From assembly GCA_003663355.1 (NCBI GenBank), contig QMZV01000001.1, positions 1-55,624 of the forward strand: a stretch of 55,624 nucleotides of DNA, written 5' to 3'. Each line of letters opens with the position of its first letter. Position 1 is the stretch's first letter. The position numbers were made by a program, and so were the translations under genes. This document shows, piece after piece, positions 1-55,624 of this stretch. This DNA comes from Candidatus Aenigmatarchaeota archaeon. Lineage in GTDB: Archaea; Aenigmatarchaeota; Aenigmatarchaeia; QMZS01. The notes below the pieces were generated by a model. It was given only the letters and a program-made list of their open reading frames with translations. It was not told the origin of the DNA and made no database searches.

Positions 1-2
1 CT

Positions 3-572
3 TCAGAAGAAATAGCAAATCATTTTAAAATAAACAAAAAATCCATTCTCGAAAAATTAAGGAAAAGGCGAAAAGAAATAAGAGAGCTTTGGAAATCTGT
101 TGAGAAAAGATTTTTTGAAGACATAATGAATCTAACAAATTTTGAATGGAAATTTCAGAACTATAAATGTTTTCTCTCTTGTGCGTGGGCAGGTCGCTAT
201 TTTTATCCGAAAAATGAGATTGAAATTTTCGGATTTCTGAAAAATACAGATACATTAAACACGCTGGCCGAGGAATTATTTCACTTGTACTTTTGGGATA
301 TTTTGGAGAAAAAATTTAAAATAAATGTGAAATTCTTAGATAAAGAAAAATATACGGAAAAAGAGAAAAAACTATGGTTTCTTTCGGAAGCTGTTGTCGG
401 ATTTGTTTTACCCGAAATTGGTTTTTACAAGAAAAGTTTGTGGTTTACTCCTTGGTGGAAAGCTGACCCTAAAATAAAAGAAATTTATATCTCTCTGAAA
501 CCTTTCTGGAAGAATAGAAAAAATTTTACGGATTTTTTAAGAAATTCCATAAAAGTTCTAAGGACAATATAA
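3..572 (+). CDS. hypothetical protein, 5' end outside the window; intact member of a local two-copy family
   Basis: The frame of ORF 126..572 stays open back to nt 3 (SEEIANHFKINKKSILEKLRKRRKE...). Motifs CAWAGRYFYPKNEIEIF, AEELFHLYFW and KPFWKNRKNFTDFL recur in decayed form at 10914-11377. Confidence 0.5.
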   Translation, partial: SEEIANHFKINKKSILEKLRKRRKEIRELWKSVEKRFFEDIMNLTNFEWKFQNYKCFLSCAWAGRYFYPKNEIEIFGFLKNTDTLNTLAEELFHLYFWDILEKKFKINVKFLDKEKYTEKEKKLWFLSEAVVGFVLPEIGFYKKSLWFTPWWKADPKIKEIYISLKPFWKNRKNFTDFLRNSIKVLRTI

Positions 573-661
573 TTGGACGTAAAGAATGGCACGAACTTAT
601 AAAAAGAGATGAAATTAAAGAGAAAGTCTCTCAATTATTGCGAGGATATGCTTGCCACCAA

Positions 662-684
662 AAATAGACAATTGCCGTATAAAA
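662..684. repeat. left copy of a 23-bp perfect inverted repeat (aaatagacaattgccgtataaaa)
   Basis: Exact reverse complement of 5851-5873. Central caattg palindrome. Begins at the stop of a short remnant ORF. Confidence 0.9.
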
Positions 685-818
685 ACTAATATATATAAGT
701 GAGAGGTTTTATATTCTTTCCTCAAGTATATTCTTTTGGCACTAGTTGGATTATTCGAAGAAAAAAGAGTTTAAAGTATGAAGAATGGGAAAGAAAGGTT
801 GGGAAGAAGATAAAGTAG

Positions 819-1523
819 TTAAAAACTATGAAAATTATGCTTTTTACTTTCTGATTTCTTCCATTTTTTATAATCCTCTTCTAAAAGATATCTTCCTTGA
901 AGATAGATTTCAAAATTATATTTTCTCCACCATAACTCATTATACCCAGTTGTAATTTTCCTTACCCTTAAGCTTTCAATTATCTTTAACATTTCATTTT
1001 TTATAGTGTTTATATTTATATTTTCGTTTTTCTCAACTTTAGCTTCTATTTCAATGAAAGTTCCCAGCTCTTTAACATTATCAACGACAATTAAAAATTT
1101 TCCGTTAGTAAACACTTTTCTTTCTTTATCTATTATGATAGAATCTATTAAGCTATTTATCTTCTTCAATTCGTCAATAGATGGGGTCGAAATTTGTTTT
1201 AGATTTAAAAATCTAAAAATGGTATTTAACTTGTCAACATCATCTTTAGATAAAGATAATTCAAATGAATATTCCGAACAGATTTCATGTATGCTTACTT
1301 CATTTTGATTAAGTACGTCAGAAGGATTAAACTTAATTTGAAGCTTATTTCCGTTTCTTATTCTTATAAAAATTCCTCTTTTGTAAAGATTTGCATCTTT
1401 CGTGTCGAAGTAAATATCTTTTATTCTTACTTTCTTTAAAAACTTTAAATTCTCTAAGCACTTTTCAAGTTGAAGTTTGTCTAAAACTTGACATTTTAAT
1501 TCTATTTCTTTTACTTTTTTCAT
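819..1523 (-). CDS. CYTH-domain protein (CyaB / thiamine-triphosphatase-like)
   Basis: N-terminal ExExK signature (KEIELKCQV). About 180-aa body followed by a basic C-terminal tail. Confidence 0.55.
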   Translation of the reverse strand: MKKVKEIELKCQVLDKLQLEKCLENLKFLKKVRIKDIYFDTKDANLYKRGIFIRIRNGNKLQIKFNPSDVLNQNEVSIHEICSEYSFELSLSKDDVDKLNTIFRFLNLKQISTPSIDELKKINSLIDSIIIDKERKVFTNGKFLIVVDNVKELGTFIEIEAKVEKNENININTIKNEMLKIIESLRVRKITTGYNELWWRKYNFEIYLQGRYLLEEDYKKWKKSESKKHNFHSF

Positions 1524-1574
1524 ACAAAAATCTAAATCAAAAATTTAAATAATTAAATTTTCTTAGACTTGATT

Positions 1575-2633
1575 ATGAGTTATGTAATACTCGGAAAAAC
1601 GGGCCTAAAAGTTAGTAGGTTGGGTGCTGGATGTTGGAGCATTGGTGGACCGTTCTCAAATTTAGGATTAGCAGGAGGTTGGGATAATGTAAAAGAAAAA
1701 GATGCAAAAGAAGCGCTTTATCTCGCCTTTAAGATGGGAGTAAATATATTTGATACGGCAGATGTATACGGATTAGGAAACTCAGAAAGATTAATAGGAT
1801 GGTGGGTAAGAAAGTTAGAAAAAGAAGGGGTGAAAAGAGATGAATTTGTTATAATTTCAAAAGTTGGATATTTTTTTGGCACAGCTCCTCACGGATATTA
1901 CTCACTTCATATGAGACACCAACTTGAGATGAGTTTAAATAATCTAAAAACAAAATATTTGGATATTTACTTTTTTCATCATTATGATTTTGGTCCCAAA
2001 GATAAGTACCTCTCTAAAGCTATTAGACAAATGAAAGAATTTAAAAGGAAAGGCCTGGTACATTTTATTGGATTGAGAGGACCTCACCAATTTTTGCCTT
2101 ATCGAAAGATTAGAAAAATGTCCACCGAAGAACTTTTTGATAGATTTTTCTATTTAGCAGAACTCATAGACCCAGATGTCATTAGTGTTAAGTATAATAT
2201 GCTTGATAGAGATATAGGCGATTACAAAATAGATATTTTTAAATGGGCGAAAGAAAGGGATATAGGAGTTGTAATCTACGAGCCGTTGGCACATGGGTTG
2301 TTAACTAATAAATACAATCCTGATAATCCACCAAAATTTAGCGATCAAGACCATAGAAGTAGAAAATTTTGGTTTACTAGAGAAGGCATCCAAATAATTT
2401 CATCTAAATTAAGAATTTTGGGAGAGAAATTTAATTGTAATTCCGTAAAGGACTACATTCATCTGGCACTCCGATTTTGTCTTTCTCGCTCCAATAAAAG
2501 TGTTGTATTTGTCGGCTTCAAAAATAAGCAACAAGTCAAAGAAAATTTTTCAGTTAAAGAAGTATGTCTTACAAAGAAGGAAATAGAATTCATAAGAAAA
2601 ACATTTTCCGACATCAAGGTGAAAAATGAGTAA
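1575..2633 (+). CDS. aldo/keto reductase
   Basis: LGAGCWSIGG and DTADVYG motifs with typical AKR length. ATG at 1575 is preferred over the TTG at 1569 used by the ORF track. The stop overlaps the next gene's start. Confidence 0.85.
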   Translation: MSYVILGKTGLKVSRLGAGCWSIGGPFSNLGLAGGWDNVKEKDAKEALYLAFKMGVNIFDTADVYGLGNSERLIGWWVRKLEKEGVKRDEFVIISKVGYFFGTAPHGYYSLHMRHQLEMSLNNLKTKYLDIYFFHHYDFGPKDKYLSKAIRQMKEFKRKGLVHFIGLRGPHQFLPYRKIRKMSTEELFDRFFYLAELIDPDVISVKYNMLDRDIGDYKIDIFKWAKERDIGVVIYEPLAHGLLTNKYNPDNPPKFSDQDHRSRKFWFTREGIQIISSKLRILGEKFNCNSVKDYIHLALRFCLSRSNKSVVFVGFKNKQQVKENFSVKEVCLTKKEIEFIRKTFSDIKVKNE

Positions 2634-3423
2634 ACAATTATTCCTTGATAAATACTTTGGAAATAAGTTTGAAATGGAAGAAAAAATTGTGAGAATATTG
2701 AATTGGAATGTAAGGAACCCTTCTTACCAAAGAGCAACGAAACAATGTAGATATATAGAAAAATTAAAACCACACCTAATACTCCTTACGGAATTGAAAT
2801 CTTCCAGTGGTTTAAGATATTTCAAAGAAAGATTTTCGTATTTAGATTATGATTTATTTTACGAATTCCCTGAGGATGATTATTTTATTTTAATTGCATG
2901 TATTTTTGAAACTTGTGAAATACCGACTAGAACAGAGTTTTTACCACATAGGATGAAAGGAATTTACTTTAAGTATAGAGATATTAAAGGAAAATTTTTT
3001 GGTATCTACGTACCTTCTCGAGGTCCAAAAGAAAAGAGAAATGTAAATAAAAGAAAATTTCAGAACAGTGTAATGAAAACCTTGGATGAAATTAGAAATA
3101 AAGTTAAAGTTTCGAGACTTATTATTGGAGGAGATTTAAACGTTATTGACCCTTATCATATTCCAAAATATCCTATTTTTGGGAATTGGGAGTATGAATT
3201 TTATGAAAAATTCACTGAAATAGGACTAATTGACGCGTTTAGGAAAGTTAATTCTCATCAAGATTATAGTTGGTTTGGAAAAGAAGGAGATGGATATAGA
3301 TTCGATCATCTTTTTGTTTCAAAAGATTTAGAAAACAGAATTAAGAGTTGTTATTATGATCATACCGTAAGGGAAAAGAAGTTAAGTGATCATTCATCAA
3401 TGATTTTAGAACTGGAATTGTAG
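2626..3423 (+). CDS. endonuclease/exonuclease/phosphatase (EEP, ExoIII-like) family protein
   Basis: ILNWNVRN near the N-terminus, GGDLNV, and the C-terminal SDHSSMILEL His motif typical of the EEP fold. Confidence 0.7.
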   Translation: MSKQLFLDKYFGNKFEMEEKIVRILNWNVRNPSYQRATKQCRYIEKLKPHLILLTELKSSSGLRYFKERFSYLDYDLFYEFPEDDYFILIACIFETCEIPTRTEFLPHRMKGIYFKYRDIKGKFFGIYVPSRGPKEKRNVNKRKFQNSVMKTLDEIRNKVKVSRLIIGGDLNVIDPYHIPKYPIFGNWEYEFYEKFTEIGLIDAFRKVNSHQDYSWFGKEGDGYRFDHLFVSKDLENRIKSCYYDHTVREKKLSDHSSMILELEL

Positions 3424-5558
3424 ATTTTCCATCTCTGAATAGCTTTCTTAAGTCTTTCATCTTTTGTATCGTTAATCTCACGTTGTTGAAGGAGTTTGGA
3501 ACTTTTGTCAACAATTTCTACTTCCATGATTCGAAGAAATATCTCAAGACACTTTTTTAAACTTTCCTTCAACGAATTTTTTTCCATTAAGTTCCAAAAC
3601 TTTTCTAAGTAGCCATGGCACTTAATTATTTTAGGAATTTTAAACAACTTTTTATTTTTTGTTGCAATCAACACCATTGATTTAATAAAATCTAAACTAA
3701 GTTTTCTATGAGTTTTCATGAGTTCAAACAATTTGCGTTCTTCATTATTTCTTGCTGTTTTACGTAAACCTTTTATTGCATACATTAGCTCAAAATTTCT
3801 GTCTATCCATTCTTGAGAAAATTTTGCGAGCAAACCTATCTTTGGATTTAAATACCTCACTTTTATTTTCCCTATTCTCATGTCTGGTTTACCTATTATT
3901 AATTTCTTTTTGTATTTCTTTTCCGCTATTTTGAGCAACTTTATATAATTACACCCAATGAGAACCTCCAACTGGGCAAGCATATATGAGACTCTTGTAC
4001 AAAGAGGGTCTCCGAGTTTATTCTTTTCTACTAACTTTTTATCATGAATAAGATTAAATAAATCATTAAAAGTACACTTCTTTAGATTAATTATTTTCAT
4101 CAGAGCATCATCCCTTTCTAGAAATAGTATATTTTCGATTAATTCTTGCATACTCATAAGCGGATCGAACATAATAAAACCTAATCTGAAACCAACTCCG
4201 ATACAACTAAGTAACCTAATTGCCATCACCGATTGCTCTGGTGTTATACCTTTCCCATATCTCATCAACTGAGTTTTGGAACCAGACTCTACTCCCACAA
4301 AAACTCTTGCAAGACCAGCTTCTTTAAGAAGATGCCACATTTTTATCCTATTAACATGCCACTTTTTTGGCATTTTAAGATTATAAATTTGATCAATTCT
4401 GGTGTAAACATCAAAAGAAATCTTAATTTTATTTCTAATAATTCCTTTTGCAATTTTTATTAATCTTTTTGTTTCACTTTCATCGACACCACCAATTGTC
4501 TCTTCGTCTGCAATATAAAGATGTCTAGATAACTTAGAAAACTTGTTCATAATACTATTGAAATACTTAAGCTGCGAAATTATTACCCTTGGAGACATAC
4601 CCTTAAAGCATTTTGGTTTATGATGTCTTGGGCAAAAAGTGCATTGCCAAAAGCATCCTCTATTCCATTCATGAGTTAACGCACCTCTCAATTCAGCGAG
4701 TTTTTCTACAGTATCAGAAGCTGGTGGAGGTAAATCATCCATATTTATTGGTTTTACTGGTGTAACCAAAATTTTATTTTTGTATTTAGCAATTATACCA
4801 GAAATTTCTTCTAATTTCTTTTTGCCTTTTACAAATTCTATCAAATCAACCATTGTATTTTCTCCCTCTCCTCGCGCAATGAGTATATTTGGATATCTTT
4901 TAAGAAAATATTCTGGAAAAGAAGCCGCGATAAAATTACCAATTATAACTAGACCATCCCATTTTTTCTCTCTTTTAAGTCTGTAAATTCTGTCCAAAAT
5001 CTTTATAACAAGAGGGGTTTGTCCATGAGGACACGAAACTCCTATAATATCTGGGCGTATTTGTATTATTTTCTTTTCTATATCTACGGCTTTTAATCCT
5101 AATTGTGTATCAAGTATCAACACCTGCGCCTTTTGATATTTTCTTAAATAAGAGGCTAAGATTGACACACCCAAAGATAGCCGAGGTATGGGATATTTCT
5201 CTATTATGTAAGGATTTATTAATATAACTTTCGGCAAAGATAAAAATTCTTCAAATTTTTTTATTGTAGAAAATACAACAAACTTTTTGTGAAGCATCTT
5301 AACGGGAAGGATTTTTCTTAATACCGGGTTTTCTTCAAATTTTTGAAAAGGCGTATAAATTCTCACTTTATTATCGTAAAAGAAGTAAATAGCTAAATTT
5401 CTTGTCTCTCCTGTAACTACAATCTTATCCATTTTTACTCCATAAGCTTTTAAAACTTCTCTTATTTTTTCTTCTAATTCTGCTGGATTTCTATAATACA
5501 GTGAAGACAATATTTCTTTAATTTCACCAAGCATTTTTCTATTTTCTACACATCTCAT
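3390..5558 (-). CDS. B12-binding-domain radical SAM protein with a long C-terminal extension
   Basis: CFWQCTFC (CxxxCxxC) cluster motif preceded by a Rossmann-like cobalamin-binding-type region (VLILDTQLG...DIIGVSC). The last ~250 aa carry no motif I recognise. Alternative start M9 at 5534. Confidence 0.8.
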   Translation of the reverse strand: MRCVENRKMLGEIKEILSSLYYRNPAELEEKIREVLKAYGVKMDKIVVTGETRNLAIYFFYDNKVRIYTPFQKFEENPVLRKILPVKMLHKKFVVFSTIKKFEEFLSLPKVILINPYIIEKYPIPRLSLGVSILASYLRKYQKAQVLILDTQLGLKAVDIEKKIIQIRPDIIGVSCPHGQTPLVIKILDRIYRLKREKKWDGLVIIGNFIAASFPEYFLKRYPNILIARGEGENTMVDLIEFVKGKKKLEEISGIIAKYKNKILVTPVKPINMDDLPPPASDTVEKLAELRGALTHEWNRGCFWQCTFCPRHHKPKCFKGMSPRVIISQLKYFNSIMNKFSKLSRHLYIADEETIGGVDESETKRLIKIAKGIIRNKIKISFDVYTRIDQIYNLKMPKKWHVNRIKMWHLLKEAGLARVFVGVESGSKTQLMRYGKGITPEQSVMAIRLLSCIGVGFRLGFIMFDPLMSMQELIENILFLERDDALMKIINLKKCTFNDLFNLIHDKKLVEKNKLGDPLCTRVSYMLAQLEVLIGCNYIKLLKIAEKKYKKKLIIGKPDMRIGKIKVRYLNPKIGLLAKFSQEWIDRNFELMYAIKGLRKTARNNEERKLFELMKTHRKLSLDFIKSMVLIATKNKKLFKIPKIIKCHGYLEKFWNLMEKNSLKESLKKCLEIFLRIMEVEIVDKSSKLLQQREINDTKDERLKKAIQRWKIYNSSSKIIDE

Positions 5559-5850
5559 AATACCGTTTTTTTCTTAAATTCTCAAGACTTACTGACAATA
5601 AGCTGACAGAACTGCTATGAAGGCTTTATTTTAGCAGAAAAATATACAGATTTTGTGTAAAAACTCAACTTTAACACTTTGGGTGTAAACCCTTCTAAAT
5701 TCCCATTATTCTTAAAAATGTAAGGACGAAAATTTTAGTTTAAGTTGAGTTTTATTTAGAGTTTAAGAGAGATCTAAAAGTGTCAAAGTTGGGTTAAAGG
5801 AAAATATTTTCATGTTATTATGACTGTGCACATATAAATAATTTTTCGGA

Positions 5851-5873
5851 TTTTATACGGCAATTGTCTATTT
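5851..5873. repeat. right copy of the 23-bp perfect inverted repeat (ttttatacggcaattgtctattt)
   Basis: Exact reverse complement of 662-684. An 11-nt core acggcaattgt recurs at 31027-31037. Confidence 0.9.
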
Positions 5874-6149
5874 GCATTAGAAGTAGATATTTTTCCAAAA
5901 AAAACCATTTCAGAGAATATTTTTCGTAAGATACTTCGTTAAAGAAAAATAATTGTAACTAATCATTAATAAATCTATGACCGTCGGTTTGGTTTTTCAA
6001 AAACTTTCTTCTAAAAAAAATTTAGGGTTGAAGTTTAATACTTCTAAACCTCTCTCAAGCTTTACTCAGTTTGCTAATTGCAATTTATAAGCACGTTGGT
6101 AACATATAATGTGTATAAAGTTGAAAAATGTTAGCCACAAATATAATAG

Positions 6150-6431
6150 AAAACCAAAGTCTTAATAGATAACGGAAAACAGTTTGTGTCAAAGTTCTAC
6201 AACAAGTTCTTAGAAGAAAAAGGAATCAAGCATAGAAGAACAAAACCTTACAACCCCAAATGTAATGGAAAGATGGAGAGATGGTTTAAAACCCTTAAAA
6301 AACCTCTTAAGAAGAAATGGTTTAATAATTTAGAAGAGTTTATCAGAGAAGTTGGTAGGTTTGTTGATAATTACAACAACAAACCAAAGAGGGTTCTAAA
6401 TTGGAGAACTCCGAAGGAGAGATATATCTGA
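6150..6431 (+). pseudogene. C-terminal fragment of a DDE (rve-type, IS481/IS3-like) transposase
   Basis: The frame is open from 6150. LIDNGKQF...KPYNPKCNGKMERWFKTLK matches the last third of an integrase-core domain (TDNGxEF...PxxPxxNGKxER). The N-terminal two thirds are absent. The expected catalytic Glu position reads Gln. Confidence 0.6.
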
Positions 6432-6629
6432 AACATAAGAGTTGATCAGAAAAAAATAAGAGTGGTAAATATCTCTGATAATTAAGAAATTTTAGTTTTT
6501 GTTGTTAATTTTGAGTTTAAGGTTGTCATATACGATTACTTAAAGACTATTTAAAGTTTTTTATCTTAGTATTTTTATAGAGGCTTACCTATATCTTTAA
6601 CAAATATATTTAGTTTCCCATTTTTTAAC

Positions 6630-7652
6630 ATGAAACGCTATAAAGCTGCTGTAATAGGTTTAGGACACCAAGGTATAGAAGATTGGATACCAGGAATTGT
6701 GGATTCTCAATTTGCCACATTGAAGGCGATTTGCGATAGTGATAGAAAAAAGCTTGATGTGTGGAAAGAAAAACTAAAGGTTAATGCTTATGAGAACTAT
6801 AAGGAACTCTTATCAAGAGAGGCCTTAGATTTTGTAGTTATAGCAACGCCTCATGATACTCATAAACCTATAACCGAAGAAGCATTTAAACATGGTATTC
6901 ATGTATTAAAAGAAAAGCCCTTTGCTCGTAGTTTAAAGGAAGCTCTTTACTTAAGAGATTTGGCTGAAAAATATGAAACAACATTAATGATAGTAGCTCA
7001 ACGAAGATTTAATCCAATTTATACGACATTCTTCCAACTCAAAGACCAAATTGGAGAACCATTTTTCATAGAAGCTAAATACAGTTTATTTATAGAAAAA
7101 CCTTACATAGGATGGAGAGGAGATAGAAAGAGGGCTGGTGGTGGATGTATTATAGATATGGGTTATCACATAATAGATATACTTATTTGGTATTTTGGAC
7201 TTCCAGATAGAGTCCATGCTGAATTTTCCACAAAAGCTTGTCCAGAAATTAACTACAAAGCTGAAGATACAGCCACAATTCTTTTTAGTTATGGTGTAGG
7301 ATTATACGGAAATCTCGTACTTTCTCGATATTATCCTCCAAAGAGTGAATATATTAAACTAATCGGAAGTAGAGGTATAATTGAAGTTGAAAGAGGGAAA
7401 ATTAAGAGAAAGAAAAGTGATGGTGAAGTAGTTGAATCTTTAAGTAGAGATGTTGCATGGCCTACAGCAGCTATTAATCAAATAGATTACTTTTGTAGAG
7501 TTATAAATAGTGAAAGAGAAAATTTTAGTAATCCAGACTATCACTTACAACATATGAGTTTTATAGAAGCCTGCTACCTTTCAAAACGAAACGGATGTTA
7601 TGTATCTCCAAAGGAGATATTAGAGAAAAAGGTGGAAAGATGTCAAAGTTAG
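6630..7652 (+). CDS. Gfo/Idh/MocA-family NAD(P)-dependent sugar oxidoreductase
   Basis: N-terminal Rossmann region (VIGLGHQG) and the EKP motif (LKEKPFA). Typical length. Confidence 0.85.
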   Translation: MKRYKAAVIGLGHQGIEDWIPGIVDSQFATLKAICDSDRKKLDVWKEKLKVNAYENYKELLSREALDFVVIATPHDTHKPITEEAFKHGIHVLKEKPFARSLKEALYLRDLAEKYETTLMIVAQRRFNPIYTTFFQLKDQIGEPFFIEAKYSLFIEKPYIGWRGDRKRAGGGCIIDMGYHIIDILIWYFGLPDRVHAEFSTKACPEINYKAEDTATILFSYGVGLYGNLVLSRYYPPKSEYIKLIGSRGIIEVERGKIKRKKSDGEVVESLSRDVAWPTAAINQIDYFCRVINSERENFSNPDYHLQHMSFIEACYLSKRNGCYVSPKEILEKKVERCQS

Positions 7653-8887
7653 CTATTAAGGGTGGAAATAAGATAGTAAACATAAAACCTCCACATTATA
7701 GATGGCCTGTAATTACACAAGCTACAGAGGAATCTGTATTATCACAATTAAAAAAATCAATTTCTATTTATAATAGGTCAGGAATAATTGAAGAATTAGA
7801 AGAGAAGTTTAAAAAATACTACAATAGAAAGTATGCTTTACTCACAAATTCAGGAACTACCGCATTATATTCGATGTATATAGCTGCTGGTCTTAAAGAG
7901 GGAAATGAAGTTATATGTCCGACTTATACTTTCTTTGCAACAGTAACACCCCTCTTCTTTACTGGCGCTATACCTATTCTAGTTGATTGTGATGAAAGCG
8001 GCAATATAAATCCTAATAAAATAGAGGAAAAAATTACAGAAAAAACAAAAGCTATTGTTGTTACGCATATGTGGGGCATTCCATGTGAAATGGAAGAAAT
8101 AGAAAAAATTGCAAGAGAGTATAATCTGTTATTATTTGAAGATGCTTCTCATGCTCATGGTGCAAAATATAAGGATAGAAAAGTTGGGACATTCGGTGAC
8201 GTTTCTGTATTTAGTTTACAAGCACAAAAACTTATACCAGCAGGCGAGGGAGGTGTTCTCCTAACAAATAATGAAGAAATTTATTACAGAGCTTTACTAT
8301 TGGGGCATTACAATAAAAGATGTAAACAAGAAATACCTTCGGCATATGAACTTTACAGGTATTCTACTACAGGAATGGGTCTTAAATTAAGAATCCATCC
8401 TTTAGCTGCTGCTATTGCTAGTAAACAATTTGAAAATCTTGAAAAAGTACTTAGAGGAAAAAGAAAAAATGCCAAATATATATTAGAGAAAATCTCTGAA
8501 TTTACGTGTCTTAGACCCCCACAATTTAAAGATTATATGGAACCGTCATGGTATGCATTTGTATTTCATTATCTCTCAGAAAAGCTTTATAACATCCCAA
8601 TTGATAAGTTTTATGAGGCGCTAAAAGCTGAAGGTTGTGAAGAACTAGATAGACCTAACTCTACGTGTCCAGTCAATTATCACCCTCTGTTTCAAAACCC
8701 TGGAGAATTATTTACACAATATAAAGGGAAAATTAAATATAAACGTGGAGATTTTCCCACTGCTGAAAAATTTCATGAAACATCACTTAAATTACCTGTA
8801 TGGCATGAGGATTCTGACAAAGAAATTATTGATTTGTATTTAAGGGCCCTAGAAAAGGTTACACAAAATTATAAAGAGTTAATATGA
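7640..8887 (+). CDS. DegT/DnrJ/EryC1/StrS-family PLP-dependent sugar aminotransferase
   Basis: EDASHAHGA and FSLQAQKLIPAGEGG (PLP-Lys region). ATG 7640 (MSKLAIKGG) overlaps the upstream stop by 13 nt. Confidence 0.85.
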   Translation: MSKLAIKGGNKIVNIKPPHYRWPVITQATEESVLSQLKKSISIYNRSGIIEELEEKFKKYYNRKYALLTNSGTTALYSMYIAAGLKEGNEVICPTYTFFATVTPLFFTGAIPILVDCDESGNINPNKIEEKITEKTKAIVVTHMWGIPCEMEEIEKIAREYNLLLFEDASHAHGAKYKDRKVGTFGDVSVFSLQAQKLIPAGEGGVLLTNNEEIYYRALLLGHYNKRCKQEIPSAYELYRYSTTGMGLKLRIHPLAAAIASKQFENLEKVLRGKRKNAKYILEKISEFTCLRPPQFKDYMEPSWYAFVFHYLSEKLYNIPIDKFYEALKAEGCEELDRPNSTCPVNYHPLFQNPGELFTQYKGKIKYKRGDFPTAEKFHETSLKLPVWHEDSDKEIIDLYLRALEKVTQNYKELI

Positions 8888-9333
8888 TAGATAGAAAGTT
8901 CGTGGATAGGTTAGTTTCACAAGCTTTAAAAGATAGTATTTCTAGATATGTTGTAGCTGCGGTAATTGCTAATGAATGCTTAAATGTTCTTTTACTTGAA
9001 AGGCCAAGAGACGAATTTCTTGGTGGCATTTATGAGTTACCTAGTGGCAAAGTAGAAGAAGGCGAATCATTATTAGAAGCTTTGTATAGAGAGACTAGAG
9101 AAGAAACAGGGATGAATATAAGAGGTATCAAAGAATATTTAGGATACTTTGACTATCTTTCTAAAAGCAAAAAGAAGACAAGGCAATTTAACTTTCATGT
9201 CGAAGTAGAAGATATCTCTCAAATAACACTAAGTGAACATTCTAGCTACGTTTGGGTATCTCATGAGGATTTAAACAAATACCGTATAACAGATAATGTC
9301 AAAAATGTTTTGAAGAAATTCTGGGGTTTTTGA
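8884..9333 (+). CDS. Nudix hydrolase
   Basis: Nudix box GKVEEGESLLEALYRETREETGM. The start overlaps the upstream stop (ATGA). Confidence 0.85.
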   Translation: MIDRKFVDRLVSQALKDSISRYVVAAVIANECLNVLLLERPRDEFLGGIYELPSGKVEEGESLLEALYRETREETGMNIRGIKEYLGYFDYLSKSKKKTRQFNFHVEVEDISQITLSEHSSYVWVSHEDLNKYRITDNVKNVLKKFWGF

Positions 9334-9336
9334 GAT

Positions 9337-9996
9337 ATGAGAAAAAGAGGTATTTTAGTTACATTTGAAGGTCAAGATGGTGTTGGAAAAACAGAATTGC
9401 TTAGAAGAGTCACTCTTAATCTCTTACAGATTGGTTATGATGTAAAAAGTATTGAAGAATTTTCTAATTCACCAATTGGAGATTATATAAAAGAGCTTCT
9501 TTCAAGAGATAAGTTTATACACATGAAACTAAATATACCCACATCGATAACAGAAACTATGATACTTATTTCTGATTTATATTTTCAAGACGAAATAGAA
9601 ATAAGACCCTTTATCAAAAAGGATTACATAATTTTGAAGGAAAGACATATAGATAGTATTTTTGCATGTCAAATACCAAAGATCCTAGAAGATTACCCAG
9701 ATAAGAAAACAGAAGAAATATATAACTGGCTAGAGTGTTTATGTAAAAATTTGTATACACCTGATTTAACTTTCCTTCTAATAGTTCCGCGAAAAATACA
9801 GTTAAAGAGAATTAAAACACGTGGAGAGACAGTTTCCATAAGAGATATAAAAGTTTTCGAAAAAAGAGGAGTAATATACCAAAATTTAGCTAAAAGATAT
9901 AAGGATAGAATTATCTTGTACAAAAATGTTGACACTCTAGAAAATGCAACAAAAGAAGTTACAAAAATTATTCTCGAAAAATATTCATTATTTTAA
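9337..9996 (+). CDS. tmk: thymidylate kinase-like P-loop kinase
   Basis: FEGQDGVGKT P-loop in the EGxDGxGKT form typical of Tmk. ERHIDSIFACQ resembles the DRYxxSxxAYQ region. About 220 aa. Confidence 0.65.
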   Translation: MRKRGILVTFEGQDGVGKTELLRRVTLNLLQIGYDVKSIEEFSNSPIGDYIKELLSRDKFIHMKLNIPTSITETMILISDLYFQDEIEIRPFIKKDYIILKERHIDSIFACQIPKILEDYPDKKTEEIYNWLECLCKNLYTPDLTFLLIVPRKIQLKRIKTRGETVSIRDIKVFEKRGVIYQNLAKRYKDRIILYKNVDTLENATKEVTKIILEKYSLF

Positions 9997-10145
9997 AAAA
10001 GCATCTTTCCTCTCCAGATCCAAACACCCTTTCCTAGACCTACAAACTTTACCCTTTACCGAGAACAGAAAAGCTTCTTTTACTATCAAATTAAATCCAA
10101 GCCCGGCTCTTGCCGAATATCTCCTTATTTCTTCCTCACTAAAAA

Positions 10146-10865
10146 CTATTTCCACCATGATAAAAGTTCTTTTTCTCCAAGGTTATCTATAATATTCCAT
10201 TCTTTAATAAATACTCCTTTAATTCTTCCATACAAATAAATCTTTGACTTCTTATTTATTCTTTCCTTACAAAAATCTATTATTTTTTCTATCTTTTTAT
10301 TTTTTTTAGGCATAATAGAAAGCAAATAGCCCAATCTCTGAAAAAAAGAAGATTTTTCTTTAGAAATGAGATCTATAAAATTATTCCAATTTATATTCCT
10401 TGCATGATAAATAGCTTCTAAAGTCTTTTTGAAAGGAACTATTTTGTAGTATTTTAAGGAATCATAAATTGCTTTTTCTGGAAACGCAACCTTATTTTCA
10501 ACATCTACATATTTGAAATTTATAGCTTTAAAATAGACAAGTTCGTAATTGCCGAGTTTATAATTCCTAATTTTTTCAGATGCAATGTATATTGTAAAAG
10601 GATATTCAGAAATAAAATGGTAATAATAAAGGGCAGCAGTTAAAGATATATATCCAGGTTCCAACATTGTTGCAATTTTAAAAGGATCAAAATTTTTGGA
10701 AACATAAACGCCTTTCTTTGGAGAAAGAATTGTTCCTTTCTTCACCATATTTGATAAAATAACCCGCAAAGATTTTTCTGAGGTTAGATTAAAATCTTTC
10801 AGAATATTAAAAGTTAGGATTTCTGCTTCTTCTATATATTCCTTAATCTTGGTTTCAATTTTCAT
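10146..10865 (-). CDS. AbiEi-like (type IV TA antitoxin / wHTH regulator) family protein
   Basis: N-terminal wHTH-like region ending in KKGTILSPKKGVYVS. C-terminal FFQRLGYLLS resembles the RLGYLLE signature of AbiEi-type proteins. ATG 10865 (MKIETKI) preferred. Confidence 0.5.
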   Translation of the reverse strand: MKIETKIKEYIEEAEILTFNILKDFNLTSEKSLRVILSNMVKKGTILSPKKGVYVSKNFDPFKIATMLEPGYISLTAALYYYHFISEYPFTIYIASEKIRNYKLGNYELVYFKAINFKYVDVENKVAFPEKAIYDSLKYYKIVPFKKTLEAIYHARNINWNNFIDLISKEKSSFFQRLGYLLSIMPKKNKKIEKIIDFCKERINKKSKIYLYGRIKGVFIKEWNIIDNLGEKELLSWWK

Positions 10866-10913
10866 AAATAATAAATAAAACTTTAACTTTTTATAATTTT
10901 TGAAACTGAACAT

Positions 10914-11377
10914 ATGTCGTTAAATACAAATCACCAACAGGAAAAATATTGGTATCAAGAGTTTTTTAGGAGATTTTATAAGTTATGAAGCTTTAGATGC
11001 CATGTTTGTTGCGTTTGGGCTGGAAGATATGATAATTACAAAAATGAAATTACTGTTTTTTTAATAAACCCGATTATCTAGCTACAATTGCAGAGGAATT
11101 ACTCCACCTGCACTTTTAGGAAATTACGAGAAAGTTGAAGATAAGAATAGAGGAAGAGAACTTGAAGGATTTCAAAAACAATTTTTACTGGCAGCTTTCC
11201 GAGTGCATACCTTGTTTAGTATTTTCCCATTCCGAGTTGAAATTGAAATTTGGCAAATATCCAGATTGGAAAGAAGTTAGAAAGGTTTTCAAAAAAATAA
11301 GACCTCTTTGGGATAACAAAAGAAATTTTACAGATTTTTTAAAAAATGCTTTCAATTTTATATCTCCTCAGAAATAA
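10914..11377 (+). pseudogene. decayed paralogue of the 3..572 gene (frameshift plus in-frame TAG)
   Basis: Reading across frames gives CVWAGRYDNYKNEITVF (compare CAWAGRYFYPKNEIEIF), AEELLHLHF* (compare AEELFHLYFW, TGG->TAG) and RPLWDNKRNFTDFL (compare KPFWKNRKNFTDFL). Only the last 80 codons remain an ORF. Confidence 0.7.
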
Positions 11378-12192
11378 ACAATATCAAAATGTCCAGGACA
11401 CAAGATTTTTGGATTCAATTTCTTTAATCTTTTCAAAGTTCTTTCACTTTCAATTTTAGACCCACTAGGATAAGTCCATCTGCCTTGGTAATTCTTCCCG
11501 AACCATGCATCTCCTGTGAAAAGAATTTTAGCTTTTTCTTCAAAGAGAGAAATCGAGCCATCTGTATGGCCTGGAGTTTCGAGAACTTTAAAATTGAATT
11601 TGCCAGTGGTTATTACATCGCCTTCCTTTACCACCTTATCAACTTTCGTTGAAATCAACTTTTTCGGACTTTTCTCGAGCAAAACTTTTTCGTTTAATTT
11701 TTCAATAGCTTCCATTTCTTTTCTACTGCAAACAATTTCGCATTTATTGATTTTCTTTAGTTCATTCAGGAAAAGAATGTGATCAAAGTGACAATGGGTA
11801 ATAACAATTAAATCTACAGGTTTCCTAACGAGGACACCAGCATCTATGAGCACTTTTTTCTCATCATCTATGTAATAGGTAAAACATCCTATCTCTGATT
11901 TAAACAACCATATTTTTTCTGTCACTTTTTCTGGAATAATCTCTATTAAATTTTTAATCTCAAGTTTTTTTATAAATTCCTCTACATCCATCTTTATCTT
12001 ATCTGGTCCTATATCTTTAAATTTAGAGATAAGAGCTCGTTGAATGTCTTCTTTTTGATTCTTCCCATTTAGTAGTTTTATTATTTCATAACCAACTTTA
12101 TTTGTTTCATGAAGTAATTCAGTTTCTGTATCAAATAATATAAACAGATTTTGCTGCCTTCTTATTTTTACAGATTGCTTAAGTATCATCAT
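11368..12192 (-). CDS. PqqD-like (RRE-type) N-terminal domain fused to an MBL-fold metallo-hydrolase
   Basis: Residues ~5-85 (LFILFDTETELLHETNKVGYEIIKLLNGKNQKEDI...MDVEEFIKKLEIKNLI) fit the PqqD pattern. The C-terminal half has ITHCHFDH (HxHxDH), TPGHTDGS, FTGD and CPGH. Confidence 0.7.
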   Translation of the reverse strand: MMILKQSVKIRRQQNLFILFDTETELLHETNKVGYEIIKLLNGKNQKEDIQRALISKFKDIGPDKIKMDVEEFIKKLEIKNLIEIIPEKVTEKIWLFKSEIGCFTYYIDDEKKVLIDAGVLVRKPVDLIVITHCHFDHILFLNELKKINKCEIVCSRKEMEAIEKLNEKVLLEKSPKKLISTKVDKVVKEGDVITTGKFNFKVLETPGHTDGSISLFEEKAKILFTGDAWFGKNYQGRWTYPSGSKIESERTLKRLKKLNPKILCPGHFDIVYF

Positions 12193-12372
12193 AATCTAAA
12201 CCACCGGATAGCATTTTTACTTAAAAGTTTTTCCTTTTGCTTGATGGATAGATTTCTATTATTTTTCACATAACCTAACTCATCACTATAAGATAATCCA
12301 TAAGGTTCGTCACTCCCCCACATAATTTTATCTTCATAACCTCTAACAACAAGATGGTAAATAATACAATAT
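12189..12372 (-). pseudogene. C-terminal remnant of a TIM-barrel amidohydrolase
   Basis: GYEDKIMWGSDEPYG...LSKNAIRWFRL matches the extreme C-terminus of amidohydrolase-2-type proteins (xxRxxFGSDxP...NAxRL). The rest of the gene is absent and the upstream part runs into the proS 3' end. Coordinates are approximate. Confidence 0.35.
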
Positions 12373-13812
12373 TTAATAACTTCTGCAAGCATAAACATAT
12401 ACTTTTGCTTCTTTACCACAAACCAAACACTTCTTATTTATTGGTTTATTCTCTTCTGGATACAGAGTCCCTACTATTTCACAAATTTCTTTTAATTTTT
12501 CAGCGCATTTTTTACCATTTTCATCTATTGAACAGAAAGGAATTTTAACAAAACCTTCTTTAATATTTTTCTTAAGTTCTTCTAGATTCTCCGCATATTT
12601 TATTCTTCCTTCAAACCATTTTTTTGCTTCTTTCTTTAAATTTTTTGTTATTTCTTTTCCTATTTCTTCTACTCTTTCTAATTCGTTAATTTTCAATTTT
12701 ATTCTTTCTTTTATATCTCTTCTTGAAATTGTTATTTCATTATTTTTAACTTCTCTAAGACCTATCTCAATTCTAATCGGCACACCTTTTAACTCCCAAA
12801 TATTAAATTTCTCTCCAGGAGTTCTTTCACTTTCGTCCAACAATACTCTAAATTTAGATAATTTATTCTTTATATTTTCGCAATAGTTAAGAATTTCTTT
12901 TTCTTCATCTTTTTTTAGAATTGGTATTATCACTATTTGAATAGGTGCTATTTCAAAAGGCAGTCTTAAACCTTTGTTATCTCCGTGAATAGAAATCAAT
13001 GCACCTACTACTCTTTCAGCGATTCCGTAACAGGTTTGCCAGACATACTTTTTTTTACCATCTTTATCTTGGAATTTTATATCAAAAGCTTTTCCGAAAT
13101 TCTGTCCTAAGTTAATTACTGAGCCTAGCTCCAAAGTTTTCCCGTCTGGTAATACAGTGAGAAAATCATAATTGTACAAGGCCCCTGCAAATGTATCCCA
13201 TTTTGGAGTTTTAATTATGAGATAAGGTATCAATAAATCATCAAAAAATTTTCTATAAATTTCTATAGCTTCTTTTATCTGTTCTTCTGCCTCTTCCTTT
13301 GTTGCATGAGCTGTGTGGGCCTCATTAAAAAATATAACTTCTCTCAACCTTAGTAGAGGTCTTGTCATTTTTGATTCACACCGGAATATGTTTACTGTCT
13401 GAAAAATTTTCAATGGTAATTGAGCATAACTTCTTATCCACATAGACCACATATAATACATTGCTGTTTCGCTTGTTGGTCTTAGAATAAGAGGTTCATC
13501 TAATTCTTTTTTTAATGTTTTTGTGACTAAATAGGCTTCTCCTTGAAATCCTTCAAAGAACTTCTTTTCTTTCATAAAGACAGAATAAGGAATTAATGTT
13601 GGATATCTCTCTTCTTTATGTTTATGGACTTTTAGTAACAACTCCAAAATACTTATGCATTTCTTTATTAAATCCAATCCATACCAACTGTAGACATACA
13701 TACCCTTTGCCGGAAACCTATCATCAATTATTTCAGCTTTTCTTAAAACTTTCAAATACCATTTTGAGAAATCTTTATTTTTATTTATTTCGAATTCTTT
13801 TTCTTTTGACAT
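12373..13812 (-). CDS. proS: prolyl-tRNA synthetase, archaeal/eukaryotic type
   Basis: DFSKWYLKVLRKAEIID N-terminus, class II core (LRPTSET, FRCE...LLRLREV, CYGIAERV) and a C-terminal CLVCGK Zn-type domain ending in Tyr. ATG 13812 preferred over the longer ORF. Confidence 0.9.
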   Translation of the reverse strand: MSKEKEFEINKNKDFSKWYLKVLRKAEIIDDRFPAKGMYVYSWYGLDLIKKCISILELLLKVHKHKEERYPTLIPYSVFMKEKKFFEGFQGEAYLVTKTLKKELDEPLILRPTSETAMYYMWSMWIRSYAQLPLKIFQTVNIFRCESKMTRPLLRLREVIFFNEAHTAHATKEEAEEQIKEAIEIYRKFFDDLLIPYLIIKTPKWDTFAGALYNYDFLTVLPDGKTLELGSVINLGQNFGKAFDIKFQDKDGKKKYVWQTCYGIAERVVGALISIHGDNKGLRLPFEIAPIQIVIIPILKKDEEKEILNYCENIKNKLSKFRVLLDESERTPGEKFNIWELKGVPIRIEIGLREVKNNEITISRRDIKERIKLKINELERVEEIGKEITKNLKKEAKKWFEGRIKYAENLEELKKNIKEGFVKIPFCSIDENGKKCAEKLKEICEIVGTLYPEENKPINKKCLVCGKEAKVYVYACRSY

Positions 13813-13976
13813 AATTAATTGTTGAACAATAAAATAGAATATTTCTTGTTTAAATGACACTTCTAAGGCCAGTTAAATAAATATTTGAAAGATTCGTAAA
13901 ATACAGCCAATATCTTCTCCTAATAGAAGTATTGGATTTCCTAAGATTTTTAAGAGAGAAAAGTATAAAACAAAAA

Positions 13977-14060
13977 ATGGAAACTGCACTTTTAAGTGAA
14001 AAATCATTAGGGAGAGATTGGTTATTGCCAGAAGAAAATGAAGCATGGAGAGATTTGTGA
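13977..14060 (+). CDS. 27-aa MazE-like antitoxin candidate
   Basis: METALLSEKSLGRDWLLPEENEAWRDL. The xSLxxDWxxPEExxAW tail is typical of small antitoxins preceding PemK/MazF genes. The stop overlaps the GTG of the downstream toxin frame (GTGA). Confidence 0.4.
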   Translation: METALLSEKSLGRDWLLPEENEAWRDL

Positions 14061-14369
14061 AAAGAGATGTCGTAGTAGTTCCCTTTCCTTTCTCAGATTT
14101 AACGCAAGCTAAAAGAAGACCTGCTTGCGAATTTAGAAGGAGACGACTTAATTCTTTGTCAAATTACAAGCAAATTAATTAGAGATAAATATGCAATTCC
14201 GCTAGAAGATTATGATTTTGTAGAAGGATCTCTAAAACAAAGTAGCAATATTGGACCTCACAGAATTTTTACTGCAGATTATCATATTATACTTTACAAA
14301 GTAGACACTCTCAAAGTTGAAAAAATTAATGAAGTTACAGAAAAGATAATAAGTATTTTAAAAGAGTAA
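14057..14369 (+). pseudogene. MazF/PemK-family toxin gene broken by a 1-nt frameshift
   Basis: Frame 1 reads VKRDVVVVPFPFSDLTQAKRRPA and then hits a stop. The next frame reads LEGDDLILCQITSKLIRDKYAIPLEDYDFVEGSLKQSSNIGPHRIFTADYHIILYKV...KE*. Together they form a complete PemK-like sequence, with the shift near 14124-14135. Confidence 0.6.
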
Positions 14370-14449
14370 AATCACTAACTAATAAGCAAACTCAAATACT
14401 CAGCACTAATTATTTTATTTGCTCAACCCAACTTCTTTCTCTATAAAAT

Positions 14450-14725
14450 CTAAAAATCACACCAGAAAGCAAGCAACTTCATCAAATTTAACATTGCAAA
14501 TTTCTTCCTCATCGAAATTAACATACCCGAATTTTTTTCCTTTAGAGCGTGTAAAGAGAAAAAGGATTTTCCAGCTCTCCTAACACCTTTAACAACTACT
14601 ATCTCTCCGGTTTTCATTAAAGATTTCAATTTCTTTAAATATTCTTTCCTTTCTATACTTTCATCTTTATAATTTCCCCAAAAATTCCAATCTATCAATA
14701 TTCTCAATATTTCATCTTTTTTCAT
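14450..14725 (-). pseudogene. N-terminal fragment of an archaeal AAA ATPase (COG1373/DUF4143-type), frameshifted and truncated
   Basis: MKKDEILRILIDWNFW...GEIVVVKGVRRAGKS (Walker A). The conserved YVNFDEEEI continuation appears in another frame. Fewer than 100 of the ~400 codons I would expect for this family are present. Confidence 0.55.
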
Positions 14726-14777
14726 AATATATCGGTAGGTTTTAATAATAAATATTAAAATATATCGGTAGGTTTTA
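14726..14777. repeat. 19-nt direct repeat (aatatatcggtaggtttta) x2 with a 33-nt period
   Basis: Copies at 14726-14744 and 14759-14777, immediately 5' of the ATPase fragment's ATG. Confidence 0.85.
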
Positions 14778-14900
14778 TTCAATACCAATAAAATAGTTAT
14801 TTCAAATCTTTGTATAAAAATTTTATAAAACTAAATCTTCTTTGAATTTTTTATCCAATATATAAGTGCTAACAAAGTTAAATGAAAAATATTTTCTATT

Positions 14901-15383
14901 ATGGAAATATATAAGAAATTAAAAGGTCAGGCTCTTTCTTTTGATTTTCTAATATCTGCTGCAATCTTCATTTTAATTCTTGCAATACTTTTAACTCAAG
15001 TTGGAAACAGTGCAAAAGAGTTGAATGAAATTAGAGAAAAAAATGAAATGATTCAGGAGGCATATAAATTAAGTGAAATTTTCTTTAATAAAGGTTATCC
15101 TGAAAACTGGAATAGCACAAATGTAAAAATTATTGGTTTGCAAAAAGATAATAGAATTGACTGGAATAAACTCAAAAGTTTGGAAAAAATCGGTTACCAG
15201 AAATCTTTAATTTTGCTTGGTTTGAAAAATGATTACAATTTTACAATTTTTAATGATACAACCCCAATTTATAGTTTTGGAAAAAATACAGAAAAAACTT
15301 CATCAATTATGAAAGTTGACAGAATTTCAATTTTAAATGGTTCAATTGTTTCAATTCAGATTCTAGTGTTCAATTATGATTAA
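14901..15383 (+). CDS. class III signal peptide (archaeal type IV pilin-like) protein
   Basis: MEIYKKLKGQALSFDFLISAAIFILILAILL has a basic N-terminus, a KG/Q prepilin-peptidase-type site, the GQxSxDFL pattern and a hydrophobic helix. Confidence 0.55.
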   Translation: MEIYKKLKGQALSFDFLISAAIFILILAILLTQVGNSAKELNEIREKNEMIQEAYKLSEIFFNKGYPENWNSTNVKIIGLQKDNRIDWNKLKSLEKIGYQKSLILLGLKNDYNFTIFNDTTPIYSFGKNTEKTSSIMKVDRISILNGSIVSIQILVFNYD

Positions 15384-18102
15384 GGGTCTTGTTTTTTCTT
15401 TGGATATTATTATTGGAATTTCTCTGTTATTAATTGTTTTAATTTCAAGTTTTTATCTTTTTTCTGTTCCTGAAGTTTACGAAGAGAGGGGATATGAACA
15501 ACAAAAACTTATTGCAAATGATTTTTTAAATTCTCTTGCGGAATTAAAAGTTTCTGAGGCCGCAACTCAAAGCAAAACAATAGAAAATTTAATTTTGAAC
15601 GGAAACATAACAGAAGATGAGCAAGAATTATCCGTCCTGAATTTAATTTTAACTTTTTTTGCTCGCTACAAAGATGAAAATAATACAGTAGAAAAAGAAA
15701 TAGCGGAAAATATAACAAAAGAAATGGCAAACTCAGTCAAAATTCTAAAAAATATAAATTTTAGTTTATCTGTTGGAAATGATTTTATTGTTGGAAATTA
15801 CACAAATACTTCTGATAAAATTGTTGTCTCAAGTTTAATTGAGAACACTTATGGTTCAGAAGAACCGAAATATGGTTATATGGCGAGAAGTTACTTAAGC
15901 GGAATTGAAACAGAAAGAGCAAGTTATTTATATTTCGGAGGTTTTGTCGGGCAGGGAAACTTAAGTTTCAATTTATATATTCCAGAAAATGCTGAGAATA
16001 TAACTTCAGCTTATTTAGAAGTTTCTTCTGGTTCCAACTTCTCTTTGTTTGTTAACAATAATTTTTCCGGGAATTTCTTTTTAAACTCATCAGATGGAAA
16101 CTTTAGTGCAAACATCAAATCTTCTGTTAATATATCAAATTTTAGAAAGGGAAACAATAATATAGAGATTGTTTTTAATACCTTAAATTTGAGTAAGATG
16201 TATCTTGGAGGAGGATTTTTAAGGGTAAATTATAACACAACTGAACTTTTTGAAGAAAAAGAATCAGGAATAGAGAGATATAATTTTCCAGGGATAGAGG
16301 GAATTATAAATCTTTATGACGGGTTTTATATTCCTGGAAATTTAACCAACATAAATATATATTTGCATTATTACAACAATATCTCTGGAGGAAGTATTTT
16401 TTTAACAATTGCAAATGCTACTGTCTTTGAAAGCAATGAAGTCGGAGAAGTGAATATTTCTTTGAACAATTCAAATATTAGTTCTTCTATAGCAAATAGC
16501 GGATTAAGTTATTACAATATATCAAAATTAACAATTCCTATAAGGCTAGGGATGAAATCAATCACATTTACAGAACAGGAAGTTGGAAATGCAGATGTTG
16601 TTTTAATAACTGATTTGAGCGGAAGTATGGCTCAATGTGTTGAAAACAATAGTGATTGCCCTTCCGGAAGTCAAAGAATAGATTTGGCAAAACAATTAGA
16701 TAAAGAATTTGTTGATATAATTTTAAATACCTCTGGCAATAGAGTTGCTTTAGTTTCTTTTAATTCTGAAATTTCAAATTATACTTCTCTAACTAATGAC
16801 ACAGCTTATTTAAATTCTACTATTGATAGTTATACAGCAGATGGTGGAACCTGTATTTGCTGCGCAGAAAATAAAGCCTATGAAATTCTGCAAACAGAAA
16901 GCAATTCTTCAAGACAGAAATTTGTGATTATGATGACGGATGGGATTCCTTCACATAAATGTTCATGTTATGGTTGTGGTTGTGAAGGAACAGGAACTTC
17001 TGGGTTTGGTCCTTGGGATGGAGGAAATTGTTATGGTTGTACTTATTGCTGCAATGCAAACCCAGATACTGGAGCAAATTGCGATTGCCCTACTGACCAA
17101 AGTTGTGGGCGTTGCGGTTGTTATTCCTGGTCTGGTTGGTGGTGTCATTCACAACCAACTTGTTGTGAGAATATTTGTGATTGTACTTGTGAATCTTGTT
17201 GTCAACAAAGTTGTTCTTGTTCTTGTGAAATCCAGAATGCAAATTTTTCAAGTTGCAGATTACACAATGATTTAAATGCAACAGTACATTCAATAGGTTT
17301 TGGACCAATAGCAAACTGCCAGATGGGAAACACAACATTAAGTGCAATAGCAGACTGCGGAAATGGAGAATATTATGCGAGCCAGAATGCTTCCGAATTG
17401 CAAGAAATTTATAGAAACATTGCTCAATCAATTGTTTCAATAAGTTATACAACTCAAAAAGTCAGTGTTGAAGGAAATGTTAGCATAGGAGGAAATCTTC
17501 TTTACAATGATTCTTACATAGAATTTAATTACAATGAAACAGGAACTGAGTTTGGTTATGGAGAATTTTCTCTAACTTTTGAGAAAAATTGCACAAATGG
17601 AACTTGCATTTTAGATAAGAAAAATGAAACAGAAATTTTAGATGCAAAGATTACTTCTTACTCCGCTGATTATTGGACAAATTTAGTTATCTTAACAAAC
17701 TCAACATCTGAAAATTTAACTATTTATAATCTATCAAAATATGGTGAATATGAGAAACTTGGAGACCCTTTCATGATTTCTATTCCAAGGGAAACAGTTT
17801 CTAATGGTACAAATGAAATTCAAATATTTTTAGGGATAAATGAAACAGATAGAATTTCTGGTTCAAATGATAGCAAATTAATCTATTCTTTGAAAGTCCC
17901 TGGTATTGTTGGTTATGGAAGTGTTTTTAATACAATAGAAGAAGCGGAAGAAGATGCAAGAAAAAGGTTGGAAGAAAAAATATACAATTTAACAGGGCAG
18001 GAGATTTCAATTTCAGGAATTAATACTGGAACTTCTACAATTACAGGAGTAAGAACAATTTCTAATACAAGTTTGGTAAAATTAGTTTATTGGAGGAAAT
18101 AA
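15376..18102 (+). CDS. pilin-like surface protein with a vWA domain carrying a 25-Cys insertion
   Basis: MIKGLVFSLDIIIGISLLLIVL is class III-like. MIDAS elements DLSGS (from 16612), ADGGT and MMTDG are present. A 101-aa insert with 25 Cys (16954-17256) precedes the last vWA strands (TVHSIGFG). NxS/T sequons are dense. Overlaps the upstream gene by 8 nt. Confidence 0.7.
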   Translation: MIKGLVFSLDIIIGISLLLIVLISSFYLFSVPEVYEERGYEQQKLIANDFLNSLAELKVSEAATQSKTIENLILNGNITEDEQELSVLNLILTFFARYKDENNTVEKEIAENITKEMANSVKILKNINFSLSVGNDFIVGNYTNTSDKIVVSSLIENTYGSEEPKYGYMARSYLSGIETERASYLYFGGFVGQGNLSFNLYIPENAENITSAYLEVSSGSNFSLFVNNNFSGNFFLNSSDGNFSANIKSSVNISNFRKGNNNIEIVFNTLNLSKMYLGGGFLRVNYNTTELFEEKESGIERYNFPGIEGIINLYDGFYIPGNLTNINIYLHYYNNISGGSIFLTIANATVFESNEVGEVNISLNNSNISSSIANSGLSYYNISKLTIPIRLGMKSITFTEQEVGNADVVLITDLSGSMAQCVENNSDCPSGSQRIDLAKQLDKEFVDIILNTSGNRVALVSFNSEISNYTSLTNDTAYLNSTIDSYTADGGTCICCAENKAYEILQTESNSSRQKFVIMMTDGIPSHKCSCYGCGCEGTGTSGFGPWDGGNCYGCTYCCNANPDTGANCDCPTDQSCGRCGCYSWSGWWCHSQPTCCENICDCTCESCCQQSCSCSCEIQNANFSSCRLHNDLNATVHSIGFGPIANCQMGNTTLSAIADCGNGEYYASQNASELQEIYRNIAQSIVSISYTTQKVSVEGNVSIGGNLLYNDSYIEFNYNETGTEFGYGEFSLTFEKNCTNGTCILDKKNETEILDAKITSYSADYWTNLVILTNSTSENLTIYNLSKYGEYEKLGDPFMISIPRETVSNGTNEIQIFLGINETDRISGSNDSKLIYSLKVPGIVGYGSVFNTIEEAEEDARKRLEEKIYNLTGQEISISGINTGTSTITGVRTISNTSLVKLVYWRK

Positions 18103-18251
18103 TTATTGAATTTTTTGAATTCAATTAACTGGAATTATGGGAAAGGAAAACATTTAGAACGTACTTTAATGAAATTAGTAAAATTATCTGAAAATTTTAG
18201 AACTTATTATCCTATGCTTTCAGAATAAAATTAGTTTATTGTTCTTAATTT

Positions 18252-19418
18252 ATGGAATGCGCATTAGAATTAACAATAATTTTATCTAATGATATATATG
18301 AAAAAGTTTTCTTAGAGATTTTAAGTAAATTAAAAAAATCAGAATATTTTGTTTCTTCAACTTATTCTGCAAACAGATTGTACATAACATTTTCTGGAAA
18401 TAAAGAGTTATCAAAATTTGTTTTAGGAGTTATAGAGGGATTAAAGGGATTTCTGAGAGAATATAAATTAGGGATTAGAGATTTTTATGTTCCTTCTTAT
18501 GAAATAAGTTTTCCTTGCGAGTTTTTCGGAAAAGTTGAAATTCCAATTGCTAAAACAGTGATTTGTAATGGAAAAACATGCAGAATTGTTTTTGCAGATT
18601 TAGAGAAAGAATTTTTAAGGAATGGATTGGTAGAGAGGGCAATTAATTTAATAAAAAACATTTCAAAAAAAGAAGAAAAATTAATTTTCAAACAAGATTC
18701 TAATATCCGACCTGATCAAGAGAAGATTCAAGAAGAAATAAAACAAGAAATAAAAAAAGGGATTATAAAAGAAAAAAATATTTACTTGCCAACTTGCGCT
18801 GAAAAAATTTCTAAAATAAAGGAAGAAATTATAGAGAATTTGAAAAAGGAATTCAAAGCACAGGAAATTTTTGTTCCGCTATTTATACCAATAAATTTGC
18901 TTGAGAGCAGAGATATTTCTGAACTTATTCCAAAAGAAGCTTTTTCTAAGTTTGTGTCAAAACCTGTTAATTTAAAAAAACTTTATGAAATTTATTATCT
19001 GACTGAAAAAATTCCGAAAACAGAAATAAAAAATATTGGTTTGCTATATAATGAAATTCCACTTACATTATACAAAGCTCTTGAAAATACAACAGCAAAA
19101 AAACAATTCTTTTATTATCTAAATTATACCAAACTGAATTTCGCATTTTTTGATACAATAGAGAATTATGAAAACACAAAAGAGAAGATAATAGGATTTT
19201 TTAAAAACATTTTGAATATTTTTGGATTAGAAAGGATTGTGATGAAAAAAATTTGTGGAAAGGAATTTTTTAAATTTGAGGGTCTTAATAAAAAGCATTC
19301 TTCTCTTGTTGAAATATTTTTCTCAGAGGAAGCATATACAAAATTATTTAAAATAAAGGGAAAAAGCGGGCATGGAGTAATAAATCTTGAGAATTTGTTG
19401 TTGAACAAAATCTTCTAG
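18252..19418 (+). CDS. hypothetical protein
   Basis: Long ORF with ordinary coding-like composition. No motif I can assign. Confidence 0.4.
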   Translation: MECALELTIILSNDIYEKVFLEILSKLKKSEYFVSSTYSANRLYITFSGNKELSKFVLGVIEGLKGFLREYKLGIRDFYVPSYEISFPCEFFGKVEIPIAKTVICNGKTCRIVFADLEKEFLRNGLVERAINLIKNISKKEEKLIFKQDSNIRPDQEKIQEEIKQEIKKGIIKEKNIYLPTCAEKISKIKEEIIENLKKEFKAQEIFVPLFIPINLLESRDISELIPKEAFSKFVSKPVNLKKLYEIYYLTEKIPKTEIKNIGLLYNEIPLTLYKALENTTAKKQFFYYLNYTKLNFAFFDTIENYENTKEKIIGFFKNILNIFGLERIVMKKICGKEFFKFEGLNKKHSSLVEIFFSEEAYTKLFKIKGKSGHGVINLENLLLNKIF

Positions 19419-19481
19419 TTAGAGGAGGCAGTTCTCTGATTTGGTAAAATACTAATTCTTATTTTTAAATAATTATAAGTA

Positions 19482-20384
19482 ATGGCAACACCGCATGGAC
19501 CTAGAAGAGGAAGTTTGCAATTCTGGCCTAGAAAAAGAGCGAGCAGAATCTATCCAAAAATCTCTTTTTGGACAGGAGATTCCTTAGGTGGTTTTGCTGC
19601 CTACAAAGTTGGAATGGTTCAATATTCAGCAATAGAAAAAGGAAAAGAAATTGTAAGAGCAGCAACTGTTCTTTCAATCCCGCCAATTTACCCAATTGCT
19701 CTTGTTTTTTATAAAGAGGGAAAAAAGATTACTGAATATTTTAATTTGAAAGATTTGCCAAAAGAGTTTAAAAAAGACTTAAAAAGGAAAATTAAATTTA
19801 AATCGGAAGAATATGGAAAAATACCAGAAGAATTTGATGAATTTAGGATAAAAGTGGCAACTTTTCCTAGAAAAACAAAAAAGAAGAAAACTCCTGAAAT
19901 TTTTGAACTTGGTTGCAAGTTTGAGTTGAATAAGGCAAAGGAATTGTTTGGAAAAGAATTAAAAATTGAGGATTACTTTTCACCCGGCGAATTTGTTGAT
20001 GTAACTTCAATAACAAAAGGAAAAGGGACTCAAGGAGTTATTAAAAGATTTGGAGTTAAATTAAGGGATCATAAATCTAAAAAAGGAATTAGAAGAGTAG
20101 GTTCTATAGGGTCAACAACCCCAAGAAAAATTGATTGGAGAGTTCCAATGCCGGGGCAAATGGGTTTTCATCAAAGAACAGAATACAACAAATTAATTTT
20201 GAAAATTTCTGATAATTTAGAGGAAATTAATAAAAAGTCCGGATTTAAAGGTTATGGCCTTGTAAGGACAAAATATTTGTTATTAGATGGTTCTGTTCCA
20301 GGACCAAGAAAAAGATTGATTATTTTAAGAAAACCAAAAAGACAGAGAAAAAATATTATGCAGATTAATGAAATAATAAAATGA
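19482..20384 (+). CDS. rpl3: 50S ribosomal protein uL3
   Basis: MATPHGPRRGSLQFWPRKRA archaeal L3 N-terminus. GKGTQGVIKRFG and GSIGSTTPRKI motifs. Confidence 0.9.
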   Translation: MATPHGPRRGSLQFWPRKRASRIYPKISFWTGDSLGGFAAYKVGMVQYSAIEKGKEIVRAATVLSIPPIYPIALVFYKEGKKITEYFNLKDLPKEFKKDLKRKIKFKSEEYGKIPEEFDEFRIKVATFPRKTKKKKTPEIFELGCKFELNKAKELFGKELKIEDYFSPGEFVDVTSITKGKGTQGVIKRFGVKLRDHKSKKGIRRVGSIGSTTPRKIDWRVPMPGQMGFHQRTEYNKLILKISDNLEEINKKSGFKGYGLVRTKYLLLDGSVPGPRKRLIILRKPKRQRKNIMQINEIIK

Positions 20385-20788
20385 GAAAATTGTTTAGTAT
20401 AAGTTGGGTTAAAAGCAAGCAACCAAGAAAACAAAGAAAATACAGATATAATGCTCCAAAGCATATTAGACAAAAATTTATGCATGCAAACTTGAGTAAA
20501 GAGTTAAGAAAAAAATATAATATAAGGAGTCTTCTTTTAAGGAAAGGAGATAAAGTAAAAGTGATGAGGGGGAAATTTAAAGGAAAAATTTCAAAAGTCT
20601 CAAAAGTTGATTTGAAAAAACTTGTTGTCTATCTTGAAGATGTAAAAAGAAAGAAAGTTGATGGAAGAGAAGTTCAAATTCCAATTCAACCTTCAAATTT
20701 GCAGATTGTTTCTGCTGAGTTTGATGATAAAAAAAGAGCAAAAATTTTAGAAAGGAAAAGTAAAGAACAAATCAAAAAAGAAAAATAA
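20381..20788 (+). CDS. rpl24: 50S ribosomal protein uL24 (KOW)
   Basis: SKQPRKQRKYRYNAPKHIRQKFMHANLSKELRKKY and the KOW motif RKGDKVKVMRGKFKG. ATGA overlap with rpl3. Confidence 0.85.
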   Translation: MRKLFSISWVKSKQPRKQRKYRYNAPKHIRQKFMHANLSKELRKKYNIRSLLLRKGDKVKVMRGKFKGKISKVSKVDLKKLVVYLEDVKRKKVDGREVQIPIQPSNLQIVSAEFDDKKRAKILERKSKEQIKKEK

Positions 20789-20889
20789 GTATGAAAATTT
20801 ATTACACTGTAATAATTTGCTCCTTAACATGTAGATAAACTTTGACCCCTTTCTATAAAAAATTTAATAAAATAAAACCTCGTAAAATT

Positions 20890-21432
20890 ATGTTTACAGG
20901 AAAAATTGTTGAAGAATTTAAGATTGATGGAGATTTTATTAGAATAAGATATATAAAGTTTGAGGATTTTAAAGATTTACAAGAACATATAAATTCTCTT
21001 GTTGAAGAGGGAGCTTATCTAAATAGACAAAAGAAAGTTAATAAAAAAGAAGGACTTGAATTTATAACAGATTTTCTGAAAAAAATTGAAAATAAAGAGT
21101 CCGTTGCTCTAGTTGCTGAAGTTAATGGAAAAGTTATGGGCTTGGCAAAAATTAATAAAAAGAAAGGTGCTGAAAGTCATGTTGGAGTTTTAGGAATTGC
21201 TATAAGAAAAGAAATTAGAGGAAGAGGAATTGGAAAGAGATTAGCAGAACTTTTGATTAAAGAGGCGAAGAAACACTTAAAAATTGAGATTGTTGAACTT
21301 GAAGTTTTTGCTGAAAATAAAGTTGCCTATAATCTTTACAAAAAACTTGGATTTAAAAAAGCTGGAGTTGTTAGAAATGGTCTAAAGAAAAACGGAAAAT
21401 ACTTTGATAGAATTCTAATGGTGAAATATTAA
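20890..21432 (+). CDS. GNAT-family N-acetyltransferase
   Basis: Acetyl-CoA motif A: [27 protein letters not shown] 20890 preferred over the TTG at 20842. Confidence 0.75.
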
Positions 21433-22364
21433 TCTCTAATTCCTTCTTCGGTCACTCTAAAAACTGTTTCTGCATCAGGTAAGCAAGGTGAATCAATTAG
21501 TTTTACAATTCTTTTCTGGTCTTTGCTTTTCCTTATATATAATCTAAAAGTTGCTGCGTGCCCAAGTATATTTCCACCAATAGGCGTTGTTGGGTCACCA
21601 AACATTATAGCAGGATTAGCCATCACCTGATTTGTTACATAAACTGCTAAATTGTAAACTTCTGATATTTTTTGCAATTCATGCAAATGTCTGTTCAGTT
21701 TTTGCTGTCTTGGAGCCAATTCTCCTCTCCCAGAATAATCACTCCTAAACATAGAAGTTAAAGAATCCACAATAAGAAGTTTGACATTTCTTTCCTTTAA
21801 GACATCTTTCGCTTTGTTTACAAGTAAAATCTGATGGTCTGAATTATAAGCCCTGCCAACAAATATATTTTTTAAGACTTTGTGAGGATCTAAATTTAGG
21901 GCTTTAGCCATCTGAGTTATTCTCTCTGGTCTGAATGTATTTTCTGTATCAATAAATATAGCAGTTCCTTCTAAACCACCCTTTTCTTTTGGCAATTGAA
22001 CATTAACTGCCAATTGAAAAGCTAACTGGGATTTTGAAGAACCAAAAGCTCCATGAGCTTCTGTAATTGCTCCTGTTTCTATACCACCACCAAGCAAATT
22101 GTCCAAATTCTTTGAACCGGTTGTAATTTTTCCTATCTGCTTCCTTTTCTCATAAACATTTTCTGCTGTTTCAAAACCCATTTGAACACTATTTCTTGCG
22201 CTTTCAATAATTTTCTCCGCTGTTCCTTCTCCAACATCAATTGCATCGCAAATTTCTCCAACAGAAGCAGCAGCAATAGTCATTAAATCTTCATAACCAG
22301 CCTCTTTCAGCTTCTCTGCAATTTTTTCTCCAACTCCGGGTAAATTTTTTAGTTCATCTGCCAT
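21429..22364 (-). CDS. radA: DNA repair and recombination protein RadA
   Basis: N-terminal HhH ([20 protein letters not shown]), Walker A (GAFGSSKSQ) and LLIVDSLTS Walker B. ATG 22364 (MADELKNL) gives a 311-aa protein; the upstream 48 codons of the ORF-track call look spurious. Confidence 0.9.
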
Positions 22365-22413
22365 AATTAAATATATTAATAAATAATTTACATTGATAGT
22401 GAAAACTGAATCA

Positions 22414-23337
22414 TTATATCCTTTCTTGAATTGGCAATGGAAGAAGTCTTGATAGTTTTCTCCATAGTTTTCTTTCCCATGTTGCTTCCATTTCCTCTTT
22501 TTTCTCAAGCATAGAATTTAATAAAATATTTGCGACATTTTTCCCAGAGAGCTCTCTATACATTAAGAGACTTGGATTTATGCTAATATCAATTGCATAG
22601 TATTTGTTCTGTTTCTCTATTATATCAACTTCGCAGCATAAAGCCCCAATTTCTTTTGCAATTTTTTTCCCAATTTCAATGAGTTCATCAGATGGTCTAA
22701 AGTATATCCTACTTTGAGCCACATTGCTTCTATCTTCTCCTGGTTTTGGAATTTCTTTTATACCTATTACTTCTTCGCCAACTACGAGAAGTTTAACAAC
22801 CTCCCCTTCAATTACTTCTTGCATGCAGAAAGATTTGGATGAGGTGTACATTGCATCTATCAATCCATTTGCCGTAGACTTATCTTTTACTATCATTATA
22901 CCTTTTCCTCCGTGAACATCTGCAAGTTTGAAAACAAGTTTATCAAATTTATTAACAATATTTTTACTAACCTCAGGGGCCATAGTCAGATAAGTTTTTG
23001 GATAGTTCACTTTTGCTCTTTCAAATGCTTTTATCATAAGAGCTCTATTTGAGAGATAAAGAAAAGCTTTTGGCTCATGGCTTAAAATTACTTTTTTATT
23101 GTGCAGGATACCAGCGGCCAAGTAACTAAATGGGAAAGTATTGCAAGGAATATGCAAAATACAGAAATCATAATCTGTAATATCTTTATCCCTATATACA
23201 ATTTTTTCATTGCCTTCTATATAAAGTTTTTCAATAGACACGAGAATATTATTTGAGATTTCTTTAAATTTTTTGGCTTCCTCGTAAATGTAGAGAGCTA
23301 CCTTATCCTCTTTATCAGCAATTATACAAAGCTTCAT
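22414..23337 (-). CDS. ATP-grasp (RimK-like) family protein
   Basis: [27 protein letters not shown] and CCEVDII...YAIDISINP resemble the ATP-grasp fold. ATG 23337 (MKLCIIAD). Confidence 0.5.
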
Positions 23338-23468
23338 ATTTAATCCCTTAAAGAGGCCCAATTCAAAAGAGTAGAGAAATTAGGCATAATAAATTAATAA
23401 AAATTTATTAATTGTAGTTTTTAATGAAGGCGATAGAACACTTTATGATTTAAATTAGAAAAAGTAAT

Positions 23469-24425
23469 TCACTCTTCCTGAAATCCAAAAACAGAAAACA
23501 AAATCATAGAAAAAACTCCGGAAATCGGAGAAAACAGAAGTCCCCTGAGAAACTCAAGAAAAACCCATATTGTAAAACTCATTATTATTGGAAACCAGAC
23601 CAAAAAAGCATTTAATAATATAGAATTTTCAATTCCTTTAGAAATAACAGAACTTAAATTTAGATTTACTTCATTAACTTTTAAAGAACCCATTTTCTTT
23701 TCTATATCTTTTCTTATCCCTGTTTCTATCTGCAAATATTGCTCCTCTGTTAAATTCGGATATTGCTCTCTTATTGCTTTCATTTGGTTTTCTACAACTT
23801 GACTTATGATTTCATTTGTTGAATTGCCAATTTGAGTGTTAAAATTTGAAATTTCAGAACTAACAATATCTGTTATGCTTGAAATTGTTGTGTTTAGAAA
23901 AACTTGCCTGTAAGAGTCATTTATAGAGAATGAAATAAATGAACCCAAAAATATAAATAGGAACAAGACAAACAAAGATTTGCTAACAGCATTGCTTCCA
24001 ACTCTAAATTTCTTCCATTTTTTTAATTCTTTTTTATAAGTTTCTCCAAGTGGAATTACATACAAACATGAAACAAAAAGGCCAAAACCAAAAAATAAAA
24101 ATAAAATTGAAAAATTGAATAAAATTCCTGACAGAAAAATAGGAATTATTAAGAAATACCTTAGATTTCCAATTTTTCTTACTGATAAAAAAGACAAGGC
24201 AAAACAAAAGATTATAAATGATAAGATTGCAGTTAAAATTTCAGAAAAAGTTGAAATGAAAACTTCAAAGGCAGAATGTTCCTGCACTCCTAAAGTAAAT
24301 ATTTTTATAAAGCTTGCTTGCAATAAAGTTATTGAATTTAAATTTACATTGCTTATGTAGAGAACAAGAAAACCAAGAGAAAATAAGACTGAGATAAAGA
24401 TAAATTCTAATATTTCTGTTTTCAT
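23469..24425 (-). CDS. multi-pass membrane protein, unknown function
   Basis: Several long hydrophobic segments on both sides of a ~100-aa polar loop. ATG 24425 avoids overlap with the upstream gene. Confidence 0.5.
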   Translation of the reverse strand: MKTEILEFIFISVLFSLGFLVLYISNVNLNSITLLQASFIKIFTLGVQEHSAFEVFISTFSEILTAILSFIIFCFALSFLSVRKIGNLRYFLIIPIFLSGILFNFSILFLFFGFGLFVSCLYVIPLGETYKKELKKWKKFRVGSNAVSKSLFVLFLFIFLGSFISFSINDSYRQVFLNTTISSITDIVSSEISNFNTQIGNSTNEIISQVVENQMKAIREQYPNLTEEQYLQIETGIRKDIEKKMGSLKVNEVNLNLSSVISKGIENSILLNAFLVWFPIIMSFTIWVFLEFLRGLLFSPISGVFSMILFSVFGFQEE

Positions 24426-24432
24426 ATTTTTT

Positions 24433-27400
24433 TCACCATTCTTGCTTTTTTCTTTTTTCATCATAATATCTTCTCCATTCCGCCAATTTCTTTTCTCTAA
24501 GTATCTCTTCTTCGCTTTTTCTTCTTTTGAATTTTTTAAATATGTTTTTTATTTTCTCTCCAAAGTTACATTTATTGCTCTCAAATATATATCCCTTTCC
24601 AGGAAGATAACCTTTCTTTGGAATAAGGGTATAAAATAAAATAACTCCTAAAAGAATAAGAACGAAAACAATAACACCTATTATAAGGAATGGGAAACCT
24701 CCTTTTTCTTTTAAATTACCAATTTCACTAAAAATAGAGTTTAGATCTTCCTTTAAGGAATCTATTAACTTTTTTGCTTCTATATAATTTCCTTGCTCAA
24801 TATAATTTTTTATCTGGTTTAATGTCTGGTTTGCATTATTTATTTTTTGTTCAATAGATGAAATATTTTTTCCTTTCTTTTTTGCTTCTTCAAATTTTTT
24901 AAACAGATTATCAAATTGAAATGTCAAATTTTCATAACACTTGTTTATTTTGATTTTCTCTTCTTCGCAAGGAAGAATTGTCAAATTAAATTTTTCTGTG
25001 AAATTTCTTTCATCAGAGATTGCTTTTAAAATTAATTCTTTGACTCCTATTTCTTTTGTTTTTGGAATTGTGAAACTGATTGTATATGTTTTCTCGCTGT
25101 TTTTTGAGAGATTGATTTTTAATTCAGTAATTTTAAATAAGTTTTCATCAATTCCGCTTAAAATTAAATACAAATTATGCAAAGTTGCTTCTCCTACATT
25201 TTTAACTTTAAAACTCATGTTCTTCTCTTCTCCTTGCGTAATGTTAATATCTTGAAGATTAAGAAATTTCAAGGATACTTTTTTCACTTTAAGAGTGATT
25301 TTTTTGCTCTTATTGTACTCATCTGATATAAATTTAATAGTTAAATTGTAATCTTTTGGTTCAAAGTCTTCTGGAATTGAAAAATGTATTTCAAAATCAA
25401 GTGTTTTCCCTGGACTTAAATCTCTCTTGTTATCTTTGTCATAGTCTATATTATAATAACCTTCGCTTATTCCAGACAAACTTAAATAAGAATTATGCAA
25501 TGTTGCATTTCCTGTATTTTTTACTCTAACTTTTAAATCTGCTGTTCCTCCTTGAAAAATTTCAATTTTAGAAACTTCAACATTGTTTATTTCAAGTTTC
25601 TCAAAGGAGATGCTATAATATATTGTTGGATTTTCATTTACATTTCCGTTATTTTGCGTTGAGGAACTTGTTATTGTTATTTCACCAATTTTTTTAAAAT
25701 CAGAATATTGACTTGTGGAATTTTCTACTCCGGACAATTTCACATAGATATTTTTATCTCCTGTTGAAGTACAAGAAAACCCTGAAGCATGATAGGATTT
25801 AATGGAGTTATTATTTATTTTTTCTGAAGTATCTGCTGTTTTATTTGTGCCACAAACTTTAATTTCAATTTTATTTATAAAAGCTGCCCAGTCCCCTGTG
25901 TTTTTGATCTTGATATACACATCAAATGAAGAATTTACAGATTTTGAAGAAGGTGTGTTATCTTCATCTAAAGAAACAACTAAATTGCCGTATTTGACAA
26001 CAATATTTTGTTGTATTGTTTTATTAAATCTTCCATCGGCTGAAGAAGCAGTTATGTTTATTGTATAAGTTCCCTTTTCTGTTCCATTTAAAGTCCAATT
26101 TAACAATTTTGAATTACTCTGGTTTATATTTCCAGCAGATTTTGTTAGATTATCTGTTGTACTAATTGCAGATGGCAATTGCAAAGTAACATTAACATTT
26201 TCTGCACTTAAATTTCCCAATTTTGAGATATTTATTTTAAATTCAAATGGATAACCTTTAACAATTGAATTCAAATCGCTTACAACACTCAAATTCAAAT
26301 CGTGCAACAATTCAAAAGTTAGATTTACTTCTGCAGTATTATTTGCATTATCCACTAAATTTCCCAAAATTGTATAATTACAACCTTCTTTAAAAATTGT
26401 TTTGTTTGTTGTGTTTAAATCTGCTGAAAACAATTTTGCAGAATTATCAAAAGTAAAATTTAAAGTTTGTGCAAGATTTCCTGTTGAGTTTAAAATTTCC
26501 AAAGTATAATTTTTTGATATATTCCATAAGTCATCTTTTGTCTGGTTGTCAAAGAAATAAACAGAGAAATTTAACTCTGTTAAATTGTCAGATTCAAAAT
26601 AATAAACTTTTTTGTTTAATCTTGGCAAAGTTTTGTTTGTTACATTGAAATTTAGAGTTAAGTTTAGGTATTTGAATGGTTGGCCGTTTGAGGAATTTAA
26701 ATAAATCCACCCAGAATAAGTTCCAGTAATATTTGGAGAAAAAACAGTTAGATTTATAGTTTTTGAATTGCCATTTGATATATTTACAGGCTCTGAAATA
26801 TTTGTTTCATTAATCCAACAAATAGAAAAATTTAATCCACTAAAACTGCTGTTAGAAACTGTTAAGTTTTCTAAATTTGAACTTCCAGTATTATTTACAA
26901 CGAATAATAAACTCTTTGTCTGATTCAAATTTATAAACAAATTTCTCGTTTTGTTGTAATTTTCAGTTTCCCCAGCTTCTAAAGATTGATTTCCAATATA
27001 ATAATTTTCCTTATAGTTTGGTCTGAGTTTTAGAATTGGTGCGGAGAGATTTATGTTTACAGGCAATTCAAAAGAATTCTTAGTGGCGGTAATTTTTATA
27101 ACAGTGTTATAATTTCCATCCACAACTTTATTTTCAGGAGAGGTTAAATTAAAGTAAACAACAGAACTGCTCTCGTTTGTCAAATTTCCCAATTTGGTAA
27201 TATTATTTCCGGATAAATGAATTGTTAAATTATAAGAGAAACTTGTTGTATCATTAGTGTTGTTTATTAAAACGGTCCAGTAGCCTTCAGAGATATCTGT
27301 TGTGAATGTCCAATTATTTCCCCCTTTTGTTGAATTTATCAAACCACCAGTTGAATTATAAAGAGATAGATTTATTTCATTTGTTGCATTAGAAACAAGA

Positions 27401-29799
27401 GAAACATTTATTGAAACAACAGAATTGTTATCAACATAAAAGGTCCAGTTTTTTGTTGTTCCATTTGAAATTGTCTTGTTTTCAAATTTGTGCTTAACAT
27501 CTGTAAAATTTGTTTTGAATCTATTATCCAAGAATTTAATTGTCAAATTGAAAGTTTCATTTCCAGAAACATTTTCACCGAAAACAGTTGCCCTCCAGAT
27601 TCCATATTTTACTTTTGTAATATTTAACTCTGTTATTAAAAAATTTCCACCACCAGAAGTATTTTCAAAATTCTCCCCAGTTCTCAGATTTGTCAGGTTC
27701 AAAGTTAAATTATTTGTTGAATTTGTCCAGGTCAGATTTGCTGTTAAATTTGAAGAAAAAGGAACAATAAATGTAAAATTTTTAGTTTGATTTGAAATAT
27801 TTTGATTTTGCCAATCATAAGTTAGATAATAATTTTCCACACTCAGAGTAACATTTTCTTCTGCTGCCGTTGTTTTGATGGTGAAATTTCTGTTTTTTGT
27901 TTGGGCAGGTTCTAAACTTAAATTTTCTTCCCGTTCCGCTTCAATGAAACTTTTTGTAATTATTAAAGTTCCAGATAGATTATTACTTTGCGTTGCAGAA
28001 ATATTTACAGAGCCGCTTGAAGTTTCGCCAAACCATATTGTTATATTCCAAATTCCTAGTTCGGGATTGCTTATTATGATGCTATTTTCTGTAGTATTGG
28101 TTTTGTTACTTTCTTTTGTTATGTTATCCTTTTCCACGGCAAGATAGCTGTCAGTTAAAACAGAAAAATTAGCTTTTACAATTAAATTGGAAATATTTCC
28201 TATTTCAACCAAGTAATTTTTTGTTTCGCAATCTGTTTGAATTTCTATTTTTTTCTTTAATATAAATGGGACATCTACTTCCATACCAACTGATATTATA
28301 GTTGAATTTGTATCTTCTGTTATATTTACATCAATTTTTCCAGTATAAATTCCAGAAGAATTTTCAGGTGCTGTCAGATTAATATTTATTGTTGTGCTGT
28401 TCGTATTATTTATTGTCAGAATTTCGTTCCCCGTTGCATTATAACTCAAATTTCCATCAACCCAGGCGAATATATTTGAGTTATTTATTGTTTGATTTTC
28501 ACTATTTGTCAGATTTGAAAAAGTTATTGTAATGTTTATATTTTTTGTTGAAATTATTGTTATATTTTTTGTTTCAGTGCTGTTTGACTCCAAAATAAAT
28601 TCCAATTTTTTCGGAATAACCGAAACATTAAATTCTGATAAATTTAGATAAGTAAGATAAGGATCTATTCTTGAATGATTTTCATTATTGCCAATACTTA
28701 TTCCCGTATTTATAAACAAATCCTCTAATTCCTGCGGTGTTTTTGATATTCCTTTTAATTCAAGATATTGCTTAATTAAGGCAAAAGCTCCTGCAACATG
28801 AGGGGTTGCCATTGAGGTTCCATCTAAATTTTTCCAACCATTTGGCCAAGTTGAATAAATTGATTCGCCAGGAGCAAAGAGAATTGGTAAATTCCAGTAA
28901 TTGCTAAAACTAGAAATTGAATCTTCACCATTCACAGAACCAACAGGAGTTGCATTCTGAATGCATGCGGGTAATGAAATAGCACTTGAATTATACTCAT
29001 TTCCGCTCGCAACAATAACAGAAATATTTTTTGCTGTTGCATTGTTTATTGCAGAAGTTAGTAGTGGCACTTCAGCATCGCAATAACTGTTATTATGATA
29101 ATCTGTTGTGCCAAGACTCATTGAAATCACTGAAATATTGTATTCTTCTGAGAAATCTGTGCAGTAATTTATTCCTGCAATAAGATCATCAAAATTGGCA
29201 TATCCTCGTTCTCCAAAAATATTCACAACAACCAATTTAGAATCAGGAGCAACTCCTTTGTAAGTAGTATTATTTGAAGCAATAATCCCAGCAACATGAG
29301 TTCCATGCCCTACTTTATCGTAGCAAGCAGAATGATTTGAGGAGCAATTATATTTTTCATCCATTGAACTATTTTCTACAAATCTCCATCCTCCGAGAAT
29401 TTTTCCACTACTCCAGTTTCCACCAAGAGCAGAATGATTGTAATCAATTCCTGTGTCAATAATGCAAATTGTTTGCCCTTTTCCAGTCAAATTTATTCCA
29501 TTTACAGAGATATTCCACAATTTATCCGCCTGAATTTGAGGAACAGATTCATCCAAGAAAGCATAAACTTTCAGATTTGGATAAATTTTGTATCCTTTTG
29601 CTTTTAATTCATCAATTTGAGTTTCGTTTAATTCCCCAGAACAGGAATTTGTTCCGTAAATTTGGTTACATTTTATGTTTTGTTGAGTCAGACTAGAAAT
29701 TCCTATCTCACCCGTTGGAGGTGTTATAATATAACTATCTGCAAAACATGGTGCAGTTAAAACAATCAATAAAACAAGCAATAACTCTATTTTCTTCAT
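24433..29799 (-). CDS. giant membrane-anchored surface protein: N-terminal subtilisin (S8) protease plus a long Asn-rich beta-repeat stalk with CARDB-like repeats
   Basis: Signal peptide MKKIELLLVLLIVLTAPCFA. Catalytic triad contexts IIDTGIDYNH, GHGTHVAGI and GTSMATPHVAG. About 1300 aa saturated with NxS/T sequons. Two tandem CARDB-like units are present (...DLKVRVKNTGNATLHNSYLSLSGI... and ...MSFKVKNVGEATLHNLYLILSGI...). Coiled coil, single TM (FPFLIIGVIVFVLILLGVILFY) and a basic tail. Confidence 0.85.
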   Translation of the reverse strand: MKKIELLLVLLIVLTAPCFADSYIITPPTGEIGISSLTQQNIKCNQIYGTNSCSGELNETQIDELKAKGYKIYPNLKVYAFLDESVPQIQADKLWNISVNGINLTGKGQTICIIDTGIDYNHSALGGNWSSGKILGGWRFVENSSMDEKYNCSSNHSACYDKVGHGTHVAGIIASNNTTYKGVAPDSKLVVVNIFGERGYANFDDLIAGINYCTDFSEEYNISVISMSLGTTDYHNNSYCDAEVPLLTSAINNATAKNISVIVASGNEYNSSAISLPACIQNATPVGSVNGEDSISSFSNYWNLPILFAPGESIYSTWPNGWKNLDGTSMATPHVAGAFALIKQYLELKGISKTPQELEDLFINTGISIGNNENHSRIDPYLTYLNLSEFNVSVIPKKLEFILESNSTETKNITIISTKNINITITFSNLTNSENQTINNSNIFAWVDGNLSYNATGNEILTINNTNSTTININLTAPENSSGIYTGKIDVNITEDTNSTIISVGMEVDVPFILKKKIEIQTDCETKNYLVEIGNISNLIVKANFSVLTDSYLAVEKDNITKESNKTNTTENSIIISNPELGIWNITIWFGETSSGSVNISATQSNNLSGTLIITKSFIEAEREENLSLEPAQTKNRNFTIKTTAAEENVTLSVENYYLTYDWQNQNISNQTKNFTFIVPFSSNLTANLTWTNSTNNLTLNLTNLRTGENFENTSGGGNFLITELNITKVKYGIWRATVFGENVSGNETFNLTIKFLDNRFKTNFTDVKHKFENKTISNGTTKNWTFYVDNNSVVSINVSLVSNATNEINLSLYNSTGGLINSTKGGNNWTFTTDISEGYWTVLINNTNDTTSFSYNLTIHLSGNNITKLGNLTNESSSVVYFNLTSPENKVVDGNYNTVIKITATKNSFELPVNINLSAPILKLRPNYKENYYIGNQSLEAGETENYNKTRNLFINLNQTKSLLFVVNNTGSSNLENLTVSNSSFSGLNFSICWINETNISEPVNISNGNSKTINLTVFSPNITGTYSGWIYLNSSNGQPFKYLNLTLNFNVTNKTLPRLNKKVYYFESDNLTELNFSVYFFDNQTKDDLWNISKNYTLEILNSTGNLAQTLNFTFDNSAKLFSADLNTTNKTIFKEGCNYTILGNLVDNANNTAEVNLTFELLHDLNLSVVSDLNSIVKGYPFEFKINISKLGNLSAENVNVTLQLPSAISTTDNLTKSAGNINQSNSKLLNWTLNGTEKGTYTINITASSADGRFNKTIQQNIVVKYGNLVVSLDEDNTPSSKSVNSSFDVYIKIKNTGDWAAFINKIEIKVCGTNKTADTSEKINNNSIKSYHASGFSCTSTGDKNIYVKLSGVENSTSQYSDFKKIGEITITSSSTQNNGNVNENPTIYYSISFEKLEINNVEVSKIEIFQGGTADLKVRVKNTGNATLHNSYLSLSGISEGYYNIDYDKDNKRDLSPGKTLDFEIHFSIPEDFEPKDYNLTIKFISDEYNKSKKITLKVKKVSLKFLNLQDINITQGEEKNMSFKVKNVGEATLHNLYLILSGIDENLFKITELKINLSKNSEKTYTISFTIPKTKEIGVKELILKAISDERNFTEKFNLTILPCEEEKIKINKCYENLTFQFDNLFKKFEEAKKKGKNISSIEQKINNANQTLNQIKNYIEQGNYIEAKKLIDSLKEDLNSIFSEIGNLKEKGGFPFLIIGVIVFVLILLGVILFYTLIPKKGYLPGKGYIFESNKCNFGEKIKNIFKKFKRRKSEEEILREKKLAEWRRYYDEKRKKQEW

Positions 29800-29886
29800 A
29801 ATAACTCAAAAAAACTAAAAATAAAAAGAAAATAGTTTAATTTGTTTTTGTATTAATACAATAAAATATCAGAGAAAGTAACTTTT

Positions 29887-30138
29887 ATGGAAATTAAAGT
29901 AATTTATACTGATGAATTTAAAAATGATTTAAAAAAGATAAAAGACAAAACAATTCAAGACCGCGTTGAGAAAATTATACAAAAGATAATAGATAACCCA
30001 AAAGTTGGGAAGCCTTTATGTTATGACCTTGCTGGCTTGAGAAGTATGAGGATCCCTCCATTTAGGCTTATCTATGAATTCACAGAAGATAAAATAGTTT
30101 TGCATAAATTTGGACATAGAAAAAAAGTTTATAAATGA
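29887..30138 (+). CDS. RelE/ParE-family toxin
   Basis: 83 aa. ...LKKIKDKTIQDRVEKIIQKIIDNP..GKPLCYDLAGLRSMRIPPFRLIYEF.EDKIVLHKFGHRKKVY is the canonical RelE/ParE pattern. Confidence 0.75.
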   Translation: MEIKVIYTDEFKNDLKKIKDKTIQDRVEKIIQKIIDNPKVGKPLCYDLAGLRSMRIPPFRLIYEFTEDKIVLHKFGHRKKVYK

Positions 30139-30139
30139 A

Positions 30140-30358
30140 TTATTTCCACAAATCACTAAAGTTTCTTAGTTCATGAACCCGGCCAAATTTTAAATCCTCT
30201 CTTGATCTATTCAAACCTTCTATTAATTCTTTGTCATTTTTTATTTCAATTGTTTCTATTAAACTTTCTAGTCTATCAGCAAGTCTAACTATCTCTTCAA
30301 AAGTTTTATAATCTACTAAAATTTGTCTTGGATAATTAATTAATTGAGTTCCTCCCAT
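30140..30358 (-). CDS. antitoxin-like small protein, convergent with the RelE gene
   Basis: 72 aa from ATG 30358. ...ETIEIKNDKELIEGLNRSREDLKFGRVHELRNF resembles the C-terminal (xxSxEDxKxGRV) tail common in archaeal Phd/RelB-like antitoxins. Confidence 0.4.
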   Translation of the reverse strand: MGGTQLINYPRQILVDYKTFEEIVRLADRLESLIETIEIKNDKELIEGLNRSREDLKFGRVHELRNFSDLWK

Positions 30359-30646
30359 ATATAAAATTATAAGTTTTATAAATATATACTTCAACCTAAA
30401 CTTCTTGGAATTTCATCTAAGGTTCCTTTCTCAGTAGTTTCTTCAAAAAAATCTCAACAATTTCATTAAATCTTTTTCTTACTCTCTCATAATTTTCTCC
30501 ACTTGTAGACAAATTGAGAGCCTAATAATAAGCAACAAATCTATTGTCCTCCTTAAATATAGAAAGTGGAATAGTAATATTTAATCCAATTATATTTTTC
30601 TCTATTATAATTAATAAAATAAACCAAAAAATTATAAAAAATAAAT

Positions 30647-30988
30647 TTATTCTTTTGCAAATTTATAGACAGCTTTTATTGCTACAATTACTGCTGCTGG
30701 AGCAACTAATGTTGCAATATTTGTGACAATTGCACTTAAGTATAGACCTATTGTTCCTAAAGCTCCAAAGCTTGCTCCTCCTGTAACTGCCAAAGCAATT
30801 GCTGCAATTAAGAAGGACTCTACTTCTTTTGCTTCAATGTTTAGAAGACCAACAATTATACCAACAATCACCAATATTACACCTATAATCTCTGTATATG
30901 CTGATATGTAATTTACTGCCAACCCTGCAACTACTGCTACAATTATTCCAAGAAGGAAGATATAACTTCCTATTTCTTTCATCTCCAT
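30647..30988 (-). CDS. small Gly/Ala/Ile-rich membrane protein
   Basis: 113 aa with three to four hydrophobic helices. Visibly higher GC than its surroundings. Confidence 0.5.
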   Translation of the reverse strand: MEMKEIGSYIFLLGIIVAVVAGLAVNYISAYTEIIGVILVIVGIIVGLLNIEAKEVESFLIAAIALAVTGGASFGALGTIGLYLSAIVTNIATLVAPAAVIVAIKAVYKFAKE

Positions 30989-31227
30989 AATTTGTAAATT
31001 ATTATTTATTTAATATTAAGAAAAATAACGGCAATTGTTGAAATTTTAATTTTATCAATGAGAAGTCTCTTTTTTAGAATTGATTTTGGTTAGTTGCAAT
31101 GCTATAGACAGATTATTTAAAAACAAATTCAAAGACTTTATATCCATTATTGATGATATACTAAGATCACAAATTTTATCCCTACATAGAAATTTTGCTT
31201 AATAAAATCAAAAAAACAAAGAGAATT

Positions 31228-32016
31228 ATGAGTGGTGAAAAGATGATTATAAAGAAGCTTTTAGAAAAATTTGAAATAAAGGATATGAATGATTGGAATA
31301 ATGTTAATGCTGATTTGGTTATAACAGACCCGCCTTTTGGAATAGAATTTAGCGGGAAAAATGGAAATTATCATAGAAATGCAGAATATGTTGTTGATGG
31401 CTATGTTGAATGGGGGGTTTCAGAATATGGACAGAAAATTCAGCAATTATTAGAAGTAATTAAAAGAAATTTAAAATCCAATGGACAAGGTTTAATATTC
31501 TCTGGGTGGAATAACAGTAATATAATTCACGACAGGGTTATGAGATTTAAAGGATTAACATTAAGAGGTAAATTATATTGGACCTACAATTTTGCTCCTA
31601 CATGCAAAAAAAGACCTGCCCATAATGTTTATGAAATTTTTTGGGTAACAAAAAGTGATAAATGGGTATATAACACAAGATGTACTACCCATCATTGTCA
31701 AAGAGGAGAACCAAATTTAACAACTCTTAATTTTAAGAGAGATTATAAAGTAAAAATGCCAAAGTATCCAACAAGATTGCCATTTAAGCTATTACAATGT
31801 TTGATAGAGCATTTTTCCAATAAAGGAGATCTGATATTTGATCCTTTGGCTGGTAGTGGAATGGTTGGGGTAGTAGCATATTTTTTAAAAAGGGATTTTA
31901 TATTAGGAGATTTAAACTCAAATGGAAAAGTAGTATTTGAAGCTCTTTTGGATTATTATATAAATAAAAATGGTTTTGTACAGGATAAGAAATTATTAAC
32001 ATGGTGGAAAAAATGA
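31228..32016 (+). CDS. beta-class amino (N6-adenine or N4-cytosine) DNA methyltransferase
   Basis: Motif IV VITDPPFG lies near the N-terminus. AdoMet motif I LIFDPLAGSGMVG lies near the C-terminus, giving the IV->I order of the beta class. ATG 31228 or 31243 preferred over the TTG at 31195. Confidence 0.8.
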   Translation: MSGEKMIIKKLLEKFEIKDMNDWNNVNADLVITDPPFGIEFSGKNGNYHRNAEYVVDGYVEWGVSEYGQKIQQLLEVIKRNLKSNGQGLIFSGWNNSNIIHDRVMRFKGLTLRGKLYWTYNFAPTCKKRPAHNVYEIFWVTKSDKWVYNTRCTTHHCQRGEPNLTTLNFKRDYKVKMPKYPTRLPFKLLQCLIEHFSNKGDLIFDPLAGSGMVGVVAYFLKRDFILGDLNSNGKVVFEALLDYYINKNGFVQDKKLLTWWKK

Positions 32017-33221
32017 GTGAAATAGATTTTGTTAAGAAATTGGTATTCAAAATAGCAGAAGTGGGTCATCAAAGAAAGATTATGGATTCCCCTTCTTTAG
32101 CAGATATAGAACCATTTCGACACTTCTTTGACAGAAATGGAAATTTAAAATATGATGAACTAAACTCTATGGATGGTGCTTGGACAAGAAGAGAAATTTT
32201 AGCAAGATTTCTTTTGTTAAGTGTTGTTTTAGACCAAGGACCAGATATTCCTGGAGTTAGGGATTTCTTGAAGAATGTAACCAATGCTCTTTACAGAAAA
32301 GAAATAAGGATATTCCATAGATCACTAGATTTCTTTAGAGAGTTAAATATTTCTATTGATGAGATTTTAGATAAGCACAATTCTGTTAAAAAGTTAAGAG
32401 CAAAGATATGGGCTAAACTTAACAACTCAAATCCAAGTAAATATAATTTATTTTTTGCTCAATCCCCAAGAGGAATAATTTCTATTAATCAGGTATTAGA
32501 TTACGGAATTCACAGATGGGGTGTTCCGTTATGTGTTCCTCTACTTTTAGAGAAAGATTTAGGTGAAAAAGAATCAACCCAACCATTTGTAGAATATTTG
32601 GAAAGTTTTGAATCTTCTGAAATAATGAGTAAAGAACTAAAAAATCATGAAAGATATGGACTTGGTAGTGCAATAGGAAATAAAGCTTGTCACTTATTTG
32701 TTAAATGGTACATCCATACATTTAGTTTATCTTCTAAAAAAGAAGATGGTTGGAGTAAATGGTCTTTTGAAGTTCCTTTTGATAGCAATGCAGGTAGGGT
32801 ATTATTTAGAGCAGGATTTTTTACCTCTTTTGCAGATTTAGAAGATTACGAAGATTGGGAGGTGATACAAAAGGGTAAAGGAAAAGGAAAAACTCATTAT
32901 ATTAGAGTAACAAATATAAGAGGTAAAAAAGTTCAGAAAGACATTGAGGATGAAAAAATTATAGAAAACTATAATAATGTCGTTTTAAACCACTTAAAAA
33001 TTAGGAAGAAACCTCCCACCAAACTAGAAATTCAACAGATCCCTAATACAATATTGCTTAATTCAAAGTTTGGAATTGGAGATTTTGATGATGGGCTTAT
33101 TTACATAGGAACTAAATTTTGTTTTAATCATGAGAAACCAGATTGTAAAAATTGTCCATTAAAAGATCTGTGTTTAAGTAAAAATAAGAAACCTGAATTA
33201 ATTAAAAATTATAGAACATAA
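32013..33221 (+). CDS. divergent HhH-GPD superfamily (EndoIII/MutY-like) protein with a [4Fe-4S] cluster loop
   Basis: LLLSVVLDQGPD (compare LLSAQATD of Nth), GLGSAIGNKACHLF (HhH / GVGRKTANVVL), PFDSNAGRVLFRAGF (VDTHIFRVCNR, catalytic Asp) and LIYIGTKFCFNHEKPDCKNCPLKDLC (C-x7-C-x2-C-x5-C versus C-x6-C-x2-C-x5-C). ATG 32013 overlaps the MTase TGA (ATGA). Confidence 0.65.
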   Translation: MSEIDFVKKLVFKIAEVGHQRKIMDSPSLADIEPFRHFFDRNGNLKYDELNSMDGAWTRREILARFLLLSVVLDQGPDIPGVRDFLKNVTNALYRKEIRIFHRSLDFFRELNISIDEILDKHNSVKKLRAKIWAKLNNSNPSKYNLFFAQSPRGIISINQVLDYGIHRWGVPLCVPLLLEKDLGEKESTQPFVEYLESFESSEIMSKELKNHERYGLGSAIGNKACHLFVKWYIHTFSLSSKKEDGWSKWSFEVPFDSNAGRVLFRAGFFTSFADLEDYEDWEVIQKGKGKGKTHYIRVTNIRGKKVQKDIEDEKIIENYNNVVLNHLKIRKKPPTKLEIQQIPNTILLNSKFGIGDFDDGLIYIGTKFCFNHEKPDCKNCPLKDLCLSKNKKPELIKNYRT

Positions 33222-33305
33222 ATTTTCGGCAGCGTTGGGCATTCTTCACTTTTACTTCATAAGTTTTTCAATTATTAAATTAAAGTGGTTGACTGACTTT
33301 TGAAA

Positions 33306-34829
33306 CTACTCAACTTCAATATCAACAAAAATTGGAGATTTTATTTTTATTTCTTTCTTGTTGTCAAGCAGATATTTTAAAATTTCATTTTTCAATTTTA
33401 AGTTAATTGAAGGCAAGGTGTCAGCATATCTTATTGTTAATCTTCCTTTTTTTCCATTTTCTATCTGATAGGCAAAATAATTTGAAATTGAATCTAAAAA
33501 AGAGCAGACATAAACCCCATTTTTTATAATCTTCTCAAATTTCTTGTCATCTGATTTTACTCCGAGAATATTTCCATTATAAACATAAATTTCATTTAGA
33601 CCACCAGGACCTAATAACTTTTTTCCTTCCTCTGGTTCAGAGACATAGATTTTTATATCTTTATCATATATTTTCTTTCTTGCTATTCCAATTAAATCTT
33701 TGTTTTCAATAATACCAAGTTTAATAATCTTTGCAATTTTTTTACCTTCTTTTGTTTTCGGTTTTTTATCTATTTTAATTCCGGCTGCAATCTCTAAGTC
33801 AGAAAATTCAAATTTTTTTGGATAATATAACTCTCTAATATCTTTTATATTTTCCAGAGCCATCACAATTCTTCCAAGCCCTGGACCAGAATTAAAAACA
33901 GGATATTTTATTTTATAATTCGCAAGGGAAACAGGAGAATACATACCAATTTCAGAAACTTCAATCCAACCAATTTTTTTGTGTTTTACAAAAACCTCGT
34001 AATTTGTCCCCGGAGCATAGTAAGCTGGCTGATTTGGTTTTATTTTAAATTTCACATGTTCAAAACCTAATTTTTTGAAGAATTTTTCTGTCAACTCTTT
34101 TCCATTTTCAATTTTAAAATCTTCGTCCATAACAATCATTGAGAAATTCAGATGCGCCCTCAGATGTTTTTTGTCTTCCCTCTGTTCCCTTCTAAATCTC
34201 CACACAAGAGAGAAAAGCATTATTGGATGTTCTTTTTTATCCTGCAATTCTGCCAGCAAGGGAAACCATGCCGTTGTTGCATGCGATATCAAAGAAAAAT
34301 TTGTTGGTTCAGGCTTTAATTCAAGCAATTCTTTAAAAACAGTATTTATTAAATAAAGAGCATCAGAAGTTTTAATTTTTAATCTTGAAACAAGAGATTC
34401 CGTAAAATCTTCTCCGCCTTCTATTTCGTTTCTCTTGTATTCCTTTAGAATTTCCTGCAATTCTCTAAATTTTTTGAAATTTGGCAATCTTCTTCTAATT
34501 AACTCTTTTTTTTCATTTGATAAACCAATATCAGGTCTTGGAATTGTTGCAAGGTAATACAATCGATCCAAAATTGCTCCCGCTTCAGGTCCATATTGTT
34601 TTTTGACTTCTTCATCAAGTTGAATTGGATTTAAAATAACTTCATCAAAACCCATTTTTAAGAGAATCTCTCTAATTCTAAAAATATATTTCCACAACAG
34701 ATGCTCGGAACCCCTTTTCTTTTTTTCAGTAAACTTTCCTTTTCCTTTTACCAATTCTGCAGTTTTTTTCCATTCAAGTTCCCAGTTCTCCTTTGCTTTT
34801 TTCTTTATTTCTTCTGGATTAAATAACAT
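33306..34829 (-). CDS. sepS: O-phosphoseryl-tRNA(Cys) ligase (SepRS)
   Basis: Collinear by eye with methanogen SepRS as I recall it. Shared blocks: GFDEVILNPI, LDRLYYLATIPRPDIGLS, SHATTAWF, LFSLVWRFRREQ, GWIEVSEIGMYSP and GPGLGRIVMAL. Confidence 0.8.
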   Translation of the reverse strand: MLFNPEEIKKKAKENWELEWKKTAELVKGKGKFTEKKKRGSEHLLWKYIFRIREILLKMGFDEVILNPIQLDEEVKKQYGPEAGAILDRLYYLATIPRPDIGLSNEKKELIRRRLPNFKKFRELQEILKEYKRNEIEGGEDFTESLVSRLKIKTSDALYLINTVFKELLELKPEPTNFSLISHATTAWFPLLAELQDKKEHPIMLFSLVWRFRREQREDKKHLRAHLNFSMIVMDEDFKIENGKELTEKFFKKLGFEHVKFKIKPNQPAYYAPGTNYEVFVKHKKIGWIEVSEIGMYSPVSLANYKIKYPVFNSGPGLGRIVMALENIKDIRELYYPKKFEFSDLEIAAGIKIDKKPKTKEGKKIAKIIKLGIIENKDLIGIARKKIYDKDIKIYVSEPEEGKKLLGPGGLNEIYVYNGNILGVKSDDKKFEKIIKNGVYVCSFLDSISNYFAYQIENGKKGRLTIRYADTLPSINLKLKNEILKYLLDNKKEIKIKSPIFVDIEVE

Positions 34830-34853
34830 AATAAATTATCTTTAATAGATTAT

Positions 34854-35903
34854 ATGATGTACGATATTGCAATAATTGGAGGGGGGATTGCCGGTTTATA
34901 TTTTGCGAGTTTGCTAAAAGATAAAAAAGTTTTATTAATTGAGGAGCACAAAAATTTAGGCCCAAGAAGATGCAGCGGAATTGTTTCTAACAGAATTAAT
35001 AATTTTTTTGAGCTGCCAAAAACAATAATTGAAAAAGAAGTTAATAAAGCGATTATCAGTTATAAGAATTTAACAGGGATAATAAATTTTGATTCAATTG
35101 TTTTGGACAAAGAAAGATTGGAATGGTTTTTATTAAGAGAAGCAAAAAAATGTGTTGAGATAAAATTTGAAAAAGTTAATAAGATATTTGAAGATTATTA
35201 CGGTGTAATAATTTCCACCAAAAACGAAGATTACAGAACAAAATACCTTGTAGGTTGCGATGGTCCAAACTCCCTTGTAAGAAGAATCTTTATAAAAGAA
35301 GAACCAAAAAAATTCTACTTTGGAAAATTCTGCTATTCAAAGGAAAAATCTAAAGATTATTTTCAGATTTTTTTTGACCCAAAATACTCCGACTTATTTT
35401 CTTGGATTGCTCCAAGAAAGGGAAAAGTTGAGTATGGTTTAATTTCTGAAAAAAAATTGAGTTATTATTATGAAAATTTTTTGCATGATAAAAAACCAAA
35501 ATATATAACTGATGAAGGATTTGGAGTTATTCCAACAGGAATGTGCAAATGCTCATTTGATAAAGGAATTTTGATAGGAAACTCGTGCGGGCAAACAAAA
35601 CCGTTGACAGGAGGAGGAATAATATATTCTTTGATTGCAGCAAAAATTGCTGCTAAAGAATTTAACAAGGATAAACCAAACCTTAAAAATTACGAAAAAG
35701 AATGCAAAAAAATTTTTGGAAAAGAGATAAAATATCAATTATGGCTTAGGAAAATTTATTCAAAATTGAGTGACAAAAAGAAAGAAAAATTAGTAAAATT
35801 AATTTCAAATAGCAAATTAAAAATTGACATGGACTTTCCAGTTACAGATATTCTGAGAAATCATAAAATGAAGGTTTTGAGGAGTTTATTTAGCAAAGTT
35901 TAA
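34854..35903 (+). CDS. geranylgeranyl reductase-family FAD-dependent oxidoreductase
   Basis: YDIAIIGGGIAGLYFA dinucleotide fold, GCDGPNSLVRR, and GNSCGQTKPLTGGGIIYS. Confidence 0.7.
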   Translation: MMYDIAIIGGGIAGLYFASLLKDKKVLLIEEHKNLGPRRCSGIVSNRINNFFELPKTIIEKEVNKAIISYKNLTGIINFDSIVLDKERLEWFLLREAKKCVEIKFEKVNKIFEDYYGVIISTKNEDYRTKYLVGCDGPNSLVRRIFIKEEPKKFYFGKFCYSKEKSKDYFQIFFDPKYSDLFSWIAPRKGKVEYGLISEKKLSYYYENFLHDKKPKYITDEGFGVIPTGMCKCSFDKGILIGNSCGQTKPLTGGGIIYSLIAAKIAAKEFNKDKPNLKNYEKECKKIFGKEIKYQLWLRKIYSKLSDKKKEKLVKLISNSKLKIDMDFPVTDILRNHKMKVLRSLFSKV

Positions 35904-35950
35904 TTTTGTTAAAAAAGTTTGCATTTTTGCCAATTATCAGAAGGATAATT

Positions 35951-35980
35951 CCCATAGTTCAACAAACGCTAAACTATGGG
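35951..35980. other. intergenic stem-loop (9-bp stem cccatagtt/aactatggg, 12-nt loop) between convergent genes
   Basis: Perfect inverted repeat at 35951-35959 and 35972-35980, lying between the stops of the reductase gene and scpB. It could be a terminator-like element or a small RNA. Confidence 0.3.
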
Positions 35981-36043
35981 GAGTATAATAAATATATTTT
36001 GGTAAAAATGTATTTATAGTTTTTTGTGATAGATAATATATCT

Positions 36044-36523
36044 CTAATTATTCACAAATTTCTCCAAATTAGTTTTCTCTATCTTTTTCCCAAAATAATC
36101 AACAAATAATTTTGTTGTCTTCAATATTTTCGTTCTTCCGCTCTTCTTTGCTGAAATTAAACCTCTTTTTTCTAATTCATGCACATATTCATAAGTTCGG
36201 TTTCCTATTGTGTTGACAAGCACATTTTGTTTTATTGGACCTTTAAAAGCAATTATTGAAAGAGCTTTTAGCAATCCAGGAGATAAATCTCTATAAGGAG
36301 AGAGTTTTTTAACTTTATGCAGAACTTCTGGATTAACAATTAGTTGATATGTATTCTCTGCTTCAACCAATTTTATCCCGCTTTCCTCATTATATTTTTC
36401 TTTTAATTCCTCTATTTTTTTCCTAATCTCACTTGAAGAAGTCTGAGTCAGTTCAACCAATCCTTCAATTGTTATTGGCTTTGAACTTAAAAACAAAGCA
36501 GCTTCTATTATTTTCTTAAGCAT
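36044..36523 (-). CDS. scpB: segregation and condensation protein B (ScpB)
   Basis: IIEAALFLSSKPITIEGL opening and two wHTH-like halves (...ALSIIAFKGPIKQNVLVNTIG...ELEKRGLI). ATG 36523. The TTG at 36550 would overlap the upstream stop. Confidence 0.75.
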   Translation of the reverse strand: MLKKIIEAALFLSSKPITIEGLVELTQTSSSEIRKKIEELKEKYNEESGIKLVEAENTYQLIVNPEVLHKVKKLSPYRDLSPGLLKALSIIAFKGPIKQNVLVNTIGNRTYEYVHELEKRGLISAKKSGRTKILKTTKLFVDYFGKKIEKTNLEKFVNN

Positions 36524-36546
36524 AATTATTTCTAAAATAAAATTAT

Positions 36547-38121
36547 TCAATCTGTATAATGCGGATTCTTTATCTGCAAACTTTCACTTTTCTCCATTTC
36601 AACTCTGTAAGTTGCATGTGCTTTTATTCCAAAAGTGAGTTTTGGATCTTCTTTTTTCCATAGACCTTTTTTCAAAGAGAGTGTTAATCCGGTATACAAC
36701 AATTCATCATCACCTGGTTTTATTTTCAAATCATTTTTCTCTCCAGCATATTTTATTTCACAAACATTATTTACACAAGAACAACTGCTAATTTTCCCTT
36801 CTTCACTCAATTTTTTATTGCAACTTAATTCGATATAGTTTCCAACATCTCCGATCGGTTTTATTATTATTTTATCATATTCTGTTCCATTCCTCTCTCT
36901 TTTACCTTTTCTTCTATAAATTGGTTCTCCACCACATTCTACACAAGCGCTCTCATTGTTTATATTTATTGTAATGTTTTTTCCTTCTTCCTCTTTTTCA
37001 CATTTATCTAATTTTTGTGAAGTGTTTGTTTTATTTACACAATATTGATATTTATAATCGCCCAGCGGTGTCCAATCTTGCATTTCATTTTTAATAGATT
37101 CTAGAGTTCCCTCAAACCATTTATATTCATATTTCCCTCTGAAAACAATTGTTCCTTTTCTCCTCTCATTTTTTAGACTTATTGGAATTATACCCTCTCT
37201 AAAACCTTCTCCAGCCCCTTCCCAAATTAAAGGAAGAAAAGTGTACATTAAAATATTTGCAGGAGCAGCTTTTTCTTTTGCAGATTCTACCCTAAATTTA
37301 GGTATAGTCTCATTAACATTTTTTATAACTTCAATATCTAAATAAGATTCTGTTTCATAATCATAGGAGTAAGTTGTTTTTATTGTTCCTCCTATAACCA
37401 TTTTGTTTTTTGCATAGGTACACTTAACTTTTTCATCCCAAGGGTCATTTATTCTTCCTGTTAGACTAAAATAATGGTTTGTTTCCTTTCTTATTTTATC
37501 AGAATGATCTCCATTAATACTTTTAATATTAAGAACTTCTAAATTTTCACAAACTTCATATTTACCTCCACTTGTGTTTATTTCCACATTTTTAGCATCA
37601 TAATCACCTTTATTTTCTAAAGTCATCCAAATCTGAATTGGCATTCCTGCATAAATTTCTGTACGAGGTTGCATCTGGAATTCTGTAATTTCAAGACCAA
37701 AATTTTCTGGTTTTTCTTCTGGTGCTGGTGGCTGCTCAGTTAAAACGCACTCTCTCTGATAAGCCATAGGATTTGTGAAAATTAACACTAAACAATGAAT
37801 CTGCTTTTCTGCCATCTCTGGCATACCTGATAAACTTTCTGAAATTTGGCTCATTGGGCCTCTCAAATAAGTTGCATAAGGTCCATAAGCTGCATAGCCG
37901 AGAACCATCACAATTACAAAAAATACAAACATACCTGAAAATCTAAAGGGCCAGGCAATCAAAAAAAGAATTGCAAAATTTATTAATGCGAGTCCTCCTA
38001 TAAATATACCAAACATTTGAGGGCCAAAATCAGCAATTCCAAAATATTCTACAAATAAAGCTGCAGTTAAGGCTACCAAAAAACCACAAACTAAAGCCTC
38101 CAAAAAATCTGCTTCTCTCAT
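36547..38121 (-). CDS. membrane protein with a large Cys-containing extracellular domain (CARDB-like start)
   Basis: Three to four N-terminal TM helices, a PAPEEKPE linker, then LEITEFQMQP...IQIWMTLENKGDYDAKNVEI. The ectodomain resembles that of 47878..48792. Confidence 0.55.
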   Translation of the reverse strand: MREADFLEALVCGFLVALTAALFVEYFGIADFGPQMFGIFIGGLALINFAILFLIAWPFRFSGMFVFFVIVMVLGYAAYGPYATYLRGPMSQISESLSGMPEMAEKQIHCLVLIFTNPMAYQRECVLTEQPPAPEEKPENFGLEITEFQMQPRTEIYAGMPIQIWMTLENKGDYDAKNVEINTSGGKYEVCENLEVLNIKSINGDHSDKIRKETNHYFSLTGRINDPWDEKVKCTYAKNKMVIGGTIKTTYSYDYETESYLDIEVIKNVNETIPKFRVESAKEKAAPANILMYTFLPLIWEGAGEGFREGIIPISLKNERRKGTIVFRGKYEYKWFEGTLESIKNEMQDWTPLGDYKYQYCVNKTNTSQKLDKCEKEEEGKNITININNESACVECGGEPIYRRKGKRERNGTEYDKIIIKPIGDVGNYIELSCNKKLSEEGKISSCSCVNNVCEIKYAGEKNDLKIKPGDDELLYTGLTLSLKKGLWKKEDPKLTFGIKAHATYRVEMEKSESLQIKNPHYTD

Positions 38122-38243
38122 TCTTCTTCACCAAAACTGCAAACAGTTTTATCATTTACCCTATTTTCGCTTTCAGCTCGATAGGCTTCATTTTTTTCTA
38201 ATAAAAATTTAAATTTTTTCCAAATCAAATTGTTTTTTGTCAT
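38118..38243 (-). CDS. 41-aa linker ORF
   Basis: MTKNNLIWKKFKFLLEKNEAYRAESENRVNDKTVCSFGEEE. Both its ATG and its TGA form ATGA overlaps with the flanking genes. Not in the ORF track because it is under 60 aa. Confidence 0.3.
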   Translation of the reverse strand: MTKNNLIWKKFKFLLEKNEAYRAESENRVNDKTVCSFGEEE

Positions 38244-40276
38244 TTTTGTTCACCTTCTTCATCATTTTTTTCTTCTTTTTCCCTGCTTACTTTTATTTTT
38301 TTTATCAGTGTTTTTAATGATTTTTCTTTTTCATTCTTTTCTTCTTTCTTTTCATTATCTGCCTGGGCTTCTTCTGCTTTTTTCCTTGCTTCTATTTCTT
38401 CTATCTGTTTTTTCAGTAATTCTTCTTCAAGCGCTTCTTTCATACTCTTCCCTCCACTCCAAGACCATAACAAAAATAAGAGAAAGGTGTTTAATCCAGA
38501 AAAAAGAGCAAGAGCGCCCAGAGAAATAGAAATTCCCGCCCAGTTTAAAAAAGCGGGAACTACTAATATTAATAAAGCCAAAGTAGCACCTAATTCTATT
38601 ATCTTTATTGGTAATCTTCCTCTTCCTTTTGGTATCCAATCATAAACTATAAATGCTCCGCCTAAAAATAACAAAGCCAATCCGTACCAAATCACACCAA
38701 AAACGAATGCAAGTAAACCTCCTGTTATTATAATTAATACACCTATTTTCTGTTTAAAACTAAATTTATCCATTTCTGGAGCTACAATTAAAAGATAACC
38801 AATACCAATAATTATAGCAGGTATTCCAATAATCCACAATCTTGGCCAAAAGATAAGTATTAATATTCCAATTCCAATCGCAACAATTGGTAAAATAATT
38901 TTTGCGTATTCTTCTACATTTTTTGAAGGTTTTCCTTCATATATTTTTGTTTTTCCGCGTTTGAACAATCTTTTTAGAGGTGGTTGATATTCTTCTCCTC
39001 TATAGAATTTATATTTACAATCTAAACATGTATATACTCCTAATTCTCCGGGTCCAGGTGGTTTTATATTTTTACTTCCACATCTTGGACATGTCGGAAT
39101 TTTTCCTTTAACAAAAGGATATTTAATTCCATGTCCAACTTTTTTAATTCTTTCTTTTAGTAATTGTCTATCAATAGCCTTTACCTCTTCTTCACTAATA
39201 TCTTGTTCATAAGGCAGTTCTGATTCTGCAAATTCTTTTGATTTTTCTTCTATTAATTTTTCTAGATTATAGTGAAATATATCATAATCTCCCAATATCT
39301 TACTATCTTTTATCAAACTTCCAACATTATACAATCCGCTCAACCTCTGAAATTTTTCTTTCAAGATTTTTTTTATTCCTTCTATTTCTCTCGGTGATTT
39401 ACATCTTCTTATTTTATCTTCCCATATATTTAACTTTTCATGGGACCATTTCTCCAAAAATCCTTTTATTTCATCTTTGCTATATCCAAGTTCTTCTAAT
39501 TTTTTTATGACTTCTATTGGACTTACTTCCCAGACTATATAATTCCTTTTAAGTTCTTCTCTTTCAAGAATTTCATGTGTTGGTCTCTTTTTTGCTTTTT
39601 CTTGCCATTCTTTTTCTTCTCTTTCAATTCTTCTTCTCAATTCTTCTTCTTCCCTAATTGTTTTTGACTTGAATGCTCTACCAAGTAATTCCTCTAATTC
39701 CTCTTTTTTATTTTCTATTAATTTTTTTAGACCTGGATAAGTTGGTGTACCATGATATATCCAGTAATCATTTCCAGGCAATCCCCCATGCTTTTGCATT
39801 TCTCTTTCTAACTCTTTTTCTATTCGGGTTAAACTATATATATCCTTACAATTTTTTATTTTGCTCTCCCATTCTTCTTGCTCTTTAGTTAACCATTCTT
39901 CTTTCATTGATTTTTTTAACCATTCTTCTCTTGTTTCAAGCTCTCTAATTTCTCCACTAGTTTTACCACTAAATGGAATTTTAAATCTTTCATCTGCTAC
40001 TCTTCCTTCTTTTAATATATCTTCATTTCTCTTTACGAAATCTTCCAATTTTTCAAAACATTCCCCAACTTTACTTTCATCAAATCCAGGTCCTTTACGA
40101 GTTATACGATAATGTTTATCTATCCAATCAAGTTCCCCCATTATTATTCCTTTTGTTACATCATCCAATTCTATTTTTTTTATTTTATCTCTAAGTTTCT
40201 TTACAATTTTTTGAAGAGTTGTTCTATCTTTTGGTCTCTTTCCAACAAACTCAAATAAATCTTCCAATATTCCCAT
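38240..40276 (-). CDS. coiled-coil / zinc-ribbon / polytopic membrane protein, unknown function
   Basis: Internal ~65-aa duplication (EEWESKIKNCKDIYSLTRIEKEL...GNDYWIYH...LKKLIENKKEE versus NIWEDKIRRCKSPREIEGIKKIL...GDYDIFHY...LEKLIEEKSKE). Zinc ribbon CPRCGSKN...CLDCKYKF. Six or so TM helices and a K/E-rich tail. ATG 40276. Confidence 0.55.
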   Translation of the reverse strand: MGILEDLFEFVGKRPKDRTTLQKIVKKLRDKIKKIELDDVTKGIIMGELDWIDKHYRITRKGPGFDESKVGECFEKLEDFVKRNEDILKEGRVADERFKIPFSGKTSGEIRELETREEWLKKSMKEEWLTKEQEEWESKIKNCKDIYSLTRIEKELEREMQKHGGLPGNDYWIYHGTPTYPGLKKLIENKKEELEELLGRAFKSKTIREEEELRRRIEREEKEWQEKAKKRPTHEILEREELKRNYIVWEVSPIEVIKKLEELGYSKDEIKGFLEKWSHEKLNIWEDKIRRCKSPREIEGIKKILKEKFQRLSGLYNVGSLIKDSKILGDYDIFHYNLEKLIEEKSKEFAESELPYEQDISEEEVKAIDRQLLKERIKKVGHGIKYPFVKGKIPTCPRCGSKNIKPPGPGELGVYTCLDCKYKFYRGEEYQPPLKRLFKRGKTKIYEGKPSKNVEEYAKIILPIVAIGIGILILIFWPRLWIIGIPAIIIGIGYLLIVAPEMDKFSFKQKIGVLIIITGGLLAFVFGVIWYGLALLFLGGAFIVYDWIPKGRGRLPIKIIELGATLALLILVVPAFLNWAGISISLGALALFSGLNTFLLFLLWSWSGGKSMKEALEEELLKKQIEEIEARKKAEEAQADNEKKEEKNEKEKSLKTLIKKIKVSREKEEKNDEEGEQK

Positions 40277-40332
40277 CCTTAAATTAATTTCTCTTTTTTC
40301 CTTAAAAAGAGGATACAAATAAGAATCCTAAA

Positions 40333-40620
40333 TTAATTTGAACAACCCTTTAACTTTTTAAGTCCTAAAACATATTCACCATCTATTTTAGCAGGGTCTG
40401 TTTGATTACCTTTACTGTCTACTAGTTTAATTTTGTGTCCGCTATGTTTGACTAAAAAAGGTATCCAATTGTTAATGAGTATGTGAAGATCAGTTCCTTT
40501 CATATCAGAATCATATGTCATAGGAACTGTTTTTAAATTGTAATCACCATCAACTGAAAACTCAACCCACTCAGAATGTTTCCCGCAATTTTCACATTCT
40601 AATCTATAATTGAGTCCCAT
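40333..40620 (-). CDS. hypothetical 95-aa protein
   Basis: ORF with an N-terminal CENC pair, lying 14-56 nt upstream of the next gene on the same strand. Confidence 0.4.
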   Translation of the reverse strand: MGLNYRLECENCGKHSEWVEFSVDGDYNLKTVPMTYDSDMKGTDLHILINNWIPFLVKHSGHKIKLVDSKGNQTDPAKIDGEYVLGLKKLKGCSN

Positions 40621-40646
40621 AAATTACAATTATAAAAAAGCAGTTG

Positions 40647-41223
40647 TTAAACCCACACTTCTTTTACTCTATAATCCGCTTTTATACTGTCCATCAATTC
40701 TTTTAATTTCTCAAATTTTTCTTTTTTTATAAGAAGTACTCCCTTGCCAATCTTTGAATTTTTATCAGCAATTTTTTTAACATTTCTCAGCAATTTTTTC
40801 TTATCTTTTTCATGCAAATTTTTTGTGCTATATTTTATTAATAGATAAGGAGATAAAGATTTTTTTAAATACTCACTAAAAATTTTTTCAGGGTAAGGCG
40901 AGAGAAATAAACCTTTATTACAAATTTCAAAAAGAAAAGAGGACTCAACATCTTTTTTTTCTCGCAAATTAAAAAAACAAAAGAAAATGGATTCTCTAAT
41001 TTATATATTTTTTCGATTTCACTAGCAAGTTTTTGGGTTATCCTCATCTCTCTTCCAACTTCCGGATTATGTTTACAATCAAATACCAAAACTAAATCTA
41101 TATCGCTGTTAATTTGCCTTCTAATGCTGAACCAAAGAAAACACTCCCAACCAAATTAGGAATTTTTTTGCTCTTCTTGCAAAATTCTATTACTGCCTTC
41201 TCTATATTTATTCTTTCCACCAT
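40647..41223 (-). pseudogene. minimal nucleotidyltransferase (MNT-type) gene split across three reading frames
   Basis: From ATG 41223: MVERINIEKAVIEFCKK...VFFGSALEGKLTAI*. The next frame reads INSDIDLVLVFDCKHNPEVGREM..., and together these reconstruct the GSxxxGxxxxxSDIDL NTase motif. A further 106-codon ORF follows in a third frame across an A8 run. Confidence 0.5.
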
Positions 41224-41440
41224 TTTTCTATTTCTTCTAAAATTTCCAAACATTTTCTAACAACTGTTCCATTACCTTTTCCACCATACCATCTGCCAAA
41301 TTTTTAAATGTCTATTAAGGGACAAAAAACCATAAAAATTGAAAAAAGTGTCACTTTAGGGACATTATTATTCTAGCCTTGTTTTCTTGCAATTTTCCGA
41401 GAATATACCAAACTAAAACAAGTGGTATCTGCTACATAGA

Positions 41441-41653
41441 CTAACTTCTCTTAAAATCAGATGTAAATGCTAACTTAAACACAGATTTCTTCGCTTCTTC
41501 TATGTCTTCTTCACTCACTTTAATTCCCTTTAATGCTCCTCTCAAAGAAACAATTTGTTTTGGTGTTTGTCTGCTTTGAATTATCAAAATCTTCAAACTC
41601 CGAATTTCATTCTTTATTTCTTCCAATTCAGGATAAATTTGCTCTAATTTCAT
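41441..41653 (-). CDS. small antitoxin-like protein
   Basis: 70 aa. ...SLRGALKGIKVSEEDIEEAKKSVF resembles the C-terminal region of archaeal VapB-type small antitoxins. Confidence 0.3.
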   Translation of the reverse strand: MKLEQIYPELEEIKNEIRSLKILIIQSRQTPKQIVSLRGALKGIKVSEEDIEEAKKSVFKLAFTSDFKRS

Positions 41654-41673
41654 TATTTAATTTACTTAAATAA

Positions 41674-42339
41674 CTATTTTTCAAGATCAACAACTTTTTT
41701 CTCCCTATTTTTTTCTATCAAATCTGGCAGAAATTGTTTGAATGCTCTCTCAAGCGCATTATATTTTATAACAACCTCTTCAATATTTTCCTTTAGTTTT
41801 TCAATTTCATTCCTAATTTCTTCAATTTCTTTATCTCTCTTCTGGATTGAAGAAACGAATAGAGCTTTTAATCCTTCTATGTCTTCTTTCAGTTTTTTAT
41901 GCTCTTTGTTAATGAACTCAAATTTTGTGTCTAATTTTTCAAACTTTTCCTCTACAACTCCTTCAACAACTTCCTCAATTAAATCAACAGGACCAGATTC
42001 CATCTCAAGACCTTCCTGCCTTGGAGGTAATGTAAGAATTGGCTTTGGAGTTAATTCTTCTCTTGTTGGAAGTTCATATTTTTGTTCAGAGGGTTCAAAC
42101 TCAAACTTCCTTTGATTATAATCTCTTTCTTTACTTTGTGTTGGAGTTTCTCTTTTTGAACTAACTCCGTACTTCAATGCTTGCAACATTGCTCTTTCAA
42201 TTGCTTGAAAAGAATAACCCTTATTTTTTAGTTCATTGATTATTTCTCTATCAGATTTTCCACTCTCTCTTAATTTTTTTACTTCTTCTGTTGGAATAGA
42301 ACTAATCTCCTCCTCCCTATGACTGAATGGAAATTTCAT
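41674..42339 (-). CDS. UBA-like N-terminal domain plus coiled-coil protein
   Basis: EEVKKLRESGKSDREIINELKNKGYSFQAIERAM resembles UBA/TS-N-type helices. An acidic linker is followed by a long heptad-rich C-terminus. Confidence 0.4.
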   Translation of the reverse strand: MKFPFSHREEEISSIPTEEVKKLRESGKSDREIINELKNKGYSFQAIERAMLQALKYGVSSKRETPTQSKERDYNQRKFEFEPSEQKYELPTREELTPKPILTLPPRQEGLEMESGPVDLIEEVVEGVVEEKFEKLDTKFEFINKEHKKLKEDIEGLKALFVSSIQKRDKEIEEIRNEIEKLKENIEEVVIKYNALERAFKQFLPDLIEKNREKKVVDLEK

Positions 42340-42715
42340 TTTTTAATTTTTTTATTTCTCTATTAAACTCTTTCCAAGTAACAAATTCATGTTTCATTGG
42401 TGATAGCAAGTCAACAAACTTTGACAATTCCTCAACTTCGCTTCTTTTTGCAAAACTTTTATTTTTTTCCTGTATTTTTAAGATTTCATTTTTCAAATCA
42501 CTTATGCTTTTATTCATCCCCTCTATTTCTTCCATAACTTTGCTAAATTTTTCATTAATTACTTTATTCTCTTTTATTTTCTGTTGTTCAATATTCTCAA
42601 TTTTTGAGTTAATACTCCTTATCTGCTCATCTATATTCCTTAACCTTTGGGTGTGCAAATTTGCTCTTCTTACCAACTCTTGCAGAATTAAAGTATCTTG
42701 CTTCACCTCAGGCAT
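42317..42715 (-). CDS. coiled-coil protein
   Basis: 132 aa, heptad-rich throughout. Overlaps the downstream gene by 23 nt. Confidence 0.4.
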   Translation of the reverse strand: MPEVKQDTLILQELVRRANLHTQRLRNIDEQIRSINSKIENIEQQKIKENKVINEKFSKVMEEIEGMNKSISDLKNEILKIQEKNKSFAKRSEVEELSKFVDLLSPMKHEFVTWKEFNREIKKLKNEISIQS

Positions 42716-42743
42716 AATTATATATAAAAGTAAATATTCTCTA

Positions 42744-42884
42744 TTAATTATATTTCTTAAACCCTATTCTTCTTGCGACTTCTCTGAAACAATGCCTGCA
42801 ATAATATAAGTGGTATTTAGTTATCACTCCAGTTGTTGTTCCGCACCTCCTGCATATTGCCAATTTATTACTCTTTTTCTCCAT
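42744..42884 (-). CDS. rps14: 30S ribosomal protein uS14 (zinc-ribbon type)
   Basis: 46-aa ORF missed by the track: MEKKSNKLAICRRCGTTTGVITKYHLYYCRHCFREVARRIGFKKYN. It has the CxxC...CxxC plus CFRExA signature of archaeal S14. Confidence 0.85.
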   Translation of the reverse strand: MEKKSNKLAICRRCGTTTGVITKYHLYYCRHCFREVARRIGFKKYN

Positions 42885-42907
42885 ATAATAAATTATTAAA
42901 ATTTAAT

Positions 42908-43819
42908 TTAGAGTTTTTCAAGTTTAAGCAATTCTTCCCAATTTTTATCAACATTTTCCTGTATTTTTTCAATTATCTTTCTATTTTCTGGTTTGAACAA
43001 ATGTTTAAATCTCCCTTGCAATTTTAAAAATTCTTCTACAGGCAATTTTTTTGCTGGTTTGTAATTAATTTTATATTTTCCGTTTTCATATTCATAAAGA
43101 GGCCAGAAACAGGTTTCTGTTGCTTTTTTTGCAACTTCTATTGTTAAACTTGAATCAAATTTCCAGTTTGTTGGGCATGGTTCCAATGCAACAATAACCG
43201 CAGGTGTGTTTTTAAAAGCCTTCTTTACTTTTTCAGTTAAATCAGAATAATCATGTATAGAAGTTTGTGCAACATAAGGAATATTGTGGGCTATTGCAAT
43301 CTTTGCTAAATCTTTTCTATATTCTTCTTTCCCCTGCTTTATTTTTCCTACCGGAGTTGTTGTTGTTCCTGCTCCTAAGGGTGTTGCAGAACTTCTCTGA
43401 TTTCCTGTATTTTGATAGGCTTCATTATCATAGCACAAAAAAACACAATTATGCCCTCTCTCAAGCATTCCTGATAAGGATTGCAATCCAATATCATATG
43501 AGCCACCATCTCCAGCAATTCCCAAAAATTTTATTTCTTTGCTTATTTTTCCCTTCTTTTTCAAAACTTTATAAGCTGTTTCAACCCCGGAAATTGTTGC
43601 AGCAGTATTTTCAAAAGCATTATGAATCCAAGGGACAGGCCAACTCGTAAAAGGAAATGGGGTTGTTATAATTTCTAAGCAACCAGTTCCAGTTGCTACA
43701 ATAACATTATCTACAGCAGACAAAACTTGTTTAATCAAAATTGGAATTCCGCATCCAGCACATCCTCTATGACCAGATTCTAAACCTCTGTTTTTAGCAA
43801 CAATTTCCTTAGCATTCAT
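42908..43819 (-). CDS. 2-oxoacid:ferredoxin oxidoreductase beta (TPP-binding) subunit, PorB-like
   Basis: GHRGCAGCG, GDGGSYDIGLQSLSG and DNEAYQNTGNQRSSATP. No alpha, gamma or delta subunit genes are adjacent. Confidence 0.85.
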   Translation of the reverse strand: MNAKEIVAKNRGLESGHRGCAGCGIPILIKQVLSAVDNVIVATGTGCLEIITTPFPFTSWPVPWIHNAFENTAATISGVETAYKVLKKKGKISKEIKFLGIAGDGGSYDIGLQSLSGMLERGHNCVFLCYDNEAYQNTGNQRSSATPLGAGTTTTPVGKIKQGKEEYRKDLAKIAIAHNIPYVAQTSIHDYSDLTEKVKKAFKNTPAVIVALEPCPTNWKFDSSLTIEVAKKATETCFWPLYEYENGKYKINYKPAKKLPVEEFLKLQGRFKHLFKPENRKIIEKIQENVDKNWEELLKLEKL

Positions 43820-43845
43820 ATAATAAATATTTTTAAATTAATTTT

Positions 43846-44235
43846 ATGGCAGCCGGAAAAAAAGGGATAGTTCATATTTACTCAAGTGATAATAATACAA
43901 TTGTTCATATCACAGATATTACTGGAGCAGAGACAATATCAAGAGTTTCTGGGGGAATGGTTACTAAAGCAGATCGATTAAAAGGTGCAGCATTTCAAGG
44001 AATGCTTGTGGCTCAAAAAGCAGTATCTGAAGCAAAAGAAAAAGGAATAACTGAAGTTAGTATAAGAATAAGGGCTCCTGGAGGACATAGACAATTATCT
44101 GTTGGAAAGGGTGTCCAACCTGCAATCAAAGCAATATCTAAAAGCGGATTAAAAGTAAATATTATTGAGGATGTAACCCCAATAATTCATGGTTATATGA
44201 GGAGAAAAGGAGTAAGAAGAGGAAGAAGATTATAG
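43846..44235 (+). CDS. rps11: 30S ribosomal protein uS11
   Basis: GIVHIYSSDNNTIVHITDITGAETISRVSGGMVTKADR...IEDVTPIIHG...RRGRRL, collinear with archaeal S11. Confidence 0.9.
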   Translation: MAAGKKGIVHIYSSDNNTIVHITDITGAETISRVSGGMVTKADRLKGAAFQGMLVAQKAVSEAKEKGITEVSIRIRAPGGHRQLSVGKGVQPAIKAISKSGLKVNIIEDVTPIIHGYMRRKGVRRGRRL

Positions 44236-44239
44236 TAAA

Positions 44240-45520
44240 CTACTCCCAGCTATTGCATGGAGCTTTATAGGCCATAAGACCTAAAGGGTGGTTTACGCAC
44301 CCTTTAACATTAGGGAGCGTTGCCCTAATGCCAATGTTTGCAGATGCGTTGAAATCCGCATTGTATGTGTGTTTGCAATGTTCGCAAAAGAAAGTTGCAT
44401 TGATTCTCAAACCTTGAGAACCACAAAGATGGCATGTCTTAGAGGTATTTTTAGGAGAAACAAGTTTAACTCTTATCCCTTCCCATTTTGCTTTATAGAT
44501 AGTGTATTTAACAACTTTACCTCTTATCCAATTGCTAATTCTTCTATTATTCTTCCTCAAATTTTTACCCTTAACAGGATACAATCTTTTAAGATTCTCC
44601 ATTGCTATAATAGAATTATTTTCCTTAGCAATTTCAACAATTCTCTTACTAACATTATGAGCAATCCAATCGTTCATTCTTCTTATTCTTTTCCACAACT
44701 TTTGAATTCTCTTGCTTGTTCTCTGTCCCTCTGGCAACATAGATTTAAGCTCATCAATACGATGCCAGAGCATTCTTATTTTGTGCATAAGCTTTCTGTA
44801 TTTCAAAAATTCAACCTTAGTAATTTTTCCGTTCTTGTAGAGCAAAGTTATAATAGCATTATACCTCAAACCCAAATCCACTCCAATAATACCATCATAA
44901 GTCTGCTTAATTTCAACTTCTTTCTTTATAGGAATGGAAAAGTAAAACCAATCATCCCTTCTAATCAATTGAAATGCTCCAATTTTATATTCTCCATTCA
45001 AAGCATCTTTAAGCAATTGTTTTTGCATTTTTCCGCACTCAATAGGGATAGTAATCCTTTTATCTCCATTAACTTTTACTTTAAAGAAAAAATCAAACTT
45101 TTTACCTTGCTCAAACACGCTGACAACCCGAGGATAATTAACTCTTACAGTAAATTCCTCAACTTTTGGCAAAGATGCTTTTTTACCTTTTCTAATCAAT
45201 TGAGCATAAGAGTTAATAGCTTCTACAACTACATCTCTGATTTCTTGAACAGTTTGACTTCCAATATCAAAACTTTCTTTGATTTGCCTGTAAAGTTTTT
45301 GATGGAGAAGATTTTTCAAATCTTTAGAGGTTATTTCCCCAGAGCAAAGTTTTTCCTCCAGAGAATTCTCAAGAATGTAAGAATAGTAAAGTCTTGCTAT
45401 GGTTTGATAGGTGTTAAAAAAATTCCTCAAAGAAAGGAATTTATCTCTGTTGACCTTCTTAGAAACTTTCACCATAATGCTTTTAGCAACCTGCATAATT
45501 ATATTTTTTAGAAAGAACAT
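44240..45520 (-). CDS. tnpB: TnpB (IS200/IS605-family OrfB, RNA-guided nuclease family)
   Basis: IGVDLGLRYNA (RuvC-I), IAMENLK (RuvC-II), zinc finger CHLCGS...CEHCKH and NADFNASANIG (RuvC-III). No tnpA is present. Confidence 0.85.
   Translation of the reverse strand: MFFLKNIIMQVAKSIMVKVSKKVNRDKFLSLRNFFNTYQTIARLYYSYILENSLEEKLCSGEITSKDLKNLLHQKLYRQIKESFDIGSQTVQEIRDVVVEAINSYAQLIRKGKKASLPKVEEFTVRVNYPRVVSVFEQGKKFDFFFKVKVNGDKRITIPIECGKMQKQLLKDALNGEYKIGAFQLIRRDDWFYFSIPIKKEVEIKQTYDGIIGVDLGLRYNAIITLLYKNGKITKVEFLKYRKLMHKIRMLWHRIDELKSMLPEGQRTSKRIQKLWKRIRRMNDWIAHNVSKRIVEIAKENNSIIAMENLKRLYPVKGKNLRKNNRRISNWIRGKVVKYTIYKAKWEGIRVKLVSPKNTSKTCHLCGSQGLRINATFFCEHCKHTYNADFNASANIGIRATLPNVKGCVNHPLGLMAYKAPCNSWE
44283..44330 (-). 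ncRNA. candidate TnpB omega/reRNA scaffold hairpins (or IS right-end structures)
   Basis: Two adjacent perfect 8-bp stem-loops inside the last ~30 codons of tnpB: aaagggtg/caccctt(t) at 44283-44305 and cattaggg/ccctaatg at 44308-44330. Locally GC-rich. Confidence 0.3.
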
Positions 45521-45582
45521 ATTTATATGTTTCCCTCAATTCCCATCACCCTCTATGATGGAGTCTCCTTAAGGTGTTTAAG

Positions 45583-46098
45583 ATGAAAAGGAGAAAAGAG
45601 ATTAAACTAAAGAAAATTATTATAATTTTTGTTCTGCTGTTGATTATTTTCCTTTTAATTCCAGAGCAGACAAGTTTTGAAAACTATGAAGAAATGCATG
45701 TTAAAGAAGTAAAATATACCGATGGAGGAGCTTTAGTTATTCTTTCAAATAATTATCATGAGTTCTCTTTTTATACAACAAAAGAACAGGGAGAATCAAT
45801 AGAATTCGGTTTATATAATAAATCAACTAAAAGACCTCTAACCCATGACATATTTGTATCATCACTAAGAAAATTTGGAATAAGTGTGAGTAATTTAAAG
45901 ATAACAAAATTAATTGAAGGAACTTATTATGCTGAACTAACTTTAAAACAATTCATATTTTCAAAGAAAATAGATATTAGACCAAGTGATGGTGTTGCAA
46001 TTGCAATAAGAACAAATGCAAAAATTTATGTAAACAAGGATTTGGTTTCAGAAACAAATCAAGAAACTTCAGTTACTCCTCAAACTCTTCTTTATTGA
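45583..46098 (+). CDS. bifunctional nuclease (DUF151/BFN) domain protein with an N-terminal TM helix
   Basis: RPLTHDIFVSSLRKFG, EGTYYAELTL and IDIRPSDGVAIAIRTNAKIYV match BFN-domain conserved blocks. Confidence 0.7.
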   Translation: MKRRKEIKLKKIIIIFVLLLIIFLLIPEQTSFENYEEMHVKEVKYTDGGALVILSNNYHEFSFYTTKEQGESIEFGLYNKSTKRPLTHDIFVSSLRKFGISVSNLKITKLIEGTYYAELTLKQFIFSKKIDIRPSDGVAIAIRTNAKIYVNKDLVSETNQETSVTPQTLLY

Positions 46099-46100
46099 TT

Positions 46101-46862
46101 CTAATTTTTTACTTCTAAAATTCTTCTCAATTCTTTCTGTTTCTCGGCACCAATTTCAAAAATTTTTGAAATCTCTTTCATTCCTATTCCTTCAATTCCT
46201 GTTTTTTGCATTGCACAAATTGTATTCTCATTCAAATATGAAATAGAAACAGAAAAATCAGCACTCTCTTCTTCCAATCTGTCTAAATCAACAAGATATT
46301 TATCATTTATTTTTGAGATTGTTACAATAACAGGAACAGTTTTAATATTAATTTTTTTATCAGAGTTTGTTATTTTACCTTCCTTCAGTATTGGCATGTT
46401 TGTGTTCATTAATGCTTTCACTGCCGCTAAATTTAGAGCATCAAGCAAGTTTCCATCATAGCTTAGAACATAGCAATCTATGAATATTTGAAAAGATTGA
46501 TTTCCTGGAGAGATGCAGAACTCCTTTAAATCAAGCATCTTGCTCTCTCTAATACTTCTATCCAAAACTCTGCTTATTTCTATATCTGCGTTTGATGGCA
46601 TGTCTTTCCAAACAATTGGTGTGTAGTTTACAGAGACAACCAAACCTCCTTCATCTGGTGTATCTGAATATGGTTCCATTAAACCGAACTTTACACCGAC
46701 AATAACTTTTGTCTCTCCTATGGATAAATAACAACTTCCATTTGCTTTTTTTATTTTATTAACATCAGAGGTTATTTTTCTGTATTCTAGCAGTTTTCTA
46801 GAACTTATCCTTTCTCCCTTTGAGATTAAATCTCTAATAAGTTCAGGTGATGCAATTCTCAT
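46101..46862 (-). CDS. rrp42: exosome complex component Rrp42 (RNase PH-like)
   Basis: Collinear with my recollection of Sulfolobus Rrp42: KANGSCYLSIGETKVIVGVK, PYSDTPDEGGLVVSV, RVLDRSIRESKMLDL and VLSYDGNLLDALNLAAVKAL. Confidence 0.8.
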   Translation of the reverse strand: MRIASPELIRDLISKGERISSRKLLEYRKITSDVNKIKKANGSCYLSIGETKVIVGVKFGLMEPYSDTPDEGGLVVSVNYTPIVWKDMPSNADIEISRVLDRSIRESKMLDLKEFCISPGNQSFQIFIDCYVLSYDGNLLDALNLAAVKALMNTNMPILKEGKITNSDKKINIKTVPVIVTISKINDKYLVDLDRLEEESADFSVSISYLNENTICAMQKTGIEGIGMKEISKIFEIGAEKQKELRRILEVKN

Positions 46863-46891
46863 AATTTTAAATTTAAAGTTTAAATAGGTTT

Positions 46892-47410
46892 ATGTCTTTA
46901 AAATATATATCCTTATCTGAACAAAGATTTCTGCTTGATACAAACATTTATGGATTGCTTGCTGAAAAGACTCAAGTTCGTCAAAAGTTAGAAGAAAATT
47001 TAGAAAAAAAGAAAATACTAATCTATGGGGCAAATGTTATAAGAAGAGAGTTAAGAAAAGTTCCAAAAGATTCAAGACTTGAAGGAAAAAAATTAAGACT
47101 GGTTTTGTTGCAATTATATGACAAAGTTATAAAGAAAGAATTGATAACAACAGATTTAGCAATATCTCTTGCAAAGAAATATTTTAATGAGTATAGAAAA
47201 TTTGGTGGAATTAATAGTTACAACAAACTTAAAAATGATTTCTTAATTGTTGCATTATCTTCATTATATGCTTTGGATATTATTGTAACAGAAGACAACA
47301 AAACAATGGCTTCAAAGAGAGCAAATCAAAGTTACTTGATTGTAAATACAAAAAATAAACTAAGAACACCAAAGTTTATAAGTTTTAAAGATTTTTACTT
47401 AATTCTATAA
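46892..47410 (+). CDS. PIN-domain protein (VapC-like)
   Basis: FLLDTNIYGLL (first acidic residue) and NDFLIVALSSLYALDIIVTEDNK (distal acidic residues). Confidence 0.55.
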   Translation: MSLKYISLSEQRFLLDTNIYGLLAEKTQVRQKLEENLEKKKILIYGANVIRRELRKVPKDSRLEGKKLRLVLLQLYDKVIKKELITTDLAISLAKKYFNEYRKFGGINSYNKLKNDFLIVALSSLYALDIIVTEDNKTMASKRANQSYLIVNTKNKLRTPKFISFKDFYLIL

Positions 47411-47696
47411 GTTATTGAGAGGTAATTCTAATAAATTCTCTCAAATCTTTTCTAAACTCTGGATCTTTTTTATATTCTTCTATTATATTGTTTAGTTCTT
47501 TCCAAGTTATTTTTCTATTGTTCATAATAACTATATTTTGCAAAAGTATTTATAGATTTCTATAATCTACTATATATTACAGCTATAATCGGTTTTTGGG
47601 ACAAAAATAATCCCTACTCTTTCACTATAATTACATAAGCTTTTGAAATAGCGATAGCTATGATCAAGGAAATGTAAGGATAAAAGTAAACTTTAG

Positions 47697-47829
47697 CGCT
47701 GGGGCTGGGATTCGAACCCAGGTTCCCAGATGGGAACATGCTTAGCAGGCATGCGCCTTATTGTGGAAGTTTTCATTTGCTTAAACCTTTTTTAAAGGAA
47801 AAAGACTTTAACCACTCGGCCACCCCAGC
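47697..47829 (-). tRNA. tRNA-Ser(GCU) with a ~50-nt non-canonical intron in the D-loop
   Basis: Acceptor GCUGGGG/CCCCAGC with G73. Anticodon arm CAUGC-CUGCUAA-GCAUG. Long variable arm UUCCC-AUCU-GGGAA. T arm CUGGG-UUCGAAU-CCCAG. D-arm GCCGAGUGGUU...AAGGC is interrupted at about 47760-47809. No encoded CCA. Confidence 0.85.
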
Positions 47830-47847
47830 ATAAATTAAGAATTTGGT

Positions 47848-47855
47848 ATTTAAAT
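47848..47855. promoter_or_regulatory. palindromic TATA-like box (atttaaat) between the tRNA 5' end and the divergent lipoprotein gene
   Basis: Centred about 23 nt from the tRNA 5' end (47829) and about 26 nt from the ATG at 47878. The background is AT-rich, so specificity is weak. Confidence 0.25.
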
Positions 47856-47877
47856 ATTATAAAATTATAATAAATAT

Positions 47878-48792
47878 ATGAATAAAGAGATTTTAGCACT
47901 TTTGCTAGTTAGTTTGGTGGTTTTAGTTAGTGGTTGTACAATGCCTTTTGGTGGAGGCGGAGAAGAACAAGCAACACCGGGACCTGGTACGAAAGGAGTA
48001 GTAATTGAAAGTTTTACTTCTGATATTGACTATATTGTTGGTGATGGAACTCAAAAAATAGATTTGAAATTAACAGCAAGAAATATTGGATCAGAGATTG
48101 CCAAAGATATTAAGGTTAGAGGACAGAGATTAAGTTGGAGTGGATTTTTAACAGAAGAGGATTGTGCTCCAGAACTAGAACCACCAAATCCAGAGATAAA
48201 TAAGGAAGGTCAAATATGTGTAGTAACTTGGGAAGATCTTACTGTACCAGAAGTGAAGAAAGTTCAAGATTATACAGCAACAGCAATATTAAGTTATAAA
48301 TATAAAACTACAGCAACTTCTAACGCTTATGTTATAAAAAATTGGAAATTGCAAGCAATGAAAGAGGCAGGAGAGACAATTCCCAAAACAGAACCAACAG
48401 TAAATTCAGATGCTCCTGTTCAGCTAGAATTTAGATTTTCAGAAGACCCTTTAATAGCAAAAGAAGATGGAACTAGAACAGTTGCAGGAACATTGATTAT
48501 AAGAAAAGTTGGCACAGGAAATTTAGAGTATGATAAAACAGCGAGAAGATATAAGATAGATAGCATAAAAATAGAAAATCCATCAATAAGTGGAATTACA
48601 ATAGATTCTGGTACTTGTTCAGGTGTTGTAAATATGAGAGGGGATAGAGAAGGAGAATGTAATTTTAAAGTAAATATAGATGGAAGCAAGCTGCCTTCAG
48701 ATATTGTAAAAGTTCCATTAAAGGCAATAGCAAATTACACTTTTGTTGTTGGCAAGGATTTGATATTGACTGTTCATCCCAAATTAGAATAA
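47878..48792 (+). CDS. lipoprotein-type secreted protein, CARDB-like
   Basis: Signal plus lipobox (LLVSLVVLVSGC), a G/P linker, then VVIESFTSD...IDLKLTARNIGSEIAKDIKV. Resembles the ectodomain of 36547..38121. Confidence 0.6.
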   Translation: MNKEILALLLVSLVVLVSGCTMPFGGGGEEQATPGPGTKGVVIESFTSDIDYIVGDGTQKIDLKLTARNIGSEIAKDIKVRGQRLSWSGFLTEEDCAPELEPPNPEINKEGQICVVTWEDLTVPEVKKVQDYTATAILSYKYKTTATSNAYVIKNWKLQAMKEAGETIPKTEPTVNSDAPVQLEFRFSEDPLIAKEDGTRTVAGTLIIRKVGTGNLEYDKTARRYKIDSIKIENPSISGITIDSGTCSGVVNMRGDREGECNFKVNIDGSKLPSDIVKVPLKAIANYTFVVGKDLILTVHPKLE

Positions 48793-48807
48793 TTTTTTTA
48801 TTTTTTT

Positions 48808-50562
48808 ATGATTGATTACAAAAAATTAGGTTTAAAAGTCGGTATTGAAATCCATCAGAGATTGGCAACAAAAACAAAATTGTTCTGTAATTGCCAAACA
48901 GAAATTAAAGAAAATGAAAGGTCTGTTTTTGAATTTAAAAGAAAACTAAGGCCTACAGCAAGTGAAATTGGAGAAGTGGATAAGGCGGCAATGCAAGAAT
49001 TTTTAAGAGGAAAAGAATTTGTTTATCATTTCTATGAAAATTGCTGCTCAGTTGAAACAGATTCTCAATTTCCAAGAGAGTTAAATAAAGAAGGTCTGAT
49101 AATTAGTTTGCAGTTGGCAAAAATGTTAAAGATGCAAATTCCGGATGAACTCCAAATAATGAGAAAGGTTGTTATTGATGGAAGCAATACAGCCGGATAT
49201 CAAAGAACGGTTTTAATTGCAATTGGAAATGAAAATTCTTATATTGAAACAGAATTTGGAAAAGTTCATATAAAAGAATTGGAACTTGAGGAAGAAAGTG
49301 CAACAAAAATTAGAGAAGAAGGAAGTAAGATACATTATAGATTAGATAGACTTGGAATACCTCTAATTGAATTAAGCTGCGAGCCTGAAATTTGGCATCC
49401 AGAGCAGGCAAAAGAATATGCCTCAAAAATAGGATTAATTTTAAGAAGTTTAAAAGTTCAGAGAGGGATTGGAACAATAAGGCAAGATGTAAATATATCA
49501 ATAAAAGAAGGGGCAAGAATTGAAATAAAGGGTTTTCAGGATTTAAGGAATCTTAACAAACTTGTTGAAAATGAAGTTAAAAGGCAGTTAGATTTGATTT
49601 CAATAAAAAATCTTCTAAAGAACAAAAAAATAAATTTTGAGCAGAGAGAAGTAACGGATTTGTTTAAGAAATCAAACAGCAGAATATTAAAAGAGTTGTC
49701 AAAAACAAAAATTATTTGTTTAAAAATAAAAGAGTTTTCTGGATTATTCAAAAAGAAATGCGGAAATCTAACTTTGGGAAAAGAAATTTCAAATTATGCA
49801 AAATTTTTTGGAATTAAAGGAATTATTCATTCGGATGAAGACCTTAAAAAATATGGTTTAAGTCAAGAAGAAATTAAAAATTTAAAAAAAGAGTTAAGTA
49901 TAGGAAATAGAGATTTGTTTCTGCTAATTGGCGGAAAAAATTGCGATAGGTCTTTAGAATTAATAAAGAAAAGAATTTTGTTTTTAAAGAAGGGGGTGCC
50001 AGAAGAGACAAGATTTGCTGAAGGAGTAAATACAAGATATGGAAGAGAACTCCCAGGAGCTGCAAGAATGTATCCGGAAACAGATTTGCCAAAGATAGAA
50101 ATTGAAGATTATTTAAGAAAAATAGAAATCCCGGAGACCTTGGAAGAAAAAGCACAAAAATTCCAGAACCTCGGGCTGAACAAAGAACTTGCAGAGCAAA
50201 TTGTAATGAGCAAAGATTTAAAATTGTTTGAAGAATTTTTGAAATACAAAGTGGAGCCAAAGATAATTGCGAATCTAATTTTAAATACAAAAAAATATTT
50301 GGAAAGAAGTGGTAAAAAAATAAATAAAAAAGACCTTGAATTTGTCCTTGAATTGCTTGAAAAAAAGAAGATAACAAAAAAAGCAATTTTAGATGTTTTA
50401 GTTAATAAAAGTATAAGAGGTTTTGAACGAATTTCTGGAAAAGAACTTATAAAAATTGTTGAAGAATATAAAAGGAAATATAAAGAAAAAGCAATAAGTG
50501 AGATAATGAAGAAGTATGGAAAAAGGGTTGATAGTGAAGAGGTTTTAAAGTTATTAAGATGA
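48808..50562 (+). CDS. gatE: Glu-tRNA(Gln) amidotransferase subunit E
   Basis: LKVGIEIHQRLATKTKLFCNC, RKLRPTASEIGEVDKAA, MRKVVIDGSNTAGYQRT, YRLDRLGIPLIEL and GIGTIRQDVNISI, collinear with my recollection of archaeal GatE. Confidence 0.85.
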   Translation: MIDYKKLGLKVGIEIHQRLATKTKLFCNCQTEIKENERSVFEFKRKLRPTASEIGEVDKAAMQEFLRGKEFVYHFYENCCSVETDSQFPRELNKEGLIISLQLAKMLKMQIPDELQIMRKVVIDGSNTAGYQRTVLIAIGNENSYIETEFGKVHIKELELEEESATKIREEGSKIHYRLDRLGIPLIELSCEPEIWHPEQAKEYASKIGLILRSLKVQRGIGTIRQDVNISIKEGARIEIKGFQDLRNLNKLVENEVKRQLDLISIKNLLKNKKINFEQREVTDLFKKSNSRILKELSKTKIICLKIKEFSGLFKKKCGNLTLGKEISNYAKFFGIKGIIHSDEDLKKYGLSQEEIKNLKKELSIGNRDLFLLIGGKNCDRSLELIKKRILFLKKGVPEETRFAEGVNTRYGRELPGAARMYPETDLPKIEIEDYLRKIEIPETLEEKAQKFQNLGLNKELAEQIVMSKDLKLFEEFLKYKVEPKIIANLILNTKKYLERSGKKINKKDLEFVLELLEKKKITKKAILDVLVNKSIRGFERISGKELIKIVEEYKRKYKEKAISEIMKKYGKRVDSEEVLKLLR

Positions 50563-51197
50563 TAACAGCAAATTTTCATATACATACAAAATATTCTAAT
50601 GATTCAAATTTAGAGCCTTCTAAAATTCTAAAAATTTCAAAGAAACTAAAGGTTGATGTTCTTGGAATTTGCGATCACAACACAACAGAAGGAGGAATAC
50701 AAACAAAAAAATTGGCGAAAGATATTTTAGTTTTAGTAGGGCAAGAGATAAAAACAGAATATGGGGATATTGTTATTTTTGGGTATGAGGAGAACTTGAA
50801 AGGAGATTTATTTGAGATTTTAGATGAGGCAAAATCTAAAGACCTGTTTGTTGTCTTGCCGCATCCTTTTGATAAATATAGGCATGCAATTGGAAATAAT
50901 TTAGGTGAGGAGAAAATGAAAGAAATTATAAAAAAAATTGATGCAATAGAAGTTTTTAATTCCAGATGTCTTTCAAACAAAAGCAATAAGAAAGCACAAG
51001 AATTTGCTGCTAAATACAATATTCCAGGAATTGCTGCTTCAGATGCCCATTTTGCAAGTGAGTTAGGAAATGCAAGAAATTTTTTGAATTGCAATAAAAA
51101 AGAAGAAGAAATTTATAGAACAATAAAGAAAGGTAAAATAACTTGGGTTGGGAAAAGAACAAAACTTTTAAATCACATAAAGAAATTATGGAAATAA
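50559..51197 (+). CDS. PHP-domain metal-dependent phosphoesterase
   Basis: FHIHTKYS, ICDHNT, LPHPFD and ASDAHF. ATGA overlap with gatE. Confidence 0.75.
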   Translation: MITANFHIHTKYSNDSNLEPSKILKISKKLKVDVLGICDHNTTEGGIQTKKLAKDILVLVGQEIKTEYGDIVIFGYEENLKGDLFEILDEAKSKDLFVVLPHPFDKYRHAIGNNLGEEKMKEIIKKIDAIEVFNSRCLSNKSNKKAQEFAAKYNIPGIAASDAHFASELGNARNFLNCNKKEEEIYRTIKKGKITWVGKRTKLLNHIKKLWK

Positions 51198-52168
51198 AAT
51201 ATTATGCAAGATTGAGAGGAGGCATCAGAACTCATTTAGAATATCTCTTAAATCATTTTAAAGCAAAACTCGTAACTTCTGAAGTAATATTTGATTTTTA
51301 TGATGGGACTTATGGTATAAGTAGAGGAATAAAACTATTGCAGAAGGAGATGGAAAGTTGTGATATTTTTCATATTCACCATGCAACGCATTCTTTGGAA
51401 TTGTTAATCCCTTCTTTAACAAAGAAAATGAATAAAAAGCCGGCAATAATAAACACTTTTCATACACCAGTTGGAGAGAATGTTCTTTCTGTATTTTCAA
51501 AAAATTATATGAGATTGATAGCAAGACTTTATAAAGAAACTTCAAAAAAATTTATTGTTGTTGGAACTAAACAGAAAGAAGTTATTGAAGATATTGTTGG
51601 CGACAATCTATTAGTTATTCCGAATGGAGTGGATACAAACAAATTCAAAAGGAAAAAAGCAAAAAGATTTTTTAAAGATTTTACTGTTGGTTATCTTGGA
51701 AGATTGCATATAGAGAAAAATATTTCTTCCTTGGTCAGGGCATGCAAAAAAGCAGGAGCAAATCTTGTAATTGCAGGTACCGGAACCCAATATGAGAAAC
51801 TTAAAAAAATGGAAAACGAGAAATTAAAAGTTTTGGGATTTGTTAAAGATTCAGTAAAATTTTATAACTCAATAGATGTTTTTGCTTCTCCATCACACTT
51901 AGAAGGACATCCTTATACAGTGCTGGAAGCGATGAGTTGCGGGAAGCCTGTAATAGTTTCAAACTTTGGAGGAGAAGAAAAAATTCTTGAGGACTGCGGT
52001 ATTATATGTGGAACAAAAGTTAAAGAAATTTCAAAAGCAATAAAAGAAATCAAAAATATGGATTTAAAGAAAATGGGAAATAATGCGAGAAAGCTTGTAA
52101 AAAGAAAATATGATTTAAAGGATCAAATTGAGAAATTAAATAAAGTTTATAAGTCTGTTTTGAAATAA
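51188..52168 (+). CDS. GT4-family (GT-B) glycosyltransferase
   Basis: GRLHIEKN and PSHLEGHPYTVLEAMSCGKPVIVS (E-x7-E). ATG 51188 overlaps the PHP gene by 10 nt. Confidence 0.8.
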   Translation: MEIKYYARLRGGIRTHLEYLLNHFKAKLVTSEVIFDFYDGTYGISRGIKLLQKEMESCDIFHIHHATHSLELLIPSLTKKMNKKPAIINTFHTPVGENVLSVFSKNYMRLIARLYKETSKKFIVVGTKQKEVIEDIVGDNLLVIPNGVDTNKFKRKKAKRFFKDFTVGYLGRLHIEKNISSLVRACKKAGANLVIAGTGTQYEKLKKMENEKLKVLGFVKDSVKFYNSIDVFASPSHLEGHPYTVLEAMSCGKPVIVSNFGGEEKILEDCGIICGTKVKEISKAIKEIKNMDLKKMGNNARKLVKRKYDLKDQIEKLNKVYKSVLK

Positions 52169-52260
52169 TTATCTTTAGGACTGCTGATTGTGTAAACTAA
52201 ATCTTGTCGGAGTGTTAGTTGTAACAAATGCATAAATTTATCTATTTTAGTAAGAATAAT

Positions 52261-53244
52261 TTACTCTAGAGAAAGTATAAAATTTGCTATTTCTTTAGCT
52301 CCATTTTTTAGTTTTTTTTGTTTTCTTATCATATTTCTTCTTGCTCTAAAATCAAAAAGAAGTTTACTAACTTTATCTAATAAATCTTCTTTTGATGCTA
52401 TTTCACACAGACCTTTTAATTTACACTTCTCAGCAACTTCTATTTGTTCAACAGTATTTGGTAAAACTATACAAGGTGTTCTTGCAATTATACATTCCAT
52501 TATAGAAGAATAACCAGAGCAGATAACTAAATCCACACCTTTAATATAGGGAAAGAGGTTTGGAACCTTCTTTAGTTTATATATATTTTTTATATTTTTT
52601 CCACTATATCCTCTAGAGTAAATAGTAGCGTCAATGTTTTTGCTTATTTCCGAAAGGTTAACATCATTTTTACTCGTGCCTGTTGGTATATATAATATTT
52701 TATTTTTGCCTCTAAGTTTTTTAGCCGGTTCTTCGTAGGCTAAAAGCCCAACCAATCTTCTATTTTTCTTTAAAGGTATATCTTCTATCCAAGTATAGAA
52801 AGTAATATCTGCAAAAACTTCTTTATTCCTTATTATCCATTTTCTAAGAAGCCCCTTAAACCCTAATTTAAAATTGAAAGGCTTGAACTCGTGTGTTATT
52901 AAAAAGTTGTATCTTGCATATATTTTACCAATAATTAAACTTACTAATTCCATATCACAGACATGCACATCAGGACGGAATTCTCTGAATAATTTTAAAT
53001 ATTCTTTTCTATGTTGGAAATAGGGTTTTATTAAATCCTTTATTTTAATTTTTTCAAGCGGAAAAAATTTTGGTTGTGGAAGTTCATATACTTTAAAACC
53101 ATTTAGTTTTATAAGTTCCAATCCTGGACCAAAACCTCCAAACACGATTTCAGTATCTTTATTTTTCAAATAATTCGCAATTGCAAGAGACCTTGTTGCA
53201 TGTCCTATTCCACCAGAGCTAAAGGTAAACAAGACCTTCTTCAT
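52261..53244 (-). CDS. GT-B glycosyltransferase (MurG/GT28-like)
   Basis: FSSGGIGHATRSLAIANYL N-terminal glycine loop, with a C-terminal half (VICSGYSSIMECI) typical of the GT28 C-domain. Confidence 0.55.
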   Translation of the reverse strand: MKKVLFTFSSGGIGHATRSLAIANYLKNKDTEIVFGGFGPGLELIKLNGFKVYELPQPKFFPLEKIKIKDLIKPYFQHRKEYLKLFREFRPDVHVCDMELVSLIIGKIYARYNFLITHEFKPFNFKLGFKGLLRKWIIRNKEVFADITFYTWIEDIPLKKNRRLVGLLAYEEPAKKLRGKNKILYIPTGTSKNDVNLSEISKNIDATIYSRGYSGKNIKNIYKLKKVPNLFPYIKGVDLVICSGYSSIMECIIARTPCIVLPNTVEQIEVAEKCKLKGLCEIASKEDLLDKVSKLLFDFRARRNMIRKQKKLKNGAKEIANFILSLE

Positions 53245-53284
53245 TAATTTATTTGTTTAAAACAAATTATCTACTGAACAAAAT

Positions 53285-54013
53285 CTAAATTTTATCAATA
53301 TAACACTTTTTATTATAATTTTCTACTCTAATATTTAAATTATATTTGCTTTTAACAAAGTTTAATCCCCAATTTAGTAAGACTTTTATAGTATTCTCTT
53401 TTTCATATCTCCGCATAGAAAAAAGTATTCTTATTTTTGAATCATAGACAATTTTTCCTTTTTTCTTTAGCCTTAAAGGTAATTCAAAATCATCTCCAGC
53501 ACTATAACTTTTGTATCCTCCCACAGACAAGAAAGGTTTTTTCCTGAAAGCCATATTTGCTCCAACCGTAAGATGAATATTTAAACGAGAAGTTATTAAA
53601 TTAAGCAAACTCATTAATTTTAACATAATGCGATTCTTAAAGGTGTTCTCAAGCGGCTCTTGTTTTCCGTAAACACAAATAATATCCTTTTCCTTAAAAT
53701 TTTCTTTTATTTTCTCCAACCAGTCCCTTGGAGCAATGCAATCAGCATCTGTCGTCGCAATTAGATCGTATTTCGCCAATTTAACTCCATCATTTCTTGC
53801 ACCTCCGACACCTTCGCTTTTTTGCAGGATTACTTTATCCGCATATTTTCTTGCAATTTTTACAGTTCTATCCTCACTCCCTCCATCAACCACAATAATC
53901 TCATATTTATCTCTTGGCAGTGTCTGATTCAAAAGAGATTTCAGACATCTTCCAATATTTTTTTCTTCATTATAAGTTGGTATTATTACCGATATCATAA
54001 ATATTTCTGCCAA
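53285..54013 (-). CDS. GT2-family glycosyltransferase
   Basis: VIIPTYNEEKNI, VVDGGSEDRT and TDADCI (DxD). Confidence 0.85.
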   Translation of the reverse strand: MAEIFMISVIIPTYNEEKNIGRCLKSLLNQTLPRDKYEIIVVDGGSEDRTVKIARKYADKVILQKSEGVGGARNDGVKLAKYDLIATTDADCIAPRDWLEKIKENFKEKDIICVYGKQEPLENTFKNRIMLKLMSLLNLITSRLNIHLTVGANMAFRKKPFLSVGGYKSYSAGDDFELPLRLKKKGKIVYDSKIRILFSMRRYEKENTIKVLLNWGLNFVKSKYNLNIRVENYNKKCYIDKI

Positions 54014-55304
54014 AATTATTTTTAATATAATTTATTGCCGATTTTATGCAAGCATCCATATTTAAATATTTGAATTCAGAAAATCTCCCGCACAAACCAA
54101 TTCCAACTTCTTTAAAAAAATCATAAATTATTTTTATATTATTTTCATAATTCAAGTCATAAACAATATAAGCATATTTTAATCTGGCAATTTTTTTATA
54201 GCACACATCTTGTTTATTGATTAATTTCTTCTTATCAAGATCTTCTATTATATTTTCTATTATCTCTTTATCCTTCATCTTTGAAATAAGATCACCTTCA
54301 TTATAGGTTATTTCCGCCGTCAGCGAAGATTTTCCTTCTGGAGCCATATATGGACTATCATTTTTTGGAAAAATCAATCTGTGTGCTAGAATATTTTTAT
54401 CTGGCAAATAGAGCCAATGAAAATTATTTAGTTTATCTGTATTCAATCCGATCATCACATTTATTAATGAATTGTATTTCAATTCCTTTACAGCATTAAC
54501 AACCTTTTCTGGTACATCATTCAATGCTTTAACTAAATCAAAGATCGGAATTGTTGATATTATTTTGTCAAATTCTTTTTCTTCTTTATTATTTGAAACA
54601 ATCCATTTGTTTTTTTCTTTTTTGATGGATTTAATTTCAAAATTCTTTATTATGTTGTCCATTTTCTCTTCAATAGATTTTATTAGCGATTGTATGCCTC
54701 CATATTTCGGATAATAAAAATAAAGTTGATGAGTATAACCTTCTGTTTTCATTCCAAGAGAAGATTTTATTATATCTTCTGGCGGTGGTTTCGGCACTCT
54801 GCCCTCAATCCAAAATGTTGCCATATCCTCCGTTTTATAATTCCATATTTTCTCATTATAAGGAATCATATATTTTTCTGCAATACCTTTTCCAAATGTT
54901 TGATAAATCCATTCCTTAAAATTTTTTGGTTTGTCAAATTTTTTATTAAGAGTTTTTATAAATTCATTCAAACATTCAAAATTTTCTTCTATTGGAAGAT
55001 CGCTTAATCCGTTTTCAAAAGGATATTTAACGAAATAATTTTTATATAAAATTTTTGTGTTTCTCCTGTTCCTGACTTTGTTGTTTCCCAAAAGATTTAA
55101 CATAAAATTTAGAATTTCTTCATCTCTGGAAAATATAATATGGCCTCCGCCAATATCAAAAGTAAAACCCCGGTCTTGTATTGTTTTGCACAATCCGCCA
55201 CATTCATCACTTTTTTCTAGAATCTCAAAATCAATATTTTTTTGTTTTAACAGATAGCCCAAGATTAACCCCGTTAAACCACCCCCCAAGATTCCAACTT
55301 TCAT
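53970..55304 (-). CDS. FAD/NAD(P)-binding amine-oxidase-like oxidoreductase (protoporphyrinogen oxidase / UDP-galactopyranose mutase-like fold)
   Basis: MKVGILGGGLTGLILGYLL dinucleotide fold followed by EKSDECGG. The 3' end overlaps the GT2 gene's start. Confidence 0.65.
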   Translation of the reverse strand: MKVGILGGGLTGLILGYLLKQKNIDFEILEKSDECGGLCKTIQDRGFTFDIGGGHIIFSRDEEILNFMLNLLGNNKVRNRRNTKILYKNYFVKYPFENGLSDLPIEENFECLNEFIKTLNKKFDKPKNFKEWIYQTFGKGIAEKYMIPYNEKIWNYKTEDMATFWIEGRVPKPPPEDIIKSSLGMKTEGYTHQLYFYYPKYGGIQSLIKSIEEKMDNIIKNFEIKSIKKEKNKWIVSNNKEEKEFDKIISTIPIFDLVKALNDVPEKVVNAVKELKYNSLINVMIGLNTDKLNNFHWLYLPDKNILAHRLIFPKNDSPYMAPEGKSSLTAEITYNEGDLISKMKDKEIIENIIEDLDKKKLINKQDVCYKKIARLKYAYIVYDLNYENNIKIIYDFFKEVGIGLCGRFSEFKYLNMDACIKSAINYIKNNFGRNIYDIGNNTNL

Positions 55305-55379
55305 TAATAGAATTTGAAATTTTCTTTATTTCTGGTTTTCTAATTTTAACAGATTTATTATTAAAAAAGAATTTTGTTT

Positions 55380-55624
55380 ATGGAAGATAATAAATTTGTC
55401 AGAGAATTGAAGGAAATGGCAACTGGAAAGAGACTTCCAACAGCAGAAGATTTAGGTCCTGGTTATACTTCGCCATTTGAAGAAGAGCCTACAAAACCTG
55501 TAACTCACCAGAATAAACCTGAAAGTGAAAATTTAAAAAAACCAAGTCAAGAAAAAGTAAGTGAAGAAGAATTAGAAAAAGTAAAAGAAAGAGAAGAAGA
55601 ATTTAAAAAAGAATTGTTTAGTAA
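55380..55624 (+). CDS. hypothetical acidic/lysine-rich protein, 3' end outside the window
   Basis: ATG 55380 (MEDNKFVRELKEMATGKR...), open to the window end. Low-complexity E/K-rich sequence. Confidence 0.3.
   Translation, partial: MEDNKFVRELKEMATGKRLPTAEDLGPGYTSPFEEEPTKPVTHQNKPESENLKKPSQEKVSEEELEKVKEREEEFKKELFS

Follow-up and report, generated by a model that had tools for sequence, protein, structure and literature searches.

Two overlapping genes lie on the forward strand of the window, the whole stretch of 55,624 nucleotides (55.6 kb) that was analysed. ORF1 (nt 14901..15383) encodes a minor-pilin-like protein of 160 aa which opens MEIYKKLKGQALSFDFL, and ORF2 (nt 15376..18102) encodes a 908-aa protein, a predicted pilin-anchored vWA adhesin, which opens MIKGLVFSLDIII. 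The two genes overlap by 8 nt; this overlap, the coordinates and the sequences of the pair, as given by an earlier sequence-only reading of the DNA, match on re-check. The identical ORF2 protein is found on five contigs, four of which come from different samples (ENA, JGI and two Logan runs), and it is therefore not an assembly artefact. The source organism is a tiny, probably host-dependent archaeon (DPANN, Aenigmarchaeota-like). The pair is surrounded by housekeeping genes.

The N-terminus of ORF1 is a short basic leader ending in KKLKG, followed by a hydrophobic helix which begins QALSFDFLISAAIFILILAILL, the arrangement of a class III signal. The AF2 model (mean pLDDT 74) shows an N-terminal helix of 49 residues (14-62), then four β strands (111-158). 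A Foldseek comparison of this model with the PDB gave no match with E < 0.02, only chance-level hits to ribosomal protein S3. Nothing in Pfam exceeds the threshold (ComGE is weak and below cut-off, E = 0.045), and the NCBIfam ComGE model is matched with E = 9.5e-6 and 25.6 bits, below its cut-off of 49. The class III signal model PF04021 is matched by neither ORF1 nor ORF2.

ORF2 begins with a class III-like signal and a hydrophobic helix (nt 15376..15459, aa 1-28; MIKG, then LVFSLDIIIGISLLLIVLISSFYLF; helix 9-28 in the model), and the motif [KR]G-x-x-F-[ST]-x-D with its hydrophobic stretch is kept in the 120 homologues listed. A helical stalk (aa 33-120) and a β-sandwich region (aa 127-363) follow at nt 15472..16464; they are modelled with a pLDDT of 80-97 and have no match in a Pfam search. 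The first part of the vWA domain (nt 16531..16944, aa 386-523) is recognized by Pfam VWA_2 (PF13519) over aa 408-523 with E = 6e-12 and 46.5 bits, for a cut-off of 27. The MIDAS positions are D413-L-S415-G-S417 (nt 16612-16626), T492 (nt 16849-16851) and D522 (nt 16939-16941); across an alignment of 76 homologues, the residues D413, S415, S417, T492 and D522 are either unchanged or conserved to 90% or more. The Pfam match and these conserved residues bear out the earlier claim of a vWA domain with an intact MIDAS.

The second part of the vWA domain (nt 17212..17445, aa 613-690) consists of a helix which ends EIQNANFSSCRLHNDL (616-633 in the model), the strand VHSIGFG (635-642) and a conserved cysteine pair, C648/C661. 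The fold resumes at about aa 640-686 after the insert, with an NCBIfam vWA match at aa 650-686. The C-terminal β-rich domains (nt 17446..18099, aa 691-908) belong to no Pfam family, and this region is kept in homologues, including long paralogues with DUF2341. The AF2 model of ORF2 has a mean pLDDT of 81.9, and its top Foldseek matches, in which vWA structures are matched with a probability of 1.00, include Streptococcus sanguinis PilB (7b7p, E = 4e-11), the Mfa5 tip protein, RrgA and GBS104. The sequence contains 46 N-x-S/T sequons, compared to 17.5 ± 3.7 in shuffled sequences, and this 2.6-fold enrichment in potential N-glycosylation sites counts in favor of an extracellular location.

The cysteine-rich loop and its family

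The vWA domain is interrupted by a cysteine-rich insertion (nt 16945..17211, aa 524-612), a loop which starts right behind the TDG of the MIDAS aspartate D522, as the sequence-only reading had stated, and whose strain-variable core spans about nt 16963-17220. That reading placed the segment at nt 16954-17256 (aa 527-627). This stretch does hold 25 of the 34 cysteines of ORF2, but its last 12-15 residues or so (ending SCEIQNANFSSC) are part of the regular vWA helix that precedes strand β5 (616-633 in the model), so that the true insertion covers about aa 524-612. It is about 82 aa longer than in the shortest paralogues, where 31 aa separate the TDG motif from β5. Cysteine makes up 1.27% of the other window ORFs, which gives a binomial probability of 5e-25 for at least 25 cysteines in 101 residues, and the other stop-free stretches of 60 aa, in all frames of the window, have at most 7 cysteines each.

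The segment is 25% cysteine, with eight CxC, three CC and five CxxC motifs, and contains ten aromatic residues (four Trp, four Tyr and two Phe). Such spacing of cysteines is also typical of metal-thiolate proteins. The GC content is 0.41 in the insert and 0.30 in the remaining gene, whereas GC3 is equal (0.18 and 0.19); the rise in GC therefore comes from the amino acid composition and not from foreign DNA. This agrees with the earlier attribution to TGY and GGN codons, and a horizontal origin of the insert was rejected on the same grounds. Short imperfect direct repeats are present (a 35-nt family at nt 17159-17229, and the 6-nt TTGTTC × 2.7).

The AF2 model leaves aa 546-612 unfolded (pLDDT < 50). 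The insert alone has no match in Pfam with E < 4.8, none among PDB sequences with E < 5, and no candidates in a word-index homology search. An exhaustive HMMER search against 1.84 billion cluster representatives returned just three matches, two of which are at the same site of proteins of about 890 aa, one being a member of the family (P0011). The Pfam, PDB and HMMER searches thus confirm that no curated cysteine-rich domain corresponds to the insert, and literature searches returned no description of the vWA-pilin family or of its cysteine loop.

The family of ORF2 comprises 406 homologues; those that are named are all from DPANN archaea, except for one partial match labelled Archaeoglobus. 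The insertion does not stand alone: hundreds of DPANN homologues have a loop of about 66 aa with seven cysteines at the same site of the vWA domain, and this core loop, kept across DPANN phyla, is the norm in the family. In the clade of ORF2 the loop is expanded to 11-25 cysteines, ORF2 being the extreme. The shortest paralogues have only two cysteines, the first behind TDG and the second in the helix that comes next, a pair which may hold the base of the loop together like a staple. Other insertions are of a different nature: members from Micrarchaeota have a BNR propeller right after TDG, others have some 600 aa, including DUF2341, placed before the TDG strand, and one (P0045) has an insert of 205 aa in the vWA domain. 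The vWA domain is a module-swapping hotspot, which takes inserts as different as a cysteine knot, a propeller and a LamG-like block.

Strain alleles and the state of the cysteines

Three conspecific strains carry three discrete alleles of the insert, with 25, 19 and 13 cysteines. The alleles are about 30% divergent in DNA, while the genes are otherwise 97-99% identical, and each allele is identical across independent assemblies or samples. Compared with the conspecific strains, in which the flanking DNA is 96-99% identical, dS is 0.68-0.78 and dN 0.26-0.47 in the insert, against 0.05-0.11 and 0.003-0.03, respectively, in the flanks, with sharp boundaries. The loop is the fastest-changing part of ORF2. 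The differences between alleles are mostly indels, plus changes at all four bases, and dN/dS in the insert is 0.4-0.6, below 1, a ratio that does not amount to proof of positive selection. A scan of genome contigs with the boundary motifs gave no match, and a scan of metagenomes yielded three further contigs and no fourth allele.

The number of cysteines follows a pattern. The total is even in 70 of 82 full-length members (85%; range 14-33; ORF2, with 34, is outside this set), an excess with a binomial p of 4e-11, which overstates the independence of these related sequences. Between TDG and β5 the cysteines are odd in number in 68 of 95 members; among the 17 members with at least 11 cysteines there, 16 have an odd count (11, 13, 17, 19, 23 or 25). 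The latter result indicates that cysteines are gained or lost in pairs.

The expansion could be neutral growth of low-complexity sequence, by slippage or unequal recombination in TGY-rich repeats within a loop that tolerates changes in length, in which case the differences between strains would be meaningless for binding. The direct repeats within the insert, the dominance of indels and a dN/dS below 1 are all compatible with this explanation. However, the parity of the cysteines survives every indel, synonymous sites diverge roughly tenfold more in the insert than in the flanks, a difference that slippage by itself does not produce, the alleles are discrete and stable across samples, and the structured seven-cysteine core is conserved across DPANN phyla. 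Neutral growth is therefore considered unlikely.

The sequence-only reading had suggested that the insert could form a disulfide-laced or metal-loaded contact surface. The first of these options is favored by the parity and by the ten aromatic residues, whereas a metal-loaded, metallothionein-like module is disfavored: since cysteine numbers shift by twos, disulfides are preferred over metal clusters. To judge from the sequences, the cysteines of the insert most likely form disulfides.

A thiolate cluster resembling that of metallothioneins, with Zn, Cu, Cd or Fe-S, might serve in metal capture, attachment to minerals or redox contact. It would account for a segment with 25% cysteine, rich in CxC (eight), CC (three) and CxxC (five), and for the failure of AF2 to fold it, as expected of a fold that needs bound metal. 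The closest named relative (the 'ex4484' genomes) presumably comes from hydrothermal sediment; if the habitat is reducing, extracellular disulfides are less secure, and a probably anoxic habitat would likewise disfavor them. Against this idea, no metallothionein or other cysteine-rich Pfam family and no PDB sequence is matched. The cysteines change in steps of two, not four, and their total is even in 85% of the members, neither of which is needed by metal clusters. The insert also contains four Trp, four Tyr and two Phe, and aromatic residues are unusual for metallothioneins. Finally, the number and spacing of the cysteines vary freely among alleles. A metal cluster thus appears quite unlikely.

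The probable link to a type IV pilus

The genomic context of the orthologues points to a pilus. In three relatives (L005, L006 and L007), the vWA gene is the fourth of a cluster, after three small genes (pilin1-pilin2-pilin3-vWA) whose products open MKAQ.SxEF, MK[AG]Q..IEF and K[AG]Q.FS.DF. In all three the cluster adjoins genes for T2SSE (the type IV pilus ATPase) and two T2SSF (platform) proteins, in divergent orientation. The short contigs L010 and L011 have the same pilin cluster, the ATPase side being beyond the contig. The small protein encoded immediately before the vWA gene shares 62% identity with ORF1 in L007, and 32-38% in L006 and L005; on this sequence evidence, ORF1 and the third small pilin gene of these pilus clusters are orthologues. 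The sister pilin genes of the relatives match PF04021 (Class_IIIsignal) weakly, with E = 0.0017 and 0.11.

The window contains just the last two genes of the pilin-vWA cluster, and here the pair is separated from the rest of the canonical cluster. Among ORFs of at least 100 aa that are not nested in a longer ORF, no pilus ATPase, platform protein or prepilin peptidase is found in the 55.6 kb, and no peptidase A24 is encoded in the window. In the DPANN archaeon Mia14, the only FlaK-like peptidase is encoded away from the pilus loci (PMC5498576). The pilin-like character proposed from the N-terminal motifs alone is now supported by synteny with pilus genes in relatives.

Alternatively, the two proteins may not be pilus subunits at all; they would then be anchored in the membrane by an N-terminal signal that stays uncut, in the manner of vWA proteins of the BatA/BatB type, and would act at the cell surface itself. 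The weak NCBIfam matches are indeed BatA and BatB, the window has no pilus genes, and the pair sits amid housekeeping genes. But the orthologue is fourth in a cluster of small proteins with N-termini of the K[AG]Q or KG type in five relatives, and the cluster adjoins T2SSE and T2SSF genes in three of the five. The K-G motif and the hydrophobic helix are kept family-wide, and a modular type IV pilin is among the closest structural matches. A non-pilus anchor is, on this evidence, very unlikely.

Proposed mechanism and known adhesins

The reading that we consider reasonably probable is that ORF1 and ORF2 form a minor-pilin/adhesin module of a pilus, with a disulfide-linked, strain-variable loop on the MIDAS face. 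They would be the last two genes of such a module of a DPANN type IV pilus, of a type with one ATPase and a platform split in two genes. Each of the two proteins is probably synthesized with a class III signal peptide that is cut after K-G, and its hydrophobic N-terminal helix would insert it into the pilus. ORF2 would most likely be at the tip, since it is too bulky for the pilus shaft, and the small pilin ORF1 may be its neighbor or adaptor. The MIDAS of the vWA domain is predicted to bind a divalent cation and to contact the ligand. For about 90 residues after the MIDAS aspartate, the chain would leave the vWA fold as a loop rich in Cys, Gly and Trp, in which some twelve disulfides are the most likely cross-links and one cysteine would pair with a partner beyond the counted segment. 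Since the insertion starts right after the MIDAS aspartate, this loop would have to come out on the face that contacts the ligand, and would there influence which ligand is bound. It is thus a candidate surface for the recognition of a partner, and may contribute to ligand or host specificity.

The alleles most likely arose by recombination and in-frame indels which add or remove cysteines in pairs. DGRs (diversity-generating retroelements) are common in DPANN archaea and the insert is hypervariable with sharp bounds, but a DGR or other targeted hypermutation is almost certainly not the source of the variability and was rejected, since neither a second (template) copy of the insert in the window nor a reverse transcriptase among the ORFs scanned was found, the alleles are set apart by numerous indels and by substitutions that affect all four bases, and each allele recurs unchanged in independent samples. 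With recombination and indels as the preferred origin, the divergence of the alleles would fit selection for different partners, or escape from an agent that uses the pilus tip as a receptor.

A broader proposal can be made only tentatively, and is rather doubtful as a whole: the loop beside the MIDAS would determine the partner specificity of DPANN episymbionts, the alleles with 25, 19 and 13 cysteines would be ancient, recombined and kept by balancing or diversifying selection, and the vWA domain would be a general scaffold for the display of host-recognition elements in ultra-small archaea, with whole modules (BNR propeller, DUF2341/LamG-like) in other lineages. Type IV pili are suspected to be used by DPANN archaea to find and hold their hosts, and to our knowledge no adhesin has been defined so far. 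The ORF2 family, present across several DPANN phyla and encoded with pilus genes, is a concrete candidate. Its defined binding face (the MIDAS) and its sharply bounded, strain-variable cysteine loop make allele-swap, binding and localization experiments feasible, and the ability of a single vWA domain to accept very different inserts bears on how adhesins diversify.

ORF2 represents a variant, with a cysteine loop, of a known kind of protein, the modular type IV pilins that bear a vWA adhesin module, and the function proposed for this loop is deduced. A close parallel is PilB from S. sanguinis (7B7P): here, too, a class III-type N-terminus and a pilin anchor precede the vWA domain, whose functional MIDAS is flanked by protruding arms, and the protein is proposed to be a tip adhesin (PMC8179133). 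Unlike ORF2, PilB is bacterial, about half the size, and lacks the β-sandwich before the vWA domain and the β-rich domains after it. Its arms are not cysteine-rich, no strain hypervariability is reported for them, and sequence homology is undetectable outside the vWA fold. RrgA and GBS104 are pilus-tip vWA adhesins with two inserted arms beside the MIDAS (the parallel with RrgA is drawn in PMC8179133), but they belong to the unrelated sortase-assembled pili of Gram-positive bacteria, with isopeptide-bonded Ig-like domains and arms that are not rich in cysteine. The loops or "arms" around the MIDAS of PilB and RrgA are thus a precedent for the position of the loop (PMC8179133).

CglB from Myxococcus xanthus is a precedent for disulfide-stapled loops in a vWA adhesin: it combines a β-jellyroll with a vWA domain that has a MIDAS, and its 16 cysteines are in predicted disulfides which staple the necks of loops, with mobility shifts on gels upon addition of a reducing agent (PMC9946355). 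CglB is however an outer-membrane lipoprotein of the gliding machine and not a pilin. Its cysteines amount to 4% and are spread out, compared to 25% in one loop of ORF2, and no allelic cassette variation is described.

Large vWA proteins encoded beside minor pilins, as in the ORF2 family, are also known from bacterial type IVa and Tad pili (PilY1/PilC and TadG), although PilY1 lacks the N-terminus of a pilin and carries a propeller at its C-terminus. The "PilY-like adhesin" of archaeal TFF loci is likewise a large vWA protein found with minor pilins, and may or may not be of the ORF2 family; DPANN are reported to have the archaeal filament system that combines one ATPase with two platform genes (PMC4858521; bioRxiv 10.64898/2026.04.22.720090). 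Metallothioneins and knottins share with the insert a similar density of cysteines and the CxC, CC and CxxC spacing, but neither is matched in sequence; parity and aromatic residues speak against a metallothionein, and the insert, with about 90 aa and about 22 cysteines, is far larger than a knottin.

The gene pair and its pilin affiliation

ORF1 (14901-15383, + strand) and ORF2 (15376-18102, + strand) encode a small pilin-like protein of 160 aa and a vWA adhesin of 908 aa, and overlap by 8 nt, exactly as the sequence-only reading had placed them. From the N- to the C-terminus, the AF2 model of ORF2 (mean pLDDT 81.9) has a hydrophobic helix at aa 9-28, a helical stalk at aa 33-120, a beta-sandwich region at aa 127-363, the vWA domain at aa 386-690 and beta-rich domains at aa 691-908. 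The Pfam family VWA_2 matches aa 408-523 (E = 6e-12) and the remainder of the vWA fold lies at about aa 613-690. The MIDAS is complete (D413, S415, S417, T492 and D522), in agreement with the intact MIDAS described earlier, and 76 aligned homologues keep these residues without change or nearly so. The top PDB matches of the model (Foldseek) are vWA domains; prominent among the matches are PilB (7b7p), a modular minor pilin of S. sanguinis, and tip proteins of other pili: Mfa5 of a type V pilus, and the adhesins RrgA and GBS104 of sortase-assembled pili. ORF2 contains 46 N-x-S/T sequons, versus 17.5 +/- 3.7 in shuffled sequences, an excess that would be compatible with a glycosylated extracellular archaeal protein.

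A search with full-length ORF2 returned 406 homologues, and those with a named source belong to DPANN archaea, except for one partial match labelled Archaeoglobus. The closest are from Aenigmarchaeota (69-93% identity); Micr-, Pace-, Nano- and Parvarchaeota are also present. They are annotated solely as "VWA domain-containing" or "hypothetical". All listed homologues that start with Met share the same N-terminus: a few basic residues, K/R-G, the motif x-x-F-[ST]-x-D and a hydrophobic helix.

In the window, no gene for a pilus ATPase, a platform protein or a prepilin peptidase turned up in Pfam scans, which covered the ORFs of 100 aa or more that are not nested in a longer one. The pilin-like reading is instead backed by gene order in relatives. 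In three longer contigs (L005, L006 and L007), a co-directional cluster has the orthologous vWA gene in fourth place; the genes for a T2SSE ATPase and for two T2SSF platform proteins are transcribed divergently from it. The first two genes of the cluster encode products of 120-140 aa that open with the classical class III signal of archaea (MKAQ.S.EFL or MK[AG]Q..IEF). One small cluster protein matches the Pfam family Class_IIIsignal with E = 0.0017. The third gene (pilin3) is the orthologue of ORF1, with 62% identity in L007. Two shorter contigs (L010 and L011) carry the same four-gene pilin cluster. In DPANN archaea, one ATPase gene combined with two platform genes is reported for archaeal TFF "system 1" and for some 4A systems (bioRxiv 10.64898/2026.04.22.720090). 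In its AF2 model, ORF1 has a pilin-like shape, with an N-terminal helix of 49 residues and then four strands; Foldseek gave it no significant match in the PDB. The assignment of ORF1 and ORF2 as pilins, from orthology and synteny, is thus well supported, and we infer that they are processed and assembled as such, with predicted mature N-termini at Q10 of ORF1 and L5 of ORF2. The absence of a peptidase gene from 55 kb carries little weight, because the single FlaK-like peptidase of the DPANN archaeon Mia14 is unlinked to its pilus loci (PMC5498576).

The canonical loci have an additional gene downstream of the vWA gene, whose 320-410-aa product has a pilin-like N-terminus, MKG|VLFS (L007 17236-18465; L011 6750-7979; L010 4789-5751; L012 4386-5600). 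In three of these four loci, a 258-274-aa protein with a Sec signal is encoded just 5' of it. Neither gene occurs in the window. In the window and in two conspecific strains (L008 and L009), the pair of pilin3 and vWA genes is all that is left of the cluster, and it adjoins AAA_14/DUF4143 genes. The surroundings of the pair are a variable island. The window retains a 112-aa AAA_14/DUF4143 ATPase remnant (14450-14788, - strand, in the region 13861-14900); at this place L008 and L009 have two intact genes, of 430 and 410-414 aa. Between its vWA gene and the following one, L009 also has 5.3 kb of extra DNA, which encodes a NosD/PKD protein and a Y1 transposase.

The cysteine-rich insertion

The segment of 25 Cys at 16954-17256 was confirmed: aa 527-627 hold 25 of the 34 Cys of ORF2, a density with a binomial probability of 5e-25 given the Cys content of the other ORFs of the window (1.27%). 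All other open 60-aa stretches, in every frame of the window, have at most 7 Cys. The earlier extent of 101 residues needs one correction, at its end: the last 12-15 residues or so (SCEIQNANFSSC) are part of the normal vWA helix before strand beta5 in the AF2 model, and the insertion proper covers about aa 524-612. It contains ten aromatic residues, four of them Trp, and is modelled with pLDDT below 50.

The local rise in GC is real (0.41 vs 0.30 elsewhere). It results from Cys and Gly codons and not from foreign DNA, because third-position GC is unchanged (0.18 vs 0.19). An assembly error is excluded as well: the identical protein is recorded on five contigs, four of which come from different samples of independent projects.

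Searches of the insert alone against Pfam families and PDB sequences gave no match. Of 1.84 billion representative proteins searched exhaustively with HMMER, three matched; two of them have the match at the same site in proteins of ~890 aa, one being the family member P0011. The sequence-only reading had not recognised an insertion of this kind in a vWA domain, yet it is no isolated case: in the stretch from the TDG strand to beta5, extracted from 95 family members, an insertion is the norm. The commonest form has ~66 aa and 7 Cys (IPTH.C....GC.GT..G....EGLWLG.GAGCYGG.DDC...DC.CA..NANWSSCR). The shortest paralogues have a 31-aa segment with two Cys, one just past TDG and one in the next helix, a pair that resembles a staple at the loop's neck. 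In the clade of ORF2 the loop has grown to 70-119 aa with 11-25 Cys, ORF2 being the maximum. In members from Micrarchaeota, TDG is followed by a BNR propeller (PF14870), and P0045 has a 205-aa insert of no recognised family. Proteins of 1160-1515 aa, likewise fourth in the pilin cluster, carry a ~600-aa block between helix alpha3 and the TDG strand, in many cases with DUF2341 within it. Lineages thus differ in the blocks that they carry, which makes the loops on the top face of the vWA domain a hotspot for the grafting of modules in this family.

Disulfides and metal binding had both been envisaged for the insert. Cys spacing (eight CxC, three CC and five CxxC) does not decide between them, and it is parity that does. 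Of 82 full-length members, 70 have an even total of Cys (range 14-33; ORF2, outside this set, has 34), with a binomial p of 4e-11 that is inflated by relatedness. The TDG-to-beta5 segment has an odd count in 68 of the 95 members and, among the 17 whose segment has 11 or more Cys, in 16 (11, 13, 17, 19, 23 or 25). Since segment counts are odd, Cys are gained or lost in twos, not fours, and one is left to pair outside the segment. Disulfide pairing demands such a pattern, and the Cys of the insert are probably engaged in disulfides. Neither metal-thiolate clusters nor Cys4 sites require it, and metal binding is improbable. Family-wide, Trp is enriched 2.4-fold in these loops. CglB, a bacterial jellyroll-plus-vWA adhesin in which 16 Cys staple loops, shows a gel shift upon DTT (PMC9946355) and offers, by analogy, an experimental precedent for a Cys-stapled vWA adhesin.

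Strain variation of the insertion

The divergence of the insert between strains is an unexpected result. Flanking genes of L008 and L009 are 96-99% identical to those of the window, and their vWA proteins are 97-99% identical to ORF2 outside the insert. Within it, L008 agrees at 53 of 75 aligned residues (22 gap positions) and L009 at 32 of 61 (33 gap positions). The variable region has sharp edges, near nt 16963 and nt 17220. In the insert, dS is 0.68-0.78 and dN 0.26-0.47, compared to 0.05-0.11 and 0.003-0.03 in its flanks; with a dN/dS of 0.4-0.6, positive selection on the insert is not demonstrated. The inserts of two more distant homologues (P0003 and P0006) are as similar to that of ORF2 as the conspecific ones are.

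Among all contigs found with the conserved right boundary of the insert, there are exactly three alleles: A (25 Cys; the window and four fetched contigs, L001-L004), B (19 Cys; two contigs, Ga0190316 and Ga0190315) and C (13 Cys; two contigs). Each is without differences across independent assemblies. Their high synonymous divergence suggests old allelic lineages moved by recombination and does not speak for in-situ hypermutation. The vWA protein of L009 (P0002) has a second mosaic patch, at aa ~462-491 in the beta3-alpha3 region, which resembles distant family members and not the window sequence; this suggests that recombination reached past the Cys loop. The conserved Cys parity of the inserts and their high dS make it unlikely that neutral slippage accounts for everything. 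A diversity-generating retroelement (DGR) was rejected: the window has no template copy, indels are many and changes affect all four bases.

Possible role and neighbouring genes

ORF2 would be a modular type IV pilin, anchored in a DPANN pilus through its N-terminal helix, with a probable position at the tip, beside ORF1. On the MIDAS face of its vWA domain it would carry a disulfide-knotted, Trp/Gly-rich loop, which varies by allele and may tune the recognition of a ligand; this ligand would be a component of the host-cell surface. Alternatively, variation of the insert could evade something that uses the pilus tip as a receptor. The ORF2 family would provide a testable handle on how DPANN archaea recognise their hosts. 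vWA modules in pilins and Cys-stapled vWA domains were already known from bacteria, in PilB-type pilins (PilB has a vWA module with MIDAS-flanking arms; PMC8179133) and in CglB, respectively. In archaeal T4P loci, vWA proteins have mostly been described as regulators or "PilY-like" adhesins (PMC4858521; bioRxiv 10.64898/2026.04.22.720090), and no description of the DPANN vWA family, its Cys-rich loop or its behaviour as an allelic cassette was found in the searchable literature.

Elsewhere in the window, a 507-aa protein (33306-34829, - strand) with a class II tRNA-synthetase core and a SepRS C-terminal domain is, by its domains, O-phosphoseryl-tRNA synthetase-like, and would imply an indirect Cys-tRNA pathway in this small archaeon. 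A 388-aa protein with a tRNA_bind_4 domain (18252-19418, + strand) weakly matches the archaeal-type seryl-tRNA ligase model and is far shorter than its 518 positions. A PqqD and metallo-beta-lactamase fusion protein (11368-12192, - strand) and a B12-binding radical SAM protein (3390-5558, - strand) may together represent peptide-maturation genes. A predicted surface protein of 1788 aa (24433-29799, - strand) combines subtilase S8 and NPCBM-associated domains; its gene adjoins a 330-aa ORF (23469-24464) with no Pfam match, which by eye looks multi-pass hydrophobic. A TnpB/Cas12f-like protein (44240-45520, - strand) has OrfB_IS605 and Cas12f1-like TNB domains, and its gene directly follows that of ribosomal protein S11.

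Follow-up and report, generated by a model that had tools for sequence, protein, structure and literature searches.

The known folds of restriction enzymes number five: PD-(D/E)XK, HNH, GIY-YIG, PLD and the PabI half-pipe. Base excision is known among restriction enzymes for PabI alone, and the PabI fold is the only one that the literature consulted describes for restriction glycosylases (PMC10273834). Enzymes of the R.PabI family (PabI, HpyAXII) remove a base from a 4-bp palindrome that is unmethylated and act as AP-lyases; their systems display mobility between archaea and bacteria, conserved members, site avoidance by the host and frequent decay of the restriction gene (PMC10273834, PMC4615327). 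Mig.MthI, an EndoIII-family Fe-S T/G glycosylase, is encoded beside a DNA methyltransferase (MTase; the M.MthTI m5C system) and repairs m5C deamination products in the company of a conventional nuclease-based restriction-modification (R-M) system. The eukaryotic DEMETER/ROS1 enzymes combine an HhH-GPD domain and an Fe-S loop with a large insertion and a bifunctional Lys plus Asp, and act on epigenetic state, not on damage, by removing a methylated base, without an MTase cassette. Glycosylase-type domains also serve in defence against foreign DNA in END nucleases and in Brig1, the latter being structurally unlike EndoIII; END nucleases join a PLD nuclease to an EndoIII domain devoid of catalytic residues, act on hypermodified DNA and have no MTase (PMC12191111).

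The locus described here lies within a 55,624-nt stretch of archaeal DNA, which was analysed as a whole and is referred to as the window. It comprises the genes for an MTase and a partner protein and is considered likely to be a mobile, AGCT-directed, Type II-like R-M cassette, in which the restriction enzyme is a predicted bifunctional glycosylase/AP-lyase of the HhH-GPD/[4Fe-4S] type. The proposed logic is that of R.PabI, and the mobility, conserved members, site avoidance and decay seen in R.PabI systems recur here; the folds differ, however, the PabI HALFPIPE being devoid of Fe-S, and PabI, whose site is GTAC, is biochemically proven, whereas the activity of the partner and its site, AGCT, are predicted from comparison. 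The Pfam family RE_R_Pab1 is not matched by the partner, whose fold matches HhH-GPD instead; the cassette may share the PabI mode of action without belonging to the PabI family. With Nth/MutY, the partner has in common the fold, the residues corresponding to Q41, D44, K120 and D138 and a Cx(6-7)Cx2Cx5C loop, but except at the loop the sequences are too dissimilar for Pfam and PDB searches to detect the relationship. The partner is also larger: its N-terminus is extended by 55 residues, ~70 additional ones precede the HhH, the hairpin is longer, and ~65 more are inserted behind the Asp helix. It is rare, patchily distributed and MTase-linked rather than housekeeping. Like Mig.MthI, it neighbours a DNA MTase; in contrast to the Mig.MthI setting, the cassettes encode amino-MTases and no nuclease, and their site is avoided. 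A role in defence is proposed as for END nucleases, from which the partner differs by its retained catalytic residues, standalone architecture and coupling to an MTase. Despite its likeness to DEMETER/ROS1, it presumably excises an unmethylated base.

Organization of the locus

The two genes form a plus-strand island flanked on both sides by minus-strand genes (Table 1), as described in an earlier note made from the sequence, and the ATGA coupling reported there is exact: ATG 32013-32015 and TGA 32014-32016 share bases. In related loci, the two genes commonly overlap or nearly abut. An alternative ATG for the partner ORF is located at 32001. The open frame of the MTase spans 31195-32016 and opens at TTG 31195; ATG 31228 is the likely start, because homologues align from residue 1 of that start. 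Around the cassette, neither flanking repeats nor a break in GC content or composition were found in the window. Pfam identified no nuclease domain at the locus, in agreement with the claimed absence of an adjacent PD-(D/E)XK or HNH nuclease. An 11-nt motif just upstream (31027-31037) had been pointed out in the earlier note; it has one exact copy and two copies with one mismatch in the window, a number equalled in 6 of 100 shuffles, and is therefore placed outside the feature.

The MTase matches the Pfam family N6_N4_Mtase (PF01555; E 9e-24) and the PADLOC model MTase_II (E 1.5e-26). Translation confirms that motif IV lies upstream of motif I, the beta-class order. A DPPF motif IV also occurs in the MTases of the most closely related cassettes; overall, the cassette MTases are amino-MTases with DPPF, DPPY or SPPY. 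The closest solved relatives are M1.HpyAVI (annotated as DpnA-type), an N4-cytosine MTase and CcrM, i.e. in this homology comparison the nearest structures comprise m6A as well as m4C enzymes.

Table 1. Features of the cassette and its surroundings (positions refer to the window)
Feature	Positions	Strand	Evidence or remark
Membrane ORF, 113 aa	30647-30988	minus	Left neighbour of cassette
Intergenic upstream region, presumed promoter and leader of two-gene operon	30989..31227	+	Sequence
Beta-class N6-adenine/N4-cytosine DNA methyltransferase, 262 aa from ATG 31228	31228..32016	+	PF01555, PADLOC
MTase motif IV, DPPF within ITDPPFG (TDPPFG)	31327..31338	+	Translation
MTase motif I, FDPLAGSGMVG, AdoMet-binding loop	31837..31869	+	Translation
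ATGA overlap, MTase stop and partner start	32013..32016	+	Sequence
402-aa HhH-GPD/[4Fe-4S]-cluster-loop protein, candidate restriction glycosylase/AP-lyase	32013..33221	+	Homology, fold
LLLSVVLDQGPD helix, residues 67-78	32211..32246	+	Q75 and D78, equivalents of Nth Q41 and D44
Helix-hairpin-helix segment GLGSAIGNKACHLF, residues 216-229	32658..32699	+	K224, candidate Schiff-base lysine
Catalytic-Asp helix PFDSNAGRVLFRAGF, residues 255-269, with D257	32775..32819	+	D257 corresponds to Nth D138
Family-specific insertion, ~65 residues (268-335), invariant basic motif HYIRVTNIRGKK	32814..33017	+	No A2 counterpart
[4Fe-4S] cluster loop, C370-x7-C378-x2-C381-x5-C387	33120..33173	+	Four Cys invariant
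SepRS	33306-34829	minus	Right neighbour of cassette

Fold and homology of the partner

The partner family has 499 matches, every one annotated as hypothetical, and Pfam, NCBIfam and PADLOC assign no family to the partner. In direct searches (Pfam, NCBIfam, PADLOC, PDB phmmer), the HhH-GPD domain is not recognized and the iron-sulfur loop alone is detected. PF00730 is matched neither by the window protein nor by 42 family members, even at E values up to 1, so that membership in the superfamily holds at the level of remote homology and fold, not at the level of a Pfam family. Of the profile searches that the earlier note had suggested, those for the MTase and the cluster loop found their targets, whereas the HhH-GPD profile remained unmatched. 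The loop is detected directly: the partner matches TIGR01084 (mutY) with E 9.5e-5, all 27 PDB profile matches are MutY, EndoIII or ROS1, and PF10576 is matched by 29 of the 42 family members.

The suggested structure prediction yielded an AF2 model of the partner with a pLDDT of 86, for which the meaningful PDB matches in a full-length Foldseek search are MUTYH and MutY only (probability 0.97, E 0.11, TM 0.32-0.43); taken alone, this result is only suggestive. The connection is made through a shorter sister family, A2. The partner family (A1) aligns to A2 over 269 collinear columns (hhalign 98.9%, E 3.8e-17), and A2 in turn aligns to Nth over residues 9-207 (hhalign 91.8%, E 7e-7). The A2 model (pLDDT 94.8) retrieves EndoIII, MutY, MUTYH, Mig (1kea), NTHL1 and ROS1 as its top 50 Foldseek matches, with a probability of 1.00 for 49 of them and 0.99 for the last, and TM up to 0.69. 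The two-domain, all-helical HhH-GPD fold is thus seen weakly in the partner directly and strongly through the A2 model, and by way of this intermediate the profile alignments place the partner in the Nth/MutY branch of the HhH-GPD/[4Fe-4S] superfamily. A precomputed PF00730 match exists in just one A2 member. Most A2 members have Asn at the position of the catalytic Asp and are still MTase-linked, so that MTase-linked members of the superfamily need not all be active glycosylases.

Catalytic and cluster residues

The earlier note had listed an LLSxxxxD helix, an HhH with a Lys, an Asp segment and a C-x7-C-x2-C-x5-C loop; all are present and (nearly) invariant in 42 homologues. Across the 42 aligned family sequences, no variation occurs at the residues that correspond to Nth Q41, D44, K120 and D138 or at any of the four cluster Cys; the invariant positions include D74, Q75, G76, P77 and D78 in the first helix, G216, G218, G222 and K224 in the HhH, and D257, S258, N259, G261 and R262 in the Asp helix. 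The LLLSVVLDQGPD segment aligns with A2 LLLAAVLDQQAD, which in turn aligns with Nth LLIAVLLSAQATD. K224 is connected through A2 K178 to Nth K120 by transitive profile alignment and, like Nth K120 and OGG1 K249, is the lysine with which the second HhH helix begins; it is the residue that characterizes bifunctional HhH-GPD enzymes, which makes lyase activity a putative property. The PFDSNAGRVLFRAGF segment aligns with A2 MV(V/I)(N/D)GHVCKVLARTGF, which aligns with Nth D138 as well as with the MUTYH Asp helix. The whole segment YGLGSAIGDKA...GW...VPFD257SNAGRVLFR is invariant, and D257 caps helix 258-267 in the AF2 model. The HhH, the Gly/Pro-rich loop that follows it and the conserved Asp that caps a helix are accordingly found via A2 and P0369. 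The C-terminal Cx6-7Cx2Cx5C loop is present in the sequence, and cluster binding is putative.

The mapping of the catalytic residues rests on transitive alignment, because direct comparison with an Nth profile is weak and mis-registered. The spacing between Lys and Asp is 33 residues in the partner versus 18, and the direct Nth alignment in this region is not significant (E 0.2). With a single Nth sequence, hhalign aligned the loop alone; with the Nth profile (E 5e-4), it paired THYIRV with Nth DTHIFRV, and PFDSNAGRV with the HhH hairpin. This register was rejected because its ‘Asp’ position is not conserved in the family, because the segment forms a strand and a short helix in the AF2 model and is missing in A2, and because the P0369/A2 bridge yields the register of the earlier note. 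The fold and residue assignment of that note thus stands through A2, whereas direct profile comparison picks the wrong register. The alignment is misled by the insertion 268-335, which the profile alignment finds missing from A2 and in which R298, V299, T300 and R303 are invariant across the 42 homologues; with its invariant HYIRVTNIRGKK, the insertion may help to read the DNA sequence. The excess length between Asp and cluster had been overestimated at ~110 residues: D257 and C370 are 113 residues apart in total versus 49 in E. coli Nth, an excess of ~64.

Distribution, linkage and mobility

The survey covered 78 species genomes from >20 phyla of both domains, and linkage was tallied for 82 sequences (the 78 genome loci, three loci from an exact look-up and the window). 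An N6_N4 MTase lies within ≤400 bp in 68 of the 82 and within 1.2 kb in five more; two with adequate flanks but without an MTase are truncated remnants, and for the other seven the flanking DNA is too short to judge. Every intact partner copy with enough flank is located beside an N6/N4 MTase. Across 75 loci, no third conserved gene was found, MTase and partner being the sole recurring families, and the neighbourhoods are unrelated (IleRS/Trm1, MscS, Nth/ArgG, XPD/ProRS, L33/Def/Era, SepRS). A 76%-identical copy has bacterial genomic surroundings; in passing between bacteria and archaea, the two genes stay together. An MTase gene and an adjacent restriction-type gene that travel together, as is typical of Type II R-M systems, are therewith observed, and the systematic adjacency and patchy, mobile spread for which the earlier note had proposed to look across genomes are both seen. 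The partner is not the ordinary single-copy EndoIII orthologue: the family is rare (137 representatives among 1.84 billion proteins), and in locus L025 a separate, canonical nth gene adjoins the cassette. Searches of plasmids, phages and IMG/VR viral contigs returned no homologues.

Partners sharing 80% identity are found beside MTases that share 22%, one with SPPY and one with DPPF, and at ~9 loci the partner is truncated, frameshifted or disrupted by an insertion. In L171 and L172, the gene immediately before the MTase encodes an XRE-type HTH protein, and in L040 such a gene lies ~260 bp upstream; a controller (C-protein-like) gene is not conserved across the family, being present in these three loci from two lineages. 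Decay of the partner with retention of the MTase, together with the controller-like gene, fits a toxic partner gene. Between MTase clades, the partners are 43-52% identical versus 18-28% for the MTases; restriction enzymes do not usually exceed their MTases in conservation to such a degree, which counts against an R-M reading.

Avoidance of AGCT

In host DNA around the cassette, AGCT has an observed/expected ratio (O/E) of 0.45, versus 1.01 in controls (p 6e-17), which were random Nth-bearing metagenome contigs rather than matched relatives without the cassette. With the cassette masked, 611 copies are observed and 1363 expected in 72 loci, the median O/E being 0.28, as compared to a control median of 1.04 (52 loci; p 6e-17); the O/E is below 0.5 in 50 of 75 system loci and in none of the 52 controls. 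AGCT is the most strongly depleted of all 136 tetranucleotides and is depleted in every GC stratum. All 16 NAGCTN contexts are equally affected; the HindIII, PvuII and SacI contexts are not favoured among the palindromes of six bases that contain AGCT. Some hosts retain 0-1 copies where 11-29 are expected. No AGCT avoidance was found in hosts of the sister family A2. Recognition-site avoidance, another typical trait of Type II R-M systems, is thus observed.

In the window, AGCT is mildly depleted (114 observed versus 136.5 expected, 0.84), with 57 versus 93.4 (0.61) at 15-55.6 kb. The O/E is 0.77 for an 89%-identical system (L168) and ~0.77 for Asgard, haloarchaeal and related loci. Since depletion is weak in the window and in these loci, site or activity may differ between lineages. 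The relation of avoidance to partner integrity is mixed: L022, L072 and L080 avoid AGCT; L059, L070, L074 and L076 do not.

Proposed mechanism and alternative explanations

The joint transfer of the two genes and the loss of AGCT from host DNA make the pair a probable restriction system, and it probably cuts by base removal, on a repair-enzyme fold that is new among restriction enzymes. Such a system could operate in the following manner: The beta-class amino-MTase would methylate A (N6) or C (N4) in the DNA of its host, AGCT being the most likely site. The co-translated partner would attack unmethylated sites, where it may flip out and excise the base using D257 and the Q75/D78 helix; the strand would then be nicked by beta-elimination through K224. 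As the site is palindromic, both strands would be hit, and closely opposed, 3'-blocked breaks in incoming DNA would presumably result. We infer the base-excision chemistry, its sensitivity to methylation and the identity of the removed base, and AGCT is presumably also the site of the window's own system. The R-M-like glycosylase reading preferred in the earlier note passed each computational test, the evidence being comparative: homology and fold, conservation of catalytic and cluster residues, and MTase linkage, to which AGCT depletion, MTase swapping, partner decay and the controller-like HTH gene of three loci add further support.

Linkage, swapping, decay and AGCT avoidance are, however, independent of chemistry, and the partner of an R-M system might cut in another way, e.g. 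as a phosphodiesterase, employing the HhH-GPD/Fe-S scaffold for DNA binding or base flipping only. Large family-specific parts (the N-terminal 55 residues, 79-200, and 268-335 with its HYIRVTNIRGKK) are of unassigned function and could accommodate such an activity, and inactive EndoIII domains serve as sensors in END nucleases (PMC12191111). This variant is unlikely, since no nuclease motif or domain was found by Pfam, NCBIfam, PADLOC or fold search, and a vestigial glycosylase site would give no reason for the invariance of the exact Nth-type catalytic set (Q, D, K, D). The same precedent of inactive EndoIII domains as base sensors (PMC12191111), together with the Asn of most MTase-linked A2 members, would be compatible with a partner that is a non-catalytic DNA binder (a sensor, a targeting or specificity factor of the MTase, or a regulator) in an epigenetic rather than defensive cassette. 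Yet Asp, Lys and the Q/D helix are invariant in the long family, and avoidance of AGCT implies damage at unprotected sites, for which no other conserved gene could account, leaving this possibility quite improbable.

A repair companion like Vsr or Mig, which would clear lesions or mismatches at methylated sites or off-target alkylation by the MTase, has its precedent in Mig.MthI, whose structure is among the A2 fold matches, and the high conservation of the partner is more like that of a repair enzyme than of a restriction enzyme. The cassette MTases are amino-MTases, however, and deamination of amino-MTase products yields no normal base and hence no special mismatch. Moreover, repair would exert no selection against the site, whereas AGCT is purged from host genomes, and thaumarchaeotal genomes with orphan AGCT m4C methylation retain thousands of AGCT sites (PMC6329791). 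Partner decay with the MTase retained and the controller-like gene likewise speak for a toxic gene; a repair role, which the earlier note had already argued to be a poor fit, is very unlikely. The alternative offered there, a methyl-base excision (‘demethylase’) module in which the glycosylase removes the m6A or m4C of its own MTase as DEMETER/ROS1 do with 5mC, found no support and is hardly credible: DEMETER/ROS1 are HhH-GPD/Fe-S enzymes with a domain insertion, and ROS1 is among the cluster-loop matches, but writer and eraser of one mark in a mobile cassette would be futile and self-damaging, and MTase swapping between base types and site avoidance would be left unexplained.

Implications

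With slightly more confidence than doubt, the glycosylase-based R-M cassette may be seen as a second, independent invention of base-excision restriction, in which the Fe-S EndoIII/MutY fold was recruited from repair to act specifically at AGCT, in a cassette found in >20 bacterial and archaeal phyla. If true, this would be a sixth restriction-enzyme fold, and the commonest fold of repair glycosylases would prove adaptable to a sequence-specific attack on normal unmethylated DNA. Prokaryotes would then also offer a precedent for methylation readout on normal bases by HhH-GPD enzymes (cf. plant DEMETER/ROS1), and a model for sequence and methylation readout by this fold that bears on the origin of DEMETER-type demethylases. 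The defence-system catalogue PADLOC misses the partner family completely, and other MTase-linked ‘hypothetical’ partners may conceal further non-nuclease restriction mechanisms. The partner might serve as an AGCT-specific, methyl-sensitive glycosylase/nickase reagent; some members of the family come from thermophiles.

Organization of the cassette

The two plus-strand genes of the cassette are flanked by minus-strand neighbours in the window; the methyltransferase (MTase) gene was set at 31228-32016 because its homologues align from the inner Met. The earlier note had read this pair as an MTase translationally coupled to a glycosylase-like partner, and its description was confirmed: the MTase stop overlaps the partner start, MTase motif IV (ITDPPFG) lies 5' of motif I (FDPLAGSGMVG) in the beta-class order, all four quoted partner motifs are found, with a cysteine spacing of C-x7-C-x2-C-x5-C, and Pfam and NCBIfam searches show no nuclease domain nearby. 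The partner gene could also start at the in-frame ATG at 32001. The neighbours encode a small membrane protein, a ParE-like toxin and an O-phosphoseryl-tRNA synthetase, and neither a composition break at the cassette nor repeats bounding it were seen. The 11-nt motif that the same note had pointed to just upstream occurs in the window as one exact and two 1-mismatch copies; this is not above chance (three or more matches turn up in 6 of 100 shuffles) and provides no evidence for a cassette element.

Positions of the features in the window and at other loci
Sequence	Feature	Position	Strand	Remarks
Window	MTase reading frame	31195-32016	+	Pfam N6_N4_Mtase E 9e-24; PADLOC Type II MTase E 1.5e-26
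Window	MTase gene as taken	31228-32016	+	Homologue alignments begin at Met 31228
Window	Partner gene	32013-33221	+	402 aa; ATG overlaps MTase TGA
Window	Start/stop overlap ATGA	32013-32016	+	Partner ATG shares bases with MTase TGA
Window	11-nt motif AACGGCAATTG	31027-31037; 669-679 (-); 5856-5866 (+)		
Window	ParE/RelE-type toxin gene	29887-30138	+	Pfam E 1.5e-13; just upstream of cassette; no obvious co-directional antitoxin ORF
Window	Convergent 84-aa ORF	30140-30394	-	Just upstream of cassette; weak DUF2683 match only
Window	Subtilase-like protein gene	24433-29799	-	1788 aa
Window	Rfam tRNA	47697-47829	-	133-nt span, 51 bits, full model
L010	Second N6_N4 MTase (SPPY type), then overlapping 357-aa ORF	1823-3728		1.3 kb upstream of cassette
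L025	Canonical endonuclease III gene	3632-4255		Nitrospirae MAG; 43% identical to E. coli Nth
L040	HTH gene related to those of L171 and L172	2688-2855		~260 bp upstream of MTase
L070	Inserted DNA, ~2 kb	1174-3171		Methanocaldococcaceae MAG; interrupts partner gene
L083	Sister family A2 gene	4001-4888		Thermogladius calderae TCELL_0684
L171	XRE-family HTH gene, ~70 aa	4930-5142		Directly 5' of MTase
L172	XRE-family HTH gene, ~70 aa	1355-1567		Directly 5' of MTase

Fold of the partner protein

Direct searches with the partner detect the iron-sulfur cluster loop only: TIGR01084 mutY matches there with E 9.5e-5, all 27 PDB matches of the family profile are MutY, EndoIII or ROS1 at the loop, and PF10576 is matched by 29 of the 42 family members, PF00730 by none of the 42. 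The AlphaFold model, for which 42 homologues were used, has high confidence (pLDDT 86, pTM 0.85); its meaningful PDB fold matches are MUTYH and MutY only, and weak (probability 0.97, E 0.11, TM 0.32-0.43). A direct profile-profile alignment of partner and Nth (E 5e-4) was discarded, its register pairing the family-specific THYIRVTN with the Asp helix of Nth. This ambiguity was resolved through an exhaustive representative search of 1.84 billion proteins, in which only 137 representatives of the partner family were recovered (E up to 1e-3).

In the tail of that list stands P0369 (299 aa), which aligns with the partner family in three collinear blocks and with MUTYH over the stretch that begins at the Asp helix and includes the cluster loop. 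It is a member of A2, a short sister family of 53 clusters, mostly from Thermoproteota and including Thermogladius calderae TCELL_0684. By profile comparison, partner family and A2 are clearly homologous (hhalign 98.9%, E 3.8e-17, 269 columns), and the A2 profile covers Nth residues 9-207 (91.8%, E 7e-7). The top 50 PDB matches of the A2 model (pLDDT 94.8) are EndoIII, MutY, MUTYH, Mig (1kea), NTHL1, ROS1 and AGOG, with probability 1.00 for 49 and 0.99 for the last, and TM up to 0.69. Through the chain from partner over A2 to Nth, the residue mapping that had been proposed onto Nth holds, and the mapped catalytic residues and the four cysteines of the partner are invariant in the 42-sequence alignment.

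Residue correspondence between the window protein, A2 and Nth
Element	Window protein	A2	E. coli Nth
Helix	LLLSVVLDQGPD (67-78)	LLLAAVLDQQAD	LLIAVLLSAQATD
Gln, Asp	Q75, D78		Q41, D44
Lys	K224	K178	K120
Asp	D257	D/N211	D138
Loop Cys	four	four	four

Relative to Nth, the partner carries an N-terminal extension of ~55 residues, ~70 extra residues ahead of the HhH, a hairpin longer by 3-4 residues and a ~65-residue insertion (268-335) with the invariant basic motif HYIRVTNIRGKK. Its HhH-GPD/Fe-S homology can be regarded as very probable. The A2 proteins (~295 aa; loci L082-L087) are EndoIII-fold Fe-S proteins, mostly with Asn at the catalytic Asp position; their genes lie close to those of N6_N4 MTases, frequently separated from them by one or two small ORFs, and are MTase-linked in 5 of 5 contexts examined.

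The partner is not an ordinary Nth, the alternative that had been raised for it: the family is very rare, its members are named 'hypothetical' throughout, and in at least one carrier, L025, nth occurs beside the cassette. Both HhH-GPD proteins therefore coexist in this locus, where the canonical nth directly adjoins the cassette MTase, with a slight overlap; this adjacency is probably coincidental.

Linkage to methyltransferases, mobility and decay

Scanning 185,579 species, each represented by a single genome, yielded 78 loci with the cassette family, among both Bacteria and Archaea and in more than 20 phyla. The carriers include DPANN groups, Methanocaldococcus, Thermoplasmata, Asgard and haloarchaea and, among the bacteria, Thermotogota, Chloroflexota, Planctomycetota, Nitrospirota, WOR-3 and Gammaproteobacteria. 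Cultured carriers include Thermanaerothrix daxensis GNS-1, Thioalkalivibrio sp. HK1, Halorubrum yunnanense and Halorubellus sp. PRR65; the T. daxensis copy and Methanocaldococcus WP_297318450.1 are homologues from thermophiles. Linkage was tallied over 82 sequences, comprising these loci, three exact-look-up loci and the window, using an HMM that represents a diverse set of the adjacent MTases. A beta-class N6_N4 MTase lies immediately upstream on the same strand in 61, adjacent in other orientations in 7 and 0.5-1.1 kb away in 5; two sequences with adequate flank lack an MTase, both 5'-truncated remnants, and the flanks of 7 are too short for a verdict.

When all flanking ORFs were clustered, partner and MTase were the only conserved genes; other recurring ORF 'families' appear to be shadow ORFs over these two, the coordinates having been checked for the largest only. 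The neighbourhoods consist of mutually unrelated housekeeping genes: a copy 89% identical to that of the window has a different archaeal context, and a 76%-identical one lies among bacterial L33, Def and Era genes. The pair has recently been transferred between domains, and it is practically certain that MTase linkage is obligate, in a mobile cassette.

The cassette MTases form at least four clades, motif IV reading DPPF in 39, SPPY in 24 and DPPY in 7, with inter-clade identities of 18-28% for MTases and 43-52% for partners. In L010 and L017, the partners are 80% identical and the MTases, one SPPY and one DPPF, 22%: the MTase has been replaced. At ~9 loci the partner is disrupted by frameshifts, a 2-kb insertion or truncations, and in most of these the MTase coding sequence is still detectable. 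The break in L070 and the division of the partner gene over two contigs in the Altiarchaeales SM1 assembly (L007 with L078) could be insertion-sequence disruptions of a restriction gene.

In Type II R-M systems, controller (C) proteins are encoded directly before the MTase; the XRE-type HTH gene of L171, L172 and L040 resembles them and is absent from the window. The additional MTase-ORF pair of L010 may be another R-M pair, forming a small defence cluster.

Avoidance of AGCT

Palindromic tetranucleotides near cassettes were compared with the expectation of a maximal-order Markov model (observed/expected, O/E). AGCT, the predicted target, is consistently depleted around cassettes: with the cassette masked, 72 loci hold 611 occurrences versus 1363 expected (O/E 0.45, median 0.28). 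The median is 1.04 in the controls, 52 contigs of at least 5 kb from 80 Nth-encoding metagenome contigs, which are not phylogenetically matched to the carriers (Mann-Whitney p 6e-17). O/E falls below 0.5 in 50 of 75 system loci versus 0 of 52 controls, and the difference persists whichever GC stratum is taken. Depletion is equal across the 16 NAGCTN contexts, and the avoided word is therefore the tetramer itself; among 136 strand-symmetric tetranucleotides it is the most depleted versus controls (ratio 0.47; next CTAG, 0.68). Hosts of A2 show no AGCT avoidance.

Depletion is weak in the window (O/E 0.84 overall), in its closest relative, L168 (0.77), and in the Asgard and haloarchaeal group (~0.77). 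Within the window, O/E is 0.61 in 15-55.6 kb (57 observed, 93.4 expected in 15001-55624) and 1.29 in 1-15 kb (57 and 44.3 in 1-15000) at the same GC (0.30); the history of the first 15 kb, or the coding constraints on it, may differ from those of the rest.

Avoidance of its site is the trace that an active restriction enzyme classically leaves. It is seen too for PabI and GTAC (PMC10273834). Methylation by itself does not purge sites; a thaumarchaeotal genome with m4C methylation of AGCT retains ~6,200 of them (PMC6329791). AGCT contains both A and C, which would explain how m6A-type and m4C-type MTases can trade places beside one partner.

Relation to known systems and proposed mechanism

Functionally, the cassette is closest to the PabI restriction glycosylase, the fold of which is unrelated and which depends on the host's AP endonuclease. 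Structural kin of the partner are Nth and MutY, but the curated family model does not recognize it and its behaviour is that of a selfish or defence gene. END nucleases combine an inactive EndoIII domain with a fused nuclease and have no MTase (PMC12191111), whereas the cassette has an MTase and intact catalytic residues. In the literature searched, PabI is the only restriction-glycosylase family named in a 2023 review (PMC10273834) and in every post-2022 paper using the term; a 2025 R-M review cites base excision within R-M systems from PabI papers only, and PADLOC, Pfam and NCBIfam hold no family model for the partner. The cassette is probably an R-M system whose restriction enzyme has a new fold and uses base-excision chemistry.

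What the computations show is a mobile two-gene module: an amino-MTase is paired with an HhH-GPD protein of the Fe-S type whose Nth-type catalytic set is intact, in hosts that purge AGCT. The MTase would protect AGCT; the partner would recognize the unmethylated site, flip a base and cut the glycosidic bond via D257 and Q75/D78, and K224 would form a Schiff base and nick the strand through beta-elimination. With both strands of the palindrome attacked, the outcome would be a double-strand break whose 3' ends are blocked. Sequence recognition might, as a guess, come from the insertion peculiar to this family together with the extended N-terminal half. A restriction-type function is likely; the full statement of glycosylase/lyase chemistry with AGCT specificity is favoured with less confidence, and somewhat less again for the window's own copy.

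Repair of the Mig/Vsr type, for Mig already doubted in the earlier note, fits poorly with amino-MTases, with hosts that avoid the site and with a partner gene that decays. The notion that the partner is a non-catalytic sensor is contradicted by its invariant catalytic residues and by loci that hold no other effector gene; the Asn-bearing A2 proteins show that such variants may exist. A methyl-base eraser, the alternative offered at the outset, is judged unlikely; another cleavage chemistry on the same HhH-GPD/Fe-S scaffold is possible.

Other features of the window

The most under-represented 4-bp palindrome in the window is GATC (48 observed, 115 expected, O/E 0.42), and CTAG, TCGA and GTAC are also low, which suggests other restriction systems in the genome, e.g. 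a GATC-directed one. The Rfam tRNA, at whose position ARAGORN reports none, is long enough to hold an intron. The subtilase-like protein is secreted, has an extreme abundance of N-x-S/T sequons and carries a transmembrane anchor at its C terminus; it is probably a protease of the cell surface, or a protein associated with the S-layer, of an AT-rich archaeon.
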